Positions 1 through 64,000 of a stretch of DNA of 64,000 nucleotides are shown one piece after another. Within the stretch, counting starts at the first letter, position 1. Each line of letters begins with the position of its first letter. A program made the translations under genes and the position numbers. Location: sequence record MK250028.1; one strand, 5' to 3'. The notes beneath the pieces are model-generated. The model ran no database searches. It was not told where the DNA came from and worked only from the letters and a program-made list of their open reading frames with translations.

Positions 1-13
1 ATATCATGATTGG

Positions 14-295
14 ATGAATAAAGATATTCCATATGAATTTTATCGTGAATGTAGACATTCACCAGATGTTTTTGGAATTATATATAATGTCACGACAAAG
101 GAATTAAAGTCTCCTACTGAATTTGGTAGAAATAGAGATATTCATTTATTTACTACAAAGGAAGAATGTAATAATTTTATTGATTCATGTAATAAAATTA
201 TATTGGATAGAATAATAAAATATTATAATGAAAAGATTTCACAGTATACTTCTACTGTAAATGAAATTAAAGCAAAATTTGATAGTATTTTATAA
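14..295 (+). CDS. hypothetical protein
   Basis: 93-aa ORF ending TAA, followed by a hairpin terminator; may start upstream of the window. Confidence 0.6.
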   Translation: MNKDIPYEFYRECRHSPDVFGIIYNVTTKELKSPTEFGRNRDIHLFTTKEECNNFIDSCNKIILDRIIKYYNEKISQYTSTVNEIKAKFDSIL

Positions 296-335
296 GAATT
301 TTATTGGGTTTTACTTAATTTTTCTCAATATTTTT

Positions 336-374
336 GAAGTTTTATTAAAGTTATAAGAATTTTAATAAAACTTC
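336..374 (+). terminator. intrinsic terminator
   Basis: 14-bp inverted repeat GAAGTTTTATTAAA/TTTAATAAAACTTC followed by a T tract. Confidence 0.7.
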
Positions 375-427
375 ATTTTTTTATATGTGTTTATACTAGA
401 TAAATAATAAAAATGATTTTTTAATAA

Positions 428-703
428 ATGGAACCAAAGAAACATACTTCACGTGATGGTGGTTTAGACGTAGTAGATGTTAACGATACACCAGAGGACG
501 TATATATGGATTCATTCTTAGAAGATGGCGATGACGGTTTTGCAGAGAATTTGGAACCAGATAAGATGCCAGCAGAAGACTTAAGAATTGAAGCATTGAA
601 GAGAGCTATAGATATTGCAAAACTTATGAGTAATGTTACTACACAGGATGTTATTAACATTGCGGCTAAAATTGCTGATTATATCAGTAACACACAAATT
701 TAA
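428..703 (+). CDS. small acidic protein, paralog of 728-1123
   Basis: acidic N-terminus plus helical domain LRIEALKRAIDIAKLMSNVTTQDVINIA shared with the next gene. Confidence 0.75.
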   Translation: MEPKKHTSRDGGLDVVDVNDTPEDVYMDSFLEDGDDGFAENLEPDKMPAEDLRIEALKRAIDIAKLMSNVTTQDVINIAAKIADYISNTQI

Positions 704-727
704 AATATACATATTTAATATATAACA

Positions 728-1123
728 ATGAATACAACAACATTAAAAGAAAGATTAGGTCTTGATGAAGACGCTGTTTTCGAAGATGGAGCGACAACTG
801 CAACAGATGACGGTATGACTGATGAGGAACTTAAGATCGAATCTTTGAAGATCGCTACAAATATCGGTAAACTTATGAGTAATGTAACAACAGAAGATAT
901 TGTTAGTATCGCCGAGACAGTTGCCAAGTTTATCAAAGGTGGCGAAGGCGCATCTCTTGAAACATCAAATGATAATTCTTCTGATGAAAGTTCAGATGAT
1001 ACTGAGGAAGAAGCAGAAGATTTCGATACAAATGATGAAGATACATCTGATAACAGTGGAGAAGAAACAGATGAGACTATTTCTCCGGTTGCTGGTGAAG
1101 ATGAAGAAGATTTTGAAGTTTAA
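728..1123 (+). CDS. small acidic protein, paralog of 428-703
   Basis: LKIESLKIATNIGKLMSNVTTEDIVSIA domain plus D/E-rich C-terminal tail. Confidence 0.8.
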   Translation: MNTTTLKERLGLDEDAVFEDGATTATDDGMTDEELKIESLKIATNIGKLMSNVTTEDIVSIAETVAKFIKGGEGASLETSNDNSSDESSDDTEEEAEDFDTNDEDTSDNSGEETDETISPVAGEDEEDFEV

Positions 1124-1245
1124 TCATAAAGGAATAACATTATTTAACGATTTTGTTATTCCTTATTTTTATAATTTAAGTAAACTATTTCATGTATTCT
1201 GTATATAATCTTTAAATTGTTTAATAAAAATAAAGAAATAAGTTT

Positions 1246-1770
1246 ATGACAGAAGTAAATGTGAATGGATCTATTGATCTTAATTTGAACCGTGGTAAGA
1301 GAGTGAATAATGATAAACGTCCACGTATTAAGCGAGAGGAACGTAAGCCACGTGTTAAGACAGATGAAGAGTATATTGCGCAGCTTGAAACAGCTATGCA
1401 GAAAGCAGGTGGACGTTATGTAAAGTTTGATGATATTGATCATACAGAGGGATTGATGGTTGCAGGAGTGCAATGTAAAAACGGTAATTATATGTTTGCC
1501 GTTATGAATCGTGATCGAAAGGTACAGCTTGTTGGTAATAATGAGCATTTCTCAGTTATTCGTGATGTTCCAGCAAGTCTTTATGTATTGGATTATGTAT
1601 ATCATCGTGACCCTGAGATTTTGCTGAATATTGTTGATGCAACATTCTATCAGGATGAGATTAAGTTGATCACTAAGATGTATATTAAGGTTGCAAAGAA
1701 AGTTAATAAGGATAATAAGAAAAACACAAAGAAATCAAAGAAGAACACTAAGAAAAACACAAAGAAGTGA
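1246..1770 (+). CDS. hypothetical protein with Lys-rich KKNTKK repeat tail
   Basis: 174-aa ORF, basic termini, followed by a hairpin terminator. Confidence 0.75.
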   Translation: MTEVNVNGSIDLNLNRGKRVNNDKRPRIKREERKPRVKTDEEYIAQLETAMQKAGGRYVKFDDIDHTEGLMVAGVQCKNGNYMFAVMNRDRKVQLVGNNEHFSVIRDVPASLYVLDYVYHRDPEILLNIVDATFYQDEIKLITKMYIKVAKKVNKDNKKNTKKSKKNTKKNTKK

Positions 1771-1901
1771 TTAATAGATTTAATTTAGTTTACTTCTAAA
1801 TATAAAGAGATATATTCTAATATAGAGTATATCTCTTTTTTCATAAACTTAATTTTAATTTTAACATATAATATATAAAGATATAATATTTTTTATAATA
1901 A

Positions 1902-2300
1902 ATGGAAAAATTAAATTCATTCAAGGAACTGTTTACATGGAATAAAGATGAACAACAAGATTTGGAATTTGAAAATCTGAATCTTATAACTGCTGTTTAT
2001 TCTGCACAACGAATTGATTTGATACGGAGTGAATTTAAACGAACATATAAAGAATTAACAGATTTATTAGATATAAGGAAATCAAATGAATCGCTGAAAG
2101 CAAGGATTAATAATTTTAATTCAGAAGATTGGATACATAAAGTATATTCATTGATGAATGCGTCCGTAAAGAAATATGATGATTTAATGTATGCGATAAA
2201 TTTTCATAATATATTATTTCCTGATGAACCTGCATTAGGATTAGATGAAGATGAAATAAAAGTTATAAATCAAATAAAAGGAATAGAGTTTATTACATAA
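1902..2300 (+). CDS. hypothetical protein
   Basis: 132-aa ORF ending TAA, terminator hairpin downstream. Confidence 0.7.
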   Translation: MEKLNSFKELFTWNKDEQQDLEFENLNLITAVYSAQRIDLIRSEFKRTYKELTDLLDIRKSNESLKARINNFNSEDWIHKVYSLMNASVKKYDDLMYAINFHNILFPDEPALGLDEDEIKVINQIKGIEFIT

Positions 2301-2360
2301 TAAAAATGGGGATATAACAAATTGTATGTTATATCCCTTTACTTGTTAATAGTTATTTAA

Positions 2361-2612
2361 TCAAAAGATACAATGTAGTATTCCACCTATGCAGATTACC
2401 AATGTATATTTTAACATATCTTTGTGATTGCATACGTCACACTTTTCTGTTTGCATATGATGTACATAACAAGAGTGTACGATCATCGCTAAGATTGAAA
2501 ATGTAAATCCAGTTAACAAAGAAATTAATAACCATGCTATGAACATGATAGCATTCCCGTTATTTGTTTTTACATCATTCCAAACTTCCTTAAGTATTTC
2601 CAATATGTACAA
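2361..2612 (-). CDS. small membrane protein
   Basis: hydrophobic segments; start codon uncertain (TTG). Confidence 0.45.
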   Translation of the reverse strand: MYILEILKEVWNDVKTNNGNAIMFIAWLLISLLTGFTFSILAMIVHSCYVHHMQTEKCDVCNHKDMLKYTLVICIGGILHCIF

Positions 2613-2814
2613 GCCAAAAGTTATGAAGAACTATTTAACTGAATCAAATGTTAATCCCTTAAAGAAATTAACTAAATTTAAAAAAGAATTTAACATATCA
2701 AATTATAAATAACTATTTTTAGTATGTTATTAGTAAAACATACCTATATATTTATTAAACTATTTTACTTTATAATTATATAAACAATATGAAGTTAGAT
2801 TAATTTTAAATAAA

Positions 2815-3351
2815 ATGAAAGAACAAAGATATACAATAAAGGATGCAGAGGAAATGTCTTATAATGAAGATATTATCTGTTTTTGGAAACCATACGGAAT
2901 AAATGAAATAGGTCCACATGTATTGTGTCAGTGGTATAAGTCAATATTTAGTGATGATAAGAATACTTATTCTTGCACTGAACAATATATGATGTATCAG
3001 AAAGCTATTTTGTTTGGCGATGATGAAATTGCAAGGAAAATTCTTCAAGAAAAACGTCCAGATCAAATGAAGAAATACGGAAGACTTATTAAGAATTTCG
3101 ATGAAAAAGTTTGGAATGAAAATAAGTTTATGATTGTATATAATGGTAATTATCTTAAGTTCACGCAAAATAAGAAACTTAAGGATTATCTTAAATCTAC
3201 AGGAAATTCTATATTGGTAGAAGCATCTCCATATGATGCTGTATGGGGAGTAAAAATGTCAATGGATAATGACGATATTTTATATCCAGAAAAGTGGAAT
3301 GGACAGAATTTATTAGGATTTGCACTGATGCAAGTAAGAGATGATATTTAA
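2815..3351 (+). CDS. NADAR family protein (YbiA/DUF1768-like ADP-ribosyl hydrolase)
   Basis: motifs EQYMMYQKAILFGD, LVEASPYDAVWG and WNGQNLLGFALMQVR. Confidence 0.92.
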   Translation: MKEQRYTIKDAEEMSYNEDIICFWKPYGINEIGPHVLCQWYKSIFSDDKNTYSCTEQYMMYQKAILFGDDEIARKILQEKRPDQMKKYGRLIKNFDEKVWNENKFMIVYNGNYLKFTQNKKLKDYLKSTGNSILVEASPYDAVWGVKMSMDNDDILYPEKWNGQNLLGFALMQVRDDI

Positions 3352-3370
3352 TATTTAATTTTATATAACT

Positions 3371-3886
3371 ATGAATATACAAGAGATTTTAGGAGAGATT
3401 AAGAAATTATCTGATGATGATATTGTAAAGTTTAATAAGGAGTTTTCCACTTTTTATAAGCCATTTAAGAAGAAGGAAGATGAGATTAAAAAAGAGCAGA
3501 AAAAGAAAGAAGATGAATTGAAGCTTGTTCGTGTAAAAGAAATAGGTGATAAAATTTGTGAACTATATGAAATAAATGGATTTCCAGTTTCAAGTGTACA
3601 TAAGTGTAATGATGCACCTTACTCTACATATGAAGATTATGGTGGATATGTATTGGATGACTGTGATATAGAACCATATATTAAAAAAGTAGATGAGGAG
3701 ACGGATAAAGAATTAGATAAATTATTTAACGATTTTTATAATAATATGTCTGATAAAGAATATCTTAATGAGAAAAAAGAAGCTGATGATTTATATCCAG
3801 GTGATACAATATTTAACTTCTATATGAAAGGTGGAACATTTAAAAAAGTAATGGACAATGAAGTGGAATCTGTTATTACAGTTTAA
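3371..3886 (+). CDS. hypothetical protein
   Basis: 171-aa ORF in a tightly packed early gene run. Confidence 0.7.
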   Translation: MNIQEILGEIKKLSDDDIVKFNKEFSTFYKPFKKKEDEIKKEQKKKEDELKLVRVKEIGDKICELYEINGFPVSSVHKCNDAPYSTYEDYGGYVLDDCDIEPYIKKVDEETDKELDKLFNDFYNNMSDKEYLNEKKEADDLYPGDTIFNFYMKGGTFKKVMDNEVESVITV

Positions 3887-4163
3887 GAATTATATAAAAT
3901 ATAAAACACCTTGGAAATATTGTCAATATAATAAACAACTATATAAAAATGATAAATTCCGAATAGAATATTTTTGGAGAAGAGAAAATCATTTTGCGAT
4001 AGGTTTTTATTATGATGGAAATTTTCATACAGAAGTATGGTCTAATAATGAAAGTTGGTTTGTAAATAAAATATATATTAATTTTATATATGCATCATTT
4101 TTAATTGTTACAAAGAAAAAGTTATATTGTAAATATCCAGATGATTATTTTGATTTGAATTAA
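3858..4163 (+). CDS. hypothetical protein
   Basis: 101-aa ORF overlapping the previous gene. Confidence 0.6.
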   Translation: MKWNLLLQFKNYIKYKTPWKYCQYNKQLYKNDKFRIEYFWRRENHFAIGFYYDGNFHTEVWSNNESWFVNKIYINFIYASFLIVTKKKLYCKYPDDYFDLN

Positions 4164-4165
4164 TT

Positions 4166-4366
4166 ATGAAATTATATCAGATTTATACCAAAGGTAATTA
4201 TTGTAGTGGTGGATTTAATGAATCTTTTGATGAACCTATGGATGGTCCAGCATATAAAACAATTTTCACTACATATGAAAAAGCAAAAGAACATTTACCA
4301 GAAAAACATGGTGATAGATTTACAGGTTTTTCTGAGTATTATATAAAAGAAGTTGAAATAGAATGA
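4166..4366 (+). CDS. hypothetical protein
   Basis: 66-aa ORF, ATGA overlap with the next gene. Confidence 0.65.
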   Translation: MKLYQIYTKGNYCSGGFNESFDEPMDGPAYKTIFTTYEKAKEHLPEKHGDRFTGFSEYYIKEVEIE

Positions 4367-4731
4367 TTGATAATACGAAAGAATATATTGTATGTGCTGC
4401 TTATCTACAAACTAGAAATACTAGTAATAGACAAAATATGATAGATAAACAAGGTAAAGATCCAAAATCAATATATTATGAACCACATAATCAAGTATTT
4501 GATATGAGATTGGGGTTTAGACATCCTGATATTATATATCAATATGGTGATGAAATAAACAATAAAGAATCTGATGGTGGATTTATGACATCAAAAGGAA
4601 GATATGTAGGAAGAGTAGAAGCAATGAAAATAGCTTATGAATGTGGTCAAGTATCCAAGGAAAAAGCTATCAGGAATGATAAGTATATAAAGAATGGATA
4701 TTGGCCATTATATTCAGAAGATATTTATTAA
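4363..4731 (+). CDS. conserved phage hypothetical protein
   Basis: pattern GFRHPDII...GFMTSKGRYVGRVEAMKIA...LYSEDIY recalled from other phage hypotheticals. Confidence 0.7.
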   Translation: MIDNTKEYIVCAAYLQTRNTSNRQNMIDKQGKDPKSIYYEPHNQVFDMRLGFRHPDIIYQYGDEINNKESDGGFMTSKGRYVGRVEAMKIAYECGQVSKEKAIRNDKYIKNGYWPLYSEDIY

Positions 4732-4743
4732 TTTTAATACAAT

Positions 4744-4998
4744 ATGAAAAAGAATAAAATTACTATTGAACTATCAAATTCTGAAATTAATAGATTAACT
4801 AATCTGTTATTTAAAGGTACTGCATATGATGAAACTTATTATGATAAACGAACATGCACATTGGATGAAAAATTCAGAGAGAATTTTTGTCAGATGCTTG
4901 TAGATGGTTCAGAAAAATATAAAGATAAAAATATTAAAGTAACAACCTTTAATGGTATATTAAAAGATGTAGATAAAGATTATTACTTGTTTAATTAA
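4744..4998 (+). CDS. hypothetical protein
   Basis: 84-aa ORF in the operon-like run. Confidence 0.65.
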   Translation: MKKNKITIELSNSEINRLTNLLFKGTAYDETYYDKRTCTLDEKFRENFCQMLVDGSEKYKDKNIKVTTFNGILKDVDKDYYLFN

Positions 4999-5001
4999 AT
5001 T

Positions 5002-5310
5002 ATGAGTATGACATTAGATGAAGCTATTAAGCATGCAGATGAAGTATCAGAAACATGTGATAATAGAGATTGTGGATTAGAACATAAGCAACTTGCTAGT
5101 TGGTTGAGAGAACTTAAGGAATTAAGGAATAAACATATTCAAGATGAGTTAGAGAAAGATGCTACATTTTATGCAGATAAAACTATTTACGAAGGGAGTA
5201 TATATGGATTTCCATCAGGTGATGTTAGAGAGAAATATAATGCCGTAAAATGTGCATATAAAGAAGGATTCTGCGCATGTTTAAATAAAAATATTAATAC
5301 AAATGAGTGA
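5002..5310 (+). CDS. hypothetical protein
   Basis: MTLDEAIKHA...EHKQLASWLRELKELR helical phage hypothetical. Confidence 0.7.
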   Translation: MSMTLDEAIKHADEVSETCDNRDCGLEHKQLASWLRELKELRNKHIQDELEKDATFYADKTIYEGSIYGFPSGDVREKYNAVKCAYKEGFCACLNKNINTNE

Positions 5311-5614
5311 GATAAGAAAAGGATGCTATATGCATACATCATATAATGGTCCATGTGATGATGAGGAAACATGGATTTTCCCTGATGGATTTGAAGGTGT
5401 AGATGATGATACTTATTATGAAATTGAATATGATTATCATTCAGCAGCAGATCCTATGGATCAATCATGTACATATCATGTAACATCTATTAAACCTGTT
5501 TCTATATTGATGAAGAATGCTTATGAAATTATTCAGAAATATAAATATATGCAAAATCATATAGATGAGTTTGAAAAGTGGTTAAGTGACAATTATGAAA
5601 TTAAACGAATATGA
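5303..5614 (+). CDS. hypothetical protein
   Basis: 103-aa ORF overlapping its neighbours. Confidence 0.65.
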   Translation: MSEIRKGCYMHTSYNGPCDDEETWIFPDGFEGVDDDTYYEIEYDYHSAADPMDQSCTYHVTSIKPVSILMKNAYEIIQKYKYMQNHIDEFEKWLSDNYEIKRI

Positions 5615-5945
5615 ATTATGTAAAGCTTTCATTATGCCATGTTATTGGTATATCGAAGGTGAAGAACATGAAAAATTTTATGTTGATGAACAAACATGTG
5701 ATTGGTATAATTTCATAGAAAATGATGAGTTTAATAATAACGAAAAAGAAATACGTAAATGGTGGAAAATAATGTTATATAAACCATCAAATATAGAAAC
5801 AAAGGATCTTACAGAAGAACAATGTAAATGGTTGGTTAATGAGTGTTATCATGATATGATTAATATATATGATGATAAAGAAGATGATACAGATTATGAA
5901 AAATATGAATGGGATTTTAAAAAACATTGTATAAAAAAAGATTAA
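5586..5945 (+). CDS. hypothetical protein
   Basis: 119-aa ORF; exact start uncertain. Confidence 0.6.
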   Translation: MTIMKLNEYELCKAFIMPCYWYIEGEEHEKFYVDEQTCDWYNFIENDEFNNNEKEIRKWWKIMLYKPSNIETKDLTEEQCKWLVNECYHDMINIYDDKEDDTDYEKYEWDFKKHCIKKD

Positions 5946-5975
5946 AGATATTTTTCATATTTAAATTTTAATATG

Positions 5976-5983
5976 TAACTTTG
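5976..5983 (+). promoter_or_regulatory. Bacteroidetes primary-sigma -7 box (TAnnTTTG)
   Basis: ATGTAACTTTG upstream of 6009; variant of a motif seen 7 times in intergenic gaps. Confidence 0.6.
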
Positions 5984-6008
5984 AATTATAATTTTAATTT
6001 AATATTAT

Positions 6009-6239
6009 ATGAAATATCGTATTACAAAATCAGAAAAAGGTTATCGTGCTGAAATTGGTAAACATAATGCACGAAATGGTGTATTAGAATATATATCCAT
6101 TGAGAACGATAATAATTATTTGTGTAGTTGTGAAACTTATTATGAAACCGAGATTGATGCAATTGAAGCATGTAAGAAACATCATCATGAAAAGGGATAT
6201 GATAAATTACCTAAAGTAGTAGATGAGTTTGAACTTTAA
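6009..6239 (+). CDS. hypothetical protein
   Basis: 76-aa ORF downstream of a promoter motif. Confidence 0.7.
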   Translation: MKYRITKSEKGYRAEIGKHNARNGVLEYISIENDNNYLCSCETYYETEIDAIEACKKHHHEKGYDKLPKVVDEFEL

Positions 6240-6250
6240 ATTTATATATT

Positions 6251-6640
6251 ATGTGGTTAGCAAGGGATAAAGGCTTCGAATCATGCGGTAATGGATTTAT
6301 TCTTGGTGATGTTCATCTTTTTTCAAAGAAACCAAAACGTAAAATTAATAAAGATCGTAAGTGGGAGAAAGAACCATCTATATGGGATGGACATTGTGCA
6401 AAGATGAAGCTTAAATCGGATGAATATCCTGATTTAAAATGGGAAGATGAACCATTAGAAGTTGATTTAGATATTAATCATAATAGATGGGATTTAGATA
6501 TTTGTAAATATTTAACTGCTATTGAGAATATTGCAGGATGTTATGAAAATAAATTTACTAATGATAATCAAGGTTCAAAAATCTGTAATGAAATTTATAA
6601 TAAAGTAAAAGAGTTAAAACAATTATTAGTTTTAAAATAA
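6251..6640 (+). CDS. conserved phage hypothetical protein
   Basis: MWLARDK...LFSKKP...LKWEDEPLEV pattern. Confidence 0.7.
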   Translation: MWLARDKGFESCGNGFILGDVHLFSKKPKRKINKDRKWEKEPSIWDGHCAKMKLKSDEYPDLKWEDEPLEVDLDINHNRWDLDICKYLTAIENIAGCYENKFTNDNQGSKICNEIYNKVKELKQLLVLK

Positions 6641-6676
6641 GTTTAAGAATATCTTTCTTATTCCAATAAAAATATG

Positions 6677-6684
6677 TATCTTTG
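6677..6684 (+). promoter_or_regulatory. Bacteroidetes -7 box TATCTTTG
   Basis: ATATGTATCTTTGTA upstream of 6718. Confidence 0.7.
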
Positions 6685-6717
6685 TAATAGAGTTTAATAA
6701 CAATTAAAAGATATATT

Positions 6718-7182
6718 ATGGATAAGAAAGATATTCTTTATAATTTAAAGAAGGTTAATAAGTATATTGATTATAAAATAGGCGATTGGGTAGAAACATG
6801 TAACATGCTTCCAGGTATTGTACAAGAAATTCATAATTATTATGATCCAAGAAAAAATATGCAATGCTTTGTAGAAGATGTTATTATTTATTATCCACAT
6901 TATGCTATTGATAATCCAGATTATCATGGTGGTTCATCATGTTCAATTACAGGATGTGGTGTTCATCAGATTTCGCAGGAATATGTAAAGATATTATTTT
7001 CATTAGGTTATGATAAACTTGTTAATCTGTGGAATGATTATAAATTAAAGGATGATGAAATATCATGGGATGATTTTGTCAAGAAAGAATATGATAAACT
7101 TTCTGACGAAGAGAAATTAAATGGTATTATATTATTTAATATCGGCGAAGAATATTCACGAAAAATTAAAGATATAAAATAA
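6718..7182 (+). CDS. hypothetical protein
   Basis: 154-aa ORF. Confidence 0.7.
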   Translation: MDKKDILYNLKKVNKYIDYKIGDWVETCNMLPGIVQEIHNYYDPRKNMQCFVEDVIIYYPHYAIDNPDYHGGSSCSITGCGVHQISQEYVKILFSLGYDKLVNLWNDYKLKDDEISWDDFVKKEYDKLSDEEKLNGIILFNIGEEYSRKIKDIK

Positions 7183-7599
7183 ATGAATGATAATAAGTCA
7201 AATATAACGGGATTATATTTTGAAGATAATATGGCTGTTTTTAATAAAGCTGTAGTTTATCCTAAAAATTATAATCCTAAAACAGATTCAAAATTCATGC
7301 ATGATTTGGATTATACATCTGAATGGTGTGAACATTCTGAAGAGAGATTATTTTGGAATAATGATCTCATTGAGAATCCATTTATAACAAATGAATTTTA
7401 TTATGCAGAAATTAATCATCCTACAATGGGTAAAGCTATATATAGAAAACGAAAAAATGGTAAATATATATGGCAATTTGAAAATGAAAAAGATGTAAAG
7501 GTATCTATGAGATCATCATTTGGAAGTCAATATAAAGATATGATTAATGATGGTTATATTGTAATTAAGAAGGGACATAATAAAATTACATCAAATTAA
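7183..7599 (+). CDS. hypothetical protein
   Basis: 138-aa ORF abutting the previous stop. Confidence 0.7.
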   Translation: MNDNKSNITGLYFEDNMAVFNKAVVYPKNYNPKTDSKFMHDLDYTSEWCEHSEERLFWNNDLIENPFITNEFYYAEINHPTMGKAIYRKRKNGKYIWQFENEKDVKVSMRSSFGSQYKDMINDGYIVIKKGHNKITSN

Positions 7600-7610
7600 A
7601 ATTAAAGCGT

Positions 7611-8129
7611 ATGTATAAAGTAAAGCATATTCCAACAGGTTTGTATTATCAACCTGTTACATCATCAGGAACAAATCTTGGGAAGAAAGGAAAAATATAT
7701 GAAACATCTTCATCTTGTTTATCAGGCAGTGAAGATTATATTATTATTGATATTAAGAAAATATCTCCTATATATAGAGATTTTGCTGGTATTCTTGATA
7801 TGAAATACGGTTTAAAAAAAGCTGGTGCCAAATTTGGATATGTATATTGTAAAATTCCTAAATCAGATTTTGAAAAAGAATATTTACCTGTTGATATAAA
7901 TACATTAGAAAATATTATAAGTAAACAGAGAGAAAAATATATAGATAATGATATTGTTCAAACATGTTTAAATGAAATTATTGAACAAATAACAGGTGAA
8001 AAAGTAAATGTTAAATCAAAAAATAATGTACCTAATATAGATGAACTTGTTAAATCTGTTAGAGAAATAAAAGAATCAAAAGAAAGCGCAGAAGAACTTT
8101 TTAAAAATTTACATAGTATGTTATCATGA
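7611..8129 (+). CDS. hypothetical protein
   Basis: 172-aa ORF. Confidence 0.7.
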   Translation: MYKVKHIPTGLYYQPVTSSGTNLGKKGKIYETSSSCLSGSEDYIIIDIKKISPIYRDFAGILDMKYGLKKAGAKFGYVYCKIPKSDFEKEYLPVDINTLENIISKQREKYIDNDIVQTCLNEIIEQITGEKVNVKSKNNVPNIDELVKSVREIKESKESAEELFKNLHSMLS

Positions 8130-8329
8130 AAATATTTCAAGATGGTAATACGGATTATGATTATTATGAACATAATAATCATTTTACTGATGAGGAAGAA
8201 GATGTGATGAAAGATTATGAATGGTCTATCATGAGTCATCTATCAAAAGATGAAATAAATGAAATAAATGATTATGAATATAGTCTTTTATCTAGACAAG
8301 CAGATGATGAATATGATAATTTTTATTAA
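8126..8329 (+). CDS. small acidic hypothetical protein
   Basis: D/E/Y-rich 67-aa ORF, ATGA overlap. Confidence 0.6.
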   Translation: MKIFQDGNTDYDYYEHNNHFTDEEEDVMKDYEWSIMSHLSKDEINEINDYEYSLLSRQADDEYDNFY

Positions 8330-8335
8330 ATAATA

Positions 8336-8369
8336 AAAGAGAGTTAAGAAACGAATCTTAACTCTCTTT
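8336..8369. terminator. bidirectional intrinsic terminator
   Basis: AAAGAGAGTTAAGA/TCTTAACTCTCTTT hairpin between convergent genes. Confidence 0.75.
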
Positions 8370-8373
8370 TTCT

Positions 8374-10509
8374 TTATTCATATGTTTTAATTTCTATTCC
8401 TAATTTATTGGCTTTTTTCATTTTACTAGATGTCGAACATAAATCATCAGTAAATAAAATTTTACATTCATTCCATATAGTAGTTTCTTCATATTCTGGA
8501 TGTTCTTTTAGAAACTCTTTTTTTGTATTAAATCCAAAAGATTTTGGAGAACCAGTCATAATAATTTTAATTTTTTCAGAATTTTCATTACTAGAATTAC
8601 TATTTACTTTTGTTGTAATATCTATATTAAGTAAATTAACAACTTTCATAACTAAATTATATTCTTCACTATTTTTATCTAATGCCCAGTTATATGCAAT
8701 AGAACTAAATCCAAAAGTAGAATACTCTTCATTTCTAATAATTTTAGCACATAATGAAGATGCTCTATGTCCACATGATTTAAAGCAAAAACTTAATATA
8801 ATATCTTCTAATGTAATATGTTCTCTATATGTTTTTAAGTTATCTACAATATTTTTAATAGATTTACTTGTACCTAAATATTCTGTAATTAATTTTAATC
8901 TTTCATCTGACATTAAATATACAATATTACGTAAATCATGAATTTCATTATGAAGATTACTATCCCATAACATATTTGCAACAGCAGGTCCAATAGTGTT
9001 AATATTTAATGCAGTAGCAGAAGCTAAAAAATTATTTTTATTAAACTCATCATGAGATTTAAAAACTTTCATAAGATGCATAGTTCCAGATGATTCAGTT
9101 ACAACTTCTGTATCCTCAGGAATATTAATATTGTTTATTCCACTAGGCTTAATAATTTCATAAACAAATGGTATAATATCGCCAGCTAATGAAATTCTTA
9201 CTTCTGAACCAATACCACATTGTTTCTTGATAATATAATTATAATTATGTAATGATGCTTTCTTTAATTCTTTACCATCCAAGTATATAGGTTCAATAAT
9301 AGCTTTAGGAAAATATTCTCCTGTTTTTTTTACATTCCATTCAATATCTATAATTTTTGTAGTGTTAATCATAGGAATGAATTTCATGGCAACACAATCA
9401 AGAGGTCTTTCTCTATCTTCATTATATAATCTTGATGATGCAGAAGGTTTGAATACAATACCATCTAACGCATATTTAGAATTTTCATTTCTGAATTTTT
9501 CATATTCATCATAGATATGTTTTAAATCATCTCCTGATATATATCCATTATATGTATGACATTGACAGAAATGTAATTCAGGTAATTCGCCTATATATCC
9601 TAAATATGGTTGTAACATTTCATATGTAGGATCCGTAGGATTCATCCATGATAATTCTGTATATTTTTGTGTATCTTTATTATATATACGATAATCATAA
9701 CATACGAAATGTAAATCATTATCTATCAATAAATTTGGATCAATATCAGTTACTTTCCGACCAAGAAGACCTGCAACATATGATCTAGGATTTGTAAATT
9801 TATCAGCAAAATTTTCATTAAACACTGATATTGGTACCAATACTTCACCACGAATACATAAAATATCACCTGGTGTTAATATATTGTGACAACATTCATT
9901 TATTAATGTCCATGTATTAAGTTTAGGTAAAAACCAATGTTTAATATCTGTTCCATAATTACCGTCACCTCTTGTGGCACATGAAATTAATTCAACATTA
10001 TTATTTTTATCTAGTGTAAATTCTGTACTAAATGAACATCCATCTAATTTAGGTGTTGTCTCATAGGAAGTCGTATTATGTGATTTATTGATATACTTAT
10101 TTAACTCGTCTGCAAAATATTGCCAATTTACATTATTTGTTTCTTTATTTTCCTTAATTTGTACTTTTGATAAAGAACCCATTATAAAACTATGTTTAAT
10201 AGTATAATTCACATGTTTAGATGTATTTTTACTGCCAATATAGTTTTTATTTTCTAATCCTACAAATGATTCTAGTTCATCAAACATAGAATCATTAAGT
10301 ATTTCCCTTTGTGAATTATAATACGAATCCTTACATATACGAAGTAATTCCTTTATTTCATCAGTAGATAAATTATTTTTAATATCATCTATATTACTGT
10401 TAAATAAATTTGATTGTATACTTATATACATATCAGATGGATCCATACCTTTGAGTTCATATTGCTTTACTGCATATAACTCATTTTTTAATGTTGTATA
10501 ATTTGTCAT
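8374..10509 (-). CDS. ligA: NAD-dependent DNA ligase
   Basis: KLDG motif I, ATRGDGNYG, RGEV, DGIVFK, OB-fold ISLAGDIIP, HhH region, C-terminal BRCT-like domain. Confidence 0.95.
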   Translation of the reverse strand: MTNYTTLKNELYAVKQYELKGMDPSDMYISIQSNLFNSNIDDIKNNLSTDEIKELLRICKDSYYNSQREILNDSMFDELESFVGLENKNYIGSKNTSKHVNYTIKHSFIMGSLSKVQIKENKETNNVNWQYFADELNKYINKSHNTTSYETTPKLDGCSFSTEFTLDKNNNVELISCATRGDGNYGTDIKHWFLPKLNTWTLINECCHNILTPGDILCIRGEVLVPISVFNENFADKFTNPRSYVAGLLGRKVTDIDPNLLIDNDLHFVCYDYRIYNKDTQKYTELSWMNPTDPTYEMLQPYLGYIGELPELHFCQCHTYNGYISGDDLKHIYDEYEKFRNENSKYALDGIVFKPSASSRLYNEDRERPLDCVAMKFIPMINTTKIIDIEWNVKKTGEYFPKAIIEPIYLDGKELKKASLHNYNYIIKKQCGIGSEVRISLAGDIIPFVYEIIKPSGINNINIPEDTEVVTESSGTMHLMKVFKSHDEFNKNNFLASATALNINTIGPAVANMLWDSNLHNEIHDLRNIVYLMSDERLKLITEYLGTSKSIKNIVDNLKTYREHITLEDIILSFCFKSCGHRASSLCAKIIRNEEYSTFGFSSIAYNWALDKNSEEYNLVMKVVNLLNIDITTKVNSNSSNENSEKIKIIMTGSPKSFGFNTKKEFLKEHPEYEETTIWNECKILFTDDLCSTSSKMKKANKLGIEIKTYE

Positions 10510-10592
10510 ATTCTATATATAGTTTATCTAATTATTTTATAAAATAATAAGAAAAAAGTCTCATTAAATTTTTTATTTAGGAAATTAATATG

Positions 10593-10600
10593 TATCTTTG
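10593..10600 (+). promoter_or_regulatory. Bacteroidetes -7 box TATCTTTG
   Basis: ATATGTATCTTTGTATTGT upstream of 10646. Confidence 0.72.
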
Positions 10601-10645
10601 TATTGTTAATAAACAAATAAGTTGAACAATTAAAAATATAAGATT

Positions 10646-11035
10646 ATGTTATCATATACAGATTTACAATCAGATGAGTTTCTTTCAAAAGCAATTAAGA
10701 AGGCATATTTAGAGCAATTAGGTTCAGAAATTAAGGAAATGATTCAGACTATTGAATCACAACGTACAAAGATTCAACAGTTAGAAGGCAACCAGAAGGC
10801 ACTTGAACAAGAAATAGAAGCTCGTGATGCACAACTTAATACTCCAGAACATAAGGTCGCACTTGCAATTAAGGAAATGATGCATGCAGAAGCTTTAGGT
10901 ACTGTTGTAACAGAAACACCTTCTATCGTACGTTCACAAGTTACAAAGCATCTTGCTATCGATATAGATACCTGTGGATATTATGAGGATGGAGCAAAGC
11001 GATATGATTCAGACGCAACTGTTGAATGGCGTTAA
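10646..11035 (+). CDS. coiled-coil hypothetical protein
   Basis: 129-aa ORF with heptad pattern. Confidence 0.75.
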   Translation: MLSYTDLQSDEFLSKAIKKAYLEQLGSEIKEMIQTIESQRTKIQQLEGNQKALEQEIEARDAQLNTPEHKVALAIKEMMHAEALGTVVTETPSIVRSQVTKHLAIDIDTCGYYEDGAKRYDSDATVEWR

Positions 11036-11121
11036 ATATCTAAATTATATTAAGAGATAGATAATAAACAAACTTTATCTATCTCTTTTACTATAATAAT
11101 AAATGATATTGATCTATACAG

Positions 11122-11742
11122 ATGAAAGTTTATATAGATGTTTACTATTATACAGATAATAAAACTAGTAAAGAGTATGCTCATACAGTAGCGGGACTTT
11201 TTAAAGATTATACTGATTTAGATTTTGAAAAAGTAATAGTAACAAGAACAGATAATATAGCAGAATATGAACCAGGTAATTTTTATAAGAGAGAATTACC
11301 ACCTATTATTGATGTATTAAAAGAAATTAAAAAACAAGGATATAAACTTGATACAATAATAGTTGATGGATATGTTCATATGTGTGAAGACGATGGTANN
11401 NNNNNNNNNNNNNNNNNNNNNNCAAGACTAAAAGATTATTTATTGGATAATAATATAGATATACCTATTATTGGAATTGCAAAGCATCCTTATAAATGGA
11501 TGTATAAAGATACGTATTTTAAATATGATAACAATATAATAAAATATGAAACTTTTGATAAATCTTTGAAATTACCAAAGAAAAATATGTATATAACATT
11601 TTCTTTGGAATATAAAGATGATGTTAAATTACAAATAGTAAAGGAAATTTATGCAATGAAGAAAGTTCAACGTGATGCTAAATTTAGTTTACTGTTTACA
11701 AAAATTGATCAAATAACAAAAGAGTATAAACATGATAGTTGA
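11122..11742 (+). CDS. nfi: endonuclease V family protein
   Basis: motifs YIDVYY, YEPGNFYKRELP, IIVDGYV, IIGIAK; contains an N gap. Confidence 0.85.
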   Translation: MKVYIDVYYYTDNKTSKEYAHTVAGLFKDYTDLDFEKVIVTRTDNIAEYEPGNFYKRELPPIIDVLKEIKKQGYKLDTIIVDGYVHMCEDDGXXXXXXXXXRLKDYLLDNNIDIPIIGIAKHPYKWMYKDTYFKYDNNIIKYETFDKSLKLPKKNMYITFSLEYKDDVKLQIVKEIYAMKKVQRDAKFSLLFTKIDQITKEYKHDS

Positions 11743-12196
11743 TTTTAAAACATTTATATATGCCGGTTTCTTTGTATCAGATGATGATAAGTAGAAACTT
11801 GAAATTGCATTTTGTGAGAATGTAGAAAATGGTGCTTCATATCTACAAGATTGGAAAGTGTATATTGATCACNNNNNNNNNNNNNNNNNNNNNNNNNNNN
11901 NNNNNNNNNNNNNNNNNNNNNNTATCATTAATTATTTGAAGGATACTCCGCCTGATACACATATGTATTTAACGGTAGATGGAATTGGTAGATATGAAAA
12001 TGTATTTGCGTTTAGAATTAAGAAAACAGAAGTAGTATCTATGTTGATTAAGAATAAACAACCACATATTACATGTGTATTAAATCCTGATACAAATAAA
12101 CCTGTTGATAGTAATAAGATTTGTAACTGGATTGATATTAATCCTATTAAGATAGATACAGTTTGTAAGATTTTTAACAAGAAGAAAAAGAAATAA
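11732..12196 (+). CDS. putative 2H phosphoesterase
   Basis: ATG at 11732 is in frame with the 11858 ORF through one TAG (11792); C-terminal PHIT...KPVDSNKICNW; first His (YIDH) runs into an N gap. Confidence 0.55.
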
Positions 12197-12198
12197 TT

Positions 12199-12921
12199 AT
12201 GAATACTTATGATTTTACAGATCCATTTGATTATGAAGAATATATGAAATTATTGAATAATTTCTTAGGTCCATCAGTTGAAGAGAAAAATAATATTATA
12301 TGTAATTCTCATTTTACACTACACCCAGTTAATTCTGATACTTATAATAAGTTTAAGGAATATCTTGAATATGAATATGATAAGAATACTTGTTTTTTTA
12401 TGCATATTTGTATTGATGGAAAAATTATAAATGATTCTGTTTATTTTTGTAGATTCGATTCTTATGATTATTTATATTCAAAGATAAAGGATTATAATAA
12501 GAAGAAACATTATTTTGAATTTTTCACTAAATGTGATATAGCGTCATATACAAAAGAAGAAGTTGATAAGTATAATGATGAATATGAGCGTTATCATTAT
12601 AGAGGAAAAAAACGAAAGGTTGGTGAGAAATATTTAAAGAAAACAGATGTTATTGTTAATCTTAAATCAGGTAAAGAAGTATCGTTTATTGAAATACCTA
12701 AGTATAATAGAGGATATATTGTATATGAGAAATATTATTCACCAAATGGTGAATATAAAATTATTTCTTTAGAAACAGGTAGAATAATTGAATATGATTA
12801 TGGTGATAAAATTGAAACAGATAATCATGTAATATTTAAAGCGAAACGTAATGATTATAATGATCCTGTTAAAGCTATAGTTCTAGATAAAAGTACAGGT
12901 GATTTTATTTATATTGATTAA
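12199..12921 (+). CDS. hypothetical protein
   Basis: 240-aa ORF. Confidence 0.7.
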   Translation: MNTYDFTDPFDYEEYMKLLNNFLGPSVEEKNNIICNSHFTLHPVNSDTYNKFKEYLEYEYDKNTCFFMHICIDGKIINDSVYFCRFDSYDYLYSKIKDYNKKKHYFEFFTKCDIASYTKEEVDKYNDEYERYHYRGKKRKVGEKYLKKTDVIVNLKSGKEVSFIEIPKYNRGYIVYEKYYSPNGEYKIISLETGRIIEYDYGDKIETDNHVIFKAKRNDYNDPVKAIVLDKSTGDFIYID

Positions 12922-12935
12922 ATTATAATAAAATT

Positions 12936-13424
12936 ATGTTAGTATTTCATGGTAGTTCACAACGAATAGATTATATTGATATAGATAAATGTCATTTAGG
13001 TTGGCATTGCGGAAATATTTGTCAAGCAATAGATATTACAGACCCTAAAAGACATAATGATAAATTTGATTGGGAAACTACATATATTTATGTATCTGAT
13101 ATATATCCAACGCATGATAATACAATTTATATAGAAGATAAATTTAGATATTCTGATAATTTTTTAGATGATATTATTACAGAACTATCAAATAAGTTAA
13201 TATCAGAATTTCCTAATATATCATTAAATGATTTATATACATGTGAGTCTGAAAGAGATGTTAGAGACTTCTTACTTTATAATAATATAAAATATATTGC
13301 ATATGAAAATTTAATAGAAAGTAGAGGATTNNNNNNNNNNNNNNNNNNNNNNGGTGAAATAGATAATATACAAGAATATACATTTTATGATTTTTTAACA
13401 ATAAATTTAAATGCTAAAATTTAA
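12936..13424 (+). CDS. putative ADP-ribosyltransferase-fold protein
   Basis: N-terminal VFHGS, GWHCGxxxQA and YENxxExxG resemble H-type ART-like phage proteins; N gap. Confidence 0.4.
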   Translation: MLVFHGSSQRIDYIDIDKCHLGWHCGNICQAIDITDPKRHNDKFDWETTYIYVSDIYPTHDNTIYIEDKFRYSDNFLDDIITELSNKLISEFPNISLNDLYTCESERDVRDFLLYNNIKYIAYENLIESRGXXXXXXXXGEIDNIQEYTFYDFLTINLNAKI

Positions 13425-13641
13425 GAAACAACATAAACATTTCTTTATAACTAAATATAAATCTATGTTTTGTATAGAAGATATTATAAAAATAGCTCGT
13501 TATGATGATAATTGTACAGGAGGAAAAATATATAAAGCAAGATTAAATGGAATAAATGAAGATTATGATTTTAATATTGATCCAGATGATCAAGAACGAT
13601 TAGTAAAATATATTAAGCAGTTAGGATATGATAAAATTTAA
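13411..13641 (+). CDS. hypothetical protein
   Basis: 76-aa ORF. Confidence 0.6.
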   Translation: MLKFKKQHKHFFITKYKSMFCIEDIIKIARYDDNCTGGKIYKARLNGINEDYDFNIDPDDQERLVKYIKQLGYDKI

Positions 13642-14290
13642 TTTTGATAATAAAGGAGTTTCTATTAGTTCTAAAGATATGAAGGAATTTCAGGAGAATG
13701 TAATGACAGTAGAAGATATTGTTAATAGACTTTTGAAGTTTTATTCAAAGGATAAGACATATATGGGTGAACAGAAACAAATGCTTNNNNNNNNNNNNNN
13801 NNNNNNNNNNNNNNNNNNNNNNNNNNNNNNNNNNNNNNNNNNNNNNNNNNNNNNNNNNNNNNNNNNNNNAGCAGATAATAAATTGCATAAACTTATTATG
13901 TGGCGTGATGATAACAGTCTTCATAATTTTGCAATGTGGATTAAGAATGAAGATATGCTTGGAGGTAAGCTTGTGAAGATTTATCCAGAAGATGATGATA
14001 TTTTTACAAAGAATCAAATGGAAGGTGCAATGTATCTTGCAGAAATTAATAAGATACCATATTTTGAAGGATGTGATGAACATGCGGATAATTATGTATA
14101 TCAAACAAAGTTGAAGGAACTTGATGATGAAATTGAAAATATCAAGAATCAACGAACATCTTGTAAGAACGAAATGAAATCTATTCAAGATAGATATGCT
14201 GAACTTCTTACATATTATGCAAAGATGAAAGTAAAGCAAGTTAAATTGCAAATTGAAAGAGAAACATTAGTTAATAAACATAAGAAGTAA
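13628..14290 (+). CDS. hypothetical protein with C-terminal coiled coil
   Basis: frame is preserved across an N gap. Confidence 0.65.
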   Translation: MIKFNFDNKGVSISSKDMKEFQENVMTVEDIVNRLLKFYSKDKTYMGEQKQMLXXXXXXXXXXXXXXXXXXXXXXXXXXXXADNKLHKLIMWRDDNSLHNFAMWIKNEDMLGGKLVKIYPEDDDIFTKNQMEGAMYLAEINKIPYFEGCDEHADNYVYQTKLKELDDEIENIKNQRTSCKNEMKSIQDRYAELLTYYAKMKVKQVKLQIERETLVNKHKK

Positions 14291-14991
14291 TAGAANNNNN
14301 NNNNNNNNNNNNNNNNNNNNNNNNNNNNNNNNNNNNNNNNNNNNNNNNNNNNNNNNNNNNNNNNNNNNNNNNNNNNNNNNNNNNNNNNNNNNNNNNNNNN
14401 NNNNNNNNNNNNNNNNNNNNNNNNNNNNNNNNNNNNNNNNNNNNNNNNNNNNNNNNNNNNNNNNNNNNNNNNNNNNNNNNNNNNNNNNNNNNNNNNNNNN
14501 NNNNNNNNNNNNNNNNNNNNNNNNNNNNNNNNNNNNNNNNNNNNNNNNNNNNNNNNNNNNNNNNNNNNNNNNNNNNNNNNNNNNNNNNNNNNNNNNNNNN
14601 NNNNNNNNNNNNNNNNNNNNNNNNNNNNNNNNNNNNNNNNNNNNNNNNNNNNNNNNNNNNNNNNNNNNNNNNNNNNNNNNNNNNNNNNNNNNNNNNNNNN
14701 NNNNNNNNNNNNNNNNNNNNNNNNNNNNNNNNNNNNNNNNNNNNNNNNNNNNNNNNNNNNNNNNNNNNNNNNNNNNNNNNNNNNNNNNNNNNNNNNNNNN
14801 NNNNNNNNNNNNNNNNNNNNNNNNNNNNNNNNNNNNNNNNNNNNNNNNNNNNNNNNNNNNNNNNNNNNNNNNNNNNNNNNNNNNNNNNNNNNNNNNNNNN
14901 NNNNNNNNNNNNNNNNNNNNNNNNNNNNNNNNNNNNNNNNNNNNNNNNNNNNNNNNNNNNNNNNNNNNNNNNNNNNNNNNNNNNNNNNNNC

Positions 14992-15222
14992 GAAAGAGAA
15001 CAAGCGTCTTATTCTTCTATTATTAATAATAGTCTTAATCAGACAATGAAGAAGATGACAATTATAACCATATGTTTAATGGTCGCAGCACTTATTCCAG
15101 GATTTTATGGAATGAATTTAAATAATGGAATAGAAACATGGACATATGGATTTCCTTTTGCTGTTTGTTTAACAGGAATATGTGCAGGAATATCTTATTT
15201 TTTATGTAAACTATTTAAGTAA
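14992..15222 (+). CDS. corA: CorA-family Mg2+/Co2+ transporter, C-terminal part (5' portion hidden in N gap 14296-14990)
   Basis: translates EREQASYSSIINNSLNQTMKKMTIITICLMVAALIPGFYGMNLNNGIETWTYGFPFAVCLTGICAGISYFLCKLFK*: GMN signature between two TM helices. Confidence 0.85.
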   Translation, partial: EREQASYSSIINNSLNQTMKKMTIITICLMVAALIPGFYGMNLNNGIETWTYGFPFAVCLTGICAGISYFLCKLFK

Positions 15223-15236
15223 ATATATATATAAAT

Positions 15237-15437
15237 ATGAGTATATGTTTTAGAAATATAGATAAATGTAAATATTCAAAAGAAGAAATAAAACTTCGTA
15301 TTATTGAAAATCTTATAGAAAATAGGTTTAAAAATTACAGTAATAAAGAGTTGAAAGATTCTATGTATGGTACTAATAACGTTTTCCCAAGATTTAATGA
15401 AATTTATAATTGGATTTGTGAACATGTATTTGAATAA
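15237..15437 (+). CDS. hypothetical protein
   Basis: 66-aa ORF. Confidence 0.55.
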   Translation: MSICFRNIDKCKYSKEEIKLRIIENLIENRFKNYSNKELKDSMYGTNNVFPRFNEIYNWICEHVFE

Positions 15438-15441
15438 TGAT

Positions 15442-15642
15442 ATGATACGATTTAAAAATAAAGATAATAATATAAAACATGAATTAACAAATGAAGAGAT
15501 AAATCTTAAAATTCATGAATTAGTATTAAAAACTATTACTGCAAAAAGAACTTATCTTTCTGATATATGTACAGATATGTCAAAAGAAGATGGATATTAT
15601 AAAAAAATGGTATCTATTATAAAAGAACATATACATGATTAA
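15442..15642 (+). CDS. hypothetical protein
   Basis: probable start ATG 15442 within the longer listed ORF. Confidence 0.5.
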   Translation: MIRFKNKDNNIKHELTNEEINLKIHELVLKTITAKRTYLSDICTDMSKEDGYYKKMVSIIKEHIHD

Positions 15643-15923
15643 GTTATTATATAAATTAAAAATAAACAAAATATTAAAATAAAAGATAATATTTAAATAA
15701 TAAAATTAAATAAATAAAAGTATGTTGATTGGTTCATGTGTATTATCTNNNNNNNNNNNNNNNNNNNNNNNNNNNNNNNNNNNNNNNNNNNNNNNNNNNN
15801 NNNNNNNNNNNNNNNNNNNNNNNNNNNNNNNNNNNNNNNNNNNNNNNNNTATCGTCTATATTATTATTGGACAAAAGAGTGTAAAAGTTAATTATTGATT
15901 CACATTTAAATAATAATAGAAAA

Positions 15924-16409
15924 ATGGAAAATAATAAACAAGAGGTTAATGAGATTATTGAGAAGTATGATATTCTTATCAAAAATGCAATGAAGGCGCG
16001 TGAGAAAGAAAAACTTAATACTTATAAGTTGGTTAAGGCTCGTCTTCTTGAGTATAAAACAGGTGATAAGGATAAAAATGATAATTATCCAGTATTGGAT
16101 GAAAAATCTGAAATGCAGATTCTTAATAAGATGGTAAAGGAACTTCAAGGTGATATTGAGATTCGACAGAAAACAAATAGTCATTTGGATGAAGTTGAGG
16201 AATTTACGCATCAGATGAACTATATTAAGGATNNNNNNNNNNNNNNNNNNNNNNNNNNNNNNNNNNNTTCAGTAATTGATAAGTATATTTCTGATAATGG
16301 AAATTATTCTCAAAAAGAAATGGGTAAGGTTATCGGTTTTGTTCGTTCATCATTTAAAGCAGTTGATGGTGGAATGGTTGCAAAACTTGTTAAAGCAAAG
16401 ATGTTTTAA
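15924..16409 (+). CDS. GatB/YqeY domain protein
   Basis: AMKAREKEKL..YKLVKA at the N-terminus and MGKVIG...VDGGMVAKLVKAKM at the C-terminus. Confidence 0.85.
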   Translation: MENNKQEVNEIIEKYDILIKNAMKAREKEKLNTYKLVKARLLEYKTGDKDKNDNYPVLDEKSEMQILNKMVKELQGDIEIRQKTNSHLDEVEEFTHQMNYIKDXXXXXXXXXXXXSVIDKYISDNGNYSQKEMGKVIGFVRSSFKAVDGGMVAKLVKAKMF

Positions 16410-16515
16410 ATAATAACTAAATAAATTATAAAGTGGGTATATTCATGTATATGAAATATATCCGCTTTTTCTATATTTAATAAAATAAATATTAAAAATA
16501 TGTATATAATAAAGA

Positions 16516-17253
16516 ATGACTAGATCTGAATTTATTGAATGGTTAAAATCAGAAATAACAATGAGTAATACTATAAATATTTCTTTATCGGACCGTGAAT
16601 ATGAAAGACTTGTAGATAGAGAACTAAGAATGGTTTATGAATTGGATAATGATAGCGTGCGTTATGATAAATATATAATCCCACGAGATGTATTTTATTC
16701 TCAAGAATTTAGGAAAACTAGAACTATAAAATTTCCTGATTGCGTTTTATCTGTAGTTAAATTGGAAGAGATGAAAAGGAGAAATTATATGTATGGTGTG
16801 AACGACCCAGATCTATCATGGAACCGTATGTTTTAGACAGATATGTGGATGGGTCCGTAGATGGCGATGGACACTGTGATGTTTAGGACTATATAGTGGT
16901 CTAATTGGGATTAGTTAAAATAGTTTAATTTAGTTGATATAAAGCATAAGTGGAATAGACTTACACATTAGTTATTTGTGATGGGACATGATCCATATAA
17001 TGATGTTTATTGTGAAGTAGCTGTAAAGGTAGATGAACAGGAATTATTTGAAGATCCTTGGGTAAGACAATGGATTGCAGCTAAATGTAAGTTATAGGTT
17101 GTGAAAAAATTAGGAACATTTACAGTGACTGCAATTGGAGGTGTAACTGTAAATACAGGAACATATTCAGAAGAAGCAAATAATGATATAAATGATTGTA
17201 AAGAATATTGGACTAATTTACGTCAAGCAGATTTTTTCGAAACAGGTTGGTAA
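16516..17253 (+). CDS. neck protein, T4 gp13-like (TAG=Gln)
   Basis: continuous through TAGs to TAA 17251; C-terminal WVRQWIAAKCKLQ...GGVTVN...EEA matches the gp13 pattern. Confidence 0.75.
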
Positions 17254-17380
17254 TTAAAGAATTGGTTATTAATAAGTTAAGATATGTTAATAGAGAATGT
17301 AATATTTTGTAATTTATGAATATTGCATTCTCTATTTTTATAAAATAAATAATGTAAAATTAAGAATAATTTTAGTTAAT

Positions 17381-18805
17381 ATGGGATATAAAAGATACGG
17401 ATCAAGTATATCTATACCACAATTTGAAGAAGAAGAAGGAGAAGCAGTAAGTAGTGAATTAAGTTAGCGTTCACCTAGTAAAACTATATATTTTGGTATT
17501 AAAAAACCAAAAACTGATTCTGATTCAAATAGGTCTTGGCGAGAATTAACTAGTGCAGATTTTAATATATAGATTACAAGTGATACTACTGGATGTAGTG
17601 CAACAATAAAAAAAAATACAACTGATACTACAAATAAAACAGGTATTATTACTTATACATTATCTAAAAACTCTACGGGAAGTTAGAGACTTATAACATT
17701 TAAATATAAAGATACCGAATTATTTAAAATATTGTAGGATCCTGCGGAAGAAGATAATAATATATATGTATATTTAAGATATTGGGTATTTTTTAAAACA
17801 CCTTATTCCAATATTATAACATCAACAAATAATGATACAACTTTATATAGATTTTCATTAGGTATTGATTCAGAAGATCCTGATGCATATATAAGTTATG
17901 AAACATGGAAAGATACAGGTAATATAATATATCATGTAACTAATAATAAAGATTTAACAAGTATATTTAATGCAACGACTTCAATAAAAAAATTAGTAGA
18001 TAATGGGACATTAACATACATAGGAGGGAAAAATTTTGATAATAATACTATATCAAGTATTATAAAATTTCCAATAAAAATGTATAAAAATGAAAATACA
18101 CTTGTTCCTGTTAATGATAATAGTACTGTATATATATACTATGGTGGTTTTGAAGCGACAGTTAACGCAAATGATTATGTATATAGTAATGATAGTTTAC
18201 ATAGTATTATAAATTGGGGAAATGTTATAGATGGTGATGTAACATCTATTGGAAAGTATAAATATAATTCTGAAACTACTACAACATATACCGTTACATG
18301 GAATCTTAATAGTGGAACTATAAATGGAAATACTAGTAATCCTAAATAGGTAGGAATTACATCAGGTTCAACAGTATCTTTTGTAAATTATATACCACAA
18401 CGTACTGGTTATACTTTTGAAGGATGGGCAGAAACAAGCACAGCAACTTCTGGTAAAAAAACTGGTAATTCCGAACCTATAACATCAAATAAAACATTTT
18501 ATGCTATATGGAAAGTAACTACAAAAAATGTAATATTTAGTATTGGTTCTTCAACAAATTATATTACAATTACTTGGTCTGAACCAGGTTTACCCGATAC
18601 ATCTTTTACAATACAAGTAAAAGATGTTACAATTAGTAGTACATATGTAGTAACTATACCAGGAAATATACAAAATAACAGTTATAAAACAAACATAGCA
18701 TCTATTTCAGGTCATTCATATGGGTTAGTTAGTTGTTCACCTACAACATATAATAATGTTAATTATAGTGTATTTACTGGTTTAACATTAATAAATGGGT
18801 AGTAA
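17381..18805 (+). CDS. virion/adhesin-like protein with BACON-like domain and Listeria-Bacteroides (InlB B) repeat (TAG=Gln)
   Basis: open under code 15 to TAA 18803; YTVTWNLNSG...PQRTGYTFEGWAE...KTFYAIWK. Confidence 0.7.
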
Positions 18806-18922
18806 ATATTTTAATTCGTTATTCAAATCTAATTTTGCGTAACGAATTTTTTATTTATGTATATTAATACATAGGATTTTATATGTCTGTATAGATATTG
18901 AAATAATAAATTTCATCATTTT

Positions 18923-19615
18923 ATGTCAACATATAAAAAATATACATCATCCATAAATGCAAATATTTCTTCATCTGCTCATACAAATGAAGAATTTAAA
19001 TGGTATGTAGGTTCTTCAACATAGTCTACTGTTTATTTCGGCATGGAAGATAATGATAATAACTTTACAGGTAAATTATCAAATTCATCATATACATTAT
19101 CATCAGATGTATCCGGATGTTCTGCAACAGTATCAAATATAGATTCAACAAAAACTGCAGGAATAATATATTTAAATATACCAGCAAATACAAGTACAAC
19201 TAACAGAACAATCGTATTTAAATATAATACAGTTTCATTATTTACAATAATATAGTCAGGTAGCACAACTTCTGTAATTACTATAACATTTAGTATTGGT
19301 GGTTTTTAGGGAAATAATAAAGTTATAATTCACTGGACTGGAACTAATTTTTCATCAGATGGAACTACTGTAAGTTGTGGAATTAATGATAGTACGCCGA
19401 ATTCAGATGGTTCATATAATGCACAATTTACTATAACTATACCGTCAGGATATGGACAATCATATGCAACATGTGTTGGTGGATATGTATATAAAGGACA
19501 TAAATATTTTTTAATTGAACCATGTACACCATCATCATATGGTAATTATAGATTTAAATGTAATACTACAGAAGTTACTTATACAGATCGTATGACGGGT
19601 ACTATAACTACGTAA
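18923..19615 (+). CDS. BACON-like Ig-fold protein, paralog (TAG=Gln)
   Basis: SDVSGCSATV...ANTSTTNRTIVFKYNTVSLFTIIQ shared with 17381. Confidence 0.65.
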
Positions 19616-19674
19616 AGTGAGATATTGTATTTTCTAATTGAGTGTAGATATAAAAATTATTTTTTAATATTTTT

Positions 19675-20457
19675 ATGTCAACATATTAGAAATATCCTTA
19701 TAGTATACCAACGTTTACTATTAGTACACCAGCAAGTTCAGATTTAGTTAATTCTGACGGTGAATATGTATATTTAGGATTTGAAGATGAAGACGGTAAT
19801 TTTGTTGGAAATAATTCAATATCAAGTACAACTTCATTAATAATGTCTCCAAATACTGGAGGCTCTATTATAACGTATTCAACAGATACTACAAAAACTG
19901 CATCAAGAATACATTATTCATTTTCATAGAATACATCTAATACTTATACTATTTCATATAATAATACAGATTTATTTAAGATTGTTACACACAGTACAAG
20001 CGCAACAAAAACATATAATATATATTTAAGTTTAATAAATTTAAAAGATGTTAGTAGTTCTGATAACATTTCATATATATGTATATTTAAAAGCAATGTA
20101 GGTAATTTTCATGTAACTGATATTAATAGATTTGAATTAATGCAGGTATCAGTTTATAATAATTATATATTTTTTGGATATTCTTCAGATTATACAATGA
20201 TTTATGATACTTATAATGATATGAACCTTACATATAAATCAGGAACTAATTTTAGTAAATCAACATATGGTAATTGTTATATTGTTGATATAACAAATGA
20301 AAAAGTTTATATAGATACAAATGGTTATACAACTGAATCTATTACATATACATCTACATATTATATCTTTAGGTATGATGCTGGATATATGCAATACGTT
20401 TCATCTTTTAATATATATAATGATAATAATATCTATACATTAACAGTTACAACATAA
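19675..20457 (+). CDS. BACON-like Ig-fold protein, paralog (TAG=Gln)
   Basis: MSTYQKY start parallels MSTYKKY; YLGFEDEDGNF parallels YFGMEDNDNNF. Confidence 0.6.
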
Positions 20458-20507
20458 AAATAATATCATGAATAAATAATAAAAAGTTATTTTTTGATAT
20501 TATTTAT

Positions 20508-20921
20508 ATGAAAAGACATTCTATTCCATTAAATATACTTGATGAATATGCAAAAACAATTTCATCAAAATAGGTAAAAATGCTTTATGAATCAAAATGC
20601 AATAAGAAATNNNNNNNNNNNNNNNNNNNNNATATGAAATATCAAAATGATAAAAGTTATTCTATATATTTAAATGATTTCACTCTTGATGAAGCACATT
20701 CATCAGTAGACAAAGCATTAGTACGTTATGTAAATAAATATAAACTTCAATTCAACAAGGTATCGGATGGAGTTTACTTCTATACACCACTTGAAGAGAA
20801 TTATATTTCTTTACTTAAAAATCTTGTTCAAGATGGATTTGACATTGAACTCTTAAAGGAAAATGTAGATTCACAAAAAGCAACAGTTTATTTAGAAAAA
20901 TTAAAGTTAAATAAGAAATGA
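20508..20921 (+). CDS. hypothetical late protein (TAG=Gln)
   Basis: ATG 20508 in frame with the 20580 ORF through one TAG. Confidence 0.65.
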
Positions 20922-21625
20922 TTAAGATAAGAAGACGTAAACCTATTTTCGAGGACGATTAGAATACACAGCAATAGCAACAACCCGCAACAAATACTTA
21001 GCAACCAGCTACATAGGTGCCAGCTGCACAACCATAGTAGAATACAACTGCTCCATAGCAACCAACAAATAATCAACAACCAAATCAAACGCAAGATTAG
21101 AATAATAATCAACAACCATATGATTAGAATAATCAACAACAATAGCAACAACCAAATCCTAATGCATAGAAAGTATAGGATACATTGAAACAAATGGAGA
21201 ATACATGGTGGATGATTTCTGTTAACCTTCCTGATGAAATTCAAAAGAATATTCCTGATTTTAAACAAGGTAATCAACAAGCAGATCCAGCAATTAAAGC
21301 ATGGAATGATTTCAAACAAAATCCATCAGAAGATACATTTAAAAATTTCTTAAATGGATTTAAATCATTTGGCGGATTATCTGGTGATTAGAATGCTAAT
21401 AATAATCAACAACCATAGCAGAATAATGGAACAACAACTCAATAGCAACCTGCTAATAATACACAGCAACCTAATCAACAACCATAGCAGAATGTTAATG
21501 CAGGATTAAAAGCCGCATATTCATTCAGAAAGAATTTAATGGAAAATTTAGCTATTGCAAAATAGAAACAATATTATAATACAGTTTGTGAAGATTATTT
21601 TGATAAAAATGAATTTACATTATAA
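20918..21625 (+). CDS. Gln/Asn/Pro-rich low-complexity protein (TAG=Gln)
   Basis: poly-Q tracts written with CAA, CAG and TAG interleaved; ends TAA 21623. Confidence 0.8.
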
Positions 21626-21630
21626 TTATT

Positions 21631-22392
21631 ATGAAGAAATATAAATATGTTTACAACACAAAAACTGGACATTTTATAAAGAAACTTAATGAGGATGATT
21701 CAAATGTAAAAACCGATACAAATCAAGATAATAATAACTCTAATAATTCAACGGATAGTAAAGATGATGCTTCTACTGGAAATACATCTTTTAAATCTGT
21801 TGAGTCTGATGAAACAATTCAAGACCTTACTGCGAAAGCATAGGAAAATGAAAATAAGTTTCAACAAGACTTAAATACGCAATAGAAATTATTAGACGCA
21901 GCCAAAGCTACTGCATCAAATAAAACACCAGCAGGACCATATGATCCTGTTATGACAGATTAGAATGTTTTGAATATCATGAAGAAAATAAATGATATGA
22001 CAAAACAACATGCAATAGATTAGGCAAATTTTCAGGATTAGAAATTAGCTTAGCTTTAGAAATTATCACAAACAAATGAATCATATTATAAAATTCCAGA
22101 GAAATATAAATGGTTGAATGAATCAAATATTCACACAGCGAAAATCTATATGGGTAATCTTATTAAACCTGAAGAAGATGCTCCATTAAAAGGCATGGCT
22201 GATTTTAAGCGAGCGTTTAAAGATACTGACTTACTTTATGGAAAAGATAAGAACGGATACTTCGTTGTTTGTGTGGATTAGGAAGATTTTAATACTTTAT
22301 ATGACACTCTTGAAGAAAATTCTTATGTTAGAGACGAAATAATTGATACAGTTATGCCTTAGTTATTTGACAGACATGAAATGATCCAATAA
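21631..22392 (+). CDS. hypothetical late (possible head) protein (TAG=Gln)
   Basis: open to TAA 22390 under code 15. Confidence 0.7.
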
Positions 22393-22416
22393 AAATAATT
22401 ACATTAATATAAATTT

Positions 22417-23196
22417 ATGCAATATATAAGAACCACAGAAGATTTAGATCAAGATTTAATTTTATATGGAACATATCTGTTATATAATCCAACGACAAAT
22501 GTAACAAAGTTAAAAGTTTCAGAAAAACCTATATATATAGGATTAGATGATTTCGTTGAAGTATTAAATAGTCTTAAGAAGATTGCATCTGATTTAAAAA
22601 TAGTTCCTAATGAATATCCTGTATATCAATATATTCGTAGTAACAAATATAATGGTTCGACATGGAATATTGTTGCAGGTGTGGTTAATTCAGAGTTTAA
22701 AAAGATTGCAGATAAAGAATACTCAATGATTCCTAATATATAGAAGTTAATTCTTCCTAATAAGGAATATATTGATTTCCCACATTTTGCCGCTGTTTTC
22801 AATGGTCTCATTAATAAGCATGGTGACCTTTGTGGATATTGTGGTGATATTGTTCAGTTCGCAAAAGATATAAAAGAAAATCCAATGGTTGAATTTCCAT
22901 CTGGACATTTTGGAATCGAAGATTTAAGAACAGATATTGACGCTTATAATATATTTAAGATGAATAATAGCGATACGATAAATTCATTTAAATCTTATTA
23001 TGAAAATATGTCTGATAAGAAACGATTTTCATTATTTTTAGAAGATCATCCAAATATACTTGATAGCTTTAATAATTCAACCGATAATTTTTATCTTAAT
23101 ATATTAAAGCAAACAACAGATAAAGATTTAACAGATGAACATATAAAATTAGCATGTTAGAAAATGCAATTATATTTAGAAAATAATAAAGGTTGA
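22417..23196 (+). CDS. hypothetical late protein (TAG=Gln)
   Basis: joins ORFs 22417 and 22885 in one frame, ends TGA 23194. Confidence 0.7.
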
Positions 23197-23220
23197 GAAT
23201 AAACAAAATTCTCAACCTTT
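23188..23220. terminator. bidirectional intrinsic terminator
   Basis: AAAGGTTGAGAAT/ATTCTCAACCTTT hairpin between convergent genes. Confidence 0.75.
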
Positions 23221-23227
23221 TCTTTTA

Positions 23228-23875
23228 TTATAAGCTTTCTATATATTTCTTTATTCCTTCTACATGAATATCAATTATAGTATTCCTGCCTTCGTTACTC
23301 AATAGCCAGGAAGCATCTTCCTTGTTGTCCATAAACATATTCTCTGTTAAACATGCTGGACAATTTGTTTTACTTAATACATAGTAATTTGCTTCTTGAT
23401 CAGGATCACCATCTGAATAATCAGGTCGAAGTTTCTTTCCTAATGGTGTTAGTTTTTCTTCTGCTACTTTATATAATGCAGTTGCTAATTTATCACCTTC
23501 TGTTTGACCTTTACTTGTATATACAGACCATCCTTGTGCTTTATACCACTCACCATTTCCAGCTGCATTTACATGAATAGAAATAAAAATAGCTTTATTT
23601 CCAGATTTCTTTTCTTCTGCATATTTTGCATTAGCACGTTGAACGCGAAGACTTAAATCATGAGACTGACTTGTAATCTCTTCAACTTCAGGATGAACAA
23701 TATAACATCTATAACCTTCAGAAATTAATTTATTATAAACTTCATATCCTATTGCGCGAACATATGCATATTCTTTTAATTTAGTCTATGCATTATCAAA
23801 CACCGGACTGGATTTGCCAGGTGTATTTTGTCCGTGACCCATATCAAGCATTACTAAAACTTTACTCTTTTCCAT
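23228..23875 (-). CDS. N-acetylmuramoyl-L-alanine amidase (Amidase_3), probable endolysin (one TAG)
   Basis: LDMGHGQNTPGKSSP, LKEY, FISIHVNA, YYVLSKTNCPACLTENMFMDN; single in-frame TAG at 23786-23788. Confidence 0.92.
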
Positions 23876-23877
23876 AA

Positions 23878-25341
23878 TCAATAACTTTTATCATATAATT
23901 TAAATGTATCTACTGCTAATTCTTTCAAACAATTATTACTTAAACATACTCCATCATTTCCAGCCGTAGGCGCTAAGAAATTCTTCCATTTGTCTGAAAT
24001 ACTCTTATTTACCTTAATTGTTTTCCTATTGCGTTTACCTTGTTTAATTTCATCTTTACATCTCTATAAAGTAGAATTAAGATTATCATATATTTTTTGA
24101 ATATCTTCCTTATCCAATATATAAACGATATAATCAATATTACTAGTTCCTATATATCTTGGAAATAATACATATTTTATATTATCATCTGATAATATAT
24201 CCATTCCGCCTTTACGAGATATAGGAATTCTGAAATTATCTTCACTTGTACTCTTACGTTCAACAACAGCAAGCTCAAATTTTGCAGGATAATTTGGAAC
24301 ATTTGTTCTATTAGCAATATAAAAATCTCTACTACCAATACGCCTAGATGGTTCTCTTAATGATGCATACCCAAATTTATTTTTTAATACACCCTATATT
24401 CTCTATTTTAAATGAGAAGACGGATTATTATGCCCATAATCATATCTATCTTCATTAAGTGATTTCTTCACGCTAACTGCAATGGATTCAATTAAAGATT
24501 TATATAGTTCTTTTTTATTATTCATATTTTCAGTTAACTATAATTTTGATAACATATTTATTATTCGTTTATCAATGACAGCATACTAATCTATATCATC
24601 TACCATATCTGCATTTTCTATAATAGCTTTAAAAAATTCGTTGTTAACCTTATTATACATATAAAATGGAACATTATCTATATAACATGTACTTGTATTA
24701 AACAATACATATTTAAATTGCTTAATTAACTATTTAAATAATTCAACCAAACATTTTTCGTTTTCAAACTAACATTGTCTAATATAAACATTATTTGCTA
24801 ATTGACTTAATCCCTAATTTACAATCTAAGGAAAATTCTAAACAAATTTTAAAGTTAATTTATCATCTGTACTAGTTATCTATCTTTTATTTGATGTCTA
24901 TATAACAAATCTTTTTCTTTTATCTTTTAATTCAAATATGATCTTATCTGTTATCATATTATATTCATTAAACAACATATTAGCAAATGGTATCGCACAT
25001 GCATCATCATCTACAATTATATCATTATTTTCATACTATGCAGGATAAACCTATATGTAATTCAAATGTGTAAATGAATCATTAAAACTGAATAAGCATG
25101 ACAACATATTATATGTATACGGTAATATATCACCTTCACGTGTTTTATACTAACCTGAACAATGCTAAGGTTCATCATCTAATATTAATAAATAATGATC
25201 CTATACAACAGGAAACTAATATCTTTCTGTACCTAATTTCTTTATTAGTAACTATCCTATTTCTATAGGTACTGTTGTTCTCATTATAGAATTTGTTAAT
25301 TCAATATTATTACCAAAATCTATGTCATTAAATAAACCCAT
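23878..25341 (-). CDS. hypothetical late protein, possibly two fused units (TAG=Gln)
   Basis: no TAA/TGA in frame from 25341 to 23878; internal ATG at 24525 begins a leader-like segment. Confidence 0.6.
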
Positions 25342-25372
25342 TAAATATAAAATAACTATTTATTGTATTTAT

Positions 25373-25714
25373 TTAAAATGGTAATTCTTCACTAGGATCT
25401 TGCTGATAGAATGGAAGACAATTATTTCCGTAATGTTTCTTGAAATACTTTTTCTGAATCTTTTTTTCTTCACGTGATTGTCTCATTGATTCCCTCGATA
25501 CTGTGAAACTTGGACAATTTTCACAAATACCATACATATATTCATGTCTCTCGTTCTCTATATCATCATATGTTCTATTAGTAAAATGAGGTTGACGAGC
25601 ACAATGGAACCATGAAATAAACATAGGATATGGATCATCAGTTACCATATCATCATAAGATTTATCATGCGTACACTGACACATACAATATTTCTTTCTT
25701 AATCTACTTTTCAT
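25373..25714 (-). CDS. Cys-rich hypothetical protein
   Basis: CxC and CxxC motifs in a 113-aa ORF. Confidence 0.6.
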   Translation of the reverse strand: MKSRLRKKYCMCQCTHDKSYDDMVTDDPYPMFISWFHCARQPHFTNRTYDDIENERHEYMYGICENCPSFTVSRESMRQSREEKKIQKKYFKKHYGNNCLPFYQQDPSEELPF

Positions 25715-25830
25715 ATTTGTTAAATTTTAAACCATTATTATATAGTTTATATAATAATGTATAACTAATGTTTACTAAACTTTATTTTTATAATTAAATA
25801 CAATAATTATAAAATATTTTATTTATAGTT

Positions 25831-26967
25831 ATGACAGATATAGAATGTTTAGAATTTTATAATAAAAATATTAAATACAAACGATTTCATAAGAATTATT
25901 TAATTAAGATATATCCTGAATTTATGAAATATATACAAAATAGATTTTCGAATTTATCTGGTGATGAATCAGTTAAAGAATTAATATATAGAATAAAATA
26001 TAAATTAGTAGAAAAACCTAAATGTCCTATTTGTGGTAAATTACTTAAATTTATTAATATTAAAAATAAATACCAAACATTTTGTTCAAGAAAATGTCAA
26101 TTTTCTGATGAAGGACAATAGATACAATCTCAACTTAGATTTAATACAAAATTAAAGCGCTATGGAAATGGCACGTTCACAAATAGTGATAAAGCAAAGA
26201 NNNNNNNNNNNNNNNNNNNNNNAGTTACAAATGTCGGAGCTGTAAAAGAAGTAAGAGATAAAGTAAAAGAAACATGTTTAAAGAAATTTGGTGTAGATAA
26301 TCCCATTAAAAATAAAAATATAAAAGATAAAGTTAAGCAAACATGTTTAATGAAATTTGGTAGTGAAACGCCATTTGAATCAAATGATATATAGAAGAAA
26401 GTAAAACAAACATGTATAGAAAAGTATGGTGTAAAAAATATAATGCAACTTGAAGAAACGAAAGAAAAAATTAAGCAAACATGTTTAATGAAATATGGTG
26501 TAGAATATCCTATGCAATATAAAGATATAATGTTAAAATCTTTTAAAACATGCTGGCAATTAAAAAAAGGAAATAGAAGNNNNNNNNNNNNNNNNNNNNN
26601 NNNNNNNNNNNNNNNTACATTTATAGATAAAGATACAAAAAGACAATATTATTCAGAATTATATCCCTTTCATTGTGACTTTTATTTACCAAAATATGAT
26701 CTATATATAGAATATAATGGAACATGGACACATGGGAAACATCCATATAACAAAGATAATGAAGATGATATAGAATTACTCAATAAATGGAAAATTAAAG
26801 CAGAAAATAGTACATTTTATAAAAATGCAATTAAAAATTGGACTGTTAGAGATCCATTAAAAAGGCAAACAGCAAAATATAATAATTTAAATTATTTAGA
26901 AATATTTTATAATGATGATTATAAAACATATATATCTAATTATATAAATAGAATAAATGCTAAATAA
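25831..26967 (+). mobile_element. free-standing homing endonuclease gene (TAG=Gln)
   Basis: KPKCPICGK Zn knuckle, several KxTCLxK(Y/F)GVxxP repeats, C-terminal CDFYLPKYDLYIEYNG PD-(D/E)xK-like nuclease; two N gaps. Confidence 0.8.
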
Positions 26968-26976
26968 TTTAATTAT

Positions 26977-29139
26977 ATGGCAAGACGAAGTTCAACTATT
27001 AGAGATATTAGGGCAAACGCATTAGATAAGTAGTCAGAAAGTGTAAAAATGTCAACTGTCTATACAACTGCAAAAATTAATTAGATATTAGACGATATAA
27101 AGAAAGGTAAAAAACCAGATCTCAACCCATTTTATCATGGTAAAAAAGATTTGAGAGATTCAGGAATTACTTTTGAACGAACAGAAGAGGAAGATGAAGA
27201 ATATAAAAAATGTGCAATGAATTGTATATATTTTGTTTCTAAATATGTGAAGTTTAGAAACGATAAAGGATTTACATTAGTTAAATTAAGAGATTATCAA
27301 GAAGATGTTCTTCATCTTTTTTCTGATGAAATATGGGATGAGTCTTTACAAGATGTCCGTATGAAAAACCGTAGGGTAATCCTCCTGTAGGCACGTCAAA
27401 CGGCTAAATCCACAACTTGTGTTGCGTATTTTGTGTGGTATTTGATTTTCCATGCAGACCGTAACTTGATGATCACAGCTAATAAAGAATCAACAACTAA
27501 AGAGATCCTTAAAAAATGTATGGATGTATTCAAAGCATTGCCATATTTCTTAAAACCTGGTATTGAAGAATATAGTAAAACCACATTAAGAACTGAAAAT
27601 GGTTGTTCGCTTCGCGCAGTTGCAACTACAGGTGATTCAGCAACAGGTGATTCAATAAATATTTTGCTCATAGATGAATGTGCGTTGATATCACAAAATA
27701 TAATTAAAGAATTCTGGGGTTCTGTATATCCAACTATGTCAAATTTCCAATAGTCTTAGATTATAGTGTTGTCAACACCACGTGGAAGAACAGGACTTTA
27801 TTATGAGTTATGGGAAGGTGCGTAGAACGGAAAGAATGGATTTGTATCTAAACGCGTGGACTGGTGGCAAGTACCTGGACGTGATGAGAAATGGAAATAG
27901 GATTAGATTTCTGTATTCGGACAGGATCTTTGGGAACGTGAGTTTGAATTATCGTTTGATACTAATGAGTCAAGACTTCTTTCTAAAACAGCATTAGAAA
28001 AAATAGATCATATAAAGAGAAAATTTGAACATGTAGATATATATGGTGTTCCTAAGAGAGTGTCTGATAAGATATATTGGGATCCTGAATTTCATCCTGA
28101 TTAGTTAACATATGAAGATAAGATATAGAGACGATTTGTATGTATAATTGATACAGCAGAAGGTAAAGAAGCTGGTGAATATGGTAAGGAAGACGCGGAT
28201 TATAATGTCATGAATATATTTGAAATGAAATTATTAGATCCTGAAACCATATTGAAGAATCGATTAGGTTATAAAGCGGTTACATATATGAATTGTATAT
28301 GTTTAGAATAGGTAGGAATTTATATTGATAATAATTTCGATGAAGAAGCATGCGCAGAAGCAGCGCAACATATAGCATTTGACGTATTCAGTAACGGTGG
28401 TGGTTATCAAGGTGAAATTGATAACATGAGAATATTGTTTGAGAAAAATTTCAATGGTAAGAATTTTTTAAAGACATTTGCAAAGCATGATTAGTATTAT
28501 GAAACCATTATATAGGGATTCTTAACAACAGGTGGAAATCACGGTAAGAAATATTTCTGCGAGTTAGGTTCCAAACTTATAGATTTAGGATAGATTATAG
28601 TTAAGTAGGATCATGAAATTCCCGTTATGTCAACAGTTGAATAGTTGAAATCATTTGGTAAAGTTAAGAATAGTTATGCAGGTTTATCAATGCATGATGA
28701 TATTGCAGTTACAGTATTATTTGCTAGTAGATTTTTTGATGATGATGCTAATTTTGAATGGTTAGATGAATGGTTTAGTCAACTTCCTAATTATAATTAT
28801 TCAACGATGGAAGAGAGAAATAAAGTTAATACTATATTGAATTATCTTCAAATATATGAATATACGAATGAAGATGATGATTAGGAATCATAGAATTATG
28901 CAGAATTATCTAATATTGCTACTTCAGGATTTGGACAGATTACACAACAGGCATAGGGAACTTATGGTTCATTGATGCATGGACAAAATACATCAAATCC
29001 TTATTAGAATATGAATAATAATTATCCTATGATGAATGGTAATAATTATTATCAGTAGAATAACATGCAACCACAATATTCTGGTACATATTCAAGTCTT
29101 AGAAATAATATTACAAATTCTAGATTTATTCGCAGATAA
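26977..29139 (+). CDS. terL: terminase large subunit, T4 gp17-like (TAG=Gln)
   Basis: Walker A ARQTAKST, Walker B LLIDE, STPRG coupling motif, nuclease IDTAEG...DYN and HDD; about twenty in-frame TAGs and no TAA/TGA until 29137. Confidence 0.93.
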
Positions 29140-29169
29140 AAATAAATAATTAAAATACATTTATTTTTA

Positions 29170-30684
29170 ATGGATAGAAAATTATATAAATCATTAATAG
29201 AAGGAATATCTTAGTCATTGAAGGAAAGTTTGTTTGATGATGAGACTGATGAACTTTTGAATAATGGTGATAATTATGATAATGTTAGTTTAATGGATGA
29301 TGAGTTAAAGGAACTTATATTAAATTCATTATGTACAATAGATGATTACCATATTGTAAAATCAGATGAAAATGATGGTTTACCAATGATTAAATAGGAT
29401 CCTGAAAATACATTAAGATATTATATCGCTCCATATAGAACATATAAAACTGAAGGACTTGGACCAAGGAAGAGAAAACGATATACGTTAAATTATTTTT
29501 ACAGATATATATTAACATTTGATAATAATGGTGGAATGACATTAGATATAACAAAATTTGGAGATAAACCAAACTTTATTATTAATCTTCCATTATATAA
29601 ATTTATTTGTAAAACACCATATACAATAAATGAGATAAAGCATCATTATCCATATAATGAATATAAAGAATACGCAGAACATCAATGGGAAAAGATTTGG
29701 ATATTTGAAGGAACACCGTATGGAAGTCAAAAACATATACCTAATAGTTTTGTTAAGAATTTTCCAGAAATTATATCTCCTACTTTTTCTGATGAATTTA
29801 AAGATGATATGAATCCATCCACCAAATCTGTTATATCTAGGAATTGGTTTAAATCAGATGAAATGTTTTTATTATTCATTAAAAAGTTAGTTAATAATCA
29901 GGCATGTATTGCAGATGAAAATTTCTTTGTTTATAATTAGAATACTATAGATGAAAGAGAAAAAGAAATTTTATCTGGTGATTAGGATAAACAAATAGCT
30001 AATGAAAATGATGAAAAATTAAATTTCAGTAGGGATGTACTCGGCGAAAAATATTATCAAAAATTCTAGCAAATTTAGCAATATTTTTAGCAAAATAATA
30101 CAAAATTTTACTTAAAAACTATAAATACTTTAAGAACATGTAAAATTTGCTTAAAAGATACTATTCTTAATTTAAGGAAAGAAAACGGTTTTATATTTGA
30201 TGATATTGATAATGTAGAAGAACCAAATAGAATAGAACCATTCTTCGAAAAACAACTTTTATATAAAATGTTTTATATAATGAAATCATAGAAACTAAAT
30301 GATTGGAAAGTCGATTAGACATATGATGATTGTATTCATGGTGTTGCTAAATCATTTAATTTCTATACAACAACCACAAGTTATTATGATTTAAATTCAT
30401 TACCTATAAAGTTTGATAGTGATGATGCAATATATAAATTATATTATGTAATAGGTAAGGCAATAGCAGACAGTAAATCTATATATGATATTGGTTTAAA
30501 AGAATTTGAAAAATATTATTATAAAGATGATATAACATTAGGTCCAACAGAAGTATTAAGATCTTAGGATATAGAGAAAGCGAATAATACATCTTTTGAT
30601 ATACATAATTTTGATTATACATATTTAACAAATTAGTTAAAAACTATTATTGATAAAACATGTAAAAAATATAAACTAAAGTAA
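29170..30684 (+). CDS. hypothetical late protein with KLYKSLIE leader (TAG=Gln)
   Basis: open to TAA 30682 under code 15. Confidence 0.7.
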
Positions 30685-30695
30685 TTTAATAAATT

Positions 30696-31289
30696 ATGAG
30701 GATAACTACATTAGAACAATTAAAAGAATATACCACATATACATATTTTAAAAATAATGATCCTGAATATACAAAAAAGAAAAAGGTATATATATGTCAA
30801 CCTGTTAATTATATAGATGAAGGTTTGAAACATATGGATATATGGTCTGGATATATTTTCTATAAGACTAATGCAAATTCTCGTAAAGTCGGTTTTTATG
30901 GATTTATGTTAGATATTGATAATGATCCTACATATAAAAAGAAAACGAAAGGTCAACCTGAATATATGCGAAAATTATCACCTATGTGGTATGTTAATAA
31001 AACTTTATATAAAACACAAAGTGAAGAAAATGTTAAGTTGTTTCCAGATTTAAAATTAGAAGAAAATTTTTTAATCGAGAAAAATAAAGCTATATTTACA
31101 TTAAAGAAAGAAGCAGAACAATATATAAAGGATATTAAAAACAACATTATTAAATTACCTGAGGTTGAACATATAGTTACGATGAAAACATGGTATAAAG
31201 ATAAAGACGGTAATAAGATAGAAGAAACTTCTGTAAAACATTTGCCAAGTGGTAGAACTGATGTAACAAGAAAAATAGTTAAAGAATAA
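30696..31289 (+). CDS. hypothetical protein
   Basis: 197-aa ORF followed by a hairpin terminator. Confidence 0.7.
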   Translation: MRITTLEQLKEYTTYTYFKNNDPEYTKKKKVYICQPVNYIDEGLKHMDIWSGYIFYKTNANSRKVGFYGFMLDIDNDPTYKKKTKGQPEYMRKLSPMWYVNKTLYKTQSEENVKLFPDLKLEENFLIEKNKAIFTLKKEAEQYIKDIKNNIIKLPEVEHIVTMKTWYKDKDGNKIEETSVKHLPSGRTDVTRKIVKE

Positions 31290-31376
31290 TATAAATAAAA
31301 GTCTTCATATTAGTTTATGAAGACTTTTTCTTTTTTATGACTATATAAATGTTAATTAACTATAATTTAATAATAG

Positions 31377-32531
31377 ATGAATACAGAAAATAAATTTAAT
31401 TATGTTCTCGTTGGTGGAACATACAATGATAATAAAGGTAAAGAATCTGGAGTTGTAAATAAATTATATCATGCATTAGGAACATTTAATGCAAAAATGT
31501 ATAATGGTGGTAATTACTATGATTTAGTCGGAGAAGCATTATCCGCCATTTCAGAAACAGATCTTATTATATGGATGGCAGATGTTGATAACAAAAAAGA
31601 GAAAGTGTATCCAAAGAAAAATACCGGTTCTGTTTTGATTTGTTCAAAAGTTATTCGTGATGATTATACTTATAAGGATGCAATAGCACGTATATTCAAA
31701 ATGCATGGTAATGCCGTCATTGCAATTACAAAGGATAATGAAACAAATATGTTTGTATTTGAATTTTGGGACGCATTAGCAAACTGTTGGTATAGAGGAA
31801 GTGATATTGAAAAACTTGCATTAACTATATATCGTTTTTATATATTCAGTAGAGGTAGTATTCGCAGGCAAACATATAGAGATAAATCATTAGTTTCATA
31901 TAATGATGGAAGACCAGATGATTTGAATGATTTCATTAAGTTAAACAATGGATTAGCAGATTTTATTCAAACTTCATGCGGAGATAGGTTTTTTGGGAAT
32001 TTGTCCACAAGATGTCAGAAGTTATTTCCATCAGAACGAAAAGGTAAATTTATTTATGTAAGTCCAAGAAACGTAGATAAGAATAGATTAACACCATCTG
32101 ATTTTGTATTGTTTGATACTGATGATTATTCTTATTATGCAGTAGACGAAAAAATGAAACCTTCTGTTGATTCTCCTGTACAAGCAGAATTATATAAGGA
32201 ATTCCCGACAATTAATTATATGATTCATGGACATGCATTTGTACATGTAATGAAAGATATAGATGAAGCAAATATACCAGTTGCAAGTACAGAGAATTAT
32301 TTTCCATGTGGTGATCTCAGGGAATTGTCAGAAGTAAAGAAATTAATGAAGTTCATTATATATGATGAATGTCATAAGAACTATGGTATCATTAATCTTA
32401 AAGGACATGGTTTTTTAATGTTCAGTCAGACTTTTGAACAAATGCAATATATGATTAATGATATACATTCATTTGTTATGAATGATGGTAATAGATTATT
32501 TAATTTAAAGCTAATTGATTATGGGATTTAA
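31377..32531 (+). CDS. class II aldolase/adducin-like domain protein
   Basis: GNLSTR, KPSVDSPVQAELY, MIHGH, LKGHG metal-binding pattern. Confidence 0.75.
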   Translation: MNTENKFNYVLVGGTYNDNKGKESGVVNKLYHALGTFNAKMYNGGNYYDLVGEALSAISETDLIIWMADVDNKKEKVYPKKNTGSVLICSKVIRDDYTYKDAIARIFKMHGNAVIAITKDNETNMFVFEFWDALANCWYRGSDIEKLALTIYRFYIFSRGSIRRQTYRDKSLVSYNDGRPDDLNDFIKLNNGLADFIQTSCGDRFFGNLSTRCQKLFPSERKGKFIYVSPRNVDKNRLTPSDFVLFDTDDYSYYAVDEKMKPSVDSPVQAELYKEFPTINYMIHGHAFVHVMKDIDEANIPVASTENYFPCGDLRELSEVKKLMKFIIYDECHKNYGIINLKGHGFLMFSQTFEQMQYMINDIHSFVMNDGNRLFNLKLIDYGI

Positions 32532-33204
32532 TATTAAATCATTGTTTGTTGTAGAAGAAGATACTGCAAATAAAGATAAAGTTGAAATTAAGCAGGATAA
32601 AGTAGAACCTGCTGTAAAAAAGCAAGAAGTAAACGTAGAACAACCAGTAAAAACTGAAGATACTAATACAAATGATGAATCAAAATCTCCTACTGATGAA
32701 GTGAACCATGAATTCCTTGATAAACTTTGCAATTATTTGGAAACATGTAAAATTGAAGGTGGCGATTATATGCAATTGAAGAAAGCAGCAAATAGTGAGG
32801 GTATGCAATGTATTCCCGATGAATCGGTTAGGTTCCAAGCTGCATTTGCAACACTTAAGAGTGTAAATCCTAACCTTACAAAGGATATTATTCTTTCTTC
32901 TATTGATACTTATATTAATGAGATGAATAAGCAACGAGATATTGCTATTGATCAAGTTGAAAAGAAACGTAAGATTAATGTAGGAGACAAGTCTAAAGCT
33001 ATTGCAGATAAACAAAAACAAATTGCAGATCTTCAAAATGAAATTGTTAAGTTATCTACCGAGGTATCAACAATGAAAGAAGAAGTTGATAAAGCAGATG
33101 AAGAATGTAATAGAAATGCACGAGAATTTACGAATGCTGTTAATATTATTGTTAACGCATTGGAATCAGATAAGAAAAAGATTTCAGAAAAATTAGTAGG
33201 TTAA
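32515..33204 (+). CDS. coiled-coil protein of the PspA-like/OmpA-ABC module
   Basis: low-complexity N-terminus, GGDYMQL motif, long C-terminal coiled coil. Confidence 0.75.
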   Translation: MIMGFNIKSLFVVEEDTANKDKVEIKQDKVEPAVKKQEVNVEQPVKTEDTNTNDESKSPTDEVNHEFLDKLCNYLETCKIEGGDYMQLKKAANSEGMQCIPDESVRFQAAFATLKSVNPNLTKDIILSSIDTYINEMNKQRDIAIDQVEKKRKINVGDKSKAIADKQKQIADLQNEIVKLSTEVSTMKEEVDKADEECNRNAREFTNAVNIIVNALESDKKKISEKLVG

Positions 33205-33212
33205 ATTAATAT

Positions 33213-33395
33213 ATGAAAGTAATAATTAAGAATTATGATTCTACAAAAGCAAATGATATTGTAATTCCTGTTGAAAATAATATGGATAAACATGTAGACT
33301 TTTCTAGCGGTTATGTAGTATTATCAGATGGAAATAATGTTAAGAAAGTTTATATTGATTTTAACAAATATCCTGAAGTAGAATTAGATTTATAA
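33213..33395 (+). CDS. small hypothetical protein
   Basis: 60-aa ORF between module genes. Confidence 0.5.
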   Translation: MKVIIKNYDSTKANDIVIPVENNMDKHVDFSSGYVVLSDGNNVKKVYIDFNKYPEVELDL

Positions 33396-33416
33396 TATAT
33401 AAAAATATTTTAAAGT

Positions 33417-34484
33417 ATGTCAGATTATAGTACAACAGATGTTATTAATGTTGCGAAGAATAAAGTATCACGATGGGAGAAACCTGGTGGTACAACGGGT
33501 ATGATTGTATTGGGTGTTGCCGTTGGTGCTATTGCAATTAATATTACACCTATTATGAATTTTATTGCGGCTGCTTGTGCAAGTACACTTAGTGCAATTG
33601 GAATGGCTGCTGCTCTTTTCCTTGTATTATATTGTTTGTTTGACCCACGTATTCGTAATATAGGTTCAACTATCTATTTTATGATTATGAGAAAGGTTGA
33701 AGGACTTCTCGTAGATTATGATCCTATTTCTATTGTGAAAAGAAAGATTGCAGAGATGAATAAGAAAATTCAGGAGATTACTGATAATATGGGTAAACTT
33801 CGTGGATTGATTGATAAATCAGAGAAACGTATTCAGGAAAAGAGAAAACAATGTGATCATGATTTTCAAATGCTTAATAAGTATAAGCAAACAGGAAAGA
33901 TGCAAGATGCTGCTGTTTATGAAAGACAAGTAGCAAGACTTACAGAAGTAATTAAGAATTCTGAAGCGAGACTTACTCAATCAAAGCAGTGGTATGAGAT
34001 TATGGGCAAACTTAAACATCAGGCAGACCTTACAGTTCTTGATGCAACAAATGAGATTAATGAACGCGTAGAAGAATGGGAAATGATTAAGGCACAACAC
34101 AAGGCATTCACTTCTATTGTAGGTATTATCAACGGTAAGGATGATCAGTTCAGTTTGTTTACTCGTGCAATGGATCATATGGCAGATGATATTTCTCAGA
34201 AGCTTGGTGAGATGTCATTTATTATTGAGGAAACCGGAGGTTTGATGTCAAAGATTGATATGGATAATCTTGTGATGTCTGATAAAGCAAATGCTCTTCT
34301 TGCTCAATATAATGCAGGTGGATTGGATGCGGTTCTCCTTGGTAGTTTTGCAAATCAACCAATTGAACATCAGCCAACAGAAACCGTAGAATTTAAGGAA
34401 GTAGAATACGCAAAACCTAATAGTAATGCAAGTTCTATTACAAATAATAAACAACAAACGCTTAGTCAACCTAATTGGTTCTAA
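33417..34484 (+). CDS. membrane-anchored PspA/IM30-like coiled-coil protein
   Basis: two N-terminal hydrophobic helices, then DPISIVKRKIAEM and a long helical hairpin. Confidence 0.6.
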   Translation: MSDYSTTDVINVAKNKVSRWEKPGGTTGMIVLGVAVGAIAINITPIMNFIAAACASTLSAIGMAAALFLVLYCLFDPRIRNIGSTIYFMIMRKVEGLLVDYDPISIVKRKIAEMNKKIQEITDNMGKLRGLIDKSEKRIQEKRKQCDHDFQMLNKYKQTGKMQDAAVYERQVARLTEVIKNSEARLTQSKQWYEIMGKLKHQADLTVLDATNEINERVEEWEMIKAQHKAFTSIVGIINGKDDQFSLFTRAMDHMADDISQKLGEMSFIIEETGGLMSKIDMDNLVMSDKANALLAQYNAGGLDAVLLGSFANQPIEHQPTETVEFKEVEYAKPNSNASSITNNKQQTLSQPNWF

Positions 34485-34588
34485 GAATTATTTTATCATT
34501 CATTTCATTAATTATATTTTTTATTTAATCTTAGTGAACTATATGGATTTATTTCTATAGTTCACTTTTTTATTTAATATTTTATGTG

Positions 34589-34596
34589 TATCTTTG
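34589..34596 (+). promoter_or_regulatory. Bacteroidetes -7 box TATCTTTG
   Basis: ATGTGTATCTTTGTATTGT upstream of 34634. Confidence 0.72.
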
Positions 34597-34633
34597 TATT
34601 GTAAATTATTTAACTAATTAAAATATAGAAATT

Positions 34634-34975
34634 ATGTTAAAGGTCGTAGATACATCATATTATATAATTAATAATAAAGAAAAAAAAGAATTCTTTATAT
34701 ATTATGATATAAACCATAAGATTGATTGTAATATGTCTTTATGGGATATTATGTTTGATTTACAGATTGAAGATGTAAATGAAGATAATAAAGATTTTCT
34801 TTTACAAGAATTCTTTAAAAAGAATTGGACACGATTCTTTATGATTAAATCTATTCCTTATGATACTATGGTAAATGTATTACCATGGGATAGTATTTTA
34901 AATATGGTAAATCAAATTGTGCAAACAATAGTTAAATATGAAGATTTAAAAGCTATTCCATCAAACAATAAGTAA
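34634..34975 (+). CDS. hypothetical protein
   Basis: 113-aa ORF with its own promoter. Confidence 0.7.
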   Translation: MLKVVDTSYYIINNKEKKEFFIYYDINHKIDCNMSLWDIMFDLQIEDVNEDNKDFLLQEFFKKNWTRFFMIKSIPYDTMVNVLPWDSILNMVNQIVQTIVKYEDLKAIPSNNK

Positions 34976-35045
34976 TTTTTAAAATAAAAGAATAATAGAA
35001 ATAAACAAATTAATTTAGTAACTTTAATAAAAGATTTTTAAAATT

Positions 35046-36629
35046 ATGGCAAATGTAGTTTTGCGACCTTGGGTAAAGGTTGTAGGAGTTATTGCGGTAG
35101 TTGCCGCTATTATGTTTGGTGCATCGAAGTTTTTCGGTGGTAATAGTGATGATAAGTCATCTTCTAATAGTGGAGGATTGTTTAGTAACATTTTCTCTGG
35201 TAGTGATGATAACGTTATTACTATTGGTACAAATACATATGCAGGATTCCTTCCATTTATGTATTTGAATAATGGCCTTAATCCTAATGAGGATTGCCCC
35301 ATTTACAAGGAATATGGTATTAAGTTGAAGATTGTCGTACAAGATGATTTTGCTGCTGGTCGAGCGGCATTTAAGAACGGCGATATTGATATTATCTATT
35401 GTACTGCAGATGCTCTTCCTGTTGAAATGAGTGAAGGATCTGATATGAATGATGCGAAATTCTTTAATATTTCTAACTGGTCACGTGGTGCTGATGCCAT
35501 TGTAGTTAATAAAGGAATTCAGAATGTAAGCGGACTTATTGGTAAGGTTGTTTGTTGTTCACAGGGTACAGCATCTCATACACTTTTGTTGAATACACTT
35601 GAGACAAATGGTATTGGAACAGATAAAGTAAACATGAGTAATTCTGTTGATCCAAATAAGGTTAATGTGAAGGTTGTAGATAGTGGCTTGGATGCAGCAA
35701 GTGCATTCCGTGCAGGTTCATGTGATGCAGCAGTTGTATTCTCTCCAGATGATCAGGATTTGGTTGCAACTGTTAAGGGAGCGCATGTATTGATTTCTAC
35801 AAAACAAGCATCAAATATTATTTGTGATGGTTTGATTGCAAAGCAGAGTTATCTTGATTCTAATAAGGAAAATGTAAAGAAACTTATTTCTGCATTGTTG
35901 TGGGCAAATAACCTTATGAATACTGATAGTAAAGCTGTAGCAACAGCAGCAAAGGCATTTGCAACTGCATATAATACAGATGAGAATTTCGCTATTAATG
36001 GTTCAAAGAATATTCATTATGTCACATTGGGTGATGCTCAGAATTTCTTTGGGTTGAATAGCTCATATACAGGTGTAAAGGGAGATGAATTGTATTCAAA
36101 GATGGCTCGTACATATGAGTCTCTTGGACTTTGTAAGCATCCACTTGCATGGAGGAAAGTATCTTATTCTGATATTATTGAGAGTATTGCATCTGAGCCT
36201 GATAAGGTAAAGGGCGATCAGTCTGCAGAAGCAGGTCCAAAGTTTAATGAAACATCTATATCAGATGCAGAAACGAAGACAGCAATTTCAGACAAGAAGG
36301 TAACTATTGAATATGGTGTAAATAGTGATATTCTTGATAACGCAGCACAGAGTATTATTGATAAGGAATTTGCTGGTATTGCAAAACAGTTTGCAGGTTC
36401 AAAGATTCGAATTATTGGTAATACAGATAATACAGGTAATTATGCATATAATGTAGATTTGTCTCGTAGACGTGCACAGTCTGTTGCTAATTATCTTGTA
36501 AAAGAATATGGATTTGATAAGAACCGTTTCATTATTATTGGTAATGGTCCAAAGCGTGCCGTTGCAGATGGTGTAGTAGGAGATAATAAGTCATATCGTT
36601 CTACTGATTTTCAGTTGATTTCAGAGTAA
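35046..36629 (+). CDS. ABC substrate-binding protein (NMT1/SsuA-like) fused to an OmpA-like peptidoglycan-binding domain
   Basis: N-terminal TM anchor, NWSRGADAIVV and GTASHTLL SBP motifs, C-terminal IIGNTDNTG...NVDLSRRRAQSVANYL. Confidence 0.88.
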   Translation: MANVVLRPWVKVVGVIAVVAAIMFGASKFFGGNSDDKSSSNSGGLFSNIFSGSDDNVITIGTNTYAGFLPFMYLNNGLNPNEDCPIYKEYGIKLKIVVQDDFAAGRAAFKNGDIDIIYCTADALPVEMSEGSDMNDAKFFNISNWSRGADAIVVNKGIQNVSGLIGKVVCCSQGTASHTLLLNTLETNGIGTDKVNMSNSVDPNKVNVKVVDSGLDAASAFRAGSCDAAVVFSPDDQDLVATVKGAHVLISTKQASNIICDGLIAKQSYLDSNKENVKKLISALLWANNLMNTDSKAVATAAKAFATAYNTDENFAINGSKNIHYVTLGDAQNFFGLNSSYTGVKGDELYSKMARTYESLGLCKHPLAWRKVSYSDIIESIASEPDKVKGDQSAEAGPKFNETSISDAETKTAISDKKVTIEYGVNSDILDNAAQSIIDKEFAGIAKQFAGSKIRIIGNTDNTGNYAYNVDLSRRRAQSVANYLVKEYGFDKNRFIIIGNGPKRAVADGVVGDNKSYRSTDFQLISE

Positions 36630-36701
36630 TTAAAATAAATTATAAACATGCGGTTTATAGAAAATAATTTTTATTAAATTCTATAAACCGCATTTTTAAT
36701 T

Positions 36702-37199
36702 ATGAAATATAAGCATGAATTAATAGGTAATAAAGTATTAATTATATGTGATTGTGATGGTATAAGTATTCATCGAATATATTGTGCATATATATTGGGT
36801 GAAGTTATTGATTATAATCCTATTACAAATGAAATAAGTATTAGGATAATTAATAATGATATGAATTACTATAGAATGTACAAATTATTTTATAGTAAAT
36901 TAGGAACACGTACATATTTTGAATTTAAACTTAATACATATGATCCTTTTGATCATAAATACTGTTCAGATAATCGTTTAGGATATATAGATCCAAGGGA
37001 CTATAATGATTTATGGTGGTATGAAGCATATTCAGGTAATGAAGCAATATCATTATTAAAAAATAACCTATTAGAAACAAAAGATAAACCTGTATATAAT
37101 TATTGTTATCTATCTACTGATTGTTATGGTAGTTTTAAATCTAAAAAAGAATATTTAACATATCTTTTAAATGAATTAAGTAATGAAAATACAGAATGA
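36702..37199 (+). CDS. paralog family member 1 (KVLII..YC family)
   Basis: MKYKHELIGNKVLIIC...RIYCAYILG. Confidence 0.7.
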   Translation: MKYKHELIGNKVLIICDCDGISIHRIYCAYILGEVIDYNPITNEISIRIINNDMNYYRMYKLFYSKLGTRTYFEFKLNTYDPFDHKYCSDNRLGYIDPRDYNDLWWYEAYSGNEAISLLKNNLLETKDKPVYNYCYLSTDCYGSFKSKKEYLTYLLNELSNENTE

Positions 37200-37623
37200 T
37201 TTAATAGGTAAAAAAGTACTAATTATTCATACATATGTTAGTAAATTCTTTAGGAGTTATTGTACATACCATATAGCAACAATTAAATATTATTATCCAT
37301 CAGGTAATTTTATTATTGTAGAATGTCCGAATATTAATCGCACAAGATTTACATTAATAGATCATGATGATCCATTTATAAATAAAGATTATTCAGATAA
37401 AAAATTGGCAATGAATTTTTCAACTAATGATGGATGGTATTATGTATTTACAAATAAATCTTCAATCAGACAATTAGAATATAATTTAATACATTATAAA
37501 AATAAACGTTCATTCAATAGCTGTAGAATGATAGTTTCTACGGGACGTTTAATGACAACAAAAGAACGGAAAAACTGTTTTGAAACATTATTAAGTAAAA
37601 TACAAGATGAAATATCGAAATGA
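37183..37623 (+). CDS. paralog family member 2
   Basis: MKIQNDLIGKKVLII...RSYCTY. Confidence 0.7.
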   Translation: MKIQNDLIGKKVLIIHTYVSKFFRSYCTYHIATIKYYYPSGNFIIVECPNINRTRFTLIDHDDPFINKDYSDKKLAMNFSTNDGWYYVFTNKSSIRQLEYNLIHYKNKRSFNSCRMIVSTGRLMTTKERKNCFETLLSKIQDEISK

Positions 37624-38065
37624 CTTAATAGATAAGAAAGTATTAATTATATGTAATAGTTCTGGTCCTAACAACTGGAATCATTATTGTAGTTATGTTG
37701 TTGGGAAAGTAATAAGTTATAATCCATCTATTAATTCTATAATGATTGAATATGGTGATAAAACACGAAACTATTTTTCTTTAATTGATTATAATGATCC
37801 ATTTAAGAAACATAATGATAGTTATAATAGAGGACTATATAAACGATTAGCATATAAAATACCATTGAATAGATATTCAGAAAGTTGGTGGTATGATGTC
37901 TTTTCATTACAATCTGCAGAAAAATTATTAAATCATAATATTAAACATTCACGAGAAAAATATGTATATGGTGAATGTATATTATCAAAAGTATGTTATA
38001 ATCATATAAGTAAAAAGAATTTTTTTGAATTATTATTAAAAGAATTAAAAGATGAATCTAATTAA
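37607..38065 (+). CDS. paralog family member 3
   Basis: MKYRNDLIDKKVLIIC...HYCSYVVG. Confidence 0.7.
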   Translation: MKYRNDLIDKKVLIICNSSGPNNWNHYCSYVVGKVISYNPSINSIMIEYGDKTRNYFSLIDYNDPFKKHNDSYNRGLYKRLAYKIPLNRYSESWWYDVFSLQSAEKLLNHNIKHSREKYVYGECILSKVCYNHISKKNFFELLLKELKDESN

Positions 38066-38885
38066 ACGTTTATTTAAATTTGGAGGAACTTCTGATTTTG
38101 GTACGTTAACAAATGTAATTATTAGTATCATAGGTGCTGTTATTATCATTATGGGATGGCATTTCATTTCTGCATATGATATTGTATCTAGTAATATTCT
38201 TCCAGATCCATTTAAGGTAATTGGTAGTATTCCTACACTTATTACTGAAAATCATTTGTTTGCAAATATTTGGTATACAGTTAAACTAAATCTTTCATGT
38301 TATGTATATGCAATTTTACTATCATTTCCAATAGGATTTTTTATAGCATTATATCCTATTAATAATATACTATTTGGAAAATATATTAATTCTGTAAGAT
38401 TTATTCCATTGCCTTCTATTACAGGAATTTTCTTAGCAATATTTGGACTTACATTTGGAATGAAAGTATGGTTTCTTACTGTTGCAATTATGATTTACAT
38501 TATTCCTTCTGTTGTTAATAAGGTAAATGATTTACAAAATCCTGCTAATGAAAAAGATAATGTATATCTTCAGACCGCACAAACAATGGGTATGTCTGCA
38601 TGGCAGAAGTTCAGATATGTATATTTCCCTTATGTAACAGGTGGTGTAGTTGATTCTTGTATTGATTTGCTTGCAATTAGTTATAGTTATGTAGTTATTG
38701 CAGAAATGATTTATAAGGATGGAACTATAAGTGGTATGGGTGCATTGATTAATACGATGGTAAGACAATCACAAATGTCTTCCGCATATGCATTGTTATT
38801 CTTAATTATTATTATTGGTTGCGTACAGGATTTCTTGTTTAAGAAAGGTGCAAGACTATTATTTCCTTACAAATATAAAAATTAA
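38052..38885 (+). CDS. ABC transporter permease (NitT/TauT/SsuC-like)
   Basis: six TM segments, LPDPFKV, EAA-loop equivalent YLQTAQTMGMSAWQKFRYVYFP. Confidence 0.9.
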   Translation: MNLIKRLFKFGGTSDFGTLTNVIISIIGAVIIIMGWHFISAYDIVSSNILPDPFKVIGSIPTLITENHLFANIWYTVKLNLSCYVYAILLSFPIGFFIALYPINNILFGKYINSVRFIPLPSITGIFLAIFGLTFGMKVWFLTVAIMIYIIPSVVNKVNDLQNPANEKDNVYLQTAQTMGMSAWQKFRYVYFPYVTGGVVDSCIDLLAISYSYVVIAEMIYKDGTISGMGALINTMVRQSQMSSAYALLFLIIIIGCVQDFLFKKGARLLFPYKYKN

Positions 38886-38893
38886 TAAAGATT

Positions 38894-39883
38894 ATGAGTG
38901 ATTTTAAAACATTATTTGGACAAAATAATCAAGAGGATAAGAAAACACCTATCCTGTTAGAACAAGAAAAAAATATTAATTCATCTACAAATGATTCCAG
39001 TATTCCTGATGTAAGTAATAATGTAGATAAGCCAAATACACCAGATGTAAGTTTACCTAATAATCAGAAAAAAGATCGGGGTGATGGTAAAATAGATGTT
39101 GTTAATTTTAAAAATTTAACACAAATATTTAATAAAGGTAAGAAAAATGAATATAAATTATTTGAAAATTTCTCTTTGAATATAAATGATATTCCGAATG
39201 ATTTTCAATCCGTGAGTATTATGGGCACATCTGGCTGTGGAAAAAGCAGATTAGTACGTCTTTTATGTGGATTGGATGACGTTCAATCTGGAAGTGTTTC
39301 TGTATATGGTAAATCATTATCAGAATTTGGTAATATTCCTATGGTATTTCAAAATCATAGTAATAGTAATTATCCTTGGATGAAAATTATAGATAATGTA
39401 ATGTTACCAATGATTATTAGAGGATTTTCTAAAAAAGATGCGTATGAGAAAGCATTACAATTGATTAAGTTAGTTGGACTTGAAGGAAAAGAAAACGATT
39501 ATCCAAATATGCTAAGTGGCGGACAAAATCAACGTATAGCAATTAGTAAATGTCTTGCTTCGAATTCTCAAATTATTGTATTAGATGAAGCAACTGGCGC
39601 ATTAGATATAAAAATGAAAAAAGAGATTCAAAATATTATTTTAAAAATATTATATGATTCAAACGTAGATCCTACTATTATTAATATTACTCATAGTATT
39701 GAAGAGGCTCTATATATAAGTAATAAAATTTTTATATTAAAAGCTAACCCTTGCGGTATTGTTAAAGTTATGAATATTCATTATCCAAATGAAGAAAATA
39801 TGCACCGAGATGAATGGATTTTTCAAACAGAAGAGTATAAAAAATATTATTTAGAATTATCAAAAACATTATCTAATATTTAA
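38894..39883 (+). CDS. ABC transporter ATP-binding protein (NitT/TauT-like)
   Basis: Walker A GTSGCGKS, signature LSGGQNQR, Walker B VLDE, H-loop ITHSIEEA. Confidence 0.93.
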   Translation: MSDFKTLFGQNNQEDKKTPILLEQEKNINSSTNDSSIPDVSNNVDKPNTPDVSLPNNQKKDRGDGKIDVVNFKNLTQIFNKGKKNEYKLFENFSLNINDIPNDFQSVSIMGTSGCGKSRLVRLLCGLDDVQSGSVSVYGKSLSEFGNIPMVFQNHSNSNYPWMKIIDNVMLPMIIRGFSKKDAYEKALQLIKLVGLEGKENDYPNMLSGGQNQRIAISKCLASNSQIIVLDEATGALDIKMKKEIQNIILKILYDSNVDPTIINITHSIEEALYISNKIFILKANPCGIVKVMNIHYPNEENMHRDEWIFQTEEYKKYYLELSKTLSNI

Positions 39884-39937
39884 ATAGATAAATATAATGG
39901 ATTCATAATTATTTATGAATTTATATTTTGCAAAGTT

Positions 39938-39967
39938 GAGCATATTACTAAATTTAGTAATATGCTC
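39938..39967 (+). terminator. intrinsic terminator-like hairpin
   Basis: GAGCATATTACTAA/TTAGTAATATGCTC followed by a T tract. Confidence 0.7.
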
Positions 39968-40013
39968 TTTTATTTTATAGATAAATATAATGCAAAATAT
40001 AAATTAAATAATT

Positions 40014-40979
40014 ATGAGAAATATTACACATGATGAATTTATCACATGTGCTAGATCTATACACGGTGATAAATATGATTATTCATAGTCAAAGTTTATT
40101 AATAAATCTACGTTAATTAAAGTATCTGATAATATACATGGTATTTTTGAAATTCTTCCATTTAAACATTTATTATACGATGGATATAATAAAAATTATT
40201 TAAATAGTTATGCGAATGAATACAAAAAACATTTTATAGAAGTATGTAAATTAGTTCATAATAATAAATATGATTATTCAAAAACAGTATATATACATTC
40301 ATAAACAAAAATGTTAATAACATGTCCTATACATGGTGATTTTTATCAATTACCAATGTCACATATACATGGTAAAGGTTGTAGTAAATGTGGTGATTTA
40401 TCTACAGCTTATAAACAAGCATATACAACTGAAGAATTTATTAATAAATCAAAATAGATACATGGTAATAAATATGATTATTCTAATGTACATTATATAA
40501 GTAACAAATATAAGGTTATTATAGGATGTCCTATACATGGTAATTTTTTATAGTCTCCTGATAAACATTTAAATGGTCATGGTTGTCCAAAATGTGTTTT
40601 ATATAAATTAGAAAATACAATATCATTATTACTTGATAACAATAATATTAAATATAATAAAAATTATAAAGAATTTAAATGGTTAATAAATGATATTAAT
40701 CATTCATTAGAATTAGATTTCTATATACCTGAATATAATATTGCTATAGAATGTTAGGGTAAATAGCATTTTGAACCAGTTGAAAAATTTGGAGGAAATG
40801 AAGCATATTAAATATAGGTTAAAAATGATTAGATAAAATAGACATTATGTAAATAGCATAATATAAAATTATGTTATTTTTGTGACAAATATAACTATAT
40901 AAATAATTATAAATTAGGATATTTAACATATAAAACAGAAAATTTATTAGAATATATACGATTTCATTTATTAGTTTAA
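40014..40979 (+). pseudogene. degenerate homing endonuclease (TAG=Gln; two premature TAA)
   Basis: three H(G/N)xKYDYS...(C)xIHG repeats, GCPKC, nuclease LDFYIPEYNIAIECQGKQH; in-frame TAA at 40302 and 40809. Confidence 0.8.
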
Positions 40980-40984
40980 TATAC

Positions 40985-41332
40985 ATTTCAATAGCCCGTT
41001 CACTTGCATGTGATTCAAAATTACTTATGTTAGATGAATATTCGTCAGGTCTTGATTATTTCACTAAATTTGAATTACAAGATCTTCTATTAAGTATTTT
41101 TAATAATAGAGATGTAGATAGAACATTCTTGATAGTTACTCATAATATTTCAGAGGCTGTATATCTTTCAAATCGTATTTATATATTGGAACCAAATCCA
41201 TGTAGAATCAAGGATGTAATTGATATTAAATTCAGTCAACCAAGAACACAAGCTATTCGTGAAACAGATGAATTTAAAAATTATCAAGCTAAAGTTCTTA
41301 AAGCATTAAATGAAACAATTAATAATAAGTAA
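40985..41332 (+). pseudogene. orphan 3' half of an ABC ATPase gene
   Basis: ISIARSLACDSKLLMLDEYSSGLD...IVTHNISEAVYLSNRI begins right after the position of the signature motif; no Walker A. Confidence 0.85.
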
Positions 41333-41343
41333 TTTTAAAAATT

Positions 41344-41679
41344 ATGACAAAACATATTATAACATTTGGTGATCTTAATTCTGGAGATCATATTTTTAGA
41401 TATAGAATTGTTAAAGACAAAGCTAAATTAGAAACATTAGTAGTACAAGATATTAAAATTACAAATGATAAAGCTATAATAATTATAAAAGATTCATCCA
41501 TAATTTATACTTTTGATAAAGAACGAACATATATTATGGGCGGTAATAATGATGATTGGAGTAGTTCTGTTATTGTCTCTGATTATGAATTAGTGGAATT
41601 CATTAAAACTGTTATTAATATAACAAAACAACCACTTATAAGACAACATGTTAATTTAATAAATTTTATATCAGATTGA
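41344..41679 (+). CDS. hypothetical protein
   Basis: 111-aa ORF. Confidence 0.65.
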   Translation: MTKHIITFGDLNSGDHIFRYRIVKDKAKLETLVVQDIKITNDKAIIIIKDSSIIYTFDKERTYIMGGNNDDWSSSVIVSDYELVEFIKTVINITKQPLIRQHVNLINFISD

Positions 41680-41737
41680 AATATAAAAAGGTGAGATAAT
41701 ATACTAAACTATCTCACCTTTTTTCTTTATATATAAT

Positions 41738-42187
41738 ATGAAAATATTAAATGATATAGTTAATAAAAAAGTATTAATAATATATAAATGTAATGGTCCT
41801 GCTGGATGGCATAGAGATTATTGTGGTTATAAAATTGGGAAAATAGTAGAATATAATATTGAAAATAATACTGTTAATATTGAAGATAAAAAGAAAAATA
41901 TAAAAACATATAAAATTATAGATAAAAAAGATCCATTTAATTTAAATTTAATACAAAATAATGATAATAGATTCGCATATTATTATATTTCAAACTATAG
42001 GCAAATACGTGAATGGGAAAATGTTTTTATATATAATGATGCATTAACTATTTTAAAAAATAGTATTAAACAATCACATTCACAATATGTATATAAACTA
42101 TTTTGTTTATCTTCATTTTCATATGGTAAAAAAACAAAGAAAAGATTTTTAAGAGATCTATTAAAAGAATTAGAAGAAAATTATTAA
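41738..42187 (+). CDS. paralog family member 4
   Basis: MKILNDIVNKKVLIIYKCNGP...RDYCGYKIG. Confidence 0.7.
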   Translation: MKILNDIVNKKVLIIYKCNGPAGWHRDYCGYKIGKIVEYNIENNTVNIEDKKKNIKTYKIIDKKDPFNLNLIQNNDNRFAYYYISNYRQIREWENVFIYNDALTILKNSIKQSHSQYVYKLFCLSSFSYGKKTKKRFLRDLLKELEENY

Positions 42188-42215
42188 TAATATTTTTTGT
42201 TTAAAATAAAATGTG

Positions 42216-42223
42216 TATCTTTG
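42216..42223 (+). promoter_or_regulatory. Bacteroidetes -7 box TATCTTTG
   Basis: ATGTGTATCTTTGTATTGT upstream of 42265. Confidence 0.72.
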
Positions 42224-42264
42224 TATTGTTAATAAAATAATGAACAATTAAAAATATAAACAAT

Positions 42265-42591
42265 ATGAAAGCAAATTTTGTAACGGTTATCAAGAAGAGA
42301 GCAATCAAGAATGTACCAGCATTTCAAGATTTCTCAATGAAACAGATTAAGGTTATTAGTAATTCACCTAATTATCCAAATTCTGTAACTTTATCTATGG
42401 ACATTTATTGTGATAATGTTGATGGTTATATTTTTAATAATGCATCTACAAATGAACAATATGCATTGACATCTGTTCAACTTAGTGACGCATTACGTAA
42501 GATGATTAGTAATAAAAAGTGTTATAAGCCTAACAGTAAGGAAGATTTACTTAGACTTACATTTGATACTATTGAATCTTTTAAATTTTAA
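42265..42591 (+). CDS. hypothetical protein
   Basis: 108-aa ORF with its own promoter. Confidence 0.7.
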   Translation: MKANFVTVIKKRAIKNVPAFQDFSMKQIKVISNSPNYPNSVTLSMDIYCDNVDGYIFNNASTNEQYALTSVQLSDALRKMISNKKCYKPNSKEDLLRLTFDTIESFKF

Positions 42592-42603
42592 TTAATTTAA
42601 ATG

Positions 42604-42632
42604 TAGACAATAATACATTATTAATATATAAT
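42604..42632 (+). promoter_or_regulatory. TAGACA-N17-TATAAT promoter upstream of the tRNA
   Basis: TAGACA 42604-42609 and TATAAT 42627-42632. Confidence 0.6.
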
Positions 42633-42691
42633 ATATATAAATTATTTGATTAAACAAATTAATGAAAAATTAAAAATAATTTATTAAAATG

Positions 42692-42722
42692 TAGACAATA
42701 TCAAATAAATAACATATAAATA
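42692..42722 (+). promoter_or_regulatory. TAGACA-N17-TATAAATA promoter upstream of the tRNA
   Basis: second tandem copy of the same motif. Confidence 0.6.
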
Positions 42723-42840
42723 ATATAATAATTAAAAACAAACGCTTATTTGATTTTCGTAGCGTTATGGATAAGTTGATAGAATTCAGAAATTCCTTTT
42801 AAGACGAATACACATGGAATGGTCCATTGGTGGAATTGGT

Positions 42841-43149
42841 AAAGTGTTTGCCTGCATTAATTTGTAGAATCCATCAAATTCAGTATCAGTTAGGATTAAA
42901 TTTTAAATATTAGTAGTTGCTATTGACGAAAATATTGACAATAATTAATTTATTGTTACCTGAGGAATAAGTGTTTATTTAATAAACAACGAAGAAGCTG
43001 ACTAAGAAAACCTAAGGTCTTCATAAGAAGATAGCTTGGTAATACTGAGCCAAGATAATTTTTAATTATAAGGTGCAGAGACTATACGGTGGGAACTAAT
43101 AGCAAGTTAAGATATAGTCCAAACTTTATAGAAATATAAAGAGTTTTTG
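42841..43149 (+). ncRNA. group I intron in the tRNA D-loop (309 nt, no ORF)
   Basis: P1 GGU-AAA/UUU-GCC with U.G at the 5' splice site, P10 GUGUUU/AGACAC, P7 GACUA 43080 / UAGUC 43115, terminal G 43149. Confidence 0.88.
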
Positions 43150-43164
43150 AGACACGAGGGACTT

Positions 43165-43512
43165 AAAAAATTTGAGTGCTCTATTGAGAAATCATAGAAG
43201 TAGAATCTCCCTAACGAAACGGAAGCCTAATTATTGGTGACAATAATGGTGGTGACGAACTCACTAAGTTGTTATAGAACGTTAATCTATATTAAATGTA
43301 AATTGAAGTGTTACAGCATAAATAGCGAAGAGACTATAGAGGAGATACCTAAGTTAAAGTACACGAAGAATAATCAATTAGATTATCACTATATATGAAG
43401 AGTATATAGTTTTATAATAAGGAATGCGCATTACTTTAATATGGTAGTAAAATAGTCCAGACTACAACATCTTAATAATTAAGATGGCTTGTATTAAAGC
43501 AAGAGTAGTAAG
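43165..43512 (+). ncRNA. group I intron in the tRNA anticodon, U34/A35 (348 nt, no ORF)
   Basis: P1 ACUU-AAA/UUU-GAGU with U.G at the splice site, P7 GACUA 43332 / UAGUC 43453, terminal G 43512. Confidence 0.9.
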
Positions 43513-43568
43513 AAAATCCCTTGGGCAGAAATGCCCGTGCCGGTTCGAATCCGGCATGGACTACATAT

Positions 43569-43607
43569 AAAAGTCTGATAATCAATAGCTTAGATTATCA
43601 GACTTTT
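43569..43607 (+). terminator. intrinsic terminator after the tRNA
   Basis: AAAAGTCTGATAATC/GATTATCAGACTTTT hairpin. Confidence 0.78.
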
Positions 43608-43648
43608 ATTTTTATATAGTATATAAAGTATAATTAATATTTTTAATA

Positions 43649-44785
43649 ATGATTACAATTACAGAACAATATATAAAAGAGTACCAAAAGAAATTAGATG
43701 ATATTTCTAAATCATTTGATTTAGAGAAACAACATATTATAGTTGAAGAATTATCAATTAAAGTTTCTGCACCAGATTTTTGGGATGATTTTGAAAGTGC
43801 GACATCAATCACAAAAGAACTTAATACAGCAAAAGAAAAGATAGATGATGTTGAACATATGAAAATGCTTATTGATGAGTTATCAACTGCATTAATGTAT
43901 TATAAGGAATTTGAAGGTAAAGATGAAGAAGAATATATAAATCTAGCGAATTCTGAATTAATTAGTGAATTCAGTAAATTTGAGGATAAGTATAGATTTG
44001 TTGATCCTACAGATTCATTAGGAGCTGTATTAGACATTAATGCAGGTGCAGGAGGAACAGAAGCAAATGATTGGGCAAATATGTTATTCCGTATGTATGA
44101 GATGTGGGCAAAATCAAATAATTATAAGTTTAAAGTTTTATATTATTCAGAAGGGGATAAAGTAGGTATTAAAAATGTATCTATTGAAATTACTGGTAAT
44201 AATGCGTATGGAACATTAAAAGGTGAAACCGGTGTTCATAGAATGGTAAGGGTTTCACCATATAATGCACAAGGTAAACGTATGACTAGTTTTGCTGCAG
44301 TTTCTGTTGTGCCTTTAGTAGATAATTCTATCAAGGTTGAAATTGACGATTCTAAATTAACAATAGATACATTTAGATCTTCTGGTGCTGGTGGTCAAAA
44401 TGTAAATAAGGTAGAATCTGGTGTACGTGTAAATTATATGTATACAGATCCAGATACAGGTGAAACAGAAAAAATTCAAGTTGCAAATACAGAAACAAGA
44501 GATCAACCAAAGAATAAAGAAAGAGCAATGCAAATTCTTAAATCTATTCTTTATAAGAAAGCATTGGATAAACAATTAGCTAAGAAAAAAGAAATAGAAG
44601 ATGCAAAACTTAAAAATGAATGGGGTGCACAAATTAGATCTTATGTATTTGATGATAAGCGAGTAAAAGATCATCGTACAGGTTATCAAACAACTGATGT
44701 TGATTCTGTTATGAATGGAAATATAAATGGTTTTATAGAATCATATAATAATTGGATTATTGAGCAAGAAAATAATAGACTTTAA
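43649..44785 (+). CDS. prfB: peptide chain release factor 2
   Basis: GGTEANDWA, GETGVHRMVRVSPY (SPF-type motif), FRSSGAGGQNVNK (GGQ), WGAQIRSY; no internal frameshift. Confidence 0.95.
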   Translation: MITITEQYIKEYQKKLDDISKSFDLEKQHIIVEELSIKVSAPDFWDDFESATSITKELNTAKEKIDDVEHMKMLIDELSTALMYYKEFEGKDEEEYINLANSELISEFSKFEDKYRFVDPTDSLGAVLDINAGAGGTEANDWANMLFRMYEMWAKSNNYKFKVLYYSEGDKVGIKNVSIEITGNNAYGTLKGETGVHRMVRVSPYNAQGKRMTSFAAVSVVPLVDNSIKVEIDDSKLTIDTFRSSGAGGQNVNKVESGVRVNYMYTDPDTGETEKIQVANTETRDQPKNKERAMQILKSILYKKALDKQLAKKKEIEDAKLKNEWGAQIRSYVFDDKRVKDHRTGYQTTDVDSVMNGNINGFIESYNNWIIEQENNRL

Positions 44786-44842
44786 TTAAATATTTTCTTA
44801 TAAATAATTAATGAAATATTTTCCTATATAAAATAAATTATG

Positions 44843-44850
44843 TATCTTTG
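44843..44850 (+). promoter_or_regulatory. Bacteroidetes -7 box TATCTTTG
   Basis: TTATGTATCTTTGTATTGT upstream of 44898. Confidence 0.72.
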
Positions 44851-44897
44851 TATTGTTGATAATTAAATTAGTATAAACAATTAAAAATATAAAGGTT

Positions 44898-45119
44898 ATG
44901 AAAGTACGTATAGGAAGAGACGAAAAGTTCATTGAACTTGGTAAGTATGACGATATAACAATTATAGATGATGCTGGTACAGAGTATCGCATTGAAGCAA
45001 ATGATCCTTGTTATCAAGGTAATGGTATAAAAGTTTATGATATTGATGGGTGCATTCTTGTAAAACCATCTACATCAAATCTTGTACAAATTTTCTCGAC
45101 ATCAAAGATTGAGTTGTAA
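44898..45119 (+). CDS. hypothetical protein
   Basis: 73-aa ORF with its own promoter. Confidence 0.7.
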   Translation: MKVRIGRDEKFIELGKYDDITIIDDAGTEYRIEANDPCYQGNGIKVYDIDGCILVKPSTSNLVQIFSTSKIEL

Positions 45120-45174
45120 TATCTATAATTGTTTTATATGTTAATATGAAAATTTTAACTATAAAATATATTAT

Positions 45175-45702
45175 ATGGGTTGTCACACATGGGTTTATAA
45201 GCTAATCAGTTCGATGTCTAAAGATGAAATAAACAGAGAAATTGATTGTGTTATTAACGAACGTAAACAGCGTTTTTACATGTCTTCTAATGAGGATGAA
45301 TATGCAAATAGAATGGTAAAACTTACTAAAGATAGTTCTGTTGCACCAATGTCTTATGCAGATGCTATTAAACGTTATAAAGAAGCAAGAGAAGAAACAC
45401 AACTTATTATAGATAAGTTAACACTTGCTAAGCAAACAGGTGATTTATCTGTAATAACATATAAAAATGGATTTGATACATCAGAAGATGATACATATCT
45501 TTTCTTATGTACAAATACCCCATTTAGATGTTATGAATATACAGATAAACAATTTACAAATAAAGATGAATTGATTTCATATATACATTCAGTTGATCCA
45601 AAAAAAATTGAAGTTTATAATAATGATAAATCATTAGATGAACAGATATATGATTTCTTTAAACTTCATGGTGACAATAATTTATTATTTGAATTCGGTT
45701 AA
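45175..45702 (+). CDS. conserved phage hypothetical protein
   Basis: MGCHTW start, LLFEFG end. Confidence 0.7.
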   Translation: MGCHTWVYKLISSMSKDEINREIDCVINERKQRFYMSSNEDEYANRMVKLTKDSSVAPMSYADAIKRYKEAREETQLIIDKLTLAKQTGDLSVITYKNGFDTSEDDTYLFLCTNTPFRCYEYTDKQFTNKDELISYIHSVDPKKIEVYNNDKSLDEQIYDFFKLHGDNNLLFEFG

Positions 45703-45704
45703 AA

Positions 45705-46169
45705 ATGAGAACAAATAAGTTAAATGAATGTGTACTATCAATGATGTATACAAACATGGATTTAGAAATTGATTCTTATTCATTGTTATGTTGTTTAGAT
45801 GAAATTGGATTTACATATCCGCCCTATCCTAATTCAACTGAATATTTGAATATTGGTGAATCACGGAACCTTAGAGAATTTAATGAAACTAATAAACATG
45901 TATTCTATCACATGATTTATGATTTTATTAAATGGACATATGGAATATCTGTAAGTTTCTGGGAATCTAAATCAATATCATATAATGAAAGAGGAACAAT
46001 TGAAAAAGTTGATATTGAAGGTATGGATGAAACATCAGATATATATGGTATTATTACAAATATGGTATTTGATGATTTAAATACTGCATATAAAACTGTT
46101 GCACATATGATTGTTTCCGATTTAAATTGGAGACATAAACAAAAGAAAAAATTTTCTAATGTTAAATAA
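45705..46169 (+). CDS. hypothetical protein
   Basis: 154-aa ORF. Confidence 0.65.
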   Translation: MRTNKLNECVLSMMYTNMDLEIDSYSLLCCLDEIGFTYPPYPNSTEYLNIGESRNLREFNETNKHVFYHMIYDFIKWTYGISVSFWESKSISYNERGTIEKVDIEGMDETSDIYGIITNMVFDDLNTAYKTVAHMIVSDLNWRHKQKKKFSNVK

Positions 46170-46230
46170 GACTTTTTTAATAAACAAATATATACATAAT
46201 AATTAATAATATTTTAAATTCTATTTAAAC

Positions 46231-46791
46231 ATGGGATTGTTTGATTTTCTTAATAAGAATAAGTCAGAGGATGTAAGTACATTGTTTACTGACGAAAATA
46301 AAGGAAGTTGTGCTTCTGCAGCTGATGCATATAAGAAGTCTCGTTATGGAATTCTTAAGACTGATAAAATGATGCTTGAGGAATTTTTCACGGATGTTAA
46401 GCTTCTTGTAGAGCAGAAAAATATGGAGCGAAGCTATTGTGGAATGGTTCAAATCGGGGATGATATTATTAAGTACCTTCCTAAGATTAAGGATCGTCTT
46501 GGACGTCAGCTCGGTTATAAAGTAATTGTGTTGGATGATAATACAGTTATTACTAATAATGTATCAAATACAAAAGATATAATTAAGAGTGGACATACGT
46601 ATCTCCTTCTTATTTGGGATAAGTTGTCTGTAGAGGAAGTTGCAGAATATAATGCTACACATCCAGTAAATGATGATTCAGATGATACATCAACTGTTGA
46701 TTCATTGAAGCAAGATGAAGATACAAAGAAAGTTGAAACATCTGATACTTCAAAGAAAAACACAAAGTAGAAGAAACTTAATAAAAAATAA
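46231..46791 (+). CDS. hypothetical protein (TAG at 46768 read as Gln gives a 7-aa extension)
   Basis: code-11 stop is TAG; next TAA at 46789. Confidence 0.65.
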
Positions 46792-46802
46792 TTATCAATT
46801 TG

Positions 46803-46833
46803 TAGACAATTTGTTTATTAAGTAATATAAATA
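46803..46833 (+). promoter_or_regulatory. TAGACA-N17-TATAAATA promoter
   Basis: third copy of the motif found upstream of the tRNA. Confidence 0.6.
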
Positions 46834-46837
46834 TTAA

Positions 46838-47070
46838 GATAGAGAAAAAGGTGATAGTAATTATACATTTGATGCTTTTATAATTAACCATTTAATTTGT
46901 GTATAATTACTTTTCTTGTAAATATTTGGTTCGGTTAATTAACGAATATTTACAAACAAAGAAGAGAGAAGTAAAATGTTTTAGAAGAGAAACATTTTAC
47001 AAATGGAAAAGGAAAGATAGATATGAGGTGAAAAGTCGTTGTGATAACGGTTTTTCACCATTTTTATTTT
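46838..47070 (+). ncRNA. candidate structured small RNA (four hairpins)
   Basis: hairpins 46856-46911, 46916-46955, 46971-47000 and 47027-47059 plus T tract; purine-rich linkers; no convincing ORF. Confidence 0.45.
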
Positions 47071-47101
47071 TATAATATTTTCATAATTTAAAAATTATAT
47101 G

Positions 47102-47109
47102 TATCTTTG
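47102..47109 (+). promoter_or_regulatory. Bacteroidetes -7 box TATCTTTG
   Basis: ATATGTATCTTTGTATT upstream of 47139. Confidence 0.72.
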
Positions 47110-47138
47110 TATTATAATAATTTAAATATAGAACTATT

Positions 47139-48731
47139 ATGAAATATTTGGTTAATTGGATTGAAAAAGAAATGCATCCAGATCAGCATATAAGTTCTAA
47201 GTCAACATCTTCAGAATATTTTTACTTCTATGGTAAAAAGGTTCGACTATCTGATCACTTAAATGGTGAACATAAAGATAATGATTTGGAAATTATATGT
47301 GTGCATGATTTATTCGGTAAGAATAAACAATACATTGTAAAAGAGGGTTCATCTCCTTCTATCATGTCTGTTCCTGATGTAAAGACTTTAAAAATAGTAT
47401 TATCTACATTTTTATTTCAATATAAAAATAGTTATGATAATATACGAATAAAAAATGCTATTACAGAAAGTACGCAAAAAAGTAATTTTGATGTATGCAT
47501 TGATAAACTCAAAAATTGTGGAATTCTAAATTCTTCTGATATTGGTTCTATTAACGTATATATGAATACTATTTGTAAACAATGGGGAAGTATGAAAGAA
47601 GATCTTCGATTAACAATATTACATCTGTTTAATTCTGGTAAAACTATCGAGGAAATAAAAAATATCATTAATGTTGAATTTCCGGTTAATAATGCAAATA
47701 ATTGGCAAAATGAAGATATTCAAGATAATATAAACAAGATATATCAATATATTCCATATGATTATAAAATAGATGAGCATATCATTTGTCAAAAATCATT
47801 ATTAAAGAAAAAAGTAGAAGATAGTTATAAGAATCTTCTTGTTGAATATGAAAATTATAGACAGCAAACAATAGAGAAATTGTGTCAGCAAGATAAAGAC
47901 AGATATGTTAATATCTTTGGTTCATTACTTGTAAAAAATACAGATGGACGTTATTCTAAGTTATCTATAGCACAGAGAAAGAAATTTAGAGAACTTGCAT
48001 ACAACAAAGTCCCTTATGATATATGTCTTAACGTATTTAATCATACATTTAAGATAAAGAAAAATAAAAGATTCTTACCAGAACCTACAGAGCTTGGTAA
48101 TGTGGTAAATAAATTTTTAAAACTATACAACATTGGTATTGTAAAATATCCAGACGAAGAAGATTTTGATAATATATATTCTTCTAACTTTGAAACTAAT
48201 ATTACTACTGTAGAAAGTAATAATGTAGACGAAGTAGAAAGTAATAATGTAGATGAAGTAGAAACTAATGATAATAATGTTAATGTAGAAGAGATAATCA
48301 ATCATGATAATGATATAATTCATTTTATTCATGATACTGATAAAGTTATAAAGGAATCTTATGAATATGCAAATGCAGAATTTTTGAATATTATTGATAT
48401 TCATGAAATGTTTGATAATAATCAGATTAATATTCTTGATGAAGTAATTAAGAAGATTAATGATACAGATAAGTATACATCATTTGAAACTCGTCGTATC
48501 ACTGATGTATTTGCAAAGCATTATTCTGATATATGGGATAAGTTAACATGGGGTCAAAAAGGACTTTGTTCAACTATTATTACGGAAGAACGAATGAATC
48601 TTAATGAAACAGATTTTATTATCAATAAGATATTTGATAAAACATCATTTAATTGGCCTGTAACAGAGCAATGTCGCAAGGATATTAAAATGTATTGTCA
48701 ACGTATAAAAGAGAGCCGTATGGCTGCTTAA
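47139..48731 (+). CDS. hypothetical protein
   Basis: 530-aa ORF, N-terminal KVRLSDH motif, internal VESNNVDE repeat. Confidence 0.8.
   Translation: MKYLVNWIEKEMHPDQHISSKSTSSEYFYFYGKKVRLSDHLNGEHKDNDLEIICVHDLFGKNKQYIVKEGSSPSIMSVPDVKTLKIVLSTFLFQYKNSYDNIRIKNAITESTQKSNFDVCIDKLKNCGILNSSDIGSINVYMNTICKQWGSMKEDLRLTILHLFNSGKTIEEIKNIINVEFPVNNANNWQNEDIQDNINKIYQYIPYDYKIDEHIICQKSLLKKKVEDSYKNLLVEYENYRQQTIEKLCQQDKDRYVNIFGSLLVKNTDGRYSKLSIAQRKKFRELAYNKVPYDICLNVFNHTFKIKKNKRFLPEPTELGNVVNKFLKLYNIGIVKYPDEEDFDNIYSSNFETNITTVESNNVDEVESNNVDEVETNDNNVNVEEIINHDNDIIHFIHDTDKVIKESYEYANAEFLNIIDIHEMFDNNQINILDEVIKKINDTDKYTSFETRRITDVFAKHYSDIWDKLTWGQKGLCSTIITEERMNLNETDFIINKIFDKTSFNWPVTEQCRKDIKMYCQRIKESRMAA
48210..48275 (+). repeat. 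24-nt in-frame tandem repeat (VESNNVDE x ~2.7)
   Basis: GTAGAAAGTAATAATGTAGAYGAA repeated. Confidence 0.8.
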
Positions 48732-48738
48732 AATAACA

Positions 48739-48778
48739 AATAGGATAGATTACTAATTAATAGTATATCTATCCTATT
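48739..48778. terminator. bidirectional intrinsic terminator
   Basis: AATAGGATAGAT/ATCTATCCTATT between convergent genes. Confidence 0.75.
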
Positions 48779-48784
48779 TTATTT

Positions 48785-51700
48785 TTATATTGCATATCCA
48801 TTATTACCTTTTGATTTATTATCAGACTATGCTTCTTGTTTCGCTTGCCATGCTCGCGCTTTAGCATTATCGTCAACGTCAACAAAGTTCTAACCATTAG
48901 AAACTAAATATGTATTTCTATTTCCTTGGTTAATTTTTGTCATTGTCATATGTTTATGTTTAGGAATATCTGGTATATTATCTTGCATCTTCATATGTTG
49001 TCTATGTCTATTTCTTAACTCATCATATGTAGATTCTATTACATCTGCTAATGAAACAAGTTGCTATATATTTGTATCCTTTAATTCATCAGTATTTATG
49101 GATGTTAATGCTTTAATCTTATTAAATAATTGTTTATCTTTTTCCTATGATATTTTAACCATTTTCATTTCTGGATTATAACTAGGATTTTCAATTATAT
49201 TATCAAATATCATAGATGTTGGAACACTTGTACTTGTATTTAATGAAGGCATCTTCATATTAGAAGTGTCATAACTATTATTATAATGATTGTTTACCAT
49301 TGGAATATTATTAGTTGAACTATTTAAAATAGGTTGTGTCATTTGCATATCTATTTTACTTTCGTTCAATAATGGTTCAGTCATTACCATATTCTATTGA
49401 TAATCATTATATACAGGTTGTGTCATTACCATTGATAAACTACTGTCAATTATTTCTGGTGAAAACATTTTCATATCAGGTATTGAAGTATTATCAATAG
49501 GTTTAGACATAACCATATTTGATAAAGATGTATCATTTATTAATTCAGTCATTACCATATTTGATAAAGATGAACTATCTGTTAATTCAGTAAATTTCAT
49601 ATCAGCTGTAGATACATTCATATCTAAATATGTCATATCCATATCTGCTAATGAAATATCTTCATTAGGTTTAACCATAATCATATCAGGTAATGATGTA
49701 TTCAATTCTGGATATGTCATTTTCATATCAGTGGTTGAAACATTCATATCTAAATATGTCATATCCATATCGCCTAATGATGTACTTGTATTTATATATG
49801 TCATATCCATATCAGGTAATGATATACTTGCATTAAGATATGTCATATCCATATCTGCTGTAGATACATTCTGTTTTATTGAAGTCATTGTCATATCTCC
49901 TAATGATGTACTTGTATTAAGATATGCCATATCCATCTATATTTTTGATGTACTAATATCCATTGGTGTCATCTTCATCTAACCATTCGAAGCACCTGTA
50001 ATTTCAACTTCAAACATCTGATTAGTAAATTTAGTATCATCTCCTTTATTTGGTATCATATCCATCTTTGTTTTTGTAAGATACATATCCATTTCTACCA
50101 TTTGATTATGTGCTTGTGGTATATCATCACCTTCCAATGGTTGTAAATTATGATGTTCCTTACTAACATTCTATGGATTTGGAATTAAATTCATCTTATT
50201 CTTTACTGCATCCTATGGAACAGAAATAAAATTCATACCATTATGTGAACTATCAATATTGATACCCATGAAATTCATGTCGACTTTACTTGTATCAAAA
50301 TATGTAGAATCTTTTTTCATATCCATTTTAGTATGTTCAAGATTCATTTCAGGTTTTACATATGTCATAGAATTATGTGAACTGTCTAACTAAGGTTTAA
50401 CATATGTCATAGAATTATGAGATGTATCTATATTTAATTCTACATATGTCATATCTGATTTAGATATATCCATTTCCGGCTTAACATATGTCATAGAATT
50501 ATGTTCTGTATTCATATCGGGTGAAACATAATTCATATCAGTATGATCTAAATTCATCTTAGGTTTAACATAATTCATATCTGCATGATCAAGATTCATT
50601 TCTGGTTCAACATAATTCTAATCATGTTTATCCAAATTCATATCAGGTGAAACATAATTCTAATCAGGTTTATCCAAATTCATTTCTGGTTTAATATAAT
50701 CCTAATCTGGTTTATCTAAATTAAATTCAGGAACAACATATGTCATATTATCATGGTCTAGATTCATTTCTGGTTCAACATAATTCTAATCTGGTTTATC
50801 CAAATTCATATATGGTTTAATATAATTCATAAGATTATGATCAAGATTCATATCTGGACGAACATAATTCTGTTGAAATTTATCAAGATTCATTTCTGGT
50901 TTTATATAATCCTAATCAGGTTTATCTAAATTAAATTCAGGGATAACATATGTCTAATCTGGTTTATCTAAATTCATTTCAGGTTCAACATATGTCATAT
51001 CATTATGATTCAAGTTAAACTCAGGTGATATATAATCATACTATGGTTTATCAAGATTCATATCTAATTCTTGATAATTCTATTTAATCTTATCTAAATT
51101 TTCATTAGGTCTAATATAATTATGTTGAATTTTATCAAGATTCATATTAATACATGGATCTATCAAGATAAAACTTGCATCATCGCCTGTTATTTTTATA
51201 TTAGGATCTAATTGAGCAGTAGATGTATCTATAATTCCTGGATCAACTATATTATAATATGCATCACTTCCAACTACATATGTATTATGTAACATATATT
51301 GTATCATTACTTTGATACGATTTTTCATTTGTTCCTATGCTTTTATAACATCAGGTCCATATAATAATTGTTCATGATCATAAATATAAGATTCTTCATT
51401 AGGTCGTTGTAAATCATTATAGAATGTATCTCTATCAGGATTTGCAGAATCTCTTACTAATACAGGTCTAGAATGAATAACTTTCTTAAGATATTTCTTC
51501 AAATCTTTCCAAGACTATATAGAATATAAACTATCTCGTACATTTGCCATATGCCATGTATTATCTGGAAGCTGGGGTCCATATACATCTGCCATACCGT
51601 ATAATCTATCATAATCAGAATTATCACCAACTTTATGCGTTATTTCTTTATCAAAATACGCAGTATATTCAGATGGTGTCATGAACATTCTTCTCATCCA

Positions 51701-52882
51701 TCTTGTTCTGAAATTTGCATGATTATCAAAATCAGTTGATGTATAAGAACCTCTTTCTGTAATAGAATCAAAATCAGAAATCCAATTAACTGCGTTTTCA
51801 GAAGTTGTACTCTTTTTAGAATTATCATCCTAATTTGGATCTAATGTATCTATTTTCTTCATCAAACCATTAGAGTAATAAGTCTTTACATTCTTAACAC
51901 TTATAGTTATCTTTGTCTCCGCGTCCTTATGTTCATCATATGCAGTAGCGTATTCATTATCCCATATAGATTCTATATCAAACTCACATGGTCCACATTC
52001 CAATGCATATATAGGAAAATTATTCTAATCAACACTATATACTGCAACTTTATCACCTGTAGATTTATCTAACTTATATCCTGTCTATAATATACGTCTA
52101 TCAAATACATATATAATCATTTTGAAATATCTGTATATATCAGGTAATATCCATCTTTGCCATACATCATCATATGCTGCTTTCCTATACATCTCCAATA
52201 ATGTTCTGATTTTCAAATCAACACCTTCGTAACATTCCAATGTAATCTTTGCATCTTTTAAACGAACACCCTTTGTAGCATCAAATGATGTAAGTTTCTC
52301 TAAACCGGATATTTTCTTAAATAAATAAGGCATACTTCTTTGAATCTCATACAAACCTTTAACGAATGTTTTTATATAAGAAGCTCTCGCATCTTCATTT
52401 CTATTCATTAAATAATTATATGTATTATAATGTTCCTGATTACTCCAATTCTCTGTTCTATCAAAATTCAAAAAATTAAGGTTAAGCAACCCCATTGGAT
52501 ATTGATCATAATCTTCATAATAGATATTATTGAAAAGACTTGTTTTTTGTTGATTTTTTATTGTTTCTGTATCCAAAACAGAACATCCCCAATCACCAAA
52601 CTCAACTTTGAACATAAGTCTTGTCGGATCTTCAAAACCACTACTGAATATTTCCGAATTCATTTCAGTACCGTATTCATTTCCCATATGAAATCTTTTC
52701 ATAATTTCATTCTGTTCCATGAATCTTCCTGATGGTAATGGCCATGTTTCACTATTGGTTACTTTCTCCTCTAATTCATTTGTCTTTGTATCACCAGTAA
52801 GTAATGAATTAAAACCACTTAGGAAATTATATGCTGAATTTGTTCCTTTAACTATATTTTTAACTGCACTAAATAAACTCAT
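48785..52882 (-). CDS. large baseplate/tail-tube-initiator-like protein with a long 14-aa repeat stalk (TAG=Gln), ~1365 aa
   Basis: five listed ORFs share one frame, separated by TAG; N-terminal KITLECYEGVDLKIR...YDDVW resembles the tail-tube/gp48/gp54 fold. Confidence 0.65.
49260..51150 (-). repeat. 42-nt (14-aa) coding tandem repeats, two subtypes
   Basis: MNLD(K/H)xD(Q/M)(N/T)YVxPx (~50340-51150) and DMDMTYLxxxxSLx (~49260-49950). Confidence 0.85.
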
Positions 52883-52897
52883 AATTTAAATATCATT

Positions 52898-54448
52898 TTA
52901 TTTTACTGGTGTAATGAATGGTGTCTTATTAGGATGATTTGGTGTATCTACCAATATCAATTTACTTTCATTTCTTGTTACTGGTGAATACATATCCAAT
53001 TTATAATTATCACCAATTTCATATTCGTTCTCATATAATCTTATATTACACATCTATAAATTATTTCCCATGTTTTCAATAGTAAATTCATTTATAGAAA
53101 AATCAGATATATTCCAATCAATAGTTTTATCAGTCTTAAGCACATCTCCTATAACTTTATCATCTATTTCCTTTGGTGAACTTATAACTATTCTCGTTTT
53201 ATCTGGTGATATATCCAACATTATATAAGACCATATATCAAACTCAAAATTAACAGGTATATGTTTAGATTTATTACCGATCTATATTTGTAATTCATTC
53301 TATCTTATAAGAACGTCAAACTATATTTTATTATCTTCATCATATCCTCTGATTAATTTATAAATATTAGTCTTATAAATTTTAAGAAACTATGAATTCT
53401 CATACCATTTTGTTAATTTTTTATTTGCTTTAGTCATATCAGATGATTTAATAGCTATACCTAATGAGTCAACACATTCATCTAACTCAACAACGATACC
53501 ATTAACTTTTATTAATGAGCCTCTTGTTATTGTTATATTATCACCTAATTCCAACTATAATGTTGTCGATACTCTGAAATACCAATAATTAGAATCTTTT
53601 GAATAATATACCAATCGAATAACCTAACTATCTAATATATAGCTTGCAAGATTAACCCAACATGAATATATAAGATGATTTCTTCCTGAATTAATTTCAT
53701 ATATTAAATCATCATGATATGTAATATTCTTTGTTGCAATAGAAAAATCATAATATGCATTAGATATAAGATTTCCATTAGAACCAAATATTTGATTTGA
53801 AATAATAGATTCTATATCACAGTCTTTCTAAGGATCAACATATGTAGTATTATTATAAGATGTTTCAATAGGTGCATCAACATCTGCAACTTCTTGTGAT
53901 ATTGTATCTCCAAACAATTCTTCCTATGATGTTGTAAGTTCTTCTACAGAATCTCGGAATTCCTATGTTTCTTGTCTGGAAGCAGATGGACTATATTTAG
54001 ATAATATGACTTTATAATATGTTGGAAGTGCTGCTATTGTATAAATTAATTCAGAAGACTATACTTCAAACAATTTGTGATATATCTATACATAAACAAT
54101 ATCTCCTTTCTACGGCATTGTATTTACACCAAACATACTTTGCCATTCCTATATTGTTATATTAATTTCCAATGGCTAAACATAATTTAACCCATAAAGA
54201 TCTATAGTATATTCACCAGGATTATAATCAGCGTTAGAAACAATAACTTTAATAGTTTTAGGACATTCCAATCCAACCTATGTTAATGTATATTCCTAAA
54301 GAACAACATCTTCAGAATTGATAACAGGTGTTGCTCTTGCCCACAAACAGTCAGTTCCAACAGTCTCTGTTGCTGACTGTTGGATCTCCTTAACTGTTTC
54401 ATATGCTGATTTTATAATCTCATTAATATCAATTCCTAAACCTGCCAT
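52898..54448 (-). CDS. neck/head-completion protein, T4 gp14-like, with C-terminal extension (TAG=Gln)
   Basis: PQKGDIVYVQIYHKLFEV...YYKVILSKY resembles gp14; open under code 15. Confidence 0.6.
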
Positions 54449-56145
54449 TAGTTATTTAATGTTTCATTTATTTTTGTTTCTATCTATGATATTTCATCGC
54501 ATATCTTAGATAAATCATCTATTTGTGATTTTATATTATCCCTTGTATTTTTTAATATATTAACTTGATAAGAACTCATTTGTTTTGTATTTGAATAATC
54601 TTTCTTAAATGTTGCAATATTAACCTAAATTTTCCCATATGATATTAATGAAGATTTTAAAACTTTTGAATATACACCATATAATGTCATTAAAATTTTA
54701 AATTTATCTCTATCTGTTCTTATAACTTTCTTTATCTCAGAACATAATACCTAACCGGTTTTTGTATATGCTTGTAACTATGGTAATATTTTTTTCAAAT
54801 CATCATTAAAATTAGAAATTCCTATCATCGAACGGTTTTTTGCAATTAATGCTTTATATCTCTTTATATTGTTTTCTGCTATTTTATTACAATATTCATC
54901 ATCACCATATAAATCGTTATAATCATACTCTGATAATTTAACGCCATAATTAAAATATCTATTCTAATCGCCATTCGCATATGGTTTATATTTACCAAAT
55001 AAATCTTTTACCCATTTATATGTCTATCTATTATCAAATGCTTCCCTCTAATCATTCTTACGTTTATTAAAACCATTTTCTGTTTTATAATCATTATAAC
55101 TTTTTACTGTTGAATCCGGTAATGTATAATGTTTATCATTAGTTGATCTATATGTAGATACAACAGAACCATTAAAATCCTTATGGACTTCTTCTGGATA
55201 ATAAATTATTACATAATCATTTAAAGAGGAACCCCAACCTGTACACTTTGATAAATTACTTGCTTTTGATGTTACAGCTCCGACAGTTTTTAATTTCATT
55301 TTACCATTATGCTAATTTAAATAAAGATACTTATCAACAAAATCAATACCTACTAAATCTCGTTTATCTCCAATAAATGACATACGTGCAATAGTAGGAA
55401 ATTTTAATTCAGTACCATCATTTAAAGGCATGGTTAATGTATTTACAATAAGATTATCTTTCTTAACAGCATTTTCTATTCTATCTTTAGATATATCATC
55501 ATTCAAGTACCAACGTCTACCTGTTGTCGCAGTAACTAAAGGATTATCATTATCTATTGCAAATAGTTTTAATGTATTATTACAGCTTACAACTAATATT
55601 TCTCCTTCTTCATTAAACCAAAAACAAAGGTTATCTTTAGATGCTTTATTTACTTTTTCTTTAAGATTTTTATCTTTTTTAATTTCCTATAATGTATATT
55701 TTTCAAAATGTTCATCAGTAAGATTAAATAAATCCATTCTATATTTTGTGAAATAACCATATGTGGCATCAGAAAATGCAATACTTGGGATCAACTATGG
55801 ATCTGGTTTTATAAATAGTTTTGTTGTATAATTTACATATTGGTTAAACAATTCCATATATTTTTTATGTAAAGCGCGTTTATCATCATCTGAAACTATA
55901 CAATCACCTTTATAATAAACACTATCTTTAACTTTATTATTCCATGAATTAAATGTATTCTCTATAATAGATTTTAATTCGTTATAATACTATTTTGCTT
56001 TATAATACATTGTACCTGGATAATACATCTTATAATAAATAAACATTCCTCCTTTATCATTTAGAATATCATTAACTAATATATCAGACTGAAGTTTCTC
56101 GGTAAGATATTTTTCTGTTATATATTTCTTTAAACTAAATTGCAT
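54448..56145 (-). CDS. hypothetical late protein (TAG=Gln)
   Basis: in frame with the listed ORFs 55506 and 55299, ends TAA overlapping the next ATG (TAATG); N-terminal YITEKYLTE. Confidence 0.7.
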
Positions 56146-56241
56146 AATAATCCTATTTAATATTCTATTTTAATTATTTATTTTGATAATTTGATATATT
56201 GCGAAATAAATAATAAAACCAATATTTTTATTAATACGGAT

Positions 56242-58863
56242 ATGGGTAGTTTAAATTAGAATAGTATAGCAGATCAATATAAAAATCCTTTAAAAAAATA
56301 CGGTATAGATATATCGAATGAGAATTTGGATGATGTTATTTCAAAAATGACATCATTAACTGACTCATCTTTATACTCATAGCAAAACAGTCCATTATAT
56401 GGTGTATTTAAAAATGTGCTTGATACTTCTGCAAAGCAAGCTGATGCATTTGAACCGGGTGGATCAATAAATGATGAAATTACTAGTTACCGAGCATGGG
56501 ATCCTAGACTTCATAGAGTGGACGGATTTGTATCTAGGTCTGCGACAAGCGATGATCACCCAACAGTTGTTCCTTTCGCTTCAGAAACAGCAGCAGGAGC
56601 ATTTTATGATATGGTATTTACAATAGAAAAAGGTATCGGTGACAAAATGTCTGAAACTACTGTATATAAAGAAGGAACAAATACTAAAGATTCAAATGAC
56701 AATGAAAAAACATCATCAGATAATACGTTTTATACAGTAGATAAAAATAGTGGTGAAACTATTACAGATGTAAATAAATCAACAAAAAATTTTTATTTAC
56801 CTAATAAAACAGGTAGTAATGGAGTAAATGCAGACACAATAAAAAGTTAGATTTTAAATGACGGAGATTCTTATGGTGTGGCTTCTATTGTTAATCCGTA
56901 TACATTAACAAAATTATGTGGAGGCCTTGTAAAAGTCAAAGGAAATAATGATGAAAAAGGTAATAATGCAATAGAAGTAGAAAATCACATGTATGATATT
57001 AGAGATTCCCGAAGATTTTATGGTAATGTAATTGAAGGTGAAAATAATACAGATTTTTTAACCGTTACAAATCCTACGACGACTAATATAATAACATGGA
57101 GCAATTAGGATAGATGGGGACGAACACCATATTATTTTTAGGATTTTGTTTTTTGTAAATATTGGAATATTATACCTAATAACCGTTTAATAACATTAAG
57201 AAAGTATCATGCACCTGTATATGATAATCTTCAATTTTCAAATATGTTTGATAACAAAAAAACACATCCGTTTGCACCTATTGCTACAGTTGTAACATAC
57301 TTTGGAGATGATACTGGCAATACATTATCATCATTATTTGGTTTTACCGCCGGTACAAAATGGAGAGAATTAAAATCAGATGTACATGATGTTCAAGGAG
57401 ATTCTGGTACAGATCCACATGCAGTTATTGATAACATGTTCACAGGCGGTGGCGGATTTTCTACCGGTGAATCTAATATAATGCAACAAGTTATTGGTGG
57501 TGCAAATATGCTTACTGGTAAAATGTTTTCATTAGGTAAATTTGTCGGGTTATTAAGTCCAAATGGATATAACATGGGTAAGGATTAGGCAGTATTTGAT
57601 AAAATCTCATAGGCGAATGTGGATCCATCAGAACAAATATATGCAAATAAAATTAAAGGTCCTGTTAATAGAATTGAAACAACTAAAGCAAGAGATGCCG
57701 GTATTGTATTTGATTAGAAATTTAGTTTAACTTGTCAATATGTAGCAAGACCTATTGGTGGTGTTAATACAAAAGCAGCAATGCTTGATATATTATCAAA
57801 CTGCATGGAAATGGCATCTGCTGATGCAGTATTTTGGGGTGGTGGATATAGATTTAATATTAAGCCTCACATGTATCCATTTAAAAATACAGCATTTAAA
57901 AATAGAATAATGGATGATTTATATGCTGGTCGTATATTTGGTAAAGATGGAGCATTATCACATACAGTAGAAGGTATAAAATCATTTGGTACAGATGCAT
58001 CCGGTAATTTCTCTTGGAGTGAAATCGGTAAACATTTAAGTGAATATCTTGGTGAGACTTTAGGTGCATTAGGTGAAATGTTCAATACATTACAGAATAT
58101 GGTTTTTGGTTCAGGCGGTAGTTCAATTGGAGACTGGTTAAAAGGTAAAGGAAATGATATTGGAGGCGATAGTAGCACAGCTGGTGATAATGGGGCGAAA
58201 AAACTTAATAGCTTAGGTAAAAATCTTAATATGATGTGGCGATCAAAAGTTATACAAGCATCAACAATGCCATCCATTACCGGTATGCGTGCATTATTAA
58301 CAGGTGAAGCAGTTGGAAACTGGCATTTAACAGTAGGTAATCCTCTAAATCCTATTATGGTAATTGGTAATCTTATCTGTACAGATATGAAAGTAGAAGT
58401 CGGAGAAGAATTAGGTCCTGATGATTTTCCAACAGAATTAAAAGTTGTATATACGTTAGAACATGGTATGCCACGTGATAAATCTGGTATACAATCTATG
58501 TTTAATAGAGGTGGTGGTCGTATATATTAGTTACCTGACTGGATTAGAGCATCTTCTGATTATGAAACAAAAGTTGATAACTATACGGGTGGAAGTAACT
58601 TCTATCAACCTTCATATATGAGTTCGTCAAAACTTATGGCAATATCTGGTGCTCATGGATACTAGACCTTTAAATATGATAAAGGTAAAACACCTGATAT
58701 AAATGCACATACATCAAATGTTGTTATAGCTAAATTCACACCGCCTGATGTAGATGCAGCTATCAGTAATATAGTTGATAAATCTTCATCATTCTTTGGT
58801 TCTAATAATTCATCTAGAGCATGGATTAGAGGTACAACAGCTACAAGAAAACTTATGAATTAA
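56242..58863 (+). CDS. baseplate/tail-tube-cap-like structural protein (TAG=Gln), ~873 aa
   Basis: joins four listed ORFs; conserved-looking GNWHLTVGNPLNPIMVIGNLIC...GPDDFPTELKV. Confidence 0.6.
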
Positions 58864-58868
58864 TTAAA

Positions 58869-59603
58869 ATGTTTGTATATACAATAGATAAAAAACCAGA
58901 AATTACAGATTCAAAAGGAAATACGATTGTTGATTTTATTAAACCATTATTTAATAATGAATCAACCGGTGTTGCAGATTATCAGATTATGCGTGTAGAT
59001 GCTGAAAAATACCAAATGCGTCCAGATCTCATATCAATGGCAATGTATGGTGATATTGATGAAGCAGAATATATATTAAAATTCTCTGGTATATCAAATC
59101 CTTTTTCATTAGATAAAGATGATATATTAAAAATTCCTAATGATTAGGAAGTATATGGTATGATGGCGGTTAATTCACCAGATGAAGATACCACAAATAC
59201 TGTAGATACTGCAGCTGAAATACGTCATAATTTTAAATATTATGATCCAGAATTAAATCCATATAATAAAGATGGTCAATCATATAGAGATTTGGAAAAT
59301 AAGAAAATACCATCTGGAATTATTGATAAAGGTAAAATTGTCAATAAAACAGGTAATATCATGGTACCATATATATCAGAAGATGGACGAACTGCAGTTA
59401 CTATCCGAAATGGTAAAGTATATTTTGGTGAAGATAGTGGTTTAAATATAGCATCATCTGAAAAAATATCACAGGTCGCGAACATTACATCAACCATATA
59501 GAATGCAATAAATAATACAATGACAAAATTATCAGATTCAAACTGTTTATATAATGGTTCGAACTTAGCAGATTTTGTAAGAACAAATTTTAATAATAAC
59601 TGA
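58869..59603 (+). CDS. baseplate wedge protein, T4 gp53-like (TAG=Gln)
   Basis: RPDLISMAMYGD...ILKFSGISNPFSLDKDDILKIP LysM-like gp53 motif. Confidence 0.75.
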
Positions 59604-59610
59604 TTGAAAT

Positions 59611-62600
59611 ATGAATACAAAATATCCTTTAAATGGTAGACTGGCAACATTAGCAGATTTGGTACATGAATACGGTCCAAATTCTGGATGGCCTAGTAAT
59701 AAAACATATGATCTTTTAACATTAAATGCAGATGACACATAGCCATTTTAGACTTTAATTTTTAAATCTACATTAGATTCTAATAATAAATTTTAGGCGG
59801 AAATACCATATGAAATTGTATATTTTGATGATGTATATTCTAAAAATCAAAAAGATAATAATGGGAAAAATATGAGGCTTATATAGAGAAATGACAGCTC
59901 TGTATTTTATAATAATGAAGAATATACTACTTATGGTTAGTTAAGTCCATCATCATATATAATTGCAAATATTGTTTCAAATCCTACTAAAATTAAAAAT
60001 GGTTATTTTGGATTCAAATTTATTGGCGCTAATATAGATAAGCAATCACTCAATTATTAGCAATATTATTATAATTATAAGACATCTGATGGAGAAGCTA
60101 CTGTTATGTATGCGCTTAGAAATATATTATATATATTAAAAAAGTCAAGTAAGACGAACGATAATTAGAAAAAACATTTTATTAATAGTATTTTTTCAGA
60201 TTATACTGAATTAAAAAATTCAGACTATTATAAGAATGAGGAAAATAAACCTATAATGGTAGATGTTCTAAAAGATATATTAGATAATACAGATAAAGAA
60301 TTTTCATCATGGCAATTAGATACAGATGCATATAAATATTTAGGTGATGCTATATGGACTTCAAAACATATATATTATAAAAATTATACAAGTGAAAAAG
60401 ATAGTACAAAAAATGAATATGAACAAAATATTGTAAAAAAAGCTCGAGCTGCTAAATATTTTACTAATGCCATTGTTAAATTCAATAATTTAAATAATAC
60501 TATACGTACTATATTAGATATTAATACTACGCAAAAAAATAACTATTATTCATATAATAGTATATTTGATGATTCATTATATAGGAGATTATTATATTTT
60601 TTTGACTTATTTTTAAATTCATAGCGTTTTTTTATAAGTTTTGTAACATCATTTAGATTTTCAAAAATTTCGAATTATTCATATTTATAGAAAGATCCAG
60701 TTTTAAGGTGTGATTTGGGTGTAATGCAGTTATATGAATATATTATAATATAGAATGCTGTACATGATTGGCAAACAGCATTGCCCGCTGGTGAAATAAC
60801 ATATAATACATCTATAAATATTATTATACAATATAAAGTAAAATATAAAAATTTAACGCAACTTAGTAATATAATAACAACAACATTAGGACCTATTACA
60901 TTTGATGATATTAGAAAATATAGAACACCTACTGTTAAAGATACAAATGGAAATAATGTTGAAAATGATATATGGTATGCATTAAAGACATACCCAAAGA
61001 ATAGTAGTACGTTACCTAATGAAATAAATCCTAATTTACATGGTAATTCTATTACACCAGGATTATATAGTACAAATACTATTCTATATGGAACATCGTT
61101 TTTCCCAGCTTTACCTCATAAAGATTTTGAAAATAATAATGATTATAATATTAGTAAAGTAAATTATTCATTAGGACTATTAAGATGGCCCGTTGGTGAA
61201 AACTTAACATTGTTATCATTAGATGATGTAAAGAATTCAATGAATAATCCTAATTTCATTAGTCCTATAACAAATCAAAAAAACTATGCAGATACAAGTG
61301 ACGAAACATTATTTGGTGAAAATGATCCTAATGATATTATTAAAAAAAGTGGCATAGCTCCATTTGGTGTATTACGTATACATACTTCATTAGATACATC
61401 AGACGAAAATAAATATGGTTCATCTATCTATTTTGATATAAAATTATATAGATGTAAAAATTATTATTATATATCTACGGAGAATGCTGATAGTGACGAT
61501 GCAAATGTTTATGCATATTTTATGCCAAAGTATACAGATACAACGCCTTATATATCATTACCAATAATTAAATTAAAAAATGATGAAGACAATAGTATAA
61601 ATAATATTATCACCGAATTAGATAAAAAATTTAAGGATGGATATATTTACTCAATACCATCTCATACAATTATTACATATTTTACAATTCAAAGTGGAAC
61701 TGCAAAAACAATAATATATGCATCTGGTAGAACTGATACTCAAAATAATCTCGGTTCTGATACATATACAAATAAAAATTAGATTACGTTCTATTATTAT
61801 GTAGAAGATAGCAATGAATGGGTACAAGTAACTGGCGATTATATAAATATTAATTCAAATCCATCTGGAAATAATATAAGTAAACAATATGAAATAACTT
61901 TTAATTTATCACAAAATTATCATCAATATTGGCGATTTACATTAAATAATATAAATTAGTATTATTATTTTAGATGTAATTATTATGATAAACCAAAAGA
62001 TAACACATCATTTATAAATATGACTATACATCATCTTTTTGTATCTGATGAGTCTTTAATATAGGGAATGATAGAATATCAATTAGGTATGAGAAACCAA
62101 CAGGATAAATCTACAAATCAAATATCATTAAAATATGCAGTATATAATACAATTACTGATATTAGAAATGATAATGAAAAACCTAATGATAAGTCATCAT
62201 TATCAATTATAGAACATGCAATTAATAACGCTGAACAATAGAATGTTATTATATGTATTGATAAAATAATATACATAGAACCTATTGCTTTTAAATCAAC
62301 AGAACGATATGTATCAGAAAAATTTTATGGAAATATATATAGTCCGTTCCATGTAGCATATGAAACAAAATCATTTGATGGTATCTCAGAGTTTAATATA
62401 CAAAAACAAATATATGGATATAATTTTAATTCATGTGCATTATTTGATAAAACTTCAGACTCGCGTGTAAAAATAGAAAAACTATATAAAAAAGAAAGTG
62501 TAAATGTATATTTAGCATTTGAACCTATTTATATAATTAATAATGGTAATACATTTAAAGACAATAATGCAAAAGATGAAGATATTATAAATGAGTATTC

Positions 62601-63627
62601 TACTTATTTTAATACATGTTCAATAACAAATATAAAATTAAGCAATAATGGTACAGAACAAACTATTAACAAGAATTCTGGTAATTCAAACAATAATTTT
62701 ATTAAAAGTATATTTTCTAAATCTGTATATATTGACGCAACATCAATATGTATAAGTGTTACAAGTAATAAAACAGAACCAATTTCTTCACTTATATATG
62801 ATACAACCGATGGTTTAATAAACACCTATTTGTTCGATTTTGATATAAAATATTACAAATATAAAAATAATACAGAGAAATTTGAAGAAACAAATAGTGT
62901 AAATGTAACAAATAAAATATAGTTAATGTAGCTAAATAATACATTAAGAAATATATAGTTGAATGGTGATGAGTAGTATTTAATAAATATTGTTCTTAAA
63001 AAATTCAAGGAAAGATTAAAACATTTTACTATAACTGTAAGTTCAGACGTTCCAGCATTAAATGGTTCATGTCAAATACAAATAAAAACACTTCCTAATG
63101 AATATGAAGAAGGTATTATATCAGAAAATGATACATATCAAAATACTATACAAGTTCCAGAAAATACACAAATACATGTGAAAAATACATATAATTGGGA
63201 TGAGTATAAAACATATAAATTCCATGGGTTTTCTGTTAATAGTGTAGATAAAGGTAAAGAATTTAATTTAACTGTAACAGAGAATATATAGATATATATG
63301 TTTATAGAATACGATGGTGGTAATTCTGGTGGTAATTCTGATTCAGGTAGTATTCCTGGTAATGTTACAATTACAGAAGAATCGAATAAAAATGGTAAAA
63401 TTATATTAACATTATCTATTTCATCCTCTGATCAAAATACTTTAATTAGATATGTTACATCAACTTCAAATGTAGAACTAACACCAACATTATCAAATAC
63501 AAGTATATATTCAGATTAGCAGAAGTTAGAATTTAATAACGATATAACAATAGCAGCATGTGGTTATAATGCATCAAATTATAAATGGGGTCCAAAGAAC
63601 TAGAAACACTTTACATTAAATGAATAA
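59611..63627 (+). CDS. very large virion/tail-associated protein with C-terminal Fn3-associated-like domain (TAG=Gln), ~1338 aa
   Basis: no TAA/TGA in frame over about 4 kb; C-terminal LTLSISSSDQNTLIRYVT...ITIAACGY. Confidence 0.7.
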
Positions 63628-63633
63628 AATATA

Positions 63634-63668
63634 AAAAATCCAAACAACTAGAAATTGTTTGGATTTTT
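63634..63668. terminator. bidirectional intrinsic terminator
   Basis: AAAAATCCAAACAA/TTGTTTGGATTTTT. Confidence 0.75.
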
Positions 63669-63726
63669 ATATTATAAAAATAATTTATAAAGTTAACAGT
63701 GGAATATTTCTTATATTTAAAAACAT

Positions 63727-64000
63727 TTAATCAATGCCTAATTTAATACGATTTGAAATAAGATTCCATACCGTATTGGTAATAAAGTTTTCCTTTAGTT
63801 TCTTACCAACAGCAGGTTCAATATCTGACTTAAATGTTTCTACTACATATTTACCATTACCAGTTCTGAAAGCCTCAGTAATAGCTACAAGATTTTTCTT
63901 AGTTTGTTTCTCTATATAAAGACGAATATCTTCCTTAGTAGAGTTAGCACTAAGAGTAATCATATTTTCATTTAAAAGTTTGATGCCTGCCTTGTTAATA
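63727..64000 (-). CDS. 3' end of a gene starting beyond the window
   Basis: frame stays open to the window edge (INKAGIKLLNENMITLSAN...). Confidence 0.6.
   Translation of the reverse strand, partial: INKAGIKLLNENMITLSANSTKEDIRLYIEKQTKKNLVAITEAFRTGNGKYVVETFKSDIEPAVGKKLKENFITNTVWNLISNRIKLGID

Follow-up and report, generated by a model that had tools for sequence, protein, structure and literature searches.

Introduction

The tRNA group I introns reported so far all lie in the anticodon loop, a distribution that has shaped ideas linking intron position to the origin of tRNA. A survey of 81,000 genomes recognized 21 tRNA settings, every one of them in the anticodon loop, using a pipeline that examined only that loop (Williams, 2020, bioRxiv 10.1101/2020.01.27.920355), and the only other tRNA-like group I site that it cites is the T-loop of tmRNA. 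Reviews and the tRNAscan-SE 2.0 paper describe anticodon-loop cases only, and all phage group I introns known in 2014 were in protein genes (Hausner et al., 2014). A 64,000-nucleotide stretch of sequence record MK250028.1 (here called the window; 26% GC) raises the question of whether the D-loop of a tRNA can also hold a group I intron. The original prediction, made without database searches, had proposed that it does, placing such an intron at positions 42841–43149 and suggesting that the site was non-canonical and possibly new. Here we describe the interrupted gene, the anatomy of the intron, its relatives, and the recurrence of its insertion site in other hosts.

Results

A tRNA-Leu(UAA) gene of Lak phages contains two group I introns

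Between 42700 and 43700 the sequence matches Prevotella megaphage Lak-B1 (MK250020) and further Lak-B genomes at 100% identity and Lak-C1 at 92%, which identifies the window as Lak-B. These phages use TAG as a Gln codon and have a gene for release factor 2 (RF2) (Devoto et al., 2019, PMC6784885). Positions 42821–43563 comprise a tRNA-Leu(UAA) gene with exons of 20, 15 and 51 nt and two group I introns between them, which we refer to as I1 (in the D-loop) and I2 (at the anticodon). When 42841–43149 and 43165–43512 were removed in silico, ARAGORN recognized a canonical 87-nt tRNA-Leu(taa). The features of the locus are as follows.

42821–42840, + strand: tRNA exon 1 (acceptor 5′ strand, U8 G9, D-stem 5′ strand, and D-loop through G18 G19 U20), from ARAGORN on the spliced sequence and the Lak-A2 alignment
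42841–43149, + strand: D-loop group I intron I1, 309 nt, supported by RF00028, canonical pairs, and compensatory changes relative to viral contig L582
43150–43164, + strand: internal tRNA exon 2, 15 nt (end of the D-loop, D-stem 3′ strand, anticodon-stem 5′ strand, and C32 U33 U34)
43165–43512, + strand: 348-nt group I intron I2, inserted between anticodon nucleotides U34 and A35 (the classical site in Leu-UAA), read from the sequence
43513–43563, + strand: tRNA exon 3 (A35 A36 onward, long variable arm, T-arm, acceptor 3′ strand, and discriminator A)
43573–43613, + strand: terminator-like hairpin followed by a U-run, with an 11-bp stem GUCUGAUAAUC/GAUUAUCAGAC, read from the sequence
43649–44785, + strand: RF2 gene, directly downstream of the tRNA gene, which served as context and synteny anchor

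Exon 3 as encoded lacks the CCA, and the terminator-like hairpin at 43573–43613 went uncalled by the scan tool because its loop is 9 nt. Both ends of the short internal exon are predicted to pair with intron sequence, its first six nucleotides in P10 of I1 and its last four in P1 of I2. The interrupted locus was found in Lak-B1 to B9, in Lak-C1, in four IMG/VR contigs and in ERZ808258, with both inserts present in Lak-B, Lak-C1 and contigs L378/L123.

In the window's ORFs, TTA accounts for 45% of Leu codons and TTG for 18% (63% together). Table S2B of Devoto et al. (2019, PMC6784885) lists Leu(TAA) in A1 and A2 only and gives the B genomes only Leu(AAG); the tRNA-Leu(UAA) of Lak-B and Lak-C is absent from the published annotation. 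By annotation and codon counts, the interrupted gene is the sole decoder in Lak-B and Lak-C of UUA and UUG, which make up most Leu codons, and the decoding itself is inferred. Because UUA and UUG are so prevalent and Lak-B otherwise has only tRNA-Leu(AAG), the phage has a functional need for the interrupted tRNA. The exons are also under selection, as judged from a comparison of Lak-B with Lak-C1 in which I1 is 98% identical and the replacements in the tRNA are compensatory: five acceptor-stem pairs differ, with both strands changed (GGUCCAU/AUGGACU versus GGCGAGG/CCUCGCU), and the variable arm differs by one compensated pair.

Intronless alleles fix the insertion site in the D-loop

Exon 1 ends with GGAATTGGT at 42840, and the tRNA resumes with AGACAC at 43150, as the original prediction had stated. 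This places I1 in the D-loop after nucleotide 20, the U next to the invariant G18G19; the anatomy is established, and splicing at this site is inferred. In Lak-A2, where the upstream flank is the same and RF2 again lies downstream, the intervening tRNA-Leu(UAA) gene is uninterrupted (…GGAATAGGT-AGACAC…GACTT-AAAATC…); it is the one annotated at 286297–286382 (Devoto et al., 2019, PMC6784885). Other intronless alleles occur at the syntenic site in L383 (D-loop AATTGGT-AGACAC), L375, L376 and L384. Comparison with the syntenic, uninterrupted gene of Lak-A phages thus fixes both insertion points. At the DNA level the I1 junction retains a one-base ambiguity (T^A…G^A or TA^…GA^, where ^ marks the junction), which is resolved by the group I rule of a U at –1 and a G at omega. 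By the criterion common to the 21 tRNA group I types of Williams, location in the anticodon loop, I1 fails and I2 (at CUU^AAAA) qualifies.

A zinc-finger ORF adjoins every intronless allele that we examined. A family search with the Lak-A2 copy returned Zn-finger matches only and no nuclease family.

I1 has the anatomy of a complete group I intron

A script check confirmed that all proposed helix pairs of I1 are canonical. Its elements, in order, are listed below.

42838–42852, + strand: P1 hairpin, formed by exon GGU with AAA on one strand and UUU with GCC on the other
42853–42866, + strand: P2 mini-hairpin UGCA/UGUA (strands 42853–42856/42863–42866), corresponding to UACAC/GUGUA in L582 and to a longer P2 starting CUGC in the Bdellovibrionia contig L597
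42870–42885, + strand: P3 5′ strand UCCAUC (42870–42875), J3/4 AAA, and P4 5′ strand UUCAGUA (42879–42885), from an RNAduplex scan
42886–43001, + strand: extra peripheral domain of 116 nt between P4 and J4/5, with closing helix UCAGU/GCUGA (42886–42890/42997–43001)
43002–43039, + strand: J4/5 CUAAGAAAA, P5 (CCUAAG…/…CUUGG) and P5a (UCUUC/GAAGA), with P5/P5a at 43011–43039, by script pair check
43043–43073, + strand: P4 3′ strand UACUGAG (43043–43049), P6 (CC/GG) and P6a (AUAAUU/AAUUAU), with P6/P6a at 43050–43073, by script pair check
43078–43120, + strand: P7 5′ strand (43078, 43080–43085), P3 3′ strand (43088–43093), P8 (43094–43108), J8/7 AAGAU, and P7 3′ strand (43114–43120), by RF00028 and script pair check
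43121–43149, + strand: P9.0 (AAA 43121–43123/UUU 43146–43148), P9 with its GAAA loop (43124–43141), and omega-G (43149), by script pair check

P1 consists of G42838-C42852, G42839-C42851, U42840.G42850, A42841-U42849, A42842-U42848 and A42843-U42847, with the U42840.G42850 wobble marking the 5′ splice site and the exon contributing just 3 bp. The P1 loop and 3′ strand supply the guide GUGUUU (42844–42849), which matches AGACAC (43150–43155) at all six positions, including one G.U, to form P10. In the core, P3 pairs UCCAUC with GGUGGG (42870–42875/43088–43093) and P4 pairs UUCAGUA with UACUGAG (42879–42885/43043–43049), and the motifs GCAGAGACUAUAC at 43075–43087 and AAGAUAUAGUCC at 43109–43120 combine to form P7. 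The P7 helix comprises G43078-C43120, a bulged A43079, and G43080-C43119 through U43085-A43114. Inferred from sequence alone, the G43080-C43119 pair beside the bulged A is the putative guanosine-binding site; its counterpart in the Tetrahymena intron is the G264-C311 site. I1 thus satisfies the structural criteria for a group I intron, namely a U.G pair in P1, P10, a P3–P8 core with the P3/P7 pseudoknot, J3/4 and J8/7, a G-C pair by the P7 bulge, and omega-G.

Across 47 family members the P3-AA(A)-P4 rule is represented by 34 distinct P3 and 14 distinct P4 strand pairs, with I1 scoring 13 of 13, and the family layout around these helices is P3-AAA-UUCRG. A first model, built from the Rfam alignment, had assigned P2 to a hairpin at 42971–42990 and had placed a degenerate P3/P4 at 42996–43006; we dropped this placement in favor of the perfect P3-AAA-P4 at 42870–42885 found by the duplex scan and supported by the architecture of the relatives.

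I1 contains no ORF, its longest open stretch being at most 63 codons even with TAG read as Gln, and the RNA is ~30% GC. The minimum free energy (MFE) of I1 was –58.3 kcal/mol (z = –1.6), compared with –37.9 for the nested group I fold plus approximately –5.5 for P7, and thermodynamics alone does not decide the fold. The extra domain at 42886–43001 is AU-rich and holds most of the differences between Lak-B and Lak-C. Its position adjoining J4/5 could in principle disturb P1 docking.

The P1 pairs (U42840.G42850 and three A-U pairs among them), the six-of-six P10, the core motifs, and the GAAA-capped hairpin (43124–43141) before the final G (G43149) had all been proposed in the original prediction, and all held upon checking. 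Its overall assignment to group I also held: the intron is structurally complete, a full-length RF00028 match has E = 4e-9, and the intronless Lak-A2 gene yields the same insertion point, the last two of which place the proposed elements beyond chance. It had missed the 5′ strands of P3 and P4 near the 5′ end of the intron, with the large insertion after P4, and it had not recognized that another group I intron begins 15 nt past the end of I1.

A second group I intron interrupts the anticodon loop

I2 begins 15 nt downstream of I1 and is unrelated to it. Its elements include a P1 that pairs ACUU with GAGU and contains a U.G, P3 (43206–43210/43341–43345), P7 (43330, 43332–43337/43452–43458), P9.0 (43461–43465/43505–43509) and omega-G (43512), and its P7 has the same form as that of I1. 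Like I1 it has no ORF. An intron that splits the DNA primase gene in crAss-like phage cr116_1 matches I2 at ~80% identity, as do elements at other places in the Lak-A and Lak-C genomes; around one such element in Lak-A2 (L124), neither a tRNA nor a tmRNA could be reconstructed.

Standard tools miss or mis-call the locus

Searched against a 361-nt region alone, Rfam model RF00028 aligned to I1 over its full span (42967–43141) with 40.5 bits and E = 4e-9. This score is below the Rfam gathering score of 50 bits, which is a detection threshold and not a structural criterion for group I introns. We attribute the shortfall to the 116-nt peripheral helix between P4 and J4/5, which makes the model misplace P3 and P4. 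In the whole window, neither ARAGORN nor Rfam at the gathering threshold reported anything; Rfam with an E-value cut-off found no match in 4 kb, and RF00028 run over whole Lak records yielded no candidates. The L597 intron scored 43.8 bits, and neither I2 nor the L582 intron matched RF00028. Six 'Leu gag' ARAGORN calls among the core-pattern loci described below are apparently mis-called Lak loci, as was demonstrated for L378.

I1 has the core of anticodon-loop tRNA introns and close relatives in helicase genes

The core pattern GAGCCAAG N8–38 AAGGUGNAGAGACUA retrieved at least 126 loci in IMG/VR, I1 included, of which ~30 are tRNA anticodon-loop introns and the others lie in protein genes or are unresolved. 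(The pattern CCTAAG…GAGCCAAG was tried as a family probe and dropped as too unspecific.) Classical bacterial tRNA group I introns are reported to be of subgroup IC3 (Williams, 2020, bioRxiv 10.1101/2020.01.27.920355), and I1 meets the shared-core criterion for that subgroup, in that the pattern retrieves it alongside the ~30 anticodon-loop introns. From this shared core we infer that I1 is likely to be of the type found in bacterial tRNA anticodon loops and classed as IC3 in the literature. In the Azoarcus intron, a GAAA in L9 docks in a P5 receptor and L2 docks with P8. I1 has the L9 GAAA and a CCUAAG in P5; the 3′ strand of P5 reads UAGCUUGG, not the canonical UAUGG, and P2 has no tetraloop.

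The nearest sequence relatives of I1 are the introns of L277 and L279/L371, which contain an HNH endonuclease ORF and lie within motif VI (Q-x-x-G^R-x-x-R) of an SF2 helicase gene (Pfam ResIII/DEAD + Helicase_C). L277, L279 and I1 share the P1 layout (AAG-UAA-UUU-GCCAA in L277), the extra helix after P4, an invariant CUAAGAAAR, and P5/P5a. The homing sites in the helicase genes are AAATTTGGT^AGGTTA and AGTGGGT^AGAATC, and TTGGT^AG is common to the motif VI target and the tRNA D-loop (GGAATTGGT^AGACAC). The P10 guides diverge at precisely the positions where their 3′ exons do, with UAAUUU facing AGGUUA in the helicase intron and GUGUUU facing AGACAC in I1. Because the D-loop TTGGT^AGA mimics the motif VI site TTGGT^AG(R), it is likely, on sequence evidence, that one lineage moved between the helicase and D-loop targets and that its guide was retuned afterward; the direction is undetermined. 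From P7′ to P9, I1 matches an intron in a helicase gene of the T5-like Salmonella phage phA11 with 97% identity across 35 nt, which suggests modular exchange of intron parts.

The D-loop site recurs in another phage and in Bdellovibrionia

Using patterns that joined the tRNA D-arm to the P1 layout of I1, we found further hosts, as the original prediction had suggested seeking among phage and metagenome contigs; that prediction itself had missed the recurrence. One host is L582, a 159-kb viral contig (25.6% GC) without nucleotide similarity to Lak; in the phage collection, neither it nor the L279 contig had an informative nucleotide match. Its tRNA-Leu(UAA) gene has exon 1 at 867–886, a 345-nt intron at 887–1231 and exon 2 from 1232, lacks an anticodon intron, and gives tRNA-Leu(taa) when spliced in silico. 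The intron shares 59% identity with I1, as well as its insertion site, its P1 and the expanded helix that follows P4. Over 29 pairs of P3, P4, the extra helix, P5a and P6a, I1 and the L582 intron differ by 13 two-sided compensatory changes and 2 one-sided changes, with no pair broken (the pair tables were computed by script and not from a structure-aware alignment). The closing helix of the extra domain covaries as well, reading AGAGU/GCUCU in L582, AAAGU/ACUUU in L277 and UCAG/CUGA in L279.

The other hosts are Bdellovibrionia. On contig L597, a 212-nt intron (1510–1721; junction AATTGGT^AGACGC) occupies the same position in a tRNA-Leu(CAA) gene that is present in full, and in-silico splicing yields tRNA-Leu(caa). 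The same 5′ exon and intron start were present in two metagenome-assembled genomes, Bdellovibrionaceae ND5_Bin_38_1 and Pseudobdellovibrionaceae OTE_78, for which the 3′ tRNA halves were not found because the contigs stop within the intron. The D-loop pattern matched 3 of 390 genomes of the class. The 5′ junction GGU-AAA-NNG-UUU-GCC is common to all three lineages (Lak I1, L582 and L597), and the guide follows the exon, with UGUUU facing AAACA in L582, GUGUUU facing AGACAC in I1, and UAAUUU facing AGGUUA in the L277 helicase intron. The tRNA-Leu D-loop is thus a recurrent site for group I introns, occupied in Lak phages, in another large AT-rich phage and in Bdellovibrionia.

The scans had limited yield. 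In viral contigs the D-loop pattern matched mostly P-loop coding sequence, with only Lak and L582 remaining; in genome contigs it matched mostly aminotransferase (GRTGK) coding sequence, along with at least two Bdellovibrionia loci. A splice-and-ARAGORN survey of the 126 family cores recovered its positive control and found no convincing D-loop case beyond Lak; this survey was noisy, in that ARAGORN accepted many false 5′ halves. A metagenome scan anchored on RF2 recovered bacterial RF2 genes for the most part, with just three Lak loci among the results.

The unspliced precursor is present in gut metatranscriptomes

Two gut metatranscriptomes (X15 and X16) contained unspliced contigs over exon 1, I1, exon 2 and part of I2, and in X16 the intron-spanning contig had a depth of 143, compared with 18 for a contig over the adjacent RF2 region. 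In four RNA runs, for which we had contigs only, none of the contigs skipped either intron; a mature, modified tRNA, or any other rare or short product, would not be visible in contigs.

Discussion

We interpret I1 as a group I ribozyme intron without an ORF, located in the D-loop of tRNA-Leu(UAA) and probably spliced as follows, with catalysis and the order of events inferred. The gene would be transcribed as a precursor of ~750 nt. P1 (GGU.AAA/UUU.GCC) would present U42840.G42850, and exogenous guanosine bound at G43080-C43119 in P7 would cleave after U42840. The guide GUGUUU would then pair with AGACAC in P10 and P9.0 would position omega-G43149 into the G-site, such that ligation would restore the D-loop AAUUGGU-AGA. 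I2 would be removed from the anticodon loop likewise, leaving the 87-nt tRNA-Leu(UAA). The anatomy, the intronless allele, the recurrence of the site and the covariation are shown, whereas splicing, catalysis and the order of events are inferred. Observations that sit poorly with this interpretation are a group I fold less stable than the MFE structure, a z-score of only –1.6, a P1 with 3 exon base pairs, a sub-threshold RF00028 score, and the absence of direct evidence for splicing.

One could suppose that the gene is a pseudogene, in which at least one of the two inserts is an intron remnant that has decayed and no longer splices, with the host supplying tRNA-Leu(UAA) to Lak-B and Lak-C. The lack of spliced RNA among the contigs, the sub-threshold or absent Rfam matches, and the weak appearance of the AU-rich insertion and short P1 are compatible with this idea. 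We nonetheless consider it unlikely, in that the exons still form flawless tRNA halves whose acceptor-stem and variable-arm differences between Lak-B and Lak-C are compensatory, the core helices are intact with lineage differences confined to peripheral loops, 13 two-sided compensatory changes separate I1 from the L582 intron, and the P1 layout is invariant in three lineages. A milder alternative, which remains possible, is that I1 does not splice autonomously under physiological conditions but only with a phage or host protein cofactor. Favoring it are the AU-rich RNA, a group I fold that is not the MFE, and the tiny P2 and P8, with which the usual tetraloop–receptor clamps are perhaps missing; against it, no maturase-like ORF lies in or beside I1, and the GAAA of L9 and a CCUAAG-type P5 motif are kept.

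The 3′ splice site might instead lie upstream, at G43141 or G43143, which would leave extra D-loop nucleotides or a non-tRNA product. The Rfam alignment stops at G43141, and relatives end in …AAAG^, a motif that I1 has at 43138–43141. This placement is nevertheless very unlikely, as the guide pairs at six of six positions with 43150–43155 and not with 43142–43147, P9.0 brackets P9 with G43149 as omega, and only a junction at 43149^43150 restores the D-loop of the intronless allele. An assembly or chimera artefact, for which we found no supporting evidence, can be all but dismissed, given that more than 12 genomes and contigs, each assembled independently, show the same arrangement, as do contigs from unrelated sequencing runs.

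The preferred reading, a D-loop group I intron, sets I1 apart from each known system that it resembles. It shares with the bacterial and plastid introns in tRNA anticodon loops (Leu-UAA, fMet, Ile-CAU and Arg-CCU) a small size, the lack of an ORF, U at –1 and omega-G, and a P1/P10 guide directed at conserved tRNA sequence; it differs in its D-loop location, in the extra helix between P4 and J4/5, and in sharing its tRNA with another group I intron. Group I introns in the T-loop of tmRNA (cited in Williams, 2020) likewise lie in a tRNA-like domain outside the anticodon loop, but their host is tmRNA, whereas that of I1 is a tRNA and its site the D-loop. The non-canonical tRNA introns of archaea and Cyanidioschyzon (PMC4033280, PMC3728597) also occupy sites other than the anticodon loop, the D-arm included, may number several per gene, and are missed by standard tRNA finders; these are short bulge-helix-bulge introns removed by a protein endonuclease, whereas I1, at 309 nt, is of the ribozyme type and its host is a bacteriophage. 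Unlike the phage helicase introns (L277, L279 and phA11), which sit in a protein gene and carry an endonuclease ORF, I1 is in a tRNA and has none. The 'enigmatic' Lak tRNA introns (Devoto et al., 2019, PMC6784885) come from the same phage group and are likewise tRNA inserts unclassified by Rfam, but they are anticodon-loop insertions of ~90–120 nt found with the eukaryote mode of tRNAscan, and tRNA-Tyr alone was listed for Lak-B.

Neither Devoto et al. nor Crisci et al., who leave these Lak introns unclassified, describe the tRNA-Leu(UAA) D-loop case, and our literature searches for group I introns in the D-loop or D-arm, or in Bdellovibrio, returned nothing relevant. As far as the literature searched goes, then, the D-loop is a new insertion site for tRNA group I introns, and I1 is otherwise of the tRNA-intron type. 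The novelty suspected in the original prediction is in this way supported by database and literature checks, with the caveat that the large survey was limited to anticodon loops by design.

The locus illustrates an annotation blind spot, in that the tRNA for most Leu codons of a 550-kb phage went unannotated, mis-called by intron-aware ARAGORN and missed by Rfam. It also offers two natural experiments. The 15-nt internal exon common to two ribozymes should be useful for studies of co-transcriptional folding and splicing order, and the helicase and D-loop introns appear to be a natural case of target switching, in which a protein-coding site and an RNA-gene site share the same 8-nt junction and the P10 guide is retuned to each exon.

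A bolder reading is that position 20/21 of tRNA-Leu is a second long-lived home of group I introns, with a mobile lineage shuttling between helicase motif VI (TTGGT^AGR) and D-loops (TTGGT^AGA) in phages and bacteria, unseen by ARAGORN, by tRNAscan and often by Rfam. We hold this reading tentatively, the balance tilting slightly against it. For the Lak phages it could be extended to propose, as no more than a possibility, that the zinc-finger ORF may encode a free-standing homing endonuclease against which the two introns protect the tRNA–RF2 locus. If the second-home reading were true, some 'missing' tRNA-Leu genes would really be D-loop-interrupted. Independently of that reading, the presence of a D-loop ribozyme intron in three unrelated hosts indicates that a tRNA site other than the anticodon loop can hold a group I intron.

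A second intron and a short internal exon

The tRNA-Leu(UAA) gene that carries the D-loop group I intron (I1, window 42841-43149) also holds a second group I intron (I2, window 43165-43512), which lacks an ORF, is unrelated to I1 and is inserted at the classical anticodon site between U34 and A35. Rfam did not detect I2 (window 43165-43512), which has ~80% identity to the DNA primase intron of the crAss-like phage cr116_1. The exon separating I1 from I2 is only 15 nt long (window 43150-43164); its nucleotides 1-6 pair with the guide of I1 to form P10, and its nucleotides 12-15 pair with the guide of I2 to form P1.

An element resembling I2 was also found elsewhere, in Lak-A2:

L124:~1380-1895 (Lak-A2, MK250019 442028-445248), reverse strand, I2-like group I element

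On its 5′ side lies a piece resembling a tRNA acceptor and D-loop (AAGCTTAGATTTGGAATAAGT), and its 3′ side carries a UAA hairpin that resembles an anticodon arm, together with a T-arm and the complementary acceptor strand. One excision of this element gave no reconstructable tRNA or tmRNA.

Divergence and surroundings of the tRNA-Leu gene

Comparing the acceptor stem (window 42821-42827 and 43556-43562) with those in L001, L126 (a piece of Lak-A2) and L383 (an intronless allele), we found that nearly all of its positions differ among Lak-B, Lak-C and Lak-A, with the changes fully compensated. Unlike the acceptor stem, the D-arm and anticodon loop are constant across the three.

5′ strands of the tRNA-Leu acceptor stem
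Lak-B: GGUCCAU
Lak-C: GGCGAGG
Lak-A: GCCAAGA; in L383, GCCAGGA

Upstream of the gene, the motif ATGTAGACAAT occurs in two copies (window 42601-42612 and 42689-42700), the first overlapping a sequence that agrees with a sigma-70-type promoter at 11/12 positions (TAGACA-17-TATAAT, window 42604-42632). Two short intergenic stretches (window ~42175-42280 and ~44780-44900) have dozens of copies with 75–90% identity scattered over both strands of Lak-A2, and resemble a dispersed repeat or promoter-like element. Ten runs of N (1,089 N in all), either masked sequence or gaps, fall within window 11399-26615, the largest at 14296-14990.

Sequence accompanying the intronless alleles

All intronless alleles seen (Lak-A2, L383, L375, L376 and L384) contain ~800–850 nt of extra sequence between tRNA-Leu and the release factor 2 gene, which is missing from every two-intron allele, including the one studied here (window 43564-43648). 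In Lak-A2 (L126:2290-3066) and L383 (~325-1098), the two alleles read at the sequence level, the extra sequence encloses an ORF of ~258 codons, some of them in-frame TAG, whose N-terminus has two zinc fingers of the C2H2/C2HC type (PF22992; in Lak-A2, E 3.8e-9). The ORF may encode a free-standing homing endonuclease that competes with the introns, although we identified no nuclease domain in it.

Relatives of the D-loop intron

At the Bdellovibrionia loci (L597:~1288-1326 and L591), the D-loop-interrupted gene is preceded, at a distance of ~160 nt, by a 5′ half of tRNA-Leu(CAA) that is truncated and has no intron. This half-copy is of the type that remains as a duplicate when an element integrates at a tRNA gene. 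The P7′–P9 end of I1 (window 43109-43143) has 97% identity over 35 nt to L251:1501-1535, the end of an ORF-containing intron that interrupts a DNA helicase gene in Salmonella phage phA11, a T5-like phage, which hints that intron 3′ domains are exchanged as modules.

Follow-up and report, generated by a model that had tools for sequence, protein, structure and literature searches.

A leucine tRNA gene of a giant gut phage split by two predicted self-splicing group I introns, and the likely kinship of its anticodon intron with the cyanobacterial and plastid tRNA-Leu intron

The group I intron of tRNA-Leu(UAA) in cyanobacteria and plastids is the textbook example of an ancient bacterial intron, and its patchy distribution has long been debated. 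It interrupts the anticodon loop between U34 and A35 (CUU/a...g/AAAA), has no open reading frame, begins with P1 followed by a P2 with a GAAA loop, and has a long P9.0 just before its terminal G. The Azoarcus tRNA-Ile intron of subgroup IC3 is another compact ribozyme of a tRNA anticodon loop, at a different loop position, in which the L2 and L9 tetraloops dock in receptors in P8 and P5 (PMC4333387). In phages, an earlier review states that all introns known at that time were in protein-coding genes (PMC3984707), and the group I introns reported from crAss-like and Jug gut phages also concern protein genes and often carry homing endonucleases (Yutin 2021, PMC7886860; PMC12880540). For the Lak phages, finally, highly conserved and "enigmatic" tRNA introns have been described from eukaryote-mode tRNAscan, without assignment to an intron class (Devoto et al. 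2019, PMC6784885). That description lists one intron for Lak-B, in tRNA-Tyr(GTA), and 30-31 tRNAs, and a doubly interrupted tRNA-Leu(UAA) gene is not among them.

Here we consider such a gene in a window of 64,000 nucleotides (record MK250028.1), which is Prevotella phage Lak-B1 (MK250020.1; 100% identity over 951 bp). The original prediction placed a group I intron at 43165-43512, at the same U^AA position as the cyanobacterial and plastid intron but in a Bacteroidales phage, and this observation is correct to the base. Exon 2 ends ...GGGACTT, the insert of 348 nt starts AAAAAATTTGAGTG and ends ...GAGTAGTAAG, and the next exon starts AAAATCCCTT. The flanks form a class II tRNA-Leu cloverleaf with the loop C U U ^ A A A A, so that the anticodon is UAA, and a second group I intron lies in the D-loop of the same gene. 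The coordinates are collected in Table 1.

Table 1. Exons, introns and predicted helices of the Lak-B1 tRNA-Leu(UAA) gene, in window coordinates
Position	Strand	Feature	Description	Support
42821-42840	+	Exon 1	Acceptor 5' strand, D-stem 5' strand and D-loop up to ...GGT	ARAGORN with introns allowed starts the tRNA at 42821; identical to the contiguous D-arm of three other phage genes (L019, L025, L028)
42821-42827 with 43556-43562	+	Acceptor stem		Covaries in Lak-C1
42830-42832 with 43153-43155	+	D stem		
43157-43161 with 43517-43521	+	Anticodon stem		
43523-43536	+	Variable arm		
43539-43555	+	T arm		
43563	+	Discriminator A73		
42841-43149	+	Intron 1	309-nt group I intron in the D-loop; P1 GGU^AAA-GUG-UUUGCC at 42838-42852, P7 43080-43086 with 43113-43119, P9 with GAAA loop 43124-43141, terminal G 43149	RF00028 40.5 bits, E = 1.2e-8, on 42967-43141; empty site ...GGTAGACACG in tRNA-Leu genes of other phages; 97.7% identical in Lak-C1; cyanobacterial tRNA-Leu intron profile HMM matches 43008-43089, E = 1.3e-3
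43150-43164	+	Exon 2	15 nt: rest of D-loop, D-stem 3' strand, G26, anticodon-stem 5' strand, C32 U33 U34	Invariant between Lak-B and Lak-C1
43165-43512	+	Intron 2	348-nt group I intron between U34 and A35, no open reading frame	Boundaries from the tRNA fold, U(-1) and terminal G; longest overlapping ORF 54 aa
43161-43177	+	P1	Exon ACUU (43161-43164) with guide GAGU (43174-43177), U.G at the splice site; AAA/UUU extends the stem; UUU can alternatively pair with the 3'-exon AAA as P10	ACUU/GAGU in Leu and primase copies, CUCU/GGAG in suppressor-tRNA copies
43179-43200	+	P2	Hairpin with invariant GAAA tetraloop (43188-43191)	Seven sequence variants all fold to the same hairpin with a GAAA loop
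43205-43210	+	P3 5' strand	AUCUCC, pairs with 43341-43346 (GGAGAU) and crosses P7	AUCUCC/GGAGAU, UCUCUC/GGGAGA, and AUUCCG/CGGAAU in the Lak-B1 suppressor copy
43215-43257	+	P4, J4/5, P5, P5a	J4/5 GAA; P5 GCC/GGU; P5a hairpin with GUGA loop (43228-43248)	P5a: 10 variants, all paired, all with GNRA loops; P5 pairs 3/3 in 16 of 19 scored copies; P4 (CGACA/UGACG) pairs 4/5 in most copies and 5/5 in one, in the Lak copy 2/5 in register, or 4 pairs with a larger internal loop; layout parallels L185
43270-43318	+	P6	UGU/GCA with inserted hairpins P6a (43273-43291) and P6b (43297-43315)	Ten different P6 helices across the family, all fully paired
43332-43337	+	P7 5' strand	GACUAU, pairs with 43452-43457 (AUAGUC)	Invariant in the 23 copies scored; strands match the P7 consensus of RF00028
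43347-43445	+	P8	ACC/GGU, closing a CCUAAG...UAUGG motif with the sequence of an 11-nt GAAA-tetraloop receptor; 86-nt lineage-specific insertion (43354-43439)	ACC/GGU, GCC/GGU and GGCC/GGUC; compact copies lack the insertion
43461-43509	+	P9.0, P9, P9.1	P9.0 ACUAC (43461-43465) with GUAGU (43505-43509), enclosing P9 (43469-43485) and P9.1 (43487-43503)	P9.0 ACUAC/GUAGU against ACCAC/GUGGU; P9.1 CUUG/CAAG against CUUA/UAAG, including between Lak-B and Lak-C1
43512	+	Terminal G (omega G)		G in all 24 family members
43513-43563	+	Exon 3	A35-A38, anticodon-stem 3' strand, long variable arm, T arm, acceptor 3' strand, A73; no CCA encoded	84% identical to the annotated tRNA-Leu genes of cr272_1 and cr273_1
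43571-43617	+	Terminator-like hairpin	14-bp stem followed by a U-rich run, directly after the tRNA	Folding energy -20.9 kcal/mol, z = -6.6; missed by a simple terminator scan limited to loops of 8 nt, the loop being read as 9 nt

Standard ARAGORN and Rfam at gathering thresholds find nothing in the window, and ARAGORN with introns allowed finds the tRNA-Leu frame at 42821-43564 but lumps both introns and exon 2 into one intron of 649 nt. That the frame is nevertheless real, far beyond chance, follows from three comparisons. Lak-C1 has changed five of the seven acceptor-stem pairs on both strands, across about 730 nt of intervening sequence, and one pair of the variable arm as well. The same intron family occupies the same tRNA-Leu site in 12 non-Lak gut-phage contigs, ten of which give clean ARAGORN calls of tRNA-Leu(taa) with one intron at this position. 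Cyanobacterial genes, finally, have the same junction, CTT/...G/AAAATCC. The gene is the only one for tRNA-Leu(UAA) in the 548-kb genome, while TTA and TTG together make up 72% of the Leu codons in the long ORFs of the window.

Rfam does not detect the anticodon intron: RF00028 gives no hit on 43165-43512 even at E <= 10, where it finds intron 1 only, no hit on nine relatives at E <= 0.1, and only 15.7 bits (E = 0.17) on a compact relative, the Lak-B1 suppressor copy, while L185, a tRNA-Leu intron from a Cytophagales (Bacteroidota) metagenome-assembled genome, scores 66.8 bits and a cyanobacterial intron 84 bits. A search of Lak-B1, Lak-C1 and Lak-A2 with the same model found two other places in Lak-B1, below the cut-off, but missed both introns of this gene. 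Comparison of 24 distinct relatives supports, in spite of this, a full group I fold, with a guide sequence that changes together with the exon it pairs with, compensatory changes in P2, P3, P5a, P6, P8, P9.0 and P9.1, and a terminal G in every copy. Absence of the P3-P7 pseudoknot had been named in advance as an observation that would overturn the group I reading, and the pseudoknot is present: P3 crosses P7 and has three compensated variants, while P7 is invariant and hence uninformative. Differences between Lak-B and Lak-C1 inside the intron fall in loops or are compensated. There are exceptions, in that one family member (L024) has a U-A pair instead of U.G at the splice site and P4 is weak in the Lak copy. 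An alternative P4 (AAUU/AAUU, next to P6) was considered, but was dropped in favour of CGACA/UGACG, which parallels L185 and has one fully compensated variant. These pairings were read from the compared copies, without a full-length covariance model or a programmed count of structure pairs. For the copy from Lak-A2 (L002), a complete cloverleaf could not be reconstructed around the intron.

The family also splits amber-suppressor tRNAs, including that of Lak-B1 itself, and crAss-like primase genes, the nearest non-tRNA copies being those in the primase genes of cr116_1 and IAS virus. The exon halves of the crAss-like primase that flank family members each align to uninterrupted primases and abut there. 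Guanosine-dependent self-splicing was not assayed, and the RNA evidence is indirect. In metatranscriptome contigs the 3' end of the family (...GTGGTAAG) is joined to its own 5' region, as expected of intron circles, but this concerns relatives. For the present locus, four metatranscriptomes showed no joint removing 42841-43149 or 43165-43512, only unspliced contigs of a Lak-C1-like allele, which could be DNA carry-over. Since these are contigs, their lack of a joint is not evidence against splicing, and the indirect evidence for splicing, with an acceptor stem that covaries across both introns, is strong.

The interpretation that came with the original prediction is only partly supported. It held that the insert is a group I intron at U34^A35 of tRNA-Leu(UAA) in a phage of a Bacteroidales host, which is the case, the host being Prevotella. 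It also held that the core looks similar to that of the D-loop intron, which would suggest a phage-type lineage, and this is not supported. The local alignment score between the two introns is 49 against 37 +/- 6 for shuffled sequences, and the shared words that matter are the two P7 strands, AGAGACTATA and ATAGTCCA. The 105 nt between P3' and P7' at first suggested the helices P7.1/P7.2 of subgroup IA, to which the T4 td, nrdB and sunY introns belong, but the compact relatives show that the extra sequence is an insertion inside P8. In all members P8 starts immediately after P3' (GGAGAU-ACC; GGGAGA-GGCC), which leaves no room for P7.1/P7.2 in the compact ones. The compact members, of 228-246 nt, have instead the layout of the IC3 subgroup typical of bacterial tRNA introns, with P2 present, no P2.1, no P5abc, no P7.1/P7.2 and a long P9.0, and the Lak copy adds peripheral hairpins only; the comparison did not include subgroup-specific covariance models. 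As in Azoarcus, the family has an L2 GAAA loop and, in P8, a receptor-like motif, but the L9 GAAA loop is missing, the P9.1 loop has 6-7 nt, and the docking is inferred here, not tested.

As to whether the shared site reflects independent colonisation or transfer, the two alternatives offered at the outset, the evidence favours shared ancestry with bacterial tRNA-Leu introns. A core signature of 16 bases taken from the phage intron, AGAGACTNNANNGGAGNTACC, retrieves about 97 bacterial tRNA-Leu introns, nearly all cyanobacterial, and a signature across J6/7, P7, P3' and P8 is shared (AGAGACU..A..GGAG.UACC). Five non-tRNA hits of the core pattern (L040, L053, L054, L068 and L082) lie in coding sequence and are chance matches. 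Direct similarity is, however, weak: the cyanobacterial profile HMM gives E = 1.9 against intron 2, the alignment z-score of this copy is 2.7-3.1, and the reverse search of 120 bacterial loci with the phage-family HMM found only one, L058, at E <= 0.01. Any link is old or indirect, and not a recent transfer. The phage intron differs from the cyanobacterial ones also in that its guide block reads GAGUGC rather than GAGCC, its P7'/J7-9 region UAGUCCAGAC rather than AGUCCAA, in that P5 carries an extra GNRA hairpin and P6 and P8 carry insertions, and in that it shares its gene with a second intron.

The two groups may be bridged by L185, the nearest bacterial relative found here. L185 has 230 nt, sits at the same insertion site, keeps the canonical IC3 P4-P6 (GAGCCAAG...AAGGUGUAGAGACU) and matches the cyanobacterial profile HMM with E = 5.8e-21, and is clearly a classical tRNA-Leu intron. 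It also shares with the phage family an identical guide block of 18 nt, AAAAAATTTGAGTGCTCT, at the 5' end and three collinear blocks, and has the guide/P2/P3 and P7'/P9.0 blocks of that family, with a similar P2 and J2/3 and the same UAGUCCAGACCACAA after P7. None of the 97 classical introns has those phage-type blocks. The alignment z-scores are 13.5-16 for L185 to cyanobacterial introns, 5.4-7.6 for L185 to the phage family, 3.3-6 for compact phage copies to cyanobacterial introns and 0.8-2.6 for phage copies to intron 1. The bit scores that link L185 to the phage family are, on the other hand, low (10-14 bits), one of the three blocks is similar by construction, since it contains the pattern used to pull the full sequence of L185 from its genome, and L185, which first surfaced through the core-signature scan, could be a recombinant rather than an evolutionary intermediate, so that homology by way of this intermediate is left undecided. 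A search with the pattern ATAGTCCAGACNACAA in 401 Bacteroidota genomes gave three hits against three control hits, of which only L185 and a second locus, L186, are introns.

Taken together, the insert is best explained, with fairly high confidence, as a group I ribozyme intron that must be removed from the pre-tRNA to make the tRNA-Leu(UAA) of the phage, and most likely as a divergent descendant of the classical bacterial tRNA-Leu(UAA) intron lineage, probably acquired within the Bacteroidota/phage gene pool and later moved to suppressor tRNAs and primase genes. The tRNA frame and its boundaries, the compensatory changes, the distribution of the family and the sequence comparisons are direct results of the analysis, while the splicing pathway is inferred from the anatomy. 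In this pathway, one transcript runs from an upstream promoter to the hairpin at 43571-43607. In intron 2 the exon end would pair with the guide to form P1, free guanosine would attack after U34, and the terminal G, held in place by the 5-bp P9.0, would then occupy the G-binding site, so that ligation of the exons restores the loop CUUAAAA. The D-loop intron would splice independently in the same way, and the product of 86 nt would then need end processing and CCA addition.

Of the other explanations, the one that survives best, although unlikely, is that the fold is group I but that splicing depends on a protein. Many group I introns need protein cofactors in vivo, and the weak P4 together with the insertions of 86 nt in P8 and about 45 nt in P6 could require a phage or host chaperone or maturase for efficient splicing. 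Against this, the L2 GAAA loop and the P8 motif are conserved as a pair, P9.0 is strong, the compact relatives have a complete core, and there is no intron-encoded protein. The intron has no endonuclease gene either, unlike mobile introns with a homing endonuclease. Somewhat less likely is independent colonisation by a phage-type intron, related to intron 1 or to the IA types, that landed by chance on the same site. The short target CTT^AAAAT suits the guide sequence, the family sits at ...CTT^AAAAT also in the primase genes, reverse splicing needs only a few guide pairs, and direct similarity to cyanobacterial introns is weak. This is opposed by the lack of significant similarity to intron 1, the absence of P7.1/P7.2, the core signature and architecture shared with bacterial tRNA-Leu introns, and the link through L185, with its reservations. 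The primase copies, furthermore, carry an extra hexamer resembling a tRNA-Leu exon, A(A/G)ACTT, which suggests movement from the tRNA into the primase gene. It is doubtful, too, that the gene is a pseudogene disabled by two insertions. Spliced RNA was not seen, Rfam misses the intron, P4 is weak and the published Lak-B tRNA counts do not include the gene, but the acceptor stem, the variable arm and the helices of the intron show compensatory changes, the intron is 100% identical across Lak-B1 to B9, a terminator-like hairpin follows directly, and the gene is the only one for a tRNA that would read 72% of Leu codons. Removal by a protein endonuclease, as for archaeal/eukaryal-type tRNA introns, or joining in trans has in its favour only that the Lak introns were found by eukaryote-mode tRNAscan and left unclassified, and is very unlikely in view of the covarying group I helices, the conserved U(-1) and terminal G, the guide that tracks the exon, and exons that are collinear on one strand within one promoter-to-terminator unit.

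A more far-reaching possibility, which we regard as unlikely but which is not excluded, starts from the fact that one ribozyme family interrupts both the main leucine tRNA and the amber-suppressor tRNA(CUA) of gut phages that use an alternative genetic code, Lak-B1 included. Self-splicing could then act as a gate on the decoding apparatus of the phage, which might delay TAG read-through and UUA/UUG decoding until the ribozyme is active, or keep the anticodon loops out of reach of host anticodon nucleases. In this view, phages would also be the vehicle that carried the ancient tRNA-Leu intron between bacterial phyla.

Group I introns at this tRNA-Leu site and in phage genes are known from before; what is added is that the standard Rfam model misses a whole family of tRNA introns, and that the Lak-B1 tRNA inventory is to be corrected. 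The phage does encode a tRNA-Leu(UAA), and its amber-suppressor tRNA(CUA), interrupted by the same family, is missed by standard tRNA scans. We found no report of two group I introns in one tRNA gene, 15 nt apart, with one of them in the D-loop. The compact members, with their receptor/tetraloop design, may be useful as ribozyme scaffolds. For the tRNA-Leu(UAA) intron itself, the reading favoured here means that a divergent branch of the lineage circulates in abundant gut phages, i.e., in Lak megaphages, crAss-like phages and other contigs, which would supply a concrete vector for its spread.

The interval 42700-43650 of the window is identical (100%) to Prevotella phage Lak-B1 (MK250020.1) and to Lak-B2, B5 and B9, and Lak-C1 carries a copy of the locus that is 92% identical. 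The window, which contains 1,089 undetermined positions (N) that were not filled in, corresponds to Lak-B1 from about 247,981 onward. The whole public Lak-B1 record was searched with ARAGORN, nhmmer and one short-word blastn, from which, within the span of the window, only the coordinates of the tRNA-Leu and intron 2 matches and a few chance blastn word matches were taken. Exons, both of the tRNA and of the primase discussed below, were compared one at a time, no joined sequence was constructed or searched, and ARAGORN was run only on natural, unspliced DNA.

The original prediction placed a group I intron at the U^AA position of a tRNA-Leu gene, and its coordinates and end sequences prove to be exact. 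The gene is split into three exons, which together give a class II cloverleaf with the anticodon loop C-U-U^A-A-A-A (here and below, ^ marks an insertion site), from which follows that the anticodon is UAA. The tRNA has a 5-bp variable arm and discriminator A73, and no CCA is encoded. The gene is directly followed by a 14-bp hairpin and a U-run (-20.9 kcal/mol, z = -6.6), and the next gene downstream encodes a class I peptide-chain release factor (Pfam PCRF 164.9 bits, RF-1 105.8 bits), presumably the RF2 reported for Lak phages, so that a decoding-related tRNA and a release factor are neighbours. Upstream of the tRNA gene the 12-mer AATGTAGACAAT occurs twice, and its first copy is part of the best sigma-70-like match in the region (TAGACA, 17-nt spacer, TATAAT). 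It is a possible phage promoter motif. The coordinates of these and other features are collected in the table.

Coordinates of the tRNA-Leu(UAA) gene, its surroundings and related loci
Feature	Sequence	Coordinates	Strand
12-mer, first copy	window	42600-42611	
12-mer, second copy	window	42688-42699	
tRNA-Leu(UAA) exon 1	window	42821-42840	
Intron 1 (D-loop)	window	42841-43149	
Terminal G of intron 1	window	43149	
tRNA-Leu(UAA) exon 2	window	43150-43164	
Intron 2 (anticodon loop)	window	43165-43512	
Loose ends of metatranscriptome contigs (runs X5 and X6)	window	43169	
tRNA-Leu(UAA) exon 3	window	43513-43563	
Class I release factor gene	window	43649-44785	+
Interrupted tRNA, anticodon C-U^A	L174 (Lak-B1, outside the window)	12033-12350 (genome 412033-412350)	
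Compact 228-nt family member	L006 (cr115_1)	1344-1571	
Extra hexamer in primase gene	L003	2504-2509	
Extra hexamer in primase gene	L005	1495-1500	
tRNA-like insert in P9 region of tRNA-Leu intron	L019	3634-3770	-
Interrupted tRNA-Arg(UCU)	L186 (G312:C3:91001-94016)	1418-2140	-
Copy of the intron core	L002 (Lak-A2)	1407-1840	
abiF RNA motif	L023 (IMG/VR phage contig)	3509-3546	-

Neither ARAGORN with default settings nor Rfam detects anything here, but ARAGORN with introns allowed recognises the outer tRNA-Leu frame. The strongest evidence that the tRNA is real comes from Lak-C1, where the acceptor stem reads GGCGAGG/CCTCGCT in place of GGTCCAT/ATGGACT in Lak-B1, so that five pairs are changed on both strands while the G1.U72 pair is kept. 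The variable arm has, in addition, one G-C to A-T exchange, while the two introns that lie between the acceptor strands are 97.7% and 93.4% identical. Both pairs of boundaries are fixed by natural empty sites: twelve IMG/VR phage contigs have the D-arm contiguous (...GGAATTGGTAGACACG...) and therefore lack intron 1, yet carry an intron at CTT^AAAA, and the crAss-like phage cr272_1 has an uninterrupted tRNA-Leu(taa). The gene is the only one for tRNA-Leu(UAA) in the 548-kb genome, and TTA and TTG make up 58% and 14%, respectively, of the Leu codons in the long ORFs of the window.

The Rfam model RF00028 does not find intron 2 at E <= 10, nor does it find nine of its relatives at E <= 0.1, and the structure was therefore derived by comparison. 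BLAST and two pattern scans of IMG/VR, together with a scan of the Lak-B1 genome, gave 24 distinct relatives of 228-644 nt. In P1, exon ACUU pairs with the guide GAGU, and the guide switches to GGAG where the exon ends CUCU. P2 occurs in seven variants, always with a GAAA loop, and P3 in three compensated versions, AUCUCC/GGAGAU, UCUCUC/GGGAGA and AUUCCG/CGGAAU. P4, J4/5 and P5 follow, where P5 carries a GNRA-capped P5a hairpin with ten variants. The weak spot is P4 in the Lak copy, which pairs 2 of 5 in register, or four pairs with a larger internal loop. P6 is represented by ten different helices, all fully paired, P7 is invariant (GACUAU/AUAGUC), and P8 closes a CCUAAG...UAUGG motif. The five base pairs of P9.0, ACUAC/GUAGU, covary with ACCAC/GUGGU, P9.1 is CUUG/CAAG against CUUA/UAAG, and the terminal G is present in every copy. 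The absence of a P3-P7 pseudoknot had been specified in advance as an outcome that would count against the assignment, but P3 and P7 do cross, so the pseudoknot is present. The differences between Lak-B and Lak-C1 lie in loops or are compensated, and there is no ORF above 54 aa.

The family occupies three kinds of host gene. In tRNA-Leu(UAA), between U34 and A35, it is found in Lak-B, Lak-C1, one other megaphage contig and 12 contigs of 55-225 kb. In five tRNA-Leu introns (those at loci L019, L022, L025, L028 and L030), the P9 region holds an insert that looks like a degenerate tRNA, with a 5' half GGCGGAATTGGTATACGG and a T arm GAGGGTTCGAATCCCTT; ARAGORN does not call it, and it recalls the 'tRNA inside an intron' reported for Lak-A. 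The family is found, secondly, in a tRNA with anticodon C-U^A, which by the U(-1) and terminal-G rule is an amber suppressor. In crAss-like phages of the cr115_1 type (locus L006, and also L016, L018, L020 and L032), this intron is a compact member of 228 nt upstream of terL, and ARAGORN calls the tRNA Ser(cga). In Lak-B1 itself, a class I tRNA with the same anticodon by this rule is interrupted by a 246-nt member of the family (nhmmer E = 4.6e-18), in which P3 is fully compensated as AUUCCG/CGGAAU. This tRNA is also called Ser(cga) by ARAGORN, is missed by ARAGORN with default settings, and is not among the tRNA introns counted for Lak-B; Lak phages read TAG as Gln. An 80% identical copy of the intron core lies in a different Lak-A locus (L002, from Lak-A2, and L008), flanked by an acceptor-stem pair (AGCTTAG/CTAAGCT) and a T arm, but the exons sum to only about 60 nt, no G is available for a U.G pair, and the host gene was not identified. 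An abiF RNA motif (RF03085, 50.1 bits, above its gathering score) lies beside the tRNA array of an IMG/VR phage contig, L023.

The third host is the DNA primase gene of cr116_1, IAS virus and three contigs. Uninterrupted primases read EGKVTLKIYQPFN, while the interrupted ones read EGKVTL(K/R)L^KIYQPFN. The primase copies therefore carry an extra in-frame hexamer, A(A/G)ACTT, seen as AAACTT or AGACTT just before the intron in cr116_1 (locus L003) and IAS virus (L005), and absent from the uninterrupted primases of crAss001, cr85_1 and cr112_1. The hexamer resembles the end of a tRNA-Leu 5' exon and gives two candidate 5' splice sites, which we read, by inference, as a hint that the tRNA was the original home of the family.

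Intron 1 is inserted in the D-loop of the same gene (...GGT^AGA...), 15 nt upstream of the anticodon intron. It matches RF00028 at 40.5 bits and has its own P1 (GGU^AAA...UUUGCC), its own terminal G, and relatives in phages of Firmicutes and Fusobacteria, while other phages have the empty site. The original prediction had suggested, from an apparent similarity of their cores, that the two introns belong to a common phage-type lineage. The two introns share, however, the two P7 strands and little else: their local alignment score is 49 against 37 +/- 6 for shuffles, and the global z is 2.6. The interpretation is therefore only partly supported, in that the group I assignment stands while the inference of a common phage-type lineage is not supported. 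The family is also not IA, because P8 follows P3' directly.

To examine the relation to the cyanobacterial intron, a pattern of 16 specified bases from the J6/7-P7-P3'-P8 region of the phage intron was used to scan genomes, and it retrieved at least 120 loci. Of the 120 examined, 97 are tRNA-Leu(UAA) introns with the junction CTT^...G^AAAATCC, almost all from cyanobacteria. About 280 chance matches would be expected across the whole collection, and the five non-tRNA hits that were inspected were such matches. The classical introns score about 84 bits to RF00028 and share the P1/P2-GAAA layout and the long P9.0 with the phage family. Direct profile similarity is not significant, since an HMM of the cyanobacterial introns gives E = 1.9 against intron 2, and an HMM of the phage family finds no cyanobacterial intron at E <= 0.01.

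The proposed link between the two groups is L185, a tRNA-Leu(UAA) intron in a Cytophagales (Bacteroidota) MAG. It is a clear classical member (RF00028 66.8 bits, cyanobacterial HMM E = 5.8e-21), but it also carries the 18-nt guide block AAAAAATTTGAGTGCTCT of the phage family, a similar P2 and J2/3, and UAGUCCAGACCACAA after P7, and none of the 97 classical introns has those blocks. The linking scores are low, the pattern used to pull the full sequence of L185 lies inside one of the three shared blocks, and L185 could be a recombinant, so that this comparison by itself leaves a link through L185 undecided. Alignment z-scores fall in the order L185 to cyanobacterial (13.5-16), L185 to phage family (5.4-7.6), compact phage copies to cyanobacterial (3.3-6) and phage copies to intron 1 (0.8-2.6). 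A Bacteroidota tRNA-Arg(UCU) gene, L186, has a 648-nt anticodon-loop intron with the same 3' design, sharing UAGUCCAGACCACAAAUCC and the ...GUGGUAAG 3' end with the phage family.

Contigs from four metatranscriptome studies cover the locus. Three of them hold a Lak-C1-like allele in unspliced form, running from exon 1 through intron 1 and exon 2 into intron 2. Failure to splice was the other outcome that had been named as contrary to the assignment; no exon-exon joint was seen in these contigs, which could be precursor RNA or DNA carry-over, but as they are contigs this is not evidence against splicing. Two contigs join the 3' end of the family (...GTGGTAAG or ...GTGGTAGG) directly to its own 5' region, upstream of the guide sequence. 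In these joints, ...AAGTGTGGTAAG or ...GTGTGGTAGG, the intron 3' end with its terminal G, meets the 5' region of a family member just upstream of AATTTGAGTG, which is the junction expected of circularised introns and is suggestive for relatives, not for this copy.

Introns in Lak tRNA genes have been described as 'enigmatic' by Devoto et al. 2019, who listed 30 tRNAs and one intron (in tRNA-Tyr) for Lak-B1 and assigned no class. A 2014 review states that all phage group I introns known then were in protein genes, and papers on crAss-like and Jug phages describe introns in protein genes only. No report was found, in a literature collection that is incomplete, of group I introns in phage tRNA genes, of one in a tRNA D-loop, or of two in one tRNA gene. 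Williams 2020 found bacterial tRNA group I introns only in anticodon loops, with the classical four all IC3.

The feature is thus real and was accurately described. That it is a self-splicing group I intron, needed to mature the only tRNA-Leu(UAA) of the phage, is well supported by comparison but has not been shown experimentally. The phage family is most likely a divergent offshoot of the bacterial IC3 tRNA-intron stock, probably exchanged within the Bacteroidota/phage pool, rather than an independent IA-type invader or a recent import from cyanobacteria. The lineage reading should change, from a phage-type intron like its neighbour to a divergent member of the bacterial tRNA-Leu intron lineage that Rfam misses.
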